DNA of 52,218 nt, taken from assembly GCA_003427395.1 (NCBI GenBank), contig BFEA01000023.1, positions 2,016,220 through 2,068,437 on the forward strand, read 5' to 3'. This document shows, in pieces, positions 1 to 52,218 of this stretch; within the stretch, counting starts at the first letter, position 1, and the number at the start of each line of letters is the position of its first letter. The notes beneath the pieces were generated by a model. The model saw only the letters and a list, made by a program, of their open reading frames with translations. It had not been told where the DNA came from and did no database searches. The stretch is from Chara braunii. Taxonomy: Eukaryota; Plantae; Charophyceae. Both the position numbers and the translations under genes were made by a program.

Positions 1-35
1 CAAACAAACAAACAAACAAACAAACAAAGACAAAA

Positions 36-730
36 TGCGGTCAAACTCCGACGAACCAGTTTGTCACATGCACCTCGTTTGTTGTCCTCTTTTCTCTCTC
101 TCTACCATATATATATATATGATCACAAACATATATGATGACTCTGTGAAACTCAGACGAAACAGTTTGTCTTAGCCCCTGCTCTGGTGTCATCTTCTCT
201 CTCTATCTGCCCACGGTTTACCCGGGTAGATATATATATATATCGTCATGTATATGAAGAAAAATCAAAAACTCCGACGAAACAGTTTGTCACAGCCCAT
301 CCTTTTTTGTCCTCTTCTCTCTGTCTCTACCAACGGTTTACCGGACAGTTCTGTTTGTGACGATATATATATGAGTCGGTGAAACTCCGACGAAACAGTT
401 TGTCACAGCCCCTCGTTTGTTGTCCTCTTCTCTCTCTCTGCCTACGGTTTACCGGGCAGTTCTGTTTGTGACGATATATATATAGATATATATATATATA
501 TGATTTACCGACCACTTCTGTTTCTGTGCTTGCATGTGTATATGTTGTGGGTGTCTATGCTGAGCGCTGTGTATGAAGTACAATAATAATAATAATAAGA
601 AGAAGAAGAAGATGAGTCAAGGACAAAAACAAGACCTAACAGAACAAAAAAAACAATTATCTGACATATATATATATATGTCCTCTTCTCTCTGTCTGCC
701 TACGGTTTACCGGCCAGTTCTGTTCGTGAA
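36..730 (+). repeat. Minisatellite, unit of about 115 bp (ACTCCGACGAAACAGTTTGTCACAGCCC...ACGGTTTACCGGGCAGTTCTGTTTGTGACG) interleaved with (TA)n
   Basis: Four near-complete tandem copies plus a partial one. An inverted copy lies at about 1536-1612 and a dispersed partial copy at 28542-28580. Confidence 0.85.
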
Positions 731-1009
731 TATATATATATATATATATATATATAGATAGATAGATATAGATATAGATATATATATACACTCAGCGTTG
801 TGTGTGCTGCCATGTACATGTCCGAACAATGTCTGAGTCGCATAAGAAATAAAACGAAGAAAACTAACAAAGGAAACCTAAAACGACGAATAAGAGAACA
901 AGATCAAAAAATCAAACGAAGTAAACTAAAAAACGAAACCTAAAACATATTGTGCAAACGTCATGCCTGATGGCAACGTGATGCAAGCAGTTTCGATGCA
1001 ACAGGCCAA

Positions 1010-2170
<1,161 letters not shown>

Positions 2171-2575
2171 GAAACGACCACGCACGAACACGTAGACAAA
2201 CACGCAACCAAATGCATAACACCATACTCACACTTACACAGAACCGCAGCAAAGCGGAGGATCGACGACGGCCAACACAACTCCAAACGCGCGACCGCAT
2301 GCACACAACACAATAGCGAACACTCGCCAACACACCCACCGCTACTGGACGCCGCTCAAACACGCATGCACACACAGCCGCCGCGGAAGAGAAACGCAGC
2401 CTGTCGTGCACCCGCGTCGCGAAAACACAAAACGTGTGCGACATCGCCAGCACGCTGGAGGTGCAGTGGACAGGTGGACAAAGCGATGGCGCCTTTGTCA
2501 CATCCCGAACGCAACCCGACAGACACACGAACCACCGCACAGGAAACCTAACCGACCACCCACCACGACGTCACG

Positions 2576-2577
<2 letters not shown>

Positions 2578-2617
<40 letters not shown>

Positions 2618-2774
2618 NNNNNNNNNNNNNNNNNNNNNNNNNNNNNNNNNNNNNNNNNNNNNNNNNNNNNNNNNNNNNNNNNNNNNNNNNNNNNNNNNNN
2701 NNNNNNNNNNNNNNNNNNNNNNNNNNNNNNNNNNNNNNNNNNNNNNNNNNNNNNNNNNNNNNNNNNNNNNNNNN

Positions 2775-2842
<68 letters not shown>
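2578..2842. repeat. (GA)n microsatellite spanning an assembly gap
   Basis: (GA)n on both sides of an N run. Other gaps are at 27378-27583, 42630-42830 and 44303-44508. Confidence 0.95.
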
Positions 2843-2845
<3 letters not shown>

Positions 2846-3890
2846 GGCCACATCGCCGCACTGCTCGCTGGCCTCGCAGACCAACAACGACCCCAACCAC
2901 ATCGCACTCGAACAAGTTCACGCTGCCAGAAATGAAACGGCAAGGACGACGAACGGAAACAACAGAGCAAGGAGGCAGGGTCGGGTTAGGGGGATCATGG
3001 CGATGGCACACATGACTGTCAAAACCCCGATTATAGGTGAAAGCGTCAACGACATCGAAACCCTGCACGACTACACAGAGGAGACGCGTTTCCACATCGT
3101 CGTCTCATATGTATATATCGGTAGTACCGGGACAACGGTAACAATAACAAAATAAATAATACAAAAAAAAAGGCGCTCGGCGACGGATTTTTTGGATCTG
3201 TTTTCGTTTTTGTTTTTCACATTTTCATTGCGGGCCTTCAATTCCCGCCACAGCGCGACAGTCTAGTACAGATTGTCGGCGGCCCAATAACTGGACCACC
3301 CGACCGTTTCGCTGCCGCTTGATGAAACCCCGCCATCGGCCGCCCTCTACACCGTGGGGCCTTGGTGCAGTACCCAGGGACTTCGCAAGATCGGTGAGTT
3401 GGGGCGGACGACCTCCGAAAAACGCTCCCCTAACTCACCGGTACTGGGGGTTTTCGATGGCGGGGGGACCTGTGGTTTAACTAATGCAGTGTCTTGCACC
3501 ATTATACCTCTTACTTATTAGCTTTTAGCTGATAGGCTTGCAAGTGTTACATTACCTGCCCATAAAATATTCAATCGTTATACTGCCTAAGGAACACAAG
3601 TAAAGAACCGGCTCAGAAACCTGGAGTCGATAAAGAAGGTCCTTGGATAAGACTTTTGACTTTGCAAAAAGGAAGAGGAGTATTGGAGGGGAAAAATGAG
3701 AAAAGGTAGAGAAGGAGATGATATGTGATTGTGCGGTGATCAGGGCAACTAACCCAAGCATTCGACCTCTCTTGGTAAAGTGGCTTAGTACTGTTTTTTG
3801 TAAAGAATACTGTACCGCTCCTTACCTTGCCTTTAGTCACTTTTTTGTGCTCACTCGACAATACTCTAAAGATAAATTATTTACTTCTAA

Positions 3891-4447
3891 AAGAAGGAAT
3901 AAGAAAACTCCCGTGGGGTCATCCTATTGCTTGCTTGGTTCTAAACTAACAGACCTCATATGATACTGTAACAAAAGGGGTTACTGATACTTGTCTGTGT
4001 CTACTAACTCAATCATAGCTCGTCTAACTCTGAGAGAATAGTAGGGTAGCTCCCGTGGGGCCATCCTATTACGCTCTTAAGGACAGACTGGGCTCTGATA
4101 AAGGAGTAATTGGGAAATTTTGTGAAGGTCACCTATTGCTAACTTGAATTTTATACTGAATTTTTGATACGAGGTGGTCTGAATTGTTGATGAATGTTAG
4201 AACATGTATTGAAAATGCCTCAACAATGCCTTCTCAACTACTTGTTTTAACTGATAAAGTGATACTCTCATGCGAGTTATCTGGTCGCTTGCATAAAATT
4301 GTTTGAAATGATTGATTGTATAAAGACTGCATGGATTTTGAAGGGTGGTTGAGTGCTCTCGTGGGGCTACTCAATTACTCATTTGACTAACCGTTTTGTC
4401 TCGAATTGATCAACTAGTGGAAGATTCTCGTGTAAATCAACCCACTA
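3891..4447 (+). repeat. Array of five stem-loops with a conserved (Y)GTG apical loop and divergent stems
   Basis: Hairpins at 3891-3936, 4031-4079, 4101-4145, 4343-4380 and 4415-4447. Three share CTCYCGTGGGG. Stem sequences differ but stay paired. Confidence 0.7.
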
Positions 4448-6184
4448 TTTGTGTATGTCTACCATCTTGCGTACATGATTCACCCTTCATTTTGAAAGTC
4501 GTACCGATGGATCATTACCTATGTATTATGCTTGCACCTTTCTTTCTATGCCACAACAATTTATGCAGAGTTATCTCTTACCCATCATACATGAGAGTTG
4601 TCCGGAAGACAACCATAGTGGGTTCAAGTGTTGCTTGTCCTGAGATAGTCTGAATGAAGCGCTTGTTCTGATGAAGTCCGAATCTCTGATCTGGGTCACT
4701 ATGATCAAAAATATAAGAAGGGTTGAATCTCCGCTATATCATACTATTGGAGTACCTCTCTTAAAAGACTAGAAAAAGTCCCGATGAGGTAGAAAAAGAA
4801 GACGATGCGTACCTTTAGTTCCCTTTTGGAGCTGGATGATGTAAGTAAGTGTCGAATATACCCGTTGAACCCTAAAAAACATATAGTTGTTAGGCTACGT
4901 ACTTGAAAACCACGCGTGTTCGTGAGGTCATACATCATAGTACTTTCTTACTACAGGATTGTAAATTAAACTAGCCTTATTAATTATTGCTACAAAATTT
5001 AAATAGATTATCAAATTTTTAAGATCAATATGATATAGATGATAATGATAGACTTGGTCTCTCGATAATAGTCTGACTCTGAAGGTTGCATTATGCAACA
5101 TATGGGCTTATGACTACCTATTCAAGAATAATAACCATCTAGCTGCCAACATTATACTGTAGCAAAGTCATATACTTAATATGTACGTTTAAATGGTGGT
5201 GAATTAACGTATATCAGGTTCATTCTGATACAAAGAATCTCGATTTTCTGTGTAGCTTTCAAAAGAGTCAGCTTGGGGTATGTATGGTAATGAGACTTTA
5301 AAAACCCGATTATAAACTTAATGTGAGATTATATGAGTAGGTAAATGAAATAAAAGTGGGCGATACTATGTTTAGTTATCTCATAAGTTAAAGACCGACT
5401 AGCTAGTAGGAATAAGTTTATAACATTAAGGCAGTGTGATATGGGGTTTGATTAGTAGGGTTATTTAATCATGAAATATAAATTAATTATTTCATTACGC
5501 ACTTAGTGACTATCTGATCTTTAGGGACAAATAGTATAGCGAGCGTAATATTAGGTTATCTATTTGAAACATACGTATCCGTTTGAGGTTGTATATAATA
5601 GAGTATGATAATAAATTAGGTTTAGGAGTCATTGCATAGAGAGTCCAAATAAATTTATTGGATTCTTGAAAGAGATATGAATAAATTTAAATTTTGTTGA
5701 TTGGTTAAGAATTGAAAATTGTATCATGAAAATGATAAATATGAGACTATCTACTTAAATCACTTTCTCCTTTAATACTAGATAATCAGAGTATGAGAGT
5801 ATCCGCTTAAGGGTTATCCAACTCCTCGGATTACAGTATTATATAAAGAATGATAAAGTTATTTATTTCCGCTATAGAGAACGTGCATGGTCGGGTATGA
5901 ACGAATGTATGTAAGAATGAGTGATATATGTTTCAAGTGATGTGTTATTGTATGTCTTGTTGGCTAAAGTTGAAACTGGTAATGAATGTATGTAGTTATT
6001 GATTGTCTGATGACTGTTTTGTGCCTATTTGACTATGTTTATGAATTCCTTTCTTCAGTAAGGATATAAAATTGTATGAAATCCACGTTTGGCATGAGAC
6101 TGAAGGTGAATGGAGTGACCAACCTTTGAAGAGAAGAAATTTTCTCAAGGGAGGTCAGCATGCAAAATTTATCCTCTGAAAGAT

Positions 6185-8245
6185 TGCAACGTCGATTGAT
6201 ACTTTTTCCAAGCGGCTTAAAGAGAGTATAGTAAAGTCTCGTAGGTGGTAGTGAGACTCACGCCGGAACAATTTTTCTGGTCCATAGTGGGGTGTTGTCC
6301 CCTTTTCTGATGAGGAAAATGTGACTACATCATCATCGAAGGGGAGGAAAATGTTAGGGACTTTGTTAGGACGCTGTCTATAGTGAAGGCGGCTGTTGTT
6401 CGCCATGAGGTTAGGAGTGGTTACCTAACTTTGTGTCGAGCAGAGCCACCTCATCTCCATGGTCAAGGCCTAACCAACCTAGAGCATGTGGGGCCCGTTC
6501 GACTCTGTTGGCAGTATACTGATGGGGTCTCGGCATTGAAATCGGAGGGAGACGTTGTGAGGCTCAGTCTTGGAACGGGGCTCAAGATCTGAGATGTTAT
6601 CTCTTTGGCAGGATTACACCACCCCTCGACTCAGTATACCTCTGCAAAGTCAGCAAGAGCAATAAATGTTATGTCATCATTGTTGTTGTTTTTGTATCTC
6701 ATTGTATTTGTTTTAGTGGTGTTTTCATTGTAAACATCGTTCTCATTGATAATGGAAGTAACCGGTTGGTGTCTGATTGAAGTGATTTGATTGAATATTT
6801 TTTAATTGTCATTTACTTCCCTTTCAGTTTGAACATTTATTTATAATGTTACTTGTTCATTATTTACGTCAGGAGAATGTCGTTTACATTTGTATTGTCA
6901 AAGTCCTGTGAAAACAGGGGGAAAACCATGCGTACAACAAAAGTTGTGTTTGGATTGTTTCCTCACTATTGGCTCTGATTTGATTGACATTATATGATAT
7001 TTTGATTTTTGGTGATCATCTCAGAGAAGGTTTTATCCTCCTTGAGTATGTTCTGATTAATACTCGGACAAGAGTATTATAGACGTATTCGTACGATACG
7101 TTATTGAGTCGGTTCTTATTTGGATGATTTAAGATGTAACCCCTAAATGGAGGGCTGACGGTGACCTCAAAAATTGAGTCTTATTTTGAGTTATGAAAAT
7201 TATTGGAGGGACACCAAAAAATGGGCCCTGCAATGAAAAGACACATGAGATGTGTCCTCTTTTTTAGCTTCTTTTTGTGTATATTTTGCAGAGGGCACCG
7301 TTCACCATCCCAATGAGGTTAGTCTGAGATAAGATTAAAGGTTCCCGAAATGAAATCGTTTAGAATTGTTGATGTTATGAAAAAAATATCTTTTGCATCA
7401 ATAATATTGTGAAAACCAAAATGTTTATATTTATTTTGAGTTTTCAACTCATTTACTTATTTTTGGAGATCCCCGAGACGTGTGTTTGATTGAGCTGAGA
7501 TCGAGACAGGAAGACACGACCACTGAGTGACAACCTGACGATGTCCCTCGTTCATCGACTACTTGACAATCTGACGATGATGAGAAATTTGTTTTTATTG
7601 GTTGGTTCATATATTGATTTTTTGTATATATTGAAATACACATCGTTCATCCAATAAGTGGCAACCTGACGAGGGGGGAAATTTTGTCAATAAATTATGA
7701 ATTTTTTTTTGTATATATTGCAATAAACATCGTTTATCCACTTCAGGAGGTCAGTCTGAGGGGCTAAATTACCAAGCCTACGGTGGAAAATTAGTATCGT
7801 TGTGACGTAACTCCCAGCGTTGACTGCTGACCAAGTATAACCAGACAGCGGACCTTCTCGTTTTGGCCTAGAGTTGAAACCCGAAGGGCGGTCACCCTAT
7901 TGGGGATCAACTCAAGTAGTTATCAGAGGGGTCGAGAGTCAGGTCTAGAAGCTGAGTAAAACCCAGGATAGGAGGATTTACCTGTTACTGCGTAGCCAAT
8001 ACGGGAACCACTGTTAATATAACAACATAGTGAGCCGCAGATCAGACATGATCAATCGGACTGTGGTAGGTTAAGACCAAAACCGTCGATCCTCTCGCAT
8101 TAGACTTCGGGTGGGACGGTAATATGGTTTAGGTTAAGACCCGCATCCAAAGGGGCAGATTTCATGACTTCTCGGACAACCAACGAGGATCTGGGAAAAA
8201 AGTTTAAGGATGTGGAAAAGATAATTGTTGTCTCTCTTGATAACT
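6185..8245 (+). repeat. Structured unit A (~2 kb), paralog of unit B
   Basis: Colinear with 9915-11850. Shared blocks include GTAGGTGGTAGTGAGACTCA, CCAATACGGGAACCACTGTTAATATAACAACA and GACAACCAACGAGGATCTGGGA. About 77% identity in a hand-aligned ungapped 186-nt block. Confidence 0.9.
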
Positions 8246-9441
8246 TTCACCGTTACAGTACAGATCCAGTATCCCCACCATTGGTTCATTAAGTTTGGTT
8301 TGTGAGTTTCATTATGTGGGAGATCCGGGTTAGAATCTCTGCGATGGTAAAATGCATCAAGAGAGGCAATGTGAATCTTGACCGCATCTCAATCCAAGGA
8401 CTCGGATTTGGTTATCCACTTATCAAAGATGCGCCTTATTTTGGGAAAGGGATCTACCTTTTCTTTCAAAAAGAAAAGAGAGGTACGTGTATTGTTTTGT
8501 ATTGTATCATCTGTCCAGTAGTGTTATTGATCATGTCATATTTTATCAATTGATTTGATCATGGGGAACGATGTAAGGGGAAATTGTATGAACTATCGTG
8601 ATAAAAGTCCCAAGCGACGGGGACGTCGCTTAATAGGGTATGGGAATATTGTCGGACCAAATACCCTTACAAGGGTATTTGACCATGCTTTTGCAGTCGA
8701 CACAACAATGCCAGCGGCTACCAAAACGGAGCCGGTCTAAAATAAAAATGTGTGCGCGTTCTAGCGCGACGCTTTAAAACAATTTCCTCGACCATTGGGG
8801 CCGAGGCTAATCGGTGAGAAAAATTCGTTACGTATGTGCAGTCATTGTTGTAACGAGCGCTCTGATGGTCAGAATCGATAGTAATATTTTTCGACCAAAG
8901 ATGTCGAGAGATCGGTTGGGGTAGTGCTGTGTCAGATAGATCTACGACACACACTGAGACTTATTCATCGGTACGTTCGTTAGGGTAAATTAATATACGC
9001 CCCGGCCATACGGCCGAGGCGATTATTAATGTGTGATCGACGAGATTGCAATAGCACTCGGAATGCTAACTGTTGTTTTTTTCTGCTCGGCGGCTTGGTC
9101 CGTACACGTCTACTAAGGCTTGAGTGGTACCGGACGACCTGCTACTTGAGTGTTTTTCCCCGCTGCTCTGAGAGTCGCAGGCCTACCCCCGTTACTTAAG
9201 TGTTTTTCCGCGGCAACCCTCAATGTCACGGCCAACGGTAGGTACCGACCCTTCAGGCCTTCCGATAAACTAAGTACACTTGCGGGTCACACACACACTC
9301 AAGCCGACAAACACTCAGACAGACACGCATACCAGCAAGAGTGTAAACACACACACATACTTAGAAATGGGTTCAGGGCACTAGGTGGACTGAACCCCAC
9401 TTCTCTACATATACTGGAGTTGTTCCTCTTCTAATCGAAGT

Positions 9442-9528
9442 AGGAGCTAGCTGAGTGGGTTTCGGTGCGCATTGGGAATTAGGTGACTTGGGGATCGAAT
9501 CCATCCGACCCCGAGCTAGCTCCTTTTT
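9442..9528 (+). ncRNA. Putative Pol III type-2 small RNA cassette (A box, B box, terminal stem, T5)
   Basis: A box TAGCTGAGTGG 9448-9458; B-box-like GGATCGAATCC 9492-9502; 11-bp terminal stem AGGAGCTAGCT/AGCTAGCTCCT; TTTTT 9524-9528. It does not fold as a tRNA cloverleaf. Confidence 0.4.
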
Positions 9529-9914
9529 ACAATGAGCTCTTCTACGGTTTTACCCGGTATCGGTCGACAGGGGCTTGAACCCGTGACCTCGGGTTCAAGA
9601 TCTGTTACAGTTAGAGTCGTCGCGACACTTGGCACGCGCGGGTAGTTAGTAGTTAGATTCGATTCTTTTATTTTTTATTTTTTTAGTTATAGTTAGATTC
9701 TTCTTTTATTTATTATTATTATTATTATCATTTTTGGGGGCTTCTATCTCGTACTTCACGCGGTAGATTTTTATAGATGAATCCGCTACCAAATTGCGGG
9801 CAAGTTCGTTCTTATCTAGGTCGAATGATAACATCGAGATCGGCCCACTTGATATCGGCTCACATGTTCGAGAGAGGAGCGAGGGAAAGTAGAGTGCGGG
9901 ACCGCCACGCGCGA

Positions 9915-11850
9915 CAACGATGTTGATTGATATTTGTGCCTAATGGCTTAAGGAAGCCATAGTTAAGTCCTGTAGGTGGTAGTGAGACTCATACCAAAAC
10001 AATGTTTCTGGACCTTGGTGGGTATTGTCACTTTCCCTTACGAGGCGAGGTGCATACTCTATCATTGAAAGGAAAAAAAATGTTCAAGGCCTTCTCGTGA
10101 CTCTAATGGTGATTAAGGCAGCTACTACTTAGCATGTTCAGGTTTGGATTGAAAACCTAACTTTGTTTCATGATAGGTAGATCCACCATACTTTGGAGAA
10201 AAATTGTCTTGCCTGTCGGACCTTAGACCGGTGTGACTGGGGTTGTTTTACTTCGCTTGATGAGGTCGGTAAGGTAGGAACACTAATATCGAAGGGAGAT
10301 GTGGTGAGGCTTAGTTCGAAAGCGGAGTTCGGGATATCCCTCGACACAGTATACTTCTGTTAAGCCTGGCGGAGTACATACTATGTCCTCATCATTGTTG
10401 TTTTTGTAACTCTATTGTAGTCACATAATTAAAAAAAAATGTTATTTGCATTTTCGATTGTTATTGAAAGGTACTACGAGGTGACGTTTGTTCGAAATTG
10501 ATTTGACTGGTGTTGTAATATTAAAATGATATCATTATTATTTCTTACTTTAAACATAAACCTTTGCTAAATGTGTTATTTATTGTAATAAATTATATGA
10601 ACTTATCTCCTTTCTTTGTATGACATGAGAATGACATTTTCATTTGTATTGTAATGTTCCGTGGAAATAGGGGTGAAACCCTGCGTACAGTAAAAAATTA
10701 TTTATGATTTGTTTCCTTACTGATGGATTCGATTTGATTGACATGATATGATTTACATATTTCATGACTATCTCAGAGAAGATGTACTCCTTCTTGAGTA
10801 CGTCATGATTAATACTCCGATGCGAGTATTATACAAATATTTGTACGGTACATAATTGAATTAGTCATTATTTTAATTATCTAAGATCTAACCCCAAAAT
10901 GGAAGGTTAACTGTGACCTTAAAAATCGAGTCTTATTTTGAATCATGAAATTATTGATATTGGACAGACACTAAAAATGTGTCCTGCTTGATAAAACACA
11001 TGAGATATGTCATATTTGAAATACATTTAAGTTGTGTTTATTTTGGAGAAGACACTGATCACCATCCTAATGGGGTTACTCTAAGATAAAGTACAAGATC
11101 CAAGAATGGGATCGTTCAGAATTATTGATGTTATGAAAATATATCTTTTGTATTGATAATGGTGTAAAAGCTAAAAATTTTATATTTATTTTGGGTTTTC
11201 ATCTCGTTTTACGTATTTTGATAGATCCCCTAGACATATATTTAACTAAGTCGTGATCGACCCCTAAGTGGCAACCTGACGATGATGAAAATGGTCAATA
11301 CTTTTATATATATATATATTTTTTTTTGAAATGAGTATCGTTCATCCACCCCGGGAGGTCTGTCTGAGATACTAAAATCACCAAGCGTATGATAAAAAAT
11401 TAACATCATTGGGACGTAACTCCCAGCGTGGGTTGCTGACCAAGTATAACTAGGCGGCAAAGCTTCTGGTTTTAGCCTAGAGTTAAAACCCAAAGGGCGA
11501 CCGCCCTATTGAGGGAATAAACTCGGGTGGTTACTAGAGAGGTCGGGAGTCAAGTTTAGAAGTTGCATAAAACTCGGGATAGGAAAATTTACCCGTCATT
11601 GCGTAACCAATACGGGAACCACTGTTAATATAACAACACAGTGAGCTGCAAATCTGGCTTGATCAACCGGGTTGTGTTGGGTTTAGACCAAGAATGTTGA
11701 TCCCCTCGCATTAGACTTTGGGTGCGACGGTAATTAGTTTTGATTAAGAACCGCGTCCAAAGGGGTAAGTTCATTGACTCCACTGACAACCAACGAGGAT
11801 CTGGGAAGAAAGTATAAAGTTGTGATAAAAATGACCACTGTTTCTGTTAC
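9915..11850 (+). repeat. Structured unit B (~1.9 kb), paralog of unit A
   Basis: See unit A. The same hairpins are kept through compensatory or wobble changes. Confidence 0.9.
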
Positions 11851-13277
11851 ATGCCCAGTTGGGCGATGTACATGTAAAACCGAGGATCCGCAATGTGATA
11901 AAAAAGACTGAATGGACAATGCAATGCAAGTGGAATCTCAACAAGCAATGTGCATTCCGATACATACAAAATGGTACTTGATAATGCAGGAAAAACTTAG
12001 ATTAGGGTTGTTTGGTTGCCTTCGGAACACCTGTAGAGCAATGACGAGATTTTAATTAGAATATTAGGGAGGGAGAGAGATAAATTTCGGGATTGGTTTT
12101 CCGTTGGGACTTTTCAATGTGGTTTTCTTTTATTTTCTTAAATGAAATTGCTCGATTGGTTTTGTGGTTGATTGGTGTCAACTTTCACAGTAGATTAGGG
12201 TATTGGTGCCTGCTCTTTCTGAGGATTTGCATGAGGTGTTCATAATTTTTCAATAGTTGGATATGTTTGTTACCAAAGGATGTTGCTATCCATGTTATAT
12301 TACATTGTAGAATTGGTCGAAGAGATTAAGAGAAGAAGGATTTTTGCCCTTGACATAGTCGTGGCATGAGCTTTACCTAGTCAGAGAGCCTTGCTCAGCT
12401 TCGGGCTGCGACGATTTTTGTAAGGGATGCCGGACCCGTTTCCCAGCTTTGGTGTTAATAAAGATTGATCTTTTTTTATAAAATATATATATATATATAT
12501 TGGAAAAAAAATTAGGGAGAAAAAAAGAAAATTTTGGCAGCACTTCGTTATTCCCAAGGGGGCAAAATGTGCGCCGATAGCTGAAATAACGAAGTTTGAA
12601 CAAGATATAGAGCTATCGCAAAAAAAAATAACGTTAAAATTTAATAATAATTAAAATTAAATTAAAAATAAATAAAAAAATGATAAATTAAGTAGGAAAT
12701 AAGATAATTCAAACTTCTATAGAAAAAAAAAATTAAATCAAAGAGAAGGACAAAAAAAAAAAAAAGTTGGGGGGGAGGGGGATGAAAAAGTGATGAAGAA
12801 AGATAAAAATAGGTGATAAAGAGAAAAAAAGTGAACTAAGAGATTGGGTAGAGGAGGGTGGTAGAGTGGGAGAGAAAGATATGGAGAGGAGTAAAAGAGA
12901 TTAGTAGAAGATGGTGTGTGGGAAGGAGAGGAGATGAAAAAATGGTGGGAGATGAGTGAAAAGGGAGGTAGGAGGAGGAAGTAGTAGTAGAGTTGGAAAA
13001 AATGATGAGATGATCTAGGGGAGAGAGAGAGAGGGGGGTTGGGAGAGTAGGTTAGTGAAAAAAATGTGATACCAAGGTCTTGGTTGGCCAAGAGCAACAA
13101 GGTCACCAAGATCCACATGATCTTGACCTTCAAGGTGCTGACTGCCTGCTGCTGCAATGATATAAAAATAATAATAAATATAATATAGGGTTGGTTGAGA
13201 TCTTGATCAGACACTGTTGCGCAGCCCTCTAGCCAGGGGATCTTCACTGCTGTCAAACTGCTGCTACAACAGTAAAA

Positions 13278-13308
<31 letters not shown>

Positions 13309-13695
13309 CCATCATCTGGGTGTGCTGAGATCTTGATCAGCCACCCAAATCTCACTATAATGTAGCCCTCTAGCCAGGGGGGTCTTCAAGTTCTTTAGCA
13401 AGTTGTCACATGGCACTGCAGATGGCCACGTGCGCAGGCAGCAGCAACCAAGACGCTGCAGGGGGGCAAATAACAACCCACCCGCTGCTGTCGTGTTGGC
13501 CACTCCTCGCCCCTCGCTAATGGGGAGGAAGTAAATAGTTGGTATGCCACTCTTCAACACCAATGTGCCACACTACTATACCATATATGGAGTCTGGCCA
13601 GTGTGTTACAGCACTGGTTATGCACGCGCATGGTGGGCAACTGCCTTGGTTCAAACCCTGGCAGCAGCATGCATCCCGAATTTTGATATATATAA

Positions 13696-13977
13696 TCCGG
13701 GAGCGGGGCGGCGCAGGCCGGGGTAGCGGGGTGGGGCGGACCGGGGTAGTGGGGCAGCATGGGCGCGTGCGGTGGACTTGGCCTTCGCTCGCACGCGTCG
13801 TGATGGTACTCTCCTTTTTCACTGCGTGTTAGTCTCTCCGCACTGCACCATTTTCCCGTTTGTTTGCTTTGAAAATTGCCGAAAACGGACCAAAATCCCG
13901 CTATCGGGATCACACGATTTTTCCCACTTGTAGGATGGGGTAGCTGGGAGCGGGGACCGTTCCCGCTCTGATACTAG
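13696..13977 (+). mobile_element. Short non-autonomous Helitron-like element
   Basis: A|TC start at 13696. GC hairpin GAGCGGG/CCCGCTC (13948-13968) is followed by CTAG|T at 13974-13978, the canonical Helitron 3' end. The 5' boundary is less certain. Confidence 0.5.
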
Positions 13978-14674
13978 TGTGATGGCCCCATCAAGATGGC
14001 GGTCCATCAGGATCAAAACGCAGGATCAAAACGAAGGGATGATGATGGGGGGAGATGGAGATGGAGATAGAGCTGGAAGGGACAACGCAACTCCAACGCG
14101 GACTCAACATGCACGTATTCCAAAGTGTGCAAATGAAGAATGAGGCTGAAACAGAATGCAACTAGGGTATACCCCCATCGGACCGACTGGACTGGATTGG
14201 ACTGGCCTGATACTGACAGTGGTACCAGGGAGGACTGTAATGGACTGAATGAATATAAAACCTGTGAGAGCAAATAGCCACATAGGCTTGGCTGTAGGCC
14301 AATGTAGCCAGAGGCACGCTGCGGCGGCTAAGGCGCCTCATTTGTTCTTGTTCCACGCCTTAGTAGTAGTTTGATACCTACTCCCACCAGAGTGAGCTTC
14401 GATAGGCGCATGCCACTGCACTCAATTCAGATTAGGTATGTACCTACCACAGAGACTGTTCACCAACTCCTATTCCCCCTAAGCTCTAGGAGATGGTTGC
14501 CGTCAACTTCAATGACGGAGGGAGGTGGTCGACTCACCGCTTCACTGTGAACGAGAAGTGGTGATGGAACAGTGTCAGCGACCTACTGCCAGCGACGTCA
14601 ACGCAGAGCGCTCCATAGCGCCTGTTGCTACGGCCCCACTTTCCATTTAACCTTCCCTTTTTTGTTTTTACTTT

Positions 14675-15426
14675 GGGCCTTGCCACACCACTGTTGAAAG
14701 GCAAAAAAAATTGACGGCTGTCAGAATAAATTCGACAGCCTCCCTTTGACAATTTGCCCCCTTTTAGCCACACAACACTGTAGAGTGGATGCACTTGTGA
14801 ATACAAGATGGAAAAAGACAAACGCGCCTGAGGGTACGACAAACATTAGTCCATCCCGACCTCACGCCCACTCACCAAATTTTGAAGAGAAGTTGATGGC
14901 GTAGCCGAGGACTGTCGAAAGCATAGGAGTGGCAGGCTGTGGATTCAACAACTTTCGACAGGAGGTGTCGAGAAGCATTCTTTGACAACTTGCGAATTTT
15001 CTCCCCGTCTTCAATTTCGACAGCCTGTGGCCAAGAGAAACTATCGAAAATGGCGTTTTCGACATACATTTTTCGCCAAACGATTTTTCGCCACCCCCCG
15101 CCCCCCTTCGCCACACAACACTATGGAATGGACGCAATTGTGAATGTAAGATGGAAAAAGACGAACGCCCCTGAGGGTATGACAAGCACTAGTCCATCCC
15201 GACCTCACGCCCACTCACCAAATTTCGAAGAGAAGTCGATGGCGCAACCGACGGCTGTCGAAAGCTTCAGAGTAGCAGGCTGTGGATTCAACAACTTTCA
15301 ACAGGAGGTGTGGAGAAGCATTCTCTGACAACTTGCGAATTTTCTTCCGGTCTCCAATTTAGACAGCCTGTGTGGCGCAGAGAAATTATCGAAAATAGTG
15401 GTTTAGACAGTGGTGTGGGGAGGCCC
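14675..15426. mobile_element. PIF/Harbinger-type (Tourist-like) non-autonomous TIR element with an internal ~340-bp tandem duplication
   Basis: Imperfect TIRs GGGCCTTGCCACACCACTGT / ACAGTGGTGTGGGGAGGCCC, flanked by a 3-bp TTT on both sides. Internal repeat at about 14769-15052 and 15111-15400. Confidence 0.7.
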
Positions 15427-17188
15427 TTTGTTAGGATGATAGTCTTTTCTGGGTTGTTCCGCTTTCAGGGCCCTGAGGGAATCCTTTCCACCAGGGTGGG
15501 GGATCAGTCAGAGCAGGGGTCTCTCACTGGCCACTTTTGTCTCTGGACGTATTCCCAACGCCTGCACCTAAGCTGGGTAATGGTCCCAGAAGTTCCAGTT
15601 TGTTTGTCCGGGTTGGTTGTTGAGGATTCCCGGTCTCTCCCTTATTTTGCGATGGACGATCGTTAGTACACAGGACACAACTCATTCAACGTTTGAGCGT
15701 GCCCGGTCGGGCTCTGGACCGGCCTGTCCGCGAAAAGAGTAAATGCACAGGAGTACAGAAAGTTCAATAGCGGGAACGTGGACGAGGTCATCTTCGTGCA
15801 GGTGGAGCGTATCAGTGTGCTGGGTTCGAGACGAGGTCTCCGGGTCTGCGGAATCCTCTGAGCGGTTCTCTGAATGTACGTATCATGGTGTTATTTTGAA
15901 CAGATTCAGTCGAAATTTACCTACTCAGAGTATCCGCTCAATCACCTCACCTCACGCTGCTCTCCCAGACCCGACTGGCTTCGATACCGAGCGATTCTCT
16001 GAATCGACTTTGTCCGCGGGTCGAACCAAGCCAGCACTGAGGAGGGACAGGCCAAGAAGCAGAGGAGAACAGTGGTGAGAGCGGAAGGGGTCGCTTCGTC
16101 GGGGTGAAGAGGCTAGCGAAAGGGATCCTCAACGCGGTTTGGAGATAGCGCTTGTCGTCCGTACAGGCGCGCAGGCGCGCAAGTAATCATTCCCGTTGCA
16201 AGGGGGGCAGGATACCGATCGACGGCCTGGAGCGGCGATCAGGGATCCCTTAGGGGCTCGGAAGCAAGGGACGACGGGGGGGGGTGGGCTGAAGATCGTT
16301 GGTGTGAGAAGGGGCAGGAGCACGAGGTGAGAGAAGTGGTGGAGAGAATAGGGTGGGGAGAGCAAAGGTAGCTATCGACGAGGGAAGGGACGATGGCGTG
16401 ACAGGATTTGTACCCGAAGATCGGCCACGAGGCGAATGAGGGTGCACCCGGAATTTGCCCGACACGTGTGCGAATCATCTCAAGGGTCGTCTGAAGACAA
16501 CTGTGCTAGCGCGCGCGGGTTTTGAACCGAGCGTCGCGGGTTTTGGTGCATGGCTCTGTTGGTCGGCAATATCGAGGGCCGTGGGTCGCGAAAGGACCGG
16601 TGGGGGTGCCACGCGACGAATTGCGGGGGCGGTCGTGAACTCAGTCCGGTGACGTACCGCTCACCAGAAATTAGACTGAAGAGATTTGGAGGGCAAGAGA
16701 GCCGATGGAGAGGGAGAGGAAGAGGGAGACGTTGATCGGGTCTTCACCGACTCTGCTGTCTGCAGCAGGCAGTAATTCGCCTTCTCCTCCCAGGAGATAA
16801 GAATGGTCCGTCACGAGGAAGCGTATCAGAGCGCGCTTGTGTAAATTGTGTTCCACAGGTAATGGTTAAGATCGGTAATGGAGAGATGGCCATGGCGTTG
16901 AGTTGTCGGTAATACGCTGATACCCGTAGGAGCTGGAGGATTGGGGAGGTGGGGGAGAGAACGATCAGAGAGAGAAAAAAGAGGGAGTGGAATTTGTCCG
17001 ACTACCGACTGACGGCGCGCGGAGAGGAACGAGCAGAGGGGTGGGCACTGTAGGTGCTGGAGCTGCACTATCTAGTTGAGGCCCTGTGTGAACTGGCGAC
17101 TGCATCTGGACCTTGAGAAGGCGGAGAGATACACGCCCGCAGCCCTTTTCGCGGATGCAGCGTGGGGGAGCGGGGCCCTCAAGCTGGT

Positions 17189-17325
17189 GGATCACGCACG
17201 CCAGGTGTCTCTCGTCCTCGTCCATCCTTTCCTAGATAAGTAATGGCGGATCGTGCGCGCCAGGTGTTTCTCGTCCTCGTCCATCCTTTCCTAAATAGGT
17301 AATGGCGGATCGCGCGCGCGCCAGG
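17189..17325 (+). repeat. Tandem repeat of about 59 bp (2.3 copies) upstream of the RING gene
   Basis: GGATC..GC.CGCCAGGTGT.TCTCGTCCTCGTCCATCCTTTCCTA.ATA.GTAATGGC is repeated. Confidence 0.85.
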
Positions 17326-17618
17326 CGACGTGCGAACTCCTGTACGATTAATCACTGTCGCCAGCAGGACCGCATTAAGTGATGACGTCATCAGTTGTCA
17401 TCTGGAACTCGTTGTAGGTGGAATGATGTTAGCGGCGGCTGCAGCTTGGATGCCTCGCTGCACGCTGTTGCGCGTTCACGACGGCGCCAGTCACTGGCAT
17501 GCGCCACGTCGACCTTGAAGGTCCTCTTTGATCTCTTGAGGAAGAGGAAGGGGGCGAGGGGTTATGAAATGAGCTTGCGTTGAAAAAAAGAAGAAAAGAA
17601 CATGAACGTGAGTGAAGA

Positions 17619-20600
17619 ATGAAGACGAGGATGGCGATTATGCGGGCGACGTCCGTGGGAAAAGAACAGAAGTGGACAGATCATTCTGCCGATCTCTTCG
17701 TGTCAGCGCGGGCTACATTTATCATCATCCTTTGTCTGTTGTCTCCCTCTCAAGTCGAGAGTCATTACTCTCTAATCTGGGGAGCACGGGATGCGAGGAA
17801 GGAGCGCATGGAGATTGTCCACGTGCGGCACGTCTCAGCGTCGGTCCGTGGACATCGCGGCCACGTTCATCCTCCAGCCCAGGAAACTCTTGTCGATGCC
17901 TTCGCTATCGATCTTAGCCATGCAACGACGAGAATGAAGGGGCAATCCCAGTCTATGAGGGCAGTTGGAGCGGGTACCGATCTGCGTAATTCGCGGAATG
18001 AGGAGGGTGGGGAAGGGGAGGATACCGGAACGAGGGTCGGCATTCCCGAGGCGATCTGCAGGCTTGGGCGGGTGGAGGCTCGGCAACTGCGCTGGAGGGA
18101 GCTGGTTTGGGGTGGCCTGAGTGTTAATGTGAAGGGGGCTGTTCTTTTCCCGCATCCCTTGGGGGCAAGCATCTTGTCGGAGGATAGTATTAGTGCCGTA
18201 CCCTCCAGTGCAAAGGGGGAGAGCCGAAAGGAGGAGGAGGAGGAGGAGGCATGTCCAGCAGTTGAAGGCGGCGCTGAGGGAGTAAGTGGAAAATGGGAGA
18301 AAGTGGTGGAGTGTGAGAGATCGAGTCGGGCTGCAGCTGTTGACAACGCCGATAATAGAGTGATCGTGAAGATCGGAACCGTTGATGCCGCGGAATGCAT
18401 GGCCCATAGCCCTCGCCGTCAGCACTCGAAGGGTGTGAATATGACGATTCTGTGTGAGGTGGATCTGCACATGCGTTCAGCTAGGGGAGATGGAGAGGGA
18501 GGAGGTGGTGGTCGTTTTGCTGTGGAGGATCATGCGGAAGAATCCCTGACTTATTCGCGAGAGGCTGTAGGTTGCGAGTTCAATGTACAATGGGATGAGT
18601 ACGGGTATTGCGTCTGTGCGACGATGATAGAAGCGACAGATCTTGCTGCCTCTGGAAAGGGAGAGCAAGGAGGAGGAGGAGGAGCAGTACGTGGAGGAGG
18701 CCCATCGGCTAGCATGGCGGCCGTGCAGCTTCCTTTGATCGGAGATCGGTTGCCTTCGATGATGGAGGAAGAAGATGATGACGAAGAAGGATGGGGGGGA
18801 TCAACGACAAGAGGGAGAAGAGGAGAAGACGATGCCTCGGCGAATAGCAACCCAGGAGGGTCGGTGCTTGAAAGGGCGGCGGCCATGGGGAATCGACGAT
18901 CGAGGAAAGATGATGGAGGCGGGGCAAGGGGTGCTGTCGGCAAGGTCAGGCTCTCTGTGGACGTCAGCGTTGGGGTGTCGTCCGTCGGTATTCTCTGCTG
19001 GTGTGCGGGGCTGTTGCTGCTTGCTTGCGCGGAACCTCTCTCCCGAGTGCATGCCATGCACATCGTTTTCGGCGGTCTCTCCGCTGCCGGTATTGCGCAT
19101 ATGCTGTCTATGGTGGCCATAGCCGCTGTACCTGGTGTCGTCGTGGCTTTGCCTTGGGTTGCTGCTTTGTCAGTTTACCGGCTTGGGCTATTTGAAGCCC
19201 TGGCGATGCTTGTGGCCTGCTACGTGTATATGTTCGCGATGGCGCTAGTGCTTCTTTACCTTTACACGACACATTTTAACTACATCCAAGCGCTGTACTT
19301 GTTTGTGGTGATTAATGCCGCCGTGGATGGAGCGCTGCGCGCGGAAGCGTCGTCGTCGGCGGTGGATACAGCAGGGAACGGCGGAAGCAGCGGGGGAGGG
19401 GGGAGCATCTCCGCCGCCACAGATGCGATTGGCCGGGCTGTGGATCAGATTGCGCAAGAGGATGGGGGATCGACAGCAGGTGGGATTTTCGCGGGTTTCT
19501 TCGGCGAAGGAAATTGGCTATTCGGTCACCTCTTTAGCTTCGGCGGCGGCGGCGGCGGCGGCGGTGGTGGTGACGGTGGGCGTGGGGGAGGAGACCCTGG
19601 CGGCGGATTCGCATCTGGGGGGGAATGGGCGGAAACGCTGATCAGCAGCCTGCCGTACTTCGGTGCAGGAGCGGGCGGAACGGCGACGACGGGCACGATG
19701 AGTGTCTTGAAACGGTCGGTTTTCTTGACATTTTTAGTCGGAGGCGTCACTCTCCTTCTCACGACTACCAATGTGAATTTATATGCTATAGTCGCTCGAA
19801 GCCACGTGTCGCATCTCCCCGTCTGGATGGCTCTCTTCTTGGCCTCCTCCCCTGCTTTGCTTCTCGCCGGATTGGAGATACATTGTCGTTTGCTGTCTTG
19901 CACGCTGATCGCGTTTACCGGCTTGCCTGGTTTGATCCTACAGCTTGGATCGGACGGCCTTGATTGGTTGAGAGGGCGACTGGGCTTCATCATTCCGGGC
20001 CATATGCGCCACGGGGCCAGTCGTTACAATATGCGCTCGTTGCGGCGTGTCTTCTACTCTCACGTCTTGGAGGAGGAAGAGAGTGGGGAGACGGGTCGAC
20101 GGACGCGGCGATGGGGGCACGATGGAGAACGATGCCAGTCACAGTCACGGGGAGGTTTTCGAAATTGTGCTTTGGCATGGCGTCTGCTGGGCGTCGGTGG
20201 GAGCAGCTCGAAACGGAAGAGAATGCCCTCTTGTTTCGTCTTTTTGAGGAAGTTTCAGCGATGGTGCCTTTATTTGGTCGCGGGTGTGGACCCCCCCGTT
20301 GAGGGGGAGCCGTTGAGGACCCGCATTGGCAGGAGTCTGGAGAGCTGGTGGAAGGTGCACGTCAACAGTAATTCTAGACATGCATCGGCGAGGCGGCGAC
20401 GACACGTGTCGCATCCTCGTGAAGCGACGACGGGCGGCGGGTCGTCTTTCTCATCTGCGATGCATCAGCATGACGACGACGACGACGAAGACAGCTTCTC
20501 CTCTGATCCGACGTGGAATCTGTCTATGGTGGAGGAAGAGGAGGGAGAAGAGCAAAGCGGTGGTACCGGCCGAGGGTGCAATCGAGGCTATGGTGCAGCA

Positions 20601-21185
20601 GGCGCAGGATCCTCAATGAGCCGAGGATCGGGGAGGGGAGAGGAAGAAGAAGAGGAGGGCGTGGGGCCGTCGACTTGCAGGATGTTGCAGGGAGGGAGAG
20701 GGAGACGAGAGTTGACGATCGGAGGCGGGGGGAGATCACAGAGTGTGGGGACCACCACAAGGATATACTCCGGCAGAGGAGCAAGGGGCGGCATGGGTGA
20801 TGTGTACGATACCGCCTGTAGCTCGAGGTTGATTGATGGATCAGGTGGGAGTTGTGAGAAAAGCGACGAAGGGTTTAATAATGATGATCATGATGATAAC
20901 GCTGAGCAAGATGATGAGGACGATCGCAGATACTATGAATATGTGACCGACGAAGATGATGGCTCAGATCAGGCAGGAGAGAGAGCGCAAGAGTGGGACT
21001 GGATGGTGGCAGAGGGGTTGACTCCCGGTGAAGCTATCGCGCTTCAAAGCTGCCCCGTCTGCCTATGGGCGAGGAAGAATATGGCCTTCGGATGCGGGCA
21101 CCAAACCTGCAGACAGTGCAGCCTGAGTCTTTCGAAGTGCCCCATCTGTAGGAAGCGAATTTCTGTTAGGATACCGCTTTTTTAA
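17619..21185 (+). CDS. Intronless multi-pass membrane protein with C-terminal RING-HC (C3HC4, RGLG-like) finger; putative membrane E3 ubiquitin ligase
   Basis: 1188-aa open frame. N-terminal hydrophobic segment (FIIILCLLSP), several hydrophobic helices (about 18960-19950) and Gly/Glu-rich linkers. The terminal CPVCLWARKNMAFGCGHQTCRQCSLSLSKCPICRKRISVRIPLF matches the RGLG-family RING pattern. Confidence 0.9.
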   Translation: MKTRMAIMRATSVGKEQKWTDHSADLFVSARATFIIILCLLSPSQVESHYSLIWGARDARKERMEIVHVRHVSASVRGHRGHVHPPAQETLVDAFAIDLSHATTRMKGQSQSMRAVGAGTDLRNSRNEEGGEGEDTGTRVGIPEAICRLGRVEARQLRWRELVWGGLSVNVKGAVLFPHPLGASILSEDSISAVPSSAKGESRKEEEEEEACPAVEGGAEGVSGKWEKVVECERSSRAAAVDNADNRVIVKIGTVDAAECMAHSPRRQHSKGVNMTILCEVDLHMRSARGDGEGGGGGRFAVEDHAEESLTYSREAVGCEFNVQWDEYGYCVCATMIEATDLAASGKGEQGGGGGAVRGGGPSASMAAVQLPLIGDRLPSMMEEEDDDEEGWGGSTTRGRRGEDDASANSNPGGSVLERAAAMGNRRSRKDDGGGARGAVGKVRLSVDVSVGVSSVGILCWCAGLLLLACAEPLSRVHAMHIVFGGLSAAGIAHMLSMVAIAAVPGVVVALPWVAALSVYRLGLFEALAMLVACYVYMFAMALVLLYLYTTHFNYIQALYLFVVINAAVDGALRAEASSSAVDTAGNGGSSGGGGSISAATDAIGRAVDQIAQEDGGSTAGGIFAGFFGEGNWLFGHLFSFGGGGGGGGGGDGGRGGGDPGGGFASGGEWAETLISSLPYFGAGAGGTATTGTMSVLKRSVFLTFLVGGVTLLLTTTNVNLYAIVARSHVSHLPVWMALFLASSPALLLAGLEIHCRLLSCTLIAFTGLPGLILQLGSDGLDWLRGRLGFIIPGHMRHGASRYNMRSLRRVFYSHVLEEEESGETGRRTRRWGHDGERCQSQSRGGFRNCALAWRLLGVGGSSSKRKRMPSCFVFLRKFQRWCLYLVAGVDPPVEGEPLRTRIGRSLESWWKVHVNSNSRHASARRRRHVSHPREATTGGGSSFSSAMHQHDDDDDEDSFSSDPTWNLSMVEEEEGEEQSGGTGRGCNRGYGAAGAGSSMSRGSGRGEEEEEEGVGPSTCRMLQGGRGRRELTIGGGGRSQSVGTTTRIYSGRGARGGMGDVYDTACSSRLIDGSGGSCEKSDEGFNNDDHDDNAEQDDEDDRRYYEYVTDEDDGSDQAGERAQEWDWMVAEGLTPGEAIALQSCPVCLWARKNMAFGCGHQTCRQCSLSLSKCPICRKRISVRIPLF

Positions 21186-21829
21186 CGGAATGACGTAGGA
21201 ATCGATCAGTTAATTAATCATTATACCTGCTTTTAACCGGGTGACGGATGAACTGATCAGTTGATGGTCACATCATACCGCTGCTTGATGCGTAAAAAAA
21301 AAAAATCGTCGCTGGTATTGTTTCTTTACCCCCCCCCCCCCCCCCGCCTCCCTCTTCCCCCCCCAACCCCCTTGCCTCCCTTCGCCCTCTTCTTATCAAG
21401 GAACTTGTACAATTGCACTGGCAGAAGAAGGTGCAGGCCCTGTAGGGAGTCCCTTTGTTTTTTTTTTTTTTTTTTTTTTGAGGTGCCGGGATTCTCTACA
21501 CCGGGAGCCGGTGTTCATTCGTTTCGTACACTTGTGGCGGTTGCCCTGCCGTCATAACCGTTGGGGATTGGACAGGGGAGATTGATTCACTTGGACAGTT
21601 TTTTCCATTTATAAAAAAAATAATAAAAAAATTGTGGACCTATGTTTGGTTTCGTGCTGCGGACCTGCGTTGGAATTTTAAAATTTTAGATTTATTTTTA
21701 TTTTTTTATATATAGGATTTGTCTGTTGGTTTTGGGTTTCAAGGAAATCTTTAGAGGGACTTGTACATAAGAGAGCGGGCAAGCTCAGCATGAGGTTGAT
21801 TGCTTTCCCCCCCCCCCCCCAAAATCCAA

Positions 21830-22285
21830 CTCCGATCTATTCGTGGGGAGCCTACCGTCTTCACCCAAATTGAACGCCCAGTCATTATAGCTCCTCTATT
21901 CAGGTTAACTTTCCGTCCAGGTGCAGCTATAATAACCGGGCATTCTATTCGGGTGAAGACGGTGCCACATGCTGGGAACCGGGTCCAGCGTCCATGAATC
22001 CGTCTTAATTCTTTTTCCTTAGCTATAGTACTTCTGTGAACAATCCTGTGAATATACTCAATGGGACACGCCGGACCCGGTTTCCAGGGCCGTGGTCCCA
22101 GTAGCGAAGGGGATAGGGTAGAAATCCTGAATCTGGCTATGTTTTATGTAGAGATACAGAAAAGGAGTTCTATCTCGATTTCCTGCTCCTGTCGTGAAAC
22201 ACGTCCAGATTCAGGCATTCAATCGGATGCTCTTTGCTAATGGGACCACGGACCAGCAGATGCAGCTCCCCACCAAAAGATGGAG
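21830..22285. mobile_element. Short TIR element (family with CTCCGATCTATTCGTGGGGAGC termini) carrying a nested MITE in its left end
   Basis: The left end matches 36420-36475. The degenerate right end GCTCCCCACCAAAAGATGGAG is its reverse complement. Confidence 0.55.
21855..21962. mobile_element. Palindromic ~108-bp MITE (Tc1/mariner-pogo-like)
   Basis: Arms CCGTCTTCACCC.AAT.GAA.GCCC.GT.ATTATAGCT and its reverse complement. TA on the left side, TG on the right. Related to 22309-22413. Confidence 0.75.
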
Positions 22286-22308
22286 CAACCAGGGACAGCC
22301 AGGTACTA

Positions 22309-22413
22309 CAGTCTTCCCCCGAATACAACGTACGGTCATTATAGCTGACTTTGGGCTATATTTCAGTCTAAATTCAGCTATAATGACCGTACGTTGTATT
22401 CGGGGGAAGACTG
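22309..22413. mobile_element. Palindromic 105-bp MITE with TA target duplication (Tc1/mariner-pogo-like)
   Basis: Perfect arms of about 40 bp: CAGTCTTCCCCCGAATACAACGTACGGTCATTATAGCTGA and its reverse complement. TA at 22307-22308 and 22414-22415. Confidence 0.85.
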
Positions 22414-23693
22414 TAGAGGTGGCTGCTCTTATCACCCCCTCCAGTAGAGGTAGCTGGTTAAAAAAAAAAAAGGAAAAAGAAAAAAAAAGTTACTTTGTAG
22501 TATTTGTACATGTATTCGGCCATGGGCACTCTGCCAATAATCAACTTTGAATCTCTAAATAAGTACGCAGTAGTGTTGCGAGCAGCCAAAAATAAAAATA
22601 AGTACTTTGTAGTATGTACATGTGTCCGGTCTTGGACTTCACGATTCGTCAGTAGAAAGGAGAACCGGTTCTTCAGACGAATCGTGACGTCCGAGACTAC
22701 CACGGAACGCAGCAAGGCGCTGCTAGCAGCACTACTGCGTAGGGATAGACCTGACTCGCAACTCAAGCCTCTCACTANACACACACACACACAAACACGG
22801 AGAGAGAGAGAGAGAGAGAGAGGAGTGTTGTACTCTATTGTACATGTGTACATCTAGGTGTAGGAGAGAGCAGAAGAGAGAGGCTGTACTGGTGTCTAGG
22901 GATAGTGGTGAGGGAGGATGATAGGGTGAAAGGGAGGTGATTAATATCTGGATGAATGTAGTTATTTGGAATCAGGCGTGGTGGACGCCACTGAGATTTT
23001 TGCTTTGTGGGAGAAGAGGCGAGCCTGTTGTGATGGCGGTAGTGGTCGGGAGGTCGTGAAGGCAAGGAGCTCTTGGCCGTCGGTGTGCAATCAGCATGTG
23101 TGGTCAATGAAGAGCAAAAAAGAAGTCTATTCTTCACACGCCGTTGTCGTCAACAACGGGCATTATGATTGCGATGGCGGACCAGCAAGATAATAATGCT
23201 GAGGTGTTGATTGGAATTGGGCATGTATTCCCAATTATGACACGAGTTGTCCAGGAGGAGGGGGGCAGTTCTTTGGAACGGTTTCGGGGATCCAAGGCAT
23301 TTTTAAGGAGACGGGGGGGGGGGGACGCGGGGAAACGCAGGTTTTCTTTATCCTGGTTTCCAGGACGGGGACAGTTCTTTGAGGAGACGGGGGGGGTGGG
23401 GAAATGCAGGTTTTCTTTATCCTGGTTTGCGCTGCTGCGTTCGAACGCCAATAGTGTGGAGATAGGCGGGCTTTTGTTACTATGTTCTCCAGCCGTATCG
23501 GCTGTGCTGGTGTCTTACAGGTCCGGTGCCATCACTTTATATCAGTCTTTCGCCGGCGGGTCTTACGCCTATTCGAGCCTGTGCCTCTGGTGTCCACTTT
23601 GCGGTACTGTGCGCTGAGTCTGGTTTATCTGGAGGGGACCTGGGGGGTGGAGGAGAAGAAGGGCTGTCCAGCACCTGTGACAGTAGATGCTCG

Positions 23694-23781
<88 letters not shown>

Positions 23782-23919
23782 CTTTTCGTCTACTTCACTT
23801 TTGCAGGGTGGATAAGGGAATTGGACAGGATATCATTCTGGGTTTGCCATGGTCGTCCATGGTTGGGTAATCGTACGTTGCATATGGGCTCTGTTCAGTG
23901 AGCGCCGTGAGGTTGTGAA

Positions 23920-24310
23920 GGTGCTGATGAATAACCAGATGGTTGTTGTCAACGCTAATTCTTCGTGCTATCATCATCATCGCTGCATCAGCCTGATTGG
24001 TCTCAGCACGGGTATCAGGAAGAATAGCCTTAAGCACGGGTATCAGGAAGAATAGCCTCGACTCCTTTTCCTCCTACAAGGTCCTTGTTGGTGCAGCTAG
24101 AGGATAGAGGAGAGCAGGAGGTGTGCTGATGGATAACCACATGGCTGTTGTCAACGGTAATTCTTCGTGCTATCATCATCGCTGCACCAGCCTCATTGGT
24201 CTCAGCACGGGTATCAGGAAGATAGCCTTGCCTCCTCTTCTCTTCTCTCTTCCTACACGGTTCTTGCTTGTGGAGCTAGAGTACGATTACACGGTATCAG
24301 GAGGATAGAG
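23920..24310 (+). repeat. Local duplication of about 200 bp with CACGGGTATCAGGAAGAATAG sub-repeats
   Basis: GTGCTGATG.ATAACCA.ATGG.TGTTGTCAACG.TAATTCTTCGTGCTATCATCATC occurs at about 23921 and 24123. Confidence 0.8.
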
Positions 24311-25042
24311 TAGAGCACGAAAGAGCGCCCCAAGTACGATTACAGTTCATACTATATAGTAGTGCTCGCATTCTCTCTTTTCTCAATTCTCTTATCTGTT
24401 TTTCCGCCCCTCCTGATGAGGCTTATGTTGTTGTAGGCGTCGGATACTTGTGTGCCACGTCGGCTTGACATGTTGGGGGGGGGGAGTCTTTACCGTTCGA
24501 CAGTTAGGTGGAGTGGATAGCGGTGTCGATGAGGGGGGGAGAGTTAAGAGGTGATGGAAAAACGGGCGGTTTGTAAATGCGCTCAACAGGGAGATTGTAA
24601 TTTTGAGCGAACAGTGTGTGCGGGAGTGTGTGGCAGACTTAAAGAGATTCATTTTGTCGACTTCGACGCGTGTTGAGTGTACAGAGAGCTTTGTTTTCCT
24701 TTGATTGACTGCACCGCATTTTTGACAAGTAATCAAAGCTTTTGGCGAATCCGTTTTTCGCAGCGCGTTCTCGCGAATGCATAGGGAATTAAGTGGGCGT
24801 TCGTATTCGGCTGGCTGCTCTGCCTTCGCGGGAAGCGTGCTGTCATATGATTCCACACAACGGTCCTTCCTCTTCTTGGAAAAACTAAATCCTCGCTCGC
24901 TGTAATATCGCTTGTTCTTTTTGATAACTAGACAGGAGAGGGAAATAGTCTTGTTTCTTGCTGTCGGTAGTGCTTCCGCCCTGAGTCTACGAATGGGCAT
25001 GGCTTAGGTCTGTGTGCACACGAGAGGCAGAGGCAGAGGGAA

Positions 25043-25083
<41 letters not shown>

Positions 25084-26412
25084 GTGCGTGTCCAAATTAC
25101 ATAAAAGAAACAGGAGATGATGTGGGTGGATTGGATTGGGTAAGGAGGAGATTAGATGGATTCAGTGTGTGTGTGTGGGGAGAGAGAGAGAGAGTTGTGT
25201 GTGTTCGAATGACATGAAAGAAACAGGTTTTGGAACGGAAAATGCAAGAATCTATCCCTTATCCAGTCAGGTTTTGTCTTTTTGTTCTGTTTTCCTCCCG
25301 GTTCTCCTTCACGTCATACCACACGCTGGTCAAACATGGGGGTACTGTATATGGGGAAGAGAACACCAGCCTGCCATGATGTTTCTGGTGCTCGCCGTCT
25401 GTTTTCATGTCGGTCACAATTCCGTTCGAAATACATGGCATAGGAAGTGAGGGAACAACATTCTGCCATGAATTTTCTGGTCCTCACCCTCTACTCACAA
25501 TTCCACGAGTAATACATAGCATAGGTGTAATACGGGAACTGCAATTCATGCCTCATGTAGTGTGTCTGTCTCTTTATCGAATTTGCTTACTAGGAGTCTA
25601 GGATTTGTAGTCGGACTGAAATGAAGGCAAAGTTTCGTTTTTCCTTGGATCAGTCCTCGCATAACAAGAATTTGCCTCTAGGCCAGTCGAGGGGTCATGG
25701 TGCCAGGGTCTTGTGCCTGCCATATGTGTGTTAGGGCCTTCCGGGTATTGGACTTCCAATACTTCGTTGCCTATTGTGCGATACCTAGCGGGCACAATAG
25801 GGCCGCTAAGCTAATTGTTGGCCTATGCGAAGGAGAACCTGTGTAAGGAAGGTGCATAGTTTGTGGGGAGCTGGACGTCATTGCCTGCCATCAGACGGTT
25901 GATAGTGGCTGTAGAGATGTTTTGCGGGGCATTATGTATGTGCGTGACTGCTAGACTGTGCAGCATTTACCGAAAGCGTAGGGGACTGGACAGAGCATGC
26001 ACACAGTTGGTGGCATTGGCGGTATGTGCATATACCAACCTACACGTTCCTCGCCCGTCCGTCACTGCCTGGACAGAGCATGCACGCAGTTGTTGGCATT
26101 GGCGGTAGGTGTTTATAGCCACCTACGTTCCTCGCCCGTCCTTCACTGCTGTGGCTGATAATCTCACGGTTTTCAGGGCTGGTCCTTGTCTTTGTTGGTG
26201 CCTCCTTGGTTGAGCCCACTTTGCTGATGCTGGCACTTGCTGCTGAGAGCTTTATTGTTTATGGTGCCTGTTTCAGTTCATCTATATATTTTCGGCGTAG
26301 TCTGTCCGGTAGCATTTGCGATTGCGATTCAGGTCCCCACTTCTTTTATCTAATCTAACGAACCTGTTCAGAAGGGTTACATCTGCTGCTTGATTAATCA
26401 CGGCATGCGATA

Positions 26413-26535
26413 TCTTGATCAGGATCCCTACTCAGCACGATGACAGTTAAGACGAGTTGCAGATATTCTCTCTCTTGATCAGGATCCCTACTCAGTACGA
26501 TGACAGTTAAGACGAGTTGCAGATATTCTCTCTCT
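26413..26535 (+). repeat. 60-bp tandem duplication
   Basis: Two near-identical copies of TCTTGATCAGGATCCCTACTCAG.ACGATGACAGTTAAGACGAGTTGCAGATATTCTCTC. Similar short tandem duplications occur at about 25987-26150, 28742-28911 and 30721-30905. Confidence 0.9.
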
Positions 26536-27625
26536 GTGGCAGGTTGGCCTCCGACGTGGGATGGTGTTTCGGTCTGGAGATACTTTTGGGCTGCTGCTAA
26601 TGACAAAGAGGCATGGGAAGGCAGCAATGATAGAGGAGCATGCAGTAAAAAAAGTGGACGGTCTCTAATTTGTCTGTTTTTTTTAGCTGCTGCGGAAGAC
26701 AGAACAGGTGTGGGTAGGGGCCAATGATAGACGGCATATGCAGGAAAACAAGCGTAAGGTCTCTGATTGGTGTGGTTTCGTCAGGGCCTCGGAGGGGGGA
26801 GGGGGAGGGGGGGAGGGGGGGCGGGGGGGGGAACAATGGTTTGTGTTCTTGGGAACAGGGGGACCGGGTGTTCGCTCTTGGTGGTGTCTGCCAGATTTAG
26901 GGTCATGACTATTTTCAATCCCCTGTGGTGCTCGGACTGTTGAAATGTTAAGGCTGTTGAGGTGCCACAAGCTACTTCACGACGCAGTTCTGATGATGGA
27001 CAGGAGTTTTATTTGCTTCTTGATATTCTTGTTGGATTATAATCTGAAAGGGTGTATGGACTAATCTGTTCTAGCAGGCCTACATTCATTTGGAGTGTGC
27101 CATGGCTATAAGCTTAAAAGGTAAACCAATCACTAGCGGGACGCATCAAGATATGTTGGCTGTGGTGAACTGGGTACTGCAGCCTTGCTTTGTGTTCCCT
27201 CAGTGGGATGGGAATAGACAAGTGCGCTGATTTCAGAAGGGTACTCCGGAAATTGTAAGTAGTTTTGGCTTGAAAATGATGCAGGAACGGGCCTGTTGCC
27301 TACCGTTTGTCAAAATGTGTTTCACAATTAATGGATTGGATACAGAGATGTAGTTACGGTCTTTTCATCTTTTCCCCNNNNNNNNNNNNNNNNNNNNNNN
27401 NNNNNNNNNNNNNNNNNNNNNNNNNNNNNNNNNNNNNNNNNNNNNNNNNNNNNNNNNNNNNNNNNNNNNNNNNNNNNNNNNNNNNNNNNNNNNNNNNNNN
27501 NNNNNNNNNNNNNNNNNNNNNNNNNNNNNNNNNNNNNNNNNNNNNNNNNNNNNNNNNNNNNNNNNNNNNNNNNNNNNNNNNNNGAATTGATTTCGTTTTG
27601 CGCTGTTGTGGAATGATGTGTGTGT

Positions 27626-27690
<65 letters not shown>

Positions 27691-27707
27691 GCATGTGTAT
27701 GTGTGTG

Positions 27708-27765
<58 letters not shown>

Positions 27766-28491
27766 TCAGGAAGCCAAGGATGTTATTCCTCTTGAGAATT
27801 TGTACGGCAGGAAATGGTACTCAGACAAACGTAGTGTCGAGGCTTAACTGGGAGCAGCGGAGGTTTGTAACAGGAACGGTGGTGAATACATGATTGGGTG
27901 GTTGTACCGAGAGAGAGCAGGAGGGAGAATCCTGTGTCTATTTGCAAATACAGGTGTACCACACATGATGGACATTACTGGTGAAGATGAGTGCGTGCTT
28001 AATTCAGAAACTCGAGAGGGTATGGCTCCGTTCTCCTGCTGAGCTTCCTCCTCTGGGAAGACCTTGTCAGGTGAAGTGTGTGCCTAAAATAGGACGGAAA
28101 CGGCTACAGGGGTCTTTTTTTTTTGCATGCAGAGAGCCAGTGAGTATCTGGCGAGGTTTCTGAAGTGGTCTTTTGCTGTGAACTCTAAAATTGCTCATAT
28201 GACGTAACACATTGGCCGGCAGAGCTTGACGAGGGATTATAAAAGGATGATGGTGGAGGTACCAAGACATAAGGGAGGTGAAATGGATGTATAACAGTAC
28301 AGGTATATACAGTCAATTGCTGGGAGTTCAAGAATAGCACATGAAACAGACACGCTTTGGACTGAACAGAGCGCGGGAGTGGGTGGGCAGGCATGGTGGT
28401 GAAGGCACCAACATAGGCGATACGTGAAGCCGGTCCCATTCTGGGCCCACAGGGCTAAAATATGCATACTCATGAGGGTGTATTCACTGCA

Positions 28492-28544
<53 letters not shown>

Positions 28545-31199
28545 TACGGTTTACCGGGCAGTTCTGTTTGTGACGATATATGACAATATATATTAGACTC
28601 TGCTTGATAGGAAACGCCCTGCTGTGGGTATTTCCCTACAGGATGGCAGCATGATTTTCCAAAAACAAAAAGAAGAAAAGAAAAAGAAAGGATGACAGCA
28701 CCTGTATAAGGCCACTGCGTCTTAGTTTGCGTTCTAACCAAGGTTCTGAAGTATTTTGAATCGGGATAATTTGCGAAATACCCCTATAAGTTGCGACATT
28801 TGCCAAAATGCCCCTAAAAGATGTGGGTTCTGAAGTATTTCAAATCGGGATGATTTGGGAAATACCCCTATAAGTTGTGACAAATGCCAAAATGCCCCTA
28901 GAAGATGTGGGTAGCGCGGAATGTTTTTTTATTTTTATTTTTTTTCTTCCTTGATGTTGTTGAGCAGACATCAAATTTTTGAAACGTCTACTGGCAGGCA
29001 AACAGAGGTTGCATGGGGTAGGTAGAGAGGGGAATGATGGAGGGGCCAACATAACATGTGCACTGCAGGAGGATCTAGTTAAAGCTGTCATATTGAACAA
29101 GGGAGCTGAAGTAAGGCTTCGCATCCGACATGTGGGAGATGAAATGAAGCTCTGCCCTGGAAGATGAATGCACATAGTGGGTGCTACTTTGCCTCCAGTT
29201 CTTGCCTTTCTGGTGAGCCCAGTCCTAACATCCAGTGTGACCAATTGCATGGTGAGAGTTGTGACAGAAGTTTTGGACTTTGAAGACTGGTAGTAACTCT
29301 AAAAAGGATGAGGAAACCCAAGTGGAAACCCCAGATGGATATGGGAAAGTTGGCATTGTGAAGAATTGTGTTGGATCCCACAGCTTCATGAACTGCATGG
29401 TCAAATGAATTAAAAAAAAAAAAAAAAAAAAAAAAACATGATGTGTATGCGGTTGTGGGAATATCAAGGTCACGGAGGCGATCCTGGACTTTTTTCTTTT
29501 TTTAAATATTAAAACAGCACACTTGTCATCTTTCGAAAGACAAAATTCAATCAAGGCCGGGGACCTCACATTTCTACCTGCGGTTATCACGTCCTGTCCT
29601 ACTCCTACCAACACTCTCCTAGTGGCCTACCTTGGCCCTATTGCAACCGAGTGCCCAGGTTAACATAGTAGGGAAATCTTGCTGCTGCTCGAGTGTCGTG
29701 TTGATTGACGGTAATTGATTTTTTTGCTCACTTATGACATATTTTATGTTGCTGTTCGAGCAATGTACTGGGAATTGAGACTGTGTGTATATCTGTCTGC
29801 CCTCTATCTGGTTGTTTGTTAGATGACGCTTTGTGTTTTTCTGGTCTTCATATGATGATGAACCATGCTCACCGCACGTTATACGACCTCCTTCCCCATT
29901 GCAAAGCTCTCAGTTCGATTGGTTGTCGAAAAGGCTGATAAGCTGCCATTAGGTTGGTCTGCAGAAAATCCGACAGGTCCCTGACTGGTCCATGTCAGCG
30001 GGAAGGGGAGGGTGTGGGATGCATCAGGAGGGGGAAGGTGTGGGGTGCATTAGGAGGGGGAGGGTGGATGGAAGCGTGCAAGAGGCAGTGGGGAGCAGTA
30101 GCATTCACAACTCCACGTTGTTTGCAGGTGATATGCAGTGAACTGCAAGTACACTGCCCCAGCCTTGCAAGTTTTTGTCGCCACAAGCAAAACTGGGAGG
30201 GGCCATGCCGTGCTGGGTGCCGTTGAAAAAAAAAGTCGGCGGCCTCTGAAGTGGTGTGGGTTTCATGCTGACACTTTTGGGCCGATGTATGTGTTGTGGT
30301 GCTTTAAGAGCTACAGCAGCGCTTTGGCTTTGGGAAGACGTGGGGCTCAGTACTGGGGGACCGTATTGCATCGTCTAGCAAATGTGATGGGGGAAAAGGC
30401 GGGCTGGGCAGTAGTGGGATGTTGTGTCTCCATGATTGTTCCAGCACTTACGGCTGCCCCGCTGAGATTTGGACATTCAATTCTACACAGGAGATACCTG
30501 CATCGGCTAGGAAACAGGGGCGGGTAACTGTTGATAGCCTTGCTGATATGAGCAAGGAGGGAGTAAGATAACCGAGGGAGAGTGTGGAGGGCGAGACTAG
30601 TGCAGTGTACATGGTGTTGAAAGTGTGTCTTTGAGTCGCAAGAGTTGGATGATTAAGCCAAATCATGATGTAAAGAGGTTGGTGACAGGGAGGAGGAAGG
30701 GATGCGGGACATGACGTGACGTTCAATGGGAGGACTGAGGGGAAACCCTGGACGGAGGGGGGAGCTGGGTGGTGGATTTTGACGTGACAGGGGTTGAGAC
30801 GGAGACAGCAAGTCTGTGGGGTTTATGTTGGAGGTTCAATGGAGAACTGAGGGGAAACCCTGGACGGGGGGGGAGCTGGGTGGTGGTTTTTGACGTGACA
30901 GGGGTGGAGAGGGAGTCAGCGATACTGTTTGTTAGCGGGCATTATGAATGTCGTGGACTGTGTGGGATTTATGTTGGCAGCAGTGCTTGTCATGGCTATC
31001 CATGTCAGGGAGGTTAGAGTGAACGGAGATTCCGTGGTGATCTCAAGCAAATGAAGGGCGATTTTATGGTCAGAAATTGGCGATTACGGGTGCAAAAAAA
31101 GAAGGTTCTACATCTTCTAAAAGGCGCACAATCTTTAATCTCCCATGTGCAAATCAGGACAGCTTGGAAGCGACAGGAAGATCAACGATTTTAGCCCTG

Positions 31200-33700
31200 A
31201 CACATTGAGATCAGACTTCACAGATCAGTCAGGCAAGGCGATCGGATAGCCCCCTTCCTATTTGTGCTGATAATGGAGGCCCTATCAGCTAACCTACGAA
31301 ACAACAAGAACTTGACTAGGATTCACCTGTCCGGAATTCCGGACGAAGCTGTTCCGATATGTTTGCTTTTCGCCGGCGACCTGACAATAATGACAGATGC
31401 AACACCTGAGAGTATGGAGGAAATTCAGAGGCTGATGGACAGATTCCGCGCCCTCTTGGATATGACCATCAACTGGGGGCAAAAAACCCTGGGATGGTGG
31501 ATCCACCACCAGGGGGGCTGTCCCCCGGAGGAACCGCGCATTACATGGATTCCCTAGGATGCGCCAGTCAGGGTCTTGGCAGTAAAGTTGATGGCGCAGG
31601 GTCGCCCGCTCGATTACGACGAGTGGATCACGGCCCCAGCGCTTGCTAAATTTACCCAATGGGACCACAAGCATACATCCTTGTTTGGAAGATCTCTTGT
31701 AATTAATAATGTGGTTCTAGCCACATTATGGTATAAGTGTGTCCTATGGCTTGTCAATGAGGCGGCTCAGAAAGCCCTCAGGCGAAAAGTGGCATCCTAC
31801 TTGTGGAGAGGAGACAATCAGAATACCAGCGCCATGAGTAGGGTGGCATGAGACTCAGTGGTCCAGCCCAAAGCCCAGGGAGGGTTAGGCATACTAGATC
31901 CCGCTAAGCAGAGACAGGCATTGAGCCTGTTATGGTTCGTGCGTTTGATTTTCGGATCGTCCCTGCAGTGGAAACCGCTGGCTATGAGAGAGATCGCACA
32001 TCTTGCCCCGCAATCTCCTCCAGACATAGACCCGTTGAGGTGGTTAGATGACAGATATTGGAAGGTCCCGAGGAAGGTCCCGGGGGGGCGCCCATGAGAA
32101 GCCCTGTGGCCGCGATTGATCAAAATTTGGAGACCCCCCCCCCCCCAGATCGCCCACCCCTGGGGCATCGGGAAGAGGTGGCAAGACAACCTTTTTTTGG
32201 GAACCGGTGGATCACGAACTCACACAGTTAAATCTTTTGTACTTCAAACACCCCATGGAAAGGATGGGTCAAAAACGGGATCACCCGGGTGGGGGAACTA
32301 TGGGATGACTCCAAGAGGGATTGAAAAACACCAGAACAAATAAGAGAGAAGCTCCACTATTGCCACAACTCTGAAACAGCGCTGGAGGAACTCTTGGAAG
32401 CCTTCCCTATGGCTTGGCTCCCTATCTTGCGCAGGGGGCCGCAACTGCAAAAGGGGGATTGGGTGTCCACCAAGGACACTGCGCAACGAGTAGGGCTAGT
32501 TCACCTGGTGAGGCCGGAGGATGCCCTGGTAGAGGGGTACAGGGTTGGAAGAGATGGTCGGCTAATGGGTAGCAGAGATCCTTTCGTATGGACCTCCAAA
32601 AACCAGTCGCACAGGGTGAGAGTCTATGGCGAAGGGGAAGGAAAAAGGGCTTTTAGGCCTGATATACCGCTATGCATGCTTCCTTTGGACCCAACAAAGT
32701 GGGTGTGGAACCCGCCTGCGCACCCAAGGGCACGTGAGCTTAAACCTATGTCCCGCTGCAATCTGACTGTTAAAACCTCTTATCGGAAGATTAGAGTCAG
32801 AAGGGATCTGAGGGACACGGTCCAGGAGCGATGGCAGCGACATCTTAACATTGACAAACAACTGTTGGCGTCCATTAGGTGGTTCAGAGACTGCAAATGC
32901 GGTCCGGCCAAAATAACATCATTACAATGGCAAATTGTGCATTGCTGTCTCCCCACCAACAGCTGGCTGATCGATTGAGCAGCAAGGGGGGGCTCTCCCT
33001 TGGTGCCCCAGGTGCCTTGCGACCTTCCCAGTACGGAAAAGGGAGGAAACAATTGAGCACATCTTTCTCCAATGCCCAGTGGCACTAGCGACATGGAGAT
33101 GGTGGGAGAGAGTATGGCGGCAGCTAGTCCCAGGACACGCATGGCCATGGGACTGGAGGGCGATCTTGCTTGGATACTGTCCAACACTCCAGAACCAGAC
33201 TTTTGCATGGAACATGTTCCATCTAGGAAGAAGAGTGATCCTATGGGTTTTATGGTGGCAACGATGTGCCCTGGCTATGGAGAAGGTGATGGTGGATGGA
33301 GAAGAGAGAAAGGAATATCTCAAACAGCAGCTCCAACTGGGGCTGTCCCAACAGTGGGCAGCAACAAAACAGGCATTAGACTCTCTCCACCAATCAAAGG
33401 ACATCCTTAAAACAATCAAGAATTTTGGCCAAGAATGGCTGGGCGGAGATTGGGGGGGATGGGTAGCCGAGGTGACTCGGATATGGTCTGGACCATTGGA
33501 AAACCAGAACCAAATGGAGGGCGAACCTATGGGAGCGAAGCCCCCTCGGGACTACCACCTGGCTTTTAAGGACTGGACTGCGATTAGCCCAGACGGCCCC
33601 CTACGACCAGCAGAAGGTTTTGCTGACCCTTTTCTGCACCACCACCAATCGATGGAAGTATAGGTGCGATAGACAAAACTTAGAGGACAAGTGATCGCCT
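31200..33700 (+). mobile_element. 5'-truncated, frameshifted L1/Tx1-like LINE (RT C-terminal half plus zf-RVT)
   Basis: RSVRQGDRIAPFLF, LLFAGDL (YADD box), SLFGRSLVINNVVLATLWY, PKAQGGLGILD and C-terminal CPRC...ETIEHIFLQCP, with several stops and frameshifts. Confidence 0.9.
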
Positions 33701-35544
33701 CTCAAGAGGTTTTATCGGTCTTCAACAACTGTTTTTATTCTCACAACTGTTTGTTTTTTTTTTTTTCTCAGAAGGGACGCTGAGCCCGTTCCTCAGCACA
33801 TGATGGCATGAGGGCACCAGGAGGATTGCACTAGTTTGGCAAGGACAAGGGGATGGAAGAAGATCTCACCGGTGCCCCCTGGTGACTCTCCTTCTGACCC
33901 CCGGTCAGGCCACGGGTTAGGGAAGGGAGGAAAAGGATGACGGGAGGTAGTGGTAGCTGGGGGAGGGAGGAATCAGAGTGTAAACATAGGTATCCGGCGC
34001 GCGATATAGGGCGAAGAGGTTCTCTCCCACCTTGTCTCCCATTAACCTGCTTAGTCAATCCTCTGGACTCCAGAGCATTGAGGCGTCTGTCAAATCTGTT
34101 TTCTGATATCTTCCATTTTCATTCTGTATTTGGGACGCTGGACCCGTTTTCCAGCATGAGATGCTCCCCAGCAATAGATGGAGCCCCCCCTAGGCGCTAG
34201 CGGTGTCTGCTTTTACCAGCACCACTAGCACCACAGGAGGTTTAAAAATAAATAAAAATAAATAAAAAAATTGGAATGTTGTTTCCAAGGGATGCTGAAG
34301 GGTATGATGCAGGGTAGGATGGTTGACAATGAAACTGCCTCCCAGCTGCAAGAAGGGTATGATGGATGAAAAGTGGGGGATGAAAGGAAGATCCTCTCGG
34401 AATCTGGAAGAGTTGGGTTTGGTCAAATAGACAAGGGAGAGTGTTGGATGCACCTTTGTCTATCAATTTGTGTGAATCATTGGTCAAAAATCTTTACTGA
34501 GGTAGGTTCGTTGGTGGGAGGGAGGAAGCTAGAACGAGGATGCCGGACTCGGGCCCTTAAAATTAGGTGAAATATGCATCCTCCTTCCGTTGTCCGTACA
34601 ATGCCGGAACGTCCTTGCTTGTCGCAATAGGAGGTGGTCAATGCCAGAAGGTCATCGCTTGTCATCATCTTTTAATTGGCTCAACCAGTCCAGTCGGTTC
34701 CATTTTACGTAATGGGACTGGGCCCAGGTCCCAGCATGTGCTGCTCGCGACAAATGGGACCGAGCCCTCATATTTGATGGACCCTCGATAAGATTCAGGT
34801 TGTTATCCTGGTCTTATGGAGGGATGATCAATTCTATGTTTCAAATTGGAAAAGAAAAAAGGAAGGAGAAGGGGATCTAGAAAATGCAGTAGTGCCCACT
34901 CATGTCAGGCCTAGAGCAAAGGGCATGGTGCAAAATCCATATGCACTGGAAACATGGAAAACCAAATCCAACATGTTTGACCTAGATCTGTAACTTGCAG
35001 ACTTCAAAGAACCTTCTGAAACAGGTAGGGCCATAGGAAAGGGTCGTGTCTTTTTGTCAGCCCTTTCTTTCTTTTCCTTTTTCTCCCATCCGCCCTCTTT
35101 CCCCCCCCCCCCCAGCTTCAAGCCAACTTCGTCTGGTTTTCGTTTGAGCCGCAAGCTTGTCTGCGCAAAAGATTCTGGCAAGATTTAATTACAGGTTTAT
35201 GTCATCATCTTACCTTCTAATTTCAATGTCTCCCAGAAAAACAGAAGAAAAAAATGTCATCATGACTCTGGAGAACATCACAACAGCTGCCACCAACTTC
35301 AAAGACTGGAGGTTGTCTTTCTTCATTCATTTTACTTTTTTTAAATCTCTCTCCTCCTTACCCGCATCCCTTTTGTCTCCAATCCTCTATCCCCTGTCTT
35401 TTTCCTTTTTTCCTGTTTTTGTTTTTCTTATTTTTAAGGAGGTAGCCCCATAAGATTACTGTATCAAAGCATTTCCATTAGGACTCGAGCTCATGCTCTG
35501 TCCGTTAACAATTACATGTGTATAGGCGAGAGGGTGGCCGGTAC

Positions 35545-35983
35545 ACAGTAATGGTTCGTCATCATCATCAGGGTGCTGCTCGTCATCATCATCATCATCA
35601 TCATCATCATCAACAGGGCGTGGTTCGACATCATCATCACGGTAATGGTTCGTCATCATCATCAGGGTGCTGCTCGTCATCACCATCATCATCATCAGGG
35701 TACGGCTCGTCATCATCATCAAGGCGTAGGTCTTCACTTCTGTTCGGCACTAGTATCATCATCATTATCAAGGAGCCGTTCATCAGGGGTGCTGCTCATC
35801 ACTCATCGTTGTATTACCATCATCAATAGTTCACCATCATAGGGCGCGGTTGGCGAAGTTCGTCATCATAGGGCGCTGCTCATCCCTATCATCATCATCA
35901 TTATCATCACCATCATTAGGTTATCATCAAAGGTGCTCGTCATCAGCACCATCATCATCCTGTTGTCATCACAGGGCGCTGTG

Positions 35984-36024
<41 letters not shown>

Positions 36025-36250
36025 GTTTGTAATCATAGGGGCTGTTGGTGCTGCTCTTTAGTATGATCAGCATCATCATTCTGTCTTCATTCTCATCACT
36101 ACCATCATCATCATCATCATCATCATCAGTTTGTCGTCATTAGATGTTGCTCTTCAAGGCATTGTTTGCCTTTCAAGTCAGCAGGTGAGTTGGTCGTCAC
36201 CATCATCCTCATCATCATCATCTTCAGGGTGCTGTTCATCGTCATCAGCA
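35545..36250. repeat. (CAT)n-rich degenerate minisatellite
   Basis: Repeated GTAATGGTTCGTCATCATCATCAGGGTGCTGCTCGTCATC units and CAT runs. A similar run lies at about 13282-13316. Confidence 0.9.
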
Positions 36251-36416
36251 AAATCCAAAAAAAGAAATCTCATCTACCTTTTCTCCATTATAATTTTCAG
36301 AAATTTCCGATTCTTCCAGTCATATCTTAGGAATCCTATTTCCTAAATTCCTTGTTTTTTTTTTTCTCCACTATTATTTTCTGATTCCCCTTTTTTTTTG
36401 GGGGGGGGGGAGACAA

Positions 36417-37958
36417 ATGCTCCGATCTATTCGTGGGGAGCAACACGTGCTGGCAACCGGGCCCAGCGTCCCATGTAGAATATACAAATGATTTGAAATA
36501 CCAGGGCCTTTGGGCGCACTAATGAATTATTTTTGCATGGGGGGGGGTTGGGGTTTTAAGGAGGAGAGCTAGGGGCTTCACAAGGTGGGGGGTGAAATGC
36601 CCTGGAGGGAGTGGGGGCATATTTTTGGGGGATGCCCTATTCTGGGGTTGGGAGAGATGTATGGGTTGGCATCATATCCCAGCGGAGGCAGATAGGGGTG
36701 AGGGGTTGGCTGAGGCATACTTTATGTGGAAATGGATGCCTTAGTGGAAGTTGGGGGAGAAGGCGGGTATGTCCCAAGTTGGGGCCGATAAGGAGAGCTT
36801 GTGATCAGGGCAGTCCTTTTCGGTGGAGGCAGTGGAGGGACAGGGGGAGATGGAGGGCGGGTGGGGGGGGGGATAATCCACATAAACGTCCAGAATTTTG
36901 ATTCTCCTCTTAAGCACAAACAAATTATTTCCAATGGGGTGGTGGGTTGGTTCTGGGGGGGAGAGCTCTACTCTGCAAGGCCTTCACAAAGAGGGAGGTG
37001 ATTGCCCTGAAGGGAGACGGGGCAGATTTTGGGGGATGCTCTATTCTGGGGTTGGGGGAGATGTATGGGTCGGCATCATATCCCAGCGGTGGCAGACAAG
37101 GGCAAGGGGTCGGCAGAGGCATACTTTGGGTGGGAACTGGATGCCTTTGTGGGAGTAGGGGGGGGAACGGGTCTGTCCCAGGTTGGGGCCGATGAGGAGT
37201 GTCCATGATCAGAGGCGGTCCTTTTTGGTGAAGACAGCGGTGGGGCATGGGGACGAGGGGGACAAGGGGGAATTTCTATATCCTTTGTTTGTATTTGGTG
37301 GGACTTTTCCTGATTCTTTCTGGTTATTCCTGGTAGTTTGAAGAATCTCTTGGGACTCTGAGGATCTGTTGGTGGTTTGTACAAAGCTGCACTGGAATTA
37401 GACTGTTATATTCAGGATCCGTGGTTGTTCAATGTCAGAACAACGCTGGCTGGAGCCGGGGTGATGCTCTGTAACTTGTCGAAGGTGAGGGCATGAGGCC
37501 TTGTGGAGAGATCTGGGGATGCTATGCGGGGGCATCCTAAGGGACAGTTGGGAGTTGCTGACACAGGACGACACTGGCCGGAGCTGGAGTGAGTCGTGTT
37601 GCTCTGTATCCTAGCAGATAGGGGGCGTGAGGCCTGAATGAGTTTGTAAGAGAATAAGTCAGTTTTAGTGAGCTTTGTTACGATCTGTTGGAAATCCCTT
37701 AGATACTCGAGTATTCCGTAAATTGCGGTGGACTTCAGGAGGTGTTTAGCGATCATTAAAAAGGATTCGTAGTCTTCTCATCATCTATCCTGAAGTCCAG
37801 TAGCTTGTTCACGATCTTGGAGGATACTCTCAAAGCTGAAACCGGGTAAATGGCCCCGGCACGTCGATTGGTTCACAATTTTTTTTGTACATGTCTTCAT
37901 ATGGGACGCTGGGCCTGATTCCCAGCACGTGCTGCTCCCCACGAATAGACTGGAGCAT
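36417..37958. mobile_element. 1.5-kb non-autonomous TIR element with ~58-bp TIRs and an internal ~400-bp tandem duplication
   Basis: Left end ATGCTCCGATCTATTCGTGGGGAGCAACACGTGCTGGCAACCGGGCCCAGCGTCCCAT; right end 37901-37958 is its reverse complement with few mismatches. Internal duplicate at about 36563-36870 and 36960-37270. Confidence 0.75.
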
Positions 37959-38107
37959 GTTTTCAAAAAAAAAAGAAAAAAAAAAAGGGTGGTCGGTACA
38001 CACTTTCATCGACGTGCCAGCGTCTGTGAAAATGCACGTTGCAGCACGAGAGCAACTAGCAAGCCCCAAGTCTTCACTGAGCCATGGTGAATGACAGAGG
38101 GTGGGCC

Positions 38108-38146
38108 AGTGTGGTAGCTCAGTTGGTTAGAGCTCTGACGCCTTAA
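38108..38146 (+). pseudogene. tRNA 5'-half fragment (D arm / A box only)
   Basis: GGTAGCTCAGTTGGTTAGAGC is a canonical D arm. No anticodon stem, T arm or acceptor 3' strand follows. Confidence 0.6.
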
Positions 38147-39326
38147 CCATCATAACCACACCCCACGCCTCCCCCACGAGCCCCAACCCCACGCCCGCCT
38201 CCTCCGCTCGTCCCGCCGCCGCTTAGAAATATCTCGTTCTGGACCAAGAAACTCGAGCAAGCAGACCTGCAAGTCAAGTCCCTCAATGTCAATGGTCTCA
38301 TGATGGCAAACCTACAGAAAATAACCGCGATATGGAATGAGATCAGACACCCAGGTTCCAAGACGTGGTCGGGTGGAGTGTGCATTCAAGAGACTCATCT
38401 GTTACACAGCCACAACCCCGAGGCCAAACACATACAAATATGGCCACACACAGCATATGGCGCCAGCAACGGCTAGAGCATCAACAGGGGTAGCCATATG
38501 GCTCCCCCCCTCGCCGAGGCTCCCTGAAAGCGACTATGGGGAAAGAGACCATTTGTACAACTAGCATCTATGGTCCGAATGACACCGCTGCCAGACTTCG
38601 ATTTTTGCAAAATATGACAAAAGTCATGCCAAAAGACTGTCTCCTGGTCATAGTTGGGGACTTCAATGTTACACGTGATCCAACTTTGGACAGACAATCT
38701 TCCTCCCAACAGCCGAATGTAGGGGTCATCATACTTAATCTGATCATGGTGGACATGCAACTGTGTGATATATACAGATTGCTTCATCCCACCATCAGGG
38801 CCTACACCTGTTTGAGATCAAGAGGAGAAGCGGGCTTGTTCAATTCCCGGATAGACTCTTCCTCATCTCGCAAGCCATTACTGGCCTGCTGACCATTGCA
38901 GAGATACAAACGATCAGCCCCTGTCGGTCATTTGACCTTTTTTTTTTTTTAATTATTATTAAACGCCCCCATTTGACCACAGGGGAATAGCGATGAAATT
39001 ATTGTTCCCTCAAAACCTATCCCGCGGCCCCAGTTTTTACAAGTTCAACACGCGTCTGCTCAAATTGCAAGCGTTGTACCATCTCATGGACGAATTCTGG
39101 ACCTACCGGTCATCACGGAAAGACAACCACGCATCCCTAGTAGATTGGTTCAACGCTAGTGTGGCCAACCTCAGGGAGCGGGTTAAAAAATTCTCAATCA
39201 AACAAGCGAGAGATCGTAATGCCACCTTGGACAATCTGCTGCAAACAATCGAACAGTGGGACCAACAGATGCTGGAATAGCCGCTAGACCCACCCGGACG
39301 ATGCACTGACCCAGGCTAGATCTACT

Positions 39327-39526
39327 GAAAGCTTCTGGTCCAGGAACTCTGCACTACCCTGCATACAGCACCCTCGTGCAGGGCCCTGCAAGGCCTGCTC
39401 CTCAGATGGGAGGGGGAGCCACGACATGTGCACATGTAGGGTAGTGCAACGACTCTAGTTTTCTGGTGATTGGGTGGGGGCTACAACATTCACCTCTGAA
39501 AATGCAAAAATGCACAATGGGGGGAT
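39327..39526. mobile_element. 200-bp insert bounded by a 27-bp direct repeat within the LINE
   Basis: GATGCA(C/T)TGACCCAGGCTAGATCTACT at 39300-39326 and 39527-39553. Confidence 0.65.
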
Positions 39527-40411
39527 GATGCATTGACCCAGGCTAGATCTACTATGTGACATAACTTGTCAGCCTTACTTTCCCAACAGCAGAAAAAGGC
39601 CCTAAAAACATCCCTCTCACCACAAGAGATTTACACAACATTAAAAGCTATGGAGGACGAGAAAACCCCGGACTTGGATAGCTTCCTGAAGGAGTTCTGC
39701 CTGCACTTCTGGGACCATCCCAACCCGGATTTCATGGCGTAAATATATGCAGCCCAACAAGAAGGCCACTTTGGGGACCTTATGGGACAAGGGGTCACTA
39801 CATTGCTTTACAAGACGAGGGACCGATCATAAATTAGAAATTATCGCCCGATTACACTCCTCCGCCTCCTCTACAAAATGGGGGCAAAGGCATTATGTAA
39901 TAGACTCCTTCCTTGTATGCGCCACCTTATCCATATGGATCAGACAAGCTTCATGCCCCACCGAAACATTCAAGACAATGTCCTGCTGATCAATGAAACA
40001 ATCAAACACGCTAGACAGAGAAAATTGCAGGCGACAATCTTATTCATTGACTTTGAAAAAGCATACGACCATGTCGATTGACGATTTTTGGACCAGTGTT
40101 TGGACAAGATGAACTTCGGTCTCCATTCAGGCGCTGGGCCCACATACTCCACCACTCAGCAGCAACGAACATCATGCTAAATGGTCACCTATCTCCACCC
40201 TTTCCATTGGAAAGGTCTGTGCGACAGAGGGGACCCAATTGCCCCGCCCCTCTTCGTCATTGTAATGGAGTCCTTGGAAACACTCGTATGAGCCAACCCC
40301 GCTATCGAGAGGATCTCCATTCCGGAGCTCTCTGCACACAGAATACCGGTCATCGCATTATTTGTGGATGACCTCACCGTTCTCATTAAAGCCTCAATCC
40401 CCAACATGCAA

Positions 40412-40416
<5 letters not shown>

Positions 40417-40458
<42 letters not shown>

Positions 40459-40848
40459 CCAGAATCTAAGGAGGAGGATACGAAAAATTATGATCGTGCT
40501 ACAGGCCGGGAAGGACCCTATTGCCAGAACCGGGTCCATATGTTAGGGGCCAGATATACTGCTACTATACATTGGATCCTTCCCCATCTTGCCATCGCAA
40601 CTCGTGGATGATAGCTAGAACATGCCTGCTAGCATTGATTGCTCTGGTAACCAGAGGATTAACTGAGCAGGTAAAGAAGTGTCTTGAACCGTGGGCGTGG
40701 TCAGGAATCCGGGAGGAGCCACCGGGGGGCACCAGTGGGTTGTCCTTCCATCTTCATGTCTTGGAAACCTGCCCTTCATCGTCTGTTCCAATGAAAAAAG
40801 CAGCAACAGCGCAGCCAAACACCCGGTGCCAGCGCAATAGCGCAACCA
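40417..40848 (-). mobile_element. Retroposed insert (SINE or truncated LINE or mRNA) with poly(A) tail and 14-bp TSD
   Basis: TSD AACATGCAAGCCTT at 40403-40416 and 40849-40862; T run of about 44 nt at the left end. The LINE RT frame rejoins when the insert is removed (SIPNMQA|FAHTIPIF). Confidence 0.85.
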
Positions 40849-42554
40849 AACATGCAAGCCTTCGCACACACGATACCCATTTTTTCCATAGCAGTAGACA
40901 TGAAGGTCAACTGGGGTGCTAAAACGGAGGGTTGGTGGCTCCACAATGCAAACCTGCCTCCACCTGAGGAACCTTCAGTCAACTGGCGGGCGTAGGAGGA
41001 GGCCATCTGCATCCTAGAAATCAGATTCACAGCTTTGGCCCCCCCTAAGGACCACGGGGACCATTTGGTCCAAATAGCAATACGAACAATGACCAAATGG
41101 AAAGGCCTGCACACATCCATAGTTGGCAGAGCCCTTGCCATCAATAACGCAATCCTGTCAACAAGACAACGTTTTGGACCTTTCTTCCGCGACAAGTGAA
41201 TCACCTAAAGACAACGATAGCAGCATACCTATGGGGGAACGATCACGAGCTAACATCTTGCATCAAACGAGTGGCCTGGGCCCAAGTGGCCCAAGCAAGA
41301 GCTAAAGGTGCCCTAACAATTATAGATCCTGAATACCATATCAAATCCATAGTCAGGTTGTTGATGGCCAATGACATCCCATGGGCTCCTTTGGCCTATA
41401 TCCAACTGGCCTGTTTAGCGTCGATATCAATGCACGATAAGCCAGTCCACCCACTAGCCTGGCTTACAAACCCAGCTTGATCAATACCTGCACCCCCGAT
41501 GACAGATGTGGGGGACAGCTACGACATGGCAGCCAAAGAAGATCTGGCCAGTGACCCTATGTGGGCCTCCCTGGTGGACCTATGGAGGGACATAAGACCT
41601 GTAAAATCCCCGCCTCCATCAAAGTGGCATCAGGTTTGGAGGCAACCGTGGTTCGGGAACCCCACATTGTGGACTCGCAAGGAAGGCCCTTCTCCATTAT
41701 GCAAGGGTCACATTGACTGTCCTGAGTGAAGAAAGGGATCTTCTCCCTGGGTGACCTATGAGATACACCTGAAGGCAAATGGAAGAACGCTTCGCAACTC
41801 TGGTCAACGCTAAGAAACATTAAAAATTTGGAGGGCAGACTCATTACCCTTCAGGAAGCTGTTCTGATTGCGTGCCTCCGGACCCTCAAACATGCCCCGA
41901 GGATCATGCTAGAAGACTGGGCCGTCCCTGTGACAACCCTCCCCTTCCCGATGGTCATATACAAGGTGGGCAACTGCATGACATATCAGGCGGAGCTGGA
42001 GGCCTACGAACCAGAACTCCCGGGGGCTTACTTGACCCTTCCAAAAAGAAATGCAGACCTGGATACCCAACATTGCCAACAACCCTTGACGCCCTTATCA
42101 GGGTGAGGGTGTTGGGAGATGACAAATACGACTGGTATGGGTACGAATCATCAATTTCCCTCTCCCAGTTCCCCTTTGACCCGACATAATGGCACTGGGA
42201 GGGTGACAAACCACTCTCCCTATGAAAATTTACAGTTAAGGACTGCTACAGGAGAACACATAAGATGACGGACACCACATACATAGTAAAACAATGATGG
42301 AAAAAAGACTCTACTCTCACGGCCCAGAAAATCGAACAGATCTCCTGGTCCCGCTATGCACGACTGATGCCCACATCCCGCAGGGCGTTGCAATGGCATA
42401 TCTTATACAGATGCCTGCCAACGCCGGACTGGGTGGTGTCCAAATCACAATTGTCTACCGCATGGGCACAGGGAACGCAACCCTAAGGTAGTCGAAGCAA
42501 TGAGACTAAGAGCGCACACGAGCGAGCGAGCGAGAGATAGATAGATAGATAGAT

Positions 42555-42629
<75 letters not shown>

Positions 42630-42830
42630 NNNNNNNNNNNNNNNNNNNNNNNNNNNNNNNNNNNNNNNNNNNNNNNNNNNNNNNNNNNNNNNNNNNNNNN
42701 NNNNNNNNNNNNNNNNNNNNNNNNNNNNNNNNNNNNNNNNNNNNNNNNNNNNNNNNNNNNNNNNNNNNNNNNNNNNNNNNNNNNNNNNNNNNNNNNNNNN
42801 NNNNNNNNNNNNNNNNNNNNNNNNNNNNNN

Positions 42831-43530
42831 CAAAATTGAAATATGGGTCAAATTGCGGCCGCGATCTATTTCACAGTTGGAATTATTTTTTAAAATTTAT
42901 TGAGTGTTTTTCTTGGAAAGATCACAACAAAATCTACGAGTACTCCAATTTTCAAGTTTTTTCATGCATTCTTTTGAGCGTGAAAACTCACTGAATTTGG
43001 AGTACTTTTTTAGTTGGCCCACACATGGGTGAGTGGCAAAAATTGAAAATGTGCCGAATTGGCGTGATGATTATTTTGCAGTATCAATGATTTTTTGAAA
43101 ATGTTCTAATATTATGCATGAAAAGAACACGACCTCGTCTATGGATTCTCAAAATTTCAGATTTTTCTGCATGTTCGTCTGGGCACAAAAAATCATCAAA
43201 GTTGCCTCTTGCAAAACGCCTGTTTCGTTGTGCCTGACCTCCCTGTTTTAAGAAGACGGGGATCAACGCCTGGGCCTGAGGGCCCTTTTGCAATTCACAT
43301 GCCCTCGTTTCTTTTTGGGGTCCGCTTCTACCCGAGGACCGGTCCAACGCCCCCCACTTCTTTTTGGGGTCCCCTACCACCTGAGGACCGGTCCTTCCTT
43401 TTCCAAAAGTCCCAGTTCTACCAGAGCTAGCTGTAGGTAGTCTGCAATTTTGCCAAGGACCGGTCCCCCAAAATGTTTGCCCCCTAATAACCCACTTTGC
43501 GTCCTGGTCGCCCGCCGGCGAAATGTGACA
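42831..43530 (-). mobile_element. Foreign insert in the LINE, possibly an LTR fragment
   Basis: Non-LINE sequence that interrupts the zf-RVT region. It begins TGTCACA on the - strand. The other end is lost in (GA)n and an N gap. Confidence 0.35.
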
Positions 43531-45870
43531 CCTTGACACAGATGCCGAAGCCCACTATACCGCAGCCGTAGGGCTGCGAATTAGAGCAAAAAGGTATGTT
43601 GTCACCCATCTGTACCTACTGCAGTAAATTAACTCCGAAGCAAATCGCAGATTTGGAACACTGCCGCCTTTTCTGCCCGATGGCAAAGCAAATATGGCAG
43701 TGGTGGACTTCTGCATGGTTCTACCTTACAGAAGTTACAAGGCAGGACTTCCCATGGGAACCGGCGGTTATATTACTAGGCTAGCTGCCCGACAATGGAC
43801 GAGTATGGACACCATTCCAGGTGAACCTCTTCTCGCTCACCAGGCTGGGAATATTGACGACAACCTGGCAAGCCAGGTGTTCTCACGAACGGAAAGAGCA
43901 TCTGCTCGGATACCAGCAAGGCAAATCACACATAATTGACACTATCCGAGCTCCCATCCACAACACTTGGACTCAACTAAAAGACAACCTAGCTCAAACG
44001 AAGGACCAGCTTCAGAAAACAGAACAAATAGTTCTCTTCGAGTAGCTATGGCTGAATCCGGAGAAGAAATTGGGGGAACTTGACACATCGCATCGCATGC
44101 TGTGGAAGCCCTGTTGTCAGGACGAGCCTTGGTGGCAGTGGAAACCGCTCTCGGTCGCCCATCGCCCGATATCGGGCCACCCCCTGCTGCCCCTTCTCAG
44201 CCCCACACAACAGTCCCCTCCATGCCTCCACACAGATGTGCATCACCTTATCCTGTCTCCTCCAATACCTCCAAGACCTCTAAGACCTCCAAGACCTTCA
44301 ATNNNNNNNNNNNNNNNNNNNNNNNNNNNNNNNNNNNNNNNNNNNNNNNNNNNNNNNNNNNNNNNNNNNNNNNNNNNNNNNNNNNNNNNNNNNNNNNNNN
44401 NNNNNNNNNNNNNNNNNNNNNNNNNNNNNNNNNNNNNNNNNNNNNNNNNNNNNNNNNNNNNNNNNNNNNNNNNNNNNNNNNNNNNNNNNNNNNNNNNNNN
44501 NNNNNNNNCCATGCTCACCCCTGTGACGAGTTACTTCCCGAACCCATGCTATCTATCGTACCCCTGTTAAAAACCCATTTCGTTTTCTTCTTTTCGAATG
44601 TCGCATTTCCTTTTTTTTTTGGAAGCTTTTTCCGATTTTCGGGTTCTGTTTTTCCTTTTTGCAAGTCGGGAAATACATGGGAATTTACGTGCGCCTTAGC
44701 GAGCGCACGAGGAATTGGGCCCGACAGTTGGGAATTCCGGGATAAGCGGAACATCGACGTGTCCTTTTCGTATGTGTGAATGTTCTTGGTCGCGTCGGGG
44801 AAAACTCTCGGAATTTTGCGTGAATACGAATAGGCGTAGGATTTTCTTTTCCCGCATCGCTTTTTCGCGCGCGGATATGGTGATTTCAATTTTGAATTAG
44901 GATAGAAGCAAGTTGTAACTCTTTCGGTGCGTTTTTCTCTTTTTTTGTTGACGACGCCGCGTATGCAAGCTTTCTCCTCTCTGTCCCCCGGATCGCTCCC
45001 TCCCGCGCCTCCTTTCCCTTCTCCCTCCTTTTTCTCTCTCCCCGTAATTGTTTTCCTTTTCTCCCTCTCTCCCTCCCGCCTTGCTTTTTGCGCGCCCATT
45101 TCCCTTCTTGATCGTCTGAATCTTGGACCCGTCTTGCGCTACGTCTCGCGCCTTTTCTCTTCTCACCCTCTGTGTCTGGCGCACGACGCCCGGTCGATCC
45201 ATCGATAACTCCCGCTCGCCAATCGGGTTCGTGGATCAATAGGACCCTCCTATTGCGCGACGAATCTGATTGGTTGAACTTCGAGTTCCGAGGGATCAAC
45301 ATGACGCTCGCAGAGCACTCTTCTCAAAGTCTTCTCCTCCTGCTTCTCCTTTCACCCCTCAGCTTTCCCTTCGCTTTCTCCCCCTTCTATCTCCCTTGTC
45401 GCAACTATAAAACCCGCAAGCGCGTCTGCAAAGCTCTCTTACGTTCTCGACTCCTAAGCCAGCTTCCGGGAAGCAGTGGCTAGGCAGAGTGGGTTGATGC
45501 GAGTCGGAAAGTCCTGTCGGGCTGACGATAGGCTGGCCGGTTGCACACTTGATCGCCACGACGGACTGTGGGATCCGAGCGAACCGTGTCGAGTTCACGA
45601 CAGCGGGGTGACGATCGCAACGGTGGGAGTTAGCACGTGACGACCGGGATCGTCGGTGTGGGTGTGAGGATCGATGATTAGAGTTGAGTGAATGATTGGC
45701 CCGGGGCCATATTGGAATTAACGGCGAATGCGCCTTTGTTGTTGCGGATCTTTGTCTTTGGCGTGAGTATGCGGCGGCTATGCCGAATGTCTCTCTTCCA
45801 GATTTGATCATCCCCTATCTCGACTCTCCTCCCTCATCTCCCCCCTCTCTTCTCTACTTGGCAATAATGC

Positions 45871-45908
45871 CTGTCTCTTATACACATCTAGATGTGTATA
45901 AGAGACAG
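45871..45908. other. Nextera mate-pair junction adapter (head-to-head Tn5 mosaic ends); assembly artefact
   Basis: Exact CTGTCTCTTATACACATCT-AGATGTGTATAAGAGACAG, flanked by a ~160-bp duplication (45709-45869 / 45909-46069). Confidence 0.98.
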
Positions 45909-46549
45909 ATATTGGAATTAACGGCGAATGCGCCTTTGTTGTTGCGGATCTTTGTCTTTGGCGTGAGTATGCGGCGGCTACGCCGAATGTCTCTCTTCCA
46001 GATTTGATCATCCCCTATCTCGACTCTCCTCCCTAATCTCCCCCCTCTCTTCTCTACTTTGGAATAATGATGTGTCTCGACGTTTGTCTCTCTCTCTCTT
46101 CTCTTTGATAGGAATGAATCTATGTGTCCTCCTTGTGCGAAAGAACTTCTTCCGGAACTCTTCCATTAGTTTCCTGGACAATCCTCCTATGCAAGGACCC
46201 CGTCTTCTTGTCATGTGAACGGTGGATGCGTGTGTACTGTGCAATGCGATCCATCTTTCCCTGTGCATGTCTCATTTTCGCACCTTCCACAGTGAATGTA
46301 TGTATGGAGACATGTGACTCTTCTTGATTAGACGATTGTCGTCGGGATCTCGTTCGAGAATGCAAGAGTGTTTAGATCTGTAGTTTCGGATGCACTGCAC
46401 ATGCCATCTGCATTATACTGCACGACATCAGCAGCTAAGCCACCGAGAGGCCTTGAGAAACAAGGCGCCGGGGACCACTTTGTGTTGGCTCACTAAAACT
46501 GAGTCGCGGGTCGGTCCCTTAGCCATATGCATGATCAAGCGGATGCGTG

Positions 46550-46595
<46 letters not shown>

Positions 46596-47424
46596 TCAAA
46601 AAGGATTGATTGGAGGATGCGTGAGTGTTTCCTGATAACGTTTCGAGATATTTGCGGTTGATTGATATGTGGACTGACGAGCACCCTTCGATCGNGCGCC
46701 AGCCTCCNGTATTTCCNCTCTNAACACNACCTTTTCCCTACANCGAGGAAAGGACACGTGTATGCGAGTGGGACGTACGAGAAGCCGTNGCACAAATCGG
46801 CGGGCAATATTACTTCCCTCCGGCNAACCGTTGTTCANGGTTCNTAGATGNTGGGTTTGTCATTATCGATACGCACTTTCCACCCTACTCGATATTGTTG
46901 CCATTTAACGAGTTGATCGTCATCCCGTGGACGGCAGTAGAGCCCCATTGGCCTCNAACCCTNTGNACGGAGTGCCAGCGCTTCGATCACTACGAAGCGA
47001 AGGNTTTCCACTANCGAATACGGAGTGAAGACGAGCATAAGGAAAGAGCCACGCGGCTGAGACCATCCACGTCGGACTCATAACTGACCAGCGAACGACG
47101 TCGAGATTTGATACGGAAACGGGACACGCGAAGCGTACCAAAGCCCTTCCGCTCTAAACAACGGGCCGTGGCACGGTGGGAAGCCCGACAATACTTTTGG
47201 ATTGAATTTGGATTTTTCTCTCTTCGCGCCTTGCCCGCGCGCGCATTCTGCGACGCGCGAAAGCAATCGACTTGCTTCATCGGACCAACACGGGGGATTT
47301 CAGTTTCGTTTGTGTCCCCACACTCAATTTCCAAAAATCCTTGGTACACCCCATGTTGCTGTTTTTCTGGGCCTTTTTTCGCACGTCTCACACTCCGAAC
47401 GAAAGACAGCACAGGGCGTGAGGT

Positions 47425-47437
47425 TGGTATCGGAGCC
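47425..47437 (+). promoter_or_regulatory. Primer-binding site for initiator tRNA-Met
   Basis: TGGTATCGGAGCC, one mismatch from the canonical TGGTATCAGAGC, just upstream of the coding remnants. Confidence 0.8.
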
Positions 47438-47679
47438 GACACGTGTCGGTTCTGATGATAGTAAGTCGAACTGGCGAGAGGTAGGAGAGGCCCTCAACTA
47501 ACTCGTCGGGATCGTCCAGTGACCAGGTCTCAGTCTGGTGCGGCTGCACCCGGAATACCAATGGTGGACGGTACTAGGTTGATCGTTAGCATCCCTGCCC
47601 CCTTCCCCTTCTTCCCTAACCATACCCATCCCGAGGCTTGGCTAGGAGCTGTCGAAGCTCAAAACTACAACGCAGCCGA

Positions 47680-49030
47680 TCTTTCCAGCGTACTCGCCAG
47701 CTCAAAGAGCGGCCGCTTTTCAGCGGATTAAGGAGTTTGAAGCTAATGGACGGATCGAACCCGCTATAGGTCCATGGTCTTTCCCTGTAGTGATCGTGCC
47801 TAAAAAGGCCGGAGGGATTCGCATTTGTATTGATTACCGAAAATTGAATGATATCACGATTAAAGATGTGTACCCTCTCCCCCGGATTGATGAGTTGTTG
47901 GATGCGATTGGGAGTGCTCGATTTTTCAGCAAGTTTGATGTTCGCCATGAGTTCCATCATCTTCTTGTCCGAGAGGAAGATCATCCGAAAACAGCGTTTG
48001 TGCTTTTCGAAGGTACGTGGCAGTGGATTCGATGTCCGATGGGTATCTGCAACACCCCCGCAACCTTTCAACGGGCCATGAACATGGCTTTTCAGAATTT
48101 CGTGAGGAAGACTCGTTTGGCGCAGAGTATCATCAACTACTGCGTGATTGTGTACATGGATGACATCTTGGTGTATTCAAGTTCCTACGAGGGACACGTG
48201 CAGCACATCGAATGGGAACTGCATGCGTTACGAGATGCGGGCTTCAAGGTGACGCTTGAGAAGTGTCAGTTTTTCCTCACCACCATTTCCTTCCTAGGGC
48301 ACGTGGTGACAGACAAGGGACTCCAACCGGAGCCGCAAAAGGTGGCAGCTGTCAGGGATGCGCCGGTGCCTACGACTATCACGCAAGTTCGCGCGTTTCT
48401 GGGCCTAGCCTCGTACTACCGAAGATTTATCAAGGGCTTCACGGCAATTGCGGGACCCCTCACAAATCTGTTGCGCAAGGATCAGCCGTTGATCTGGACG
48501 CCGGAGTGTGATCAAGCGTTTTCCAAACTCAAGGCCGCTCTCATTTCGGCTCCGGTCCTTATGTTCTCATCACTGACAGGCAACCAGAGGCGATTTCGGC
48601 GATCCTTGCCCAGGTGGGACCAAACGGACTCGAGAGTGTGGTGGAGTATGCGTCCAAATCGGTGCCCGCCTGCAAGCGCAACTACGCCGCTCCAACGGGG
48701 GAATGCTATGCGGCTCTCTGGGGAATCAGTCACTTTCGTGTTTACCTGTACGGGCGAAAATTCACCCTGGTGACTGATCATGAGCCCCTGTTGACTCTGA
48801 AGAAGTCGAAGGATTACTCGGGCATGATCGGGCGATGGGCAACGGTGCTGCAGAGCATGGACTTTGACATTCGTCATCGGAAGCACGAGAGACACAGGAA
48901 TGCGGACGGACTGACACGGCTGCACCGGCCTGAGAAAGTTCCGAAGAATGAGGAGGTGATTCCGTGGAACGAATCTGAACAGGAGATTGGACCCCGGTAC
49001 GGCCAAGTGGAGATTTTGTCGAAGCAGTAA
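47680..49030 (+). pseudogene. pol: Gypsy pol: reverse transcriptase plus RNase H (frameshift at about 48560)
   Basis: PWSFPVVIVPKKAGGIRICIDYRKLN, YPLPRIDELLD, VYMDDILV, FLGLASYYRRFI; RNase H motifs EYASK...NY...ECYA...LVTDH...NADGLTR. Confidence 0.95.
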
Positions 49031-49100
49031 GTGGCACGATGACTAATTTGTCTGTTCTTCTCTCTCCACAAGTCAGTCCCATCTCTCCTCCTCTGTCATC

Positions 49101-50140
49101 ATGACTACCTCGCCTGCCTCTGCAACCCCTTCTTCTCCTACTAATTCTCCCCCTCTCACCTCCTCGGCTTTCTTCGCAACCCTCCCCGATAAATTCTGTT
49201 ATTTTTGCACGTGTATTGCAAGGGTTTATGGGGTCGACTGTCATCCCTTCGAGACCGGATTTGTTGATTGGGTAGAATGTGCCACGTGCGGAGGTTTGGA
49301 CGGATAAAATTTAATTAGCGAAATTAGCGGGATTATCATTGGGCCACCTCACCAAATACGATAGACGTAGGGCGACCGAGAGATCTCGGGACTATCGATG
49401 GATCAACGGTCATTTGGAAAAGCGTAAAACTGACGGATCAGGTTCGTGGTTGACGGTTCCCCATCCATTCCAGAGATCCGATTGGATCCGATCTGCTCAC
49501 GAAGAACAGGCCGCTCATTTCGCAATACGTGTCACGGAGGCAACTGTAGACCAGAACTGATGGTTCTGGTCCAATATACGAGATGATGTCAAAACCGCCC
49601 TTGGCAGGAACTTAGCGGCACACGACACGCGTCCTTGGCCCGAGATCGTATATCAGATCGTAGGGATCCACCGGGCCACTTCCCATGAGTCCACGGGATT
49701 TACCCCCTTTCAACTTCGAACTAATAGCCTCCCCTGTGTCGACTACCGGGGTAACTCGGAAATTGCCGAAGCAGGGGGTAGAGACACGCGTGCAGCTCTC
49801 AAGGCTAAGGCCAAAAGGTACACCGAATTAATGGAACGGGCCGTCCCGAAGCTAGCCCGAAAAAGGCAAAGGATGACCGAACTGACCCACGGTAGACAGG
49901 TCCGTAGCTACGAGGCCCGGAATGGAAATGCTGGGCCCTAGCATCAATATAAATTAGGGGACCTAGTGAAGGTATGTAAATGTGCACGCGACCGAAAACT
50001 CGCTCCCAAGTTTTCTGGCTGCTTTCGCGTTGTCGAACTCGGACCTAACGGCGCCAACATGGTGCGCATTGCGCCTGAGGCTAGTACCAGCCATAGCTCT
50101 ATCCCCATCGTCCGGCATACCTCCTATCTCCGTCTTCTTC
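49101..50140 (+). pseudogene. Gypsy integrase remnant with catalytic core deleted and an N-terminal Cys-rich segment
   Basis: LTVPHPFQRSDWIRSAHEEQAAHF...WFWSNIRDDVK (zinc-binding start) is joined directly to HESTGFTPFQL and the GPY-like KLAPKFSGCFRVVELG. Confidence 0.7.
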
Positions 50141-50703
50141 CTCCTCCTTCTTCCTCGGAAAGCGAGGAGAACGACGACGATCTAACTCTCTCTCCGCTCT
50201 CCCCCTCCTGTCCTTCGTCCTCCTCTCCCACCTCGCCATGAGTTTCATCACGGAGCGGGCTCTTGACGCACAGCTGTTGCAGCCACGCGGCCACATCTCA
50301 GAGATTCGCAAGTCTGTCACCCTCGGCTCAATACGGATCTTCGGCGTTTGGCGCAATTTTTCTGCGACACGGGCATCTGTGCCGCCGCCGCGTTTTGAAT
50401 CGAAGGGAGTCATCATGCAATAGTATTTGCGGAGGTAATCGCAGCGGCTCCCAGGACAAGCCACGTCACCACGATTGCAGCGTTCAGCGGCGACATCAGC
50501 TCGGTCAATCCGCAAAGGCATACCGTGATCTTGGCCTCGCTGCGCGAGTGGACGAAGCAAGTGTTCAACGTGTGGCAGCACGTTCTCGCCCGACCTGGGC
50601 ATAACCTCATCCCGACCTTTGCGCCAGATATCGGCGACATCCGCCGATCTCCGCGCGAGCGGCCAGTGGCGATCCCCACCCTCGTCCCCTTCCCACGTCT
50701 CCA

Positions 50704-51726
50704 ATGGACCATGCCGATCCTCTCGCTCCTCTCTTTATCTTCGGTCTCCCCTCTCTTTTCCCCACCTTCTGGCAATCCTATCTTCATCCCTCTCTTTCCT
50801 TCACGTTTGAACCCCTTTCTGTCCCATTTATCAACCCTGGACATTGGCGGCTGTGGCGCGGATTTTTTTACGAATTGTCCTTCTGCCTGGCCCGAGTACA
50901 GGTGACGTGGACGGGCACTAGCGAGCATCCCAATTGGATCGAGAACCCAGAGCTGCTGATCATACAGGCCTGGAGGACTAACATGGAGGGAGATCTTCTT
51001 GGCTTTCTCTTTGGATCGGTACGGTCGGGTCGCCGCCAACTGATCGCGCAGGAGCTCATCGCGCCGATTGTGCAATTAGCAGACGATCTCTCGCCCGACA
51101 TCTTCTCGCAAAGTGACGACAGTCCTACTCCATATATTCTCGAGCGATCGCTGGATCCGTACCTTCAGTGGACCGCGTGCTTGGAGGAACCCAGGGACGA
51201 GGATACGCTACCATCGTGGCAGGAGTACCTGAAGCCGTACGATATCATCCCTCACGCCTTTTATCCGAGGGCGGAGGAAGTGGTGATCGACGACGACGAC
51301 GAGGAGGACGAAGGCGAGGAAACATCGGAGGAAGGAAGCTATAGCGAACATAGCGAGGGCGAGCTGAGTGGGGAGGAAGAGGAAGAAGAAGGGACCGGAT
51401 CCGAGTGGGAAGCTTTGCCGGAAGAAGCGGCGCGCACGGGTACAGAGGTGGAAGATCCGGAGGCAGCGCGAAGGCGCGAAGAAATTGCCACCGGAAAGCG
51501 ACAACTGGAGTTCGCCAGTGGGGTCAGCCTCGGTAACGACCCGACCAGGGACCCGGAGTCGCCGAAGCCCGAAGATGGCGACCCTGCAGCCGCCACCTCA
51601 AGTACCGCGCGACGGAGACGGAGCCGATCCTCCTCCTCCTCCAGCCCCACCCGTCCCCCAGTTCGCCTACGTACCGATGCGGGCGATAGGCCTTCGTCCT
51701 CGCACGCTATCCCGCCGACACCTTGA
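50704..51726 (+). CDS. Extra 3' ORF of the Gypsy element, unknown function (acidic and Ser/Arg-rich tail); probably began near 50238 before decay
   Basis: 340-aa open frame with a globular Trp/Phe-rich N half and a D/E-rich C half. Upstream fragments 50238-50423 and 50525-50700 look like a frameshifted continuation. Confidence 0.6.
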   Translation: MDHADPLAPLFIFGLPSLFPTFWQSYLHPSLSFTFEPLSVPFINPGHWRLWRGFFYELSFCLARVQVTWTGTSEHPNWIENPELLIIQAWRTNMEGDLLGFLFGSVRSGRRQLIAQELIAPIVQLADDLSPDIFSQSDDSPTPYILERSLDPYLQWTACLEEPRDEDTLPSWQEYLKPYDIIPHAFYPRAEEVVIDDDDEEDEGEETSEEGSYSEHSEGELSGEEEEEEGTGSEWEALPEEAARTGTEVEDPEAARRREEIATGKRQLEFASGVSLGNDPTRDPESPKPEDGDPAAATSSTARRRRSRSSSSSSPTRPPVRLRTDAGDRPSSSHAIPPTP

Positions 51727-52204
51727 CTTCCTCACCCTCGAGCAGATCCGCACTCCCGTCACCTTCCCTCCCCATCCCTTCCTTTCCCATCTCTTCCGCG
51801 ATTTCTTCTCTACCCGCCTACTCGCCACCGTCCACCCCCACGCATCCCTTCGACCTGCTGCCCCCACGTTCTGCTGGCATATTCTCTTGTTCAGTGCTGC
51901 ATGGGAGCGATGCAACGTGGTCGAAGTTTACTGCATCGCCACGGGGAAAGTCCCCGCCTGTCGCCCCTACGACATCTTTCGAGCGGCGCTTCTCCACACC
52001 CTCTCCTCCTTCTATCGCGACTACCTCGCTTCTCTCCCCCGCAGCGACGATCACTTCCCTCGCTTCCACCGGATCATTCGATATGAGGAACTTCGGGTGA
52101 CGATGGAAGGGATGAATCGCTTCCTACCCCCACTTCCTCCCCGTCGACCCCGTGAAATCCCCCCCATGTACCGCCTTTATTGGCCCATTCCAACTAGGAG
52201 GTAG
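51720..52204 (+). CDS. Possible second extra 3' ORF of the Gypsy element
   Basis: The distal part of ORF 51368-52204 (DFLTLEQIRTP...FCWHILLFSAAWERCNVVEVYC...) has protein-like composition. Start is uncertain. Confidence 0.35.
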
Positions 52205-52218
52205 ATCCCCGATCCCGC

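Follow-up and report, generated by a model that had tools for sequence, protein, structure and literature searches.

What kind of sequence is the ORF-free, hairpin-bearing stretch at positions 3172–12450 of the 52,218-nt window (the whole stretch of Chara braunii DNA analysed here)? A preliminary description presented it as a single cassette, which could be either a giant structured RNA or a non-coding mobile element present as a DNA copy. Taken as a whole, its observations were partly confirmed and its interpretation was partly supported. Rather than one gene or one element, the region probably represents AT-rich intergenic DNA made up of fragments of several protein-free repeat families and some unique spacer.

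Composition and Coding Capacity of the Region

The left border of the region is indeed abrupt: the composition switches at 3172, directly 3' of an A run (3160–3171, + strand), and the AT skew changes from 0.68 (positions 2001–3000) to about 0 beyond. Judging by sequence and composition, this A run, which closes the upstream A/C-rich sequence, forms the switch border as a part of the neighbouring DNA and not of the cassette. An assembly gap is located close by, at 2619–2775. The right “boundary” near 12450 is an AATAAA/T-run/(AT)n tract. Over the whole region, the + strand has the T/G skew ascribed to it (A.285, C.173, G.224, T.318), and its GC content is 0.40 compared with 0.50–0.58 from 13 kb on, where the DNA bears genes.

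A credible ORF is absent, as had been stated: the longest stop-free run comprises 102 codons versus the shuffle mean of 118, and alternative stop-codon sets yielded no outstanding frame over 3172–12450. Pfam gave only chance-level matches on the 82 stop-to-stop pieces of at least 45 aa, including no RT or endonuclease ORF remnants of the kind expected in a 5'-truncated LINE copy, and no match on the upstream flank. The region contains no Rfam family (0 matches at the gathering score and 0 at E<=5) and no tRNA according to ARAGORN. Its first part (3172–6185) is AT-rich non-coding DNA with a GC content of 0.38, in which internal long repeats are absent and a 21-nt motif occurs three times (at 3908, 4050, and 4356).

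Copy Number and Transcription

DNA and RNA reads were mapped to positions 6501–12500, and the copy-number and transcription results cover that span. Summed contig depth, in which a single copy corresponds to about 13, reflects copy number only roughly. At a likeness of at least 80%, 8,642 DNA contigs fell on this span, mostly at less than 95%, while the exact-match contigs have a depth of about 9–13. Per 200-bp bin, the summed depth is 22 at its lowest (9701–9900), 35–850 in the bodies of the two repeat units described below, 1,200–4,900 over the 3' part of the units and 8239–9100, and 46,000–96,000 at the top (8501–8700, 9101–9300, and 11701–12100). With bins that vary in depth between about 22 and about 96,000, this span is a mosaic of repeat families of very unequal abundance around the near-unique 9701–9900. 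These data, in which the copy numbers of the families differ more than 1000-fold, contradict the layout as a “single cassette”.

Much of 6501–12500 is repeated genome-wide and non-coding, and we therefore regard it as TE-derived. In this respect the idea of a DNA copy of non-coding mobile elements holds, but not in the form of one 9-kb element.

Transcription was assessed with three oligo-dT runs, of which 6–13% each was sampled and which miss non-polyadenylated RNA; in all three, RNA depth stays at about 0 across the low-copy parts 6701–7500 and 9701–10900. RNA reads gather on the high-copy bins, where 92–96% of them align only in part and 77–84% continue into unlike sequence. At positions 9134, 9136, 9278, and 11905, nearly all of them carry a non-reference letter, which is the genome-wide majority. 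Because of these non-reference letters and the run-on into unlike sequence, the RNA reads on high-copy pieces are attributed to other loci.

Direct Repeats A and B

The two direct repeats of about 2 kb reported in the region do exist. Unit A (6186–8238, + strand) belongs to a moderately repeated non-coding family, with a summed DNA depth of 360–4,600 versus about 13 for a single copy, and unit B (9922 to approximately 11843–11848, + strand) is a second, more decayed and more AT-rich copy, which stops where a high-copy element starts. The units have the same orientation at a spacing of 3.7 kb, and their identity is 72.6% over 1,849 aligned columns, reaching 76–81% in blocks. Both borders are sharp, with no homology beyond them either before or after A and B, and no further unit copies were found within the 52-kb window.

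Elsewhere in the genome, copies of the unit family extend past 8238 to at least 8678, as seen in contig records 1–5, which span 7828–8678 and have about 81% identity to A, being about as close to it as B is. The sequence contiguous with unit A in these other copies (8239–9100, + strand) is moderately repeated (depth 1,275–2,900), and a search for its counterpart after unit B, at 11849–12700, revealed no homology. Unit B has a DNA depth of 35–320 over most of its length, which is 5–10 times below the matching parts of A, an RNA depth of about 0, and far fewer relatives at a likeness of at least 80% than A; exact single-copy contigs cover 9959–10962 and 11008–11432.

From the alignment, the A/B substitutions look neutral: ts/tv is 1.49, 3-periodicity is absent, and G>A and C>T are in excess in the direction from A to B. 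The 3' core of the units (7730–8238 / 11340–11848) is better conserved than the remainder; a 22-mer from the invariant core, scanned against metagenomes, gave no match. The unit family becomes more abundant towards one end, in the manner of 5'-truncated elements. It is possible, although rather doubtful, that the unit of about 2–3.5 kb (6186 to approximately 9100 or beyond; 9922–11843) represents an undescribed family of large protein-free mobile elements of this genome, whose 3' core would serve as an RNA handle for a LINE or LTR reverse transcriptase acting in trans.

Short High-Copy Elements and the Spacer

Between and beside the units, several short elements occur at far higher abundance. 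The palindromic mini-element at 8650–8702 (53 bp) is very high-copy (DNA depth 49,847 in bin 8501–8700) and has TGTCG...CGACA ends and a central hairpin of 10–12 bp (z −4.3 on the + strand and −3.5 on the − strand). A loose end before 8649 occurs in 80 contigs with an agreement of 0.36, and joints are found at 8702/8704; because the flanks differ among copies, its left edge is considered a true terminus. No TGTCG...CGACA pair with a 4-bp TSD was found in or around the region. The sole TGTCG...CGACA pair in the window (45515–51121) was rejected as a candidate, being within chance and without LTRs.

The next very high-copy repeat occupies 9119–9500 with a core at 9119–9340 (depth 68,280 in 9101–9300 and 20,998 in 9301–9500), and at 9134, 9136, and 9278, almost every DNA or RNA read has a letter other than that of the window. 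The hairpin at 9442–9528 (+ strand, z −3.17), previously described as a “Pol III-like cassette”, contains motifs resembling box A and box B, with a T run after them. It has many dispersed copies (DNA depth about 7,000 at 9453 versus about 13 for a single copy), and neither ARAGORN nor Rfam assigned it to a tRNA or an RNA family. A decayed sequence resembling the 3' half of a tRNA follows at 9554–9600 on the − strand, PBS-like when read on the + strand; its hairpin has a z of −0.9, and ARAGORN recognised no tRNA in it. Just 5' of unit B lies the near-unique stretch 9701–9900 (DNA depth 22, RNA depth 0), whose start is overlapped by a T-rich low-complexity tract (9652–9740) that was left out of the read mapping.

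Unit B is abutted by an element of about 130 bp that is very high-copy (11844–11975, depth 45,918–96,177) and has loose ends at 11844 and 11971–11975 and an unremarkable fold (z −0.08). At position 11905, the depth is 403,495 and nearly all copies have G. The remaining DNA up to 12450 (11976–12450) is non-coding and low-copy to moderately repeated, with a depth of 56 in 12101–12300 and 904 in 12301–12500.

Origin of the Region

We suppose that fragments of several unrelated interspersed repeat families accumulated here over time, leaving at least one near-unique stretch among them. A and B would both belong to one moderately abundant non-coding family with a length of at least 2 kb: A would run on into a further 0.45–0.9 kb of the unit family, while B, probably older or more decayed, would end at the start of the very abundant element of about 130 bp. 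The short abundant elements (8650–8702, 9119–9500, and 11844–11975), some with inverted repeats, probably explain the local hairpins, with the tRNA-like Pol III-type hairpin sitting inside the 9119–9500 element. The copies would decay neutrally, and the locus would not be transcribed as a unit. The data themselves establish that the stretch is repetitive with unequal copy numbers, lacks coding capacity and structural conservation, and yields no locus-specific poly(A) RNA; beyond this, we infer that the families consist of non-autonomous retroelements or MITE-like elements mobilised in trans and that A and B were inserted independently.

The arrangement of the units may be read differently, with A and B as the two LTRs of one old LARD-like retrotransposon whose internal domain is 8239–9921 and which was moved by Gypsy-type machinery in trans. 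A LARD is defined by two LTRs, PBS, PPT, TG...CA ends, and TSD, by the lack of coding capacity, and by a length above 4 kb (PMC13570524). This origin would agree with direct repeats of about 2 kb in the same orientation around a 1.7-kb non-coding interval, with the TG start of B (9921), with the ...GTTACA at which both units can be read to end (8256 / 11851), with the purine-rich tract 9868–9893 and the tRNA-complement-like stretch 9554–9600, and with the presence of a retroelement RT within the window. However, LTRs are near-identical at insertion, while the A/B identity is only 73–81%. The tRNA-like stretch 9554–9600 is not an adjacent PBS because it is 1.3 kb from the end of A, and it also lacks a TGG start; directly after A, at 8238/8256, there is no TGG-initiated tRNA complement that could act as a PBS. 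The purine tract stops 27 nt short of B in near-single-copy DNA and, given the depth of 22, it lies outside the repeated family. Since 8239–9100 is as repeated as the unit and the surroundings of the purine tract are near-single-copy, the “internal region” is not one family. Abundance does not fall across 8238, as solo LTRs would cause, and B draws 5–10 times less DNA depth than A. As for the ends, B starts with TGTTG where A has CGTCG, and the shared GTTACA end needs a 14-nt gap. Over all plausible end combinations, 4–5-bp TSD candidates number 7 versus about 7 expected, and none is at the homology borders. The LARD-like element suggested previously thus fails on the adjacent PBS, the adjacent PPT, the TSD, and the repeated internal region, and we consider the LTR origin unlikely.

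Alternatively, a local segmental (tandem-like) duplication could have produced A and B from a segment of about 3.7 kb that already held one repeat copy, with decay, deletions, and insertions afterwards. The same orientation and closeness of the units, their sharp shared borders, and the lack of other copies in the 52-kb window would fit such an event. But 8239–9921 is unrelated to 11849–12700, as are the flanks before the units to each other; other genomic copies resemble A (about 81% in contig records 1–5) as much as B does (76–81%), and B has far fewer relatives than A. A duplication of this kind is therefore as improbable in our estimate as the LTR pair.

Folding and the Structured-RNA Reading

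The proposal that the whole stretch, or the unit family, is a functional long structured RNA or a non-coding RNA replicon read from the + strand draws on the ORF-free and T/G-skewed character of the sequence, several stable local hairpins, an excess of short inverted repeats, and the better conservation of the 3' core of the units. Individual hairpins are real: z is −5.5 at 3325–3470, −4.3 at 8645–8705, and −3.2 at 9440–9530. The first of them, an imperfect GC-rich foldback about 146 nt long, has the strongest local fold of all hairpins in the region (−79.5 kcal/mol, z −5.46), and the window at 3322 has a z of −5.4 on the + strand and −2.5 on the − strand. Within 400 nt, inverted repeats exceed dinucleotide shuffles approximately 2–3.6-fold (129 versus 73 for 8-mers and 17 versus 4.7 for 10-mers), which is somewhat above control DNA, the control 21186–30000 being left out of this count for its ambiguous bases (N) or low-complexity runs.

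Nevertheless, the “continuous pairing potential” was not found: in folding of 150-nt windows against dinucleotide shuffles, the mean z is −0.52 on the + strand and −0.56 on the − strand, close to shuffled sequence and to neighbouring control DNA (−0.00 to −0.34), and only about 11% of windows have z below −2. The equal means on both strands leave nothing of the claimed + strand preference, and no perfect Watson–Crick stem of at least 12 bp was detected within 400 nt. For the conserved A/B core, consensus folding gives a z of −0.28 on the + strand with 8 compensatory pairs versus 6.3+/−2.1 in shuffles, and all seven 300-column A/B blocks are at chance on the + strand versus column-shuffled alignments, both comparisons being based on two sequences. 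Within the units, just one hairpin block (6999–7300) is strongly conserved; its better fold is that of the − strand (z −6.45), for which a TE-internal palindrome is the sole explanation offered.

Therefore, with folding near shuffles and without strand asymmetry, A/B covariation at chance, an empty Rfam search even at E<=5, and a poly(A) RNA depth near 0 over the low-copy parts in each of three runs, the functional giant structured RNA is not upheld. The neutral substitution pattern and the mosaic of families of very unequal abundance also speak against it, and we regard it as highly improbable.

Just as hard to believe is an insertion of organellar (NUMT/NUPT), viral, or contaminant origin, to which the low GC content and the nearby assembly gap could point, but which is opposed by the absence of tRNA, rRNA, intron families, and protein-domain remnants, by the lack of ORFs under alternative codes, by the exact-match contig depth of 9–13, equal to that of the other mapped contigs of this genome, and by the genome-wide dispersal of the repeats.

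Significance and Comparison with Known Elements

The repeat patchwork removes a false “giant structured RNA” candidate and otherwise matters little. ORF-free, hairpin-bearing, and strand-skewed stretches in this TE-rich genome have the look of a non-autonomous repeat patchwork. Repeat annotation gains one mid-copy non-coding family and three short, very abundant elements, each with a reference copy in the window, and the repeat library of this genome should include them.

Giant structured non-coding RNAs are represented by the bacterial OLE, GOLLD, and ROOL and by eukaryotic lncRNAs. The studied region is similar to them in being long and ORF-free with some stable hairpins, but it has no covariation, strand-specific fold, or transcript in poly(A) RNA, and it is repeated as separate fragments instead of one conserved unit. 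With LARDs and long TRIMs it shares the lack of proteins, a non-coding interval between two long, equally oriented direct repeats, and repetition of the family in the genome; it differs in having no adjacent PBS or PPT, TSD at chance, and an interval that is part repeated and part single-copy. The short elements resemble SINEs, MITEs, and LINE-dependent retroposons: although no tRNA, 7SL, or 5S head is recognised by ARAGORN or Rfam and no poly(A) or microsatellite tail, TSD, or partner LINE was seen, the pieces of 53 bp, about 130 bp, and about 220–380 bp occur at a summed depth of 10^4–10^5 and inside many transcripts, one of them has box A/B-like motifs and a T run, and one has inverted termini, a sharp end, and variable flanks.

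Results

For the stretch 3172-12450, one study supplied four DNA runs, and three RNA-seq runs from oligo-dT libraries bear the same species label; reads were aligned to 6501-12500 (6,000 letters) at a likeness of at least 80. In the DNA run X1, 8,642 contigs fit this region, three quarters of them at less than 95% identity. The exact-match contigs (9959-10962 and 11008-11432) have a depth of 9-13, which we took as single copy, and the summed depth per 200-bp bin does not equal copy number. This depth is 22 at 9701-9900, 35-99 at 10101-10900, 56 at 12101-12300 and 360-850 at 6501-7700; it rises to 1,200-4,900 at 7701-8500, 8701-9100 and 11301-11700, and to 49,847 at 8501-8700, 68,280 at 9101-9300 and 45,918-96,177 at 11701-12100. 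Differences of 3-4 orders of magnitude between adjacent segments cannot come from one element.

The two-unit layout described previously is well founded: units A (6186-8238) and B (9922-11848) are direct repeats whose ungapped blocks are 76-81% identical and whose 1,849 aligned columns together reach 72.6%. Their homology ends sharply on both sides, the flanking sequences being no more similar than shuffles, and their substitutions (transition/transversion ratio 1.49) lack 3-periodicity. From A to B, G>A and C>T changes number 178 vs 125 in the reverse direction, an excess that marks B as the copy with more decay and a higher AT content. Further copies of the unit family (DNA contig records 1-5) are continuous from 7828 to 8678; therefore, the family reaches past the part shared by A and B, and B is truncated at ~11843, exactly at the start of a ~130-bp very abundant element. 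Immediately upstream of B, the DNA (9701-9900) is near single-copy.

The ~130-bp element adjoining B (11844-11975) has loose ends at 11844 and 11971-11975 and shows no special fold (z -0.08, folding energy relative to shuffled sequence). At position 11905 the DNA depth is 403,495, nearly all copies carrying G where the window has A, and poly(A) RNA reads contain the element in both mates. At 8650-8702 lies a 53-bp mini-element with TGTCG...CGACA termini, a central 10-12-bp hairpin and an extremely high DNA depth (a bin average of ~50,000). On the left it ends sharply at a true terminus, 80 contigs with variable flanks diverging there with a flank agreement of only 0.36. Within the stretch such termini occur on this mini-element only, and no TGTCG...CGACA element bounded by a 4-bp TSD was found. 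A TGTCG...CGACA pair at 45515-51121 with GTCC as its “TSD” was rejected as a bounded element, as it does not exceed chance expectation and lacks LTRs.

The claim that the stretch is ORF-free and matches no known RNA family was confirmed. Its longest stop-free run is 102 codons (standard code) vs a mean of 118 in mononucleotide shuffles, alternative stop-codon sets gave no outstanding frame, and a Pfam scan of all 82 stop-to-stop pieces of at least 45 aa returned chance-level matches only (best E 0.0035 among 82 queries). ARAGORN detected no tRNA in the stretch, and Rfam gave 0 matches across the entire window at gathering score and 0 at E<=5 in 3000-12700.

The “hairpin-dense” character stands in part. 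Perfect inverted 8-mers within 400 nt number 129 vs 73+/-10 in dinucleotide shuffles (1.8x), and 10-mers 17 vs 4.7+/-3.1 (3.6x), the excess being smaller in control DNA (13400-17600). Hairpins at 3325-3470 (z -5.5), 8645-8705 (z -4.3 on the + strand, -3.5 on the - strand) and 9440-9530 (z -3.2) are clearly non-random. However, windowed folding, which the preliminary description had treated as decisive, goes little beyond shuffles and controls: across 61 windows of 150 nt the mean z is -0.52 on the + strand and -0.56 on the - strand, the range in neighbouring control DNA is -0.00 to -0.34, and a z below -2 is reached in only ~11% of the windows. The long perfect stems were not recovered, none of at least 12 bp being present within 400 nt in the stretch. 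Folding shows no strand asymmetry; thus, the + strand G-U wobbles are a product of the G+T-rich composition. Window 10672-10821 on the - strand has a z of -5.3.

For the 3' core, the best-conserved part of the units (7730-8238 / 11340-11848), the + strand consensus fold computed by RNAalifold has -88.5 kcal/mol vs -86.8+/-6.1 in column-shuffled alignments (z -0.28), with 8 compensatory pairs vs 6.3+/-2.1; on the - strand z is -2.56, with 6 pairs vs 6.5. Seven 300-column A/B blocks range from z +0.6 to -1.75 on the + strand, their compensatory counts being at chance. The sole strong A/B consensus fold is found on the - strand of the palindrome-rich block 6999-7300 / 10751-11050 (z -6.45 vs -1.55 on the + strand), which may be a TE-internal inverted repeat. 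In this comparison of two sequences only, with its low power, structure is not conserved between A and B, and no result supports the RNA-structure reading.

RNA was sampled on 6501-12500 at 0.9-1.7 Gb from each of three oligo-dT runs, a library type that misses non-polyadenylated RNA, and no continuous transcript, start or end was seen there. Across 6701-7500 the depth lies between 0 and 0.6 in all three runs, and across 9701-11300 between 0 and 1.2. The reads are almost confined to the high-copy bins, where 92-96% fit only partly and 77-84% pass into sequence that does not resemble the window; reads at least 99% alike to it number only 0-27 per run, and at 9134, 9136, 9278 and 11905 nearly every read has the non-reference, genome-majority letter. 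The partial fit, unlike continuations and genome-majority letters indicate that these reads come from other copies within other transcripts.

The abrupt switch at 3172 is real, an A run closing an upstream segment that is very rich in A and C (AT skew 0.68 in 2001-3000), and the T/G skew of the + strand is evident from the composition of 3172-12450 (A.285, C.173, G.224, T.318; GC 0.40). Since an assembly gap (N run, 2619-2775) lies within a long (GA)n array ~400 bp upstream, the left context of the stretch depends on a scaffold join. Just 3' of the stretch, 12451-13050 is an A/G-rich low-complexity tract (C 4.3%, A 46%, G 28%) with extreme purine strand bias; its counterpart on the upstream side is the A/C-rich flank 2001-3000.

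Elsewhere in the window, an ORF at 47790-48770 (+) is a retroelement fragment, which confirms the TE-rich context; it contains an RVT_1 reverse-transcriptase domain (E 3.5e-31) and the first part of an RNase H-like domain. An uninterrupted 1,188-aa ORF at 17619-21185 (+) has a RING finger of the C3HC4 type at its C terminus (residues 1143-1182; PF13920, E 1.6e-7), with no exact product on record and no Atlas relative. At 45709-46069, two direct repeats of 161 nt share 98% identity, with a spacing of 200 nt.

Discussion

The preliminary description portrays the stretch largely accurately, but neither a giant structured RNA nor a single 9-kb non-coding replicon is supported by the folding, the A/B structure or the DNA and RNA reads. 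We consider it probable that the stretch represents ordinary intergenic DNA in which decayed, protein-free interspersed repeats form a mosaic. This mosaic would comprise two copies (A and B) of a mid-copy family of at least 2 kb, three or more short elements of very high abundance, among them one with inverted repeats, and a near-unique stretch; the tRNA-like Pol III-type hairpin would sit within one of the very abundant short elements. The mode of movement of these families is what we infer. As for units conserved at the RNA level, a GC-rich domain, a catalytic core and a vault-like mini-gene, the hairpins behind these readings are present, but a function for them is not supported.

[quoted passage not shown] Two long direct repeats are present, although they are very diverged; no PBS adjoins A, the sole tRNA-complement-like stretch (9554-9600) being 1.3 kb off and without TGG, and a purine tract (9868-9893) ends 27 nt upstream of B and lies in near-single-copy DNA. 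The supposed internal region is partly repeated and partly unique, abundance does not drop where the supposed LTR ends, and TSD candidates number 7 vs ~7 expected by chance, which makes a LARD origin highly improbable. Since the PBS, purine tract, internal region, abundance and TSD all depart from the LARD pattern, we do not assign the stretch to the LARDs.
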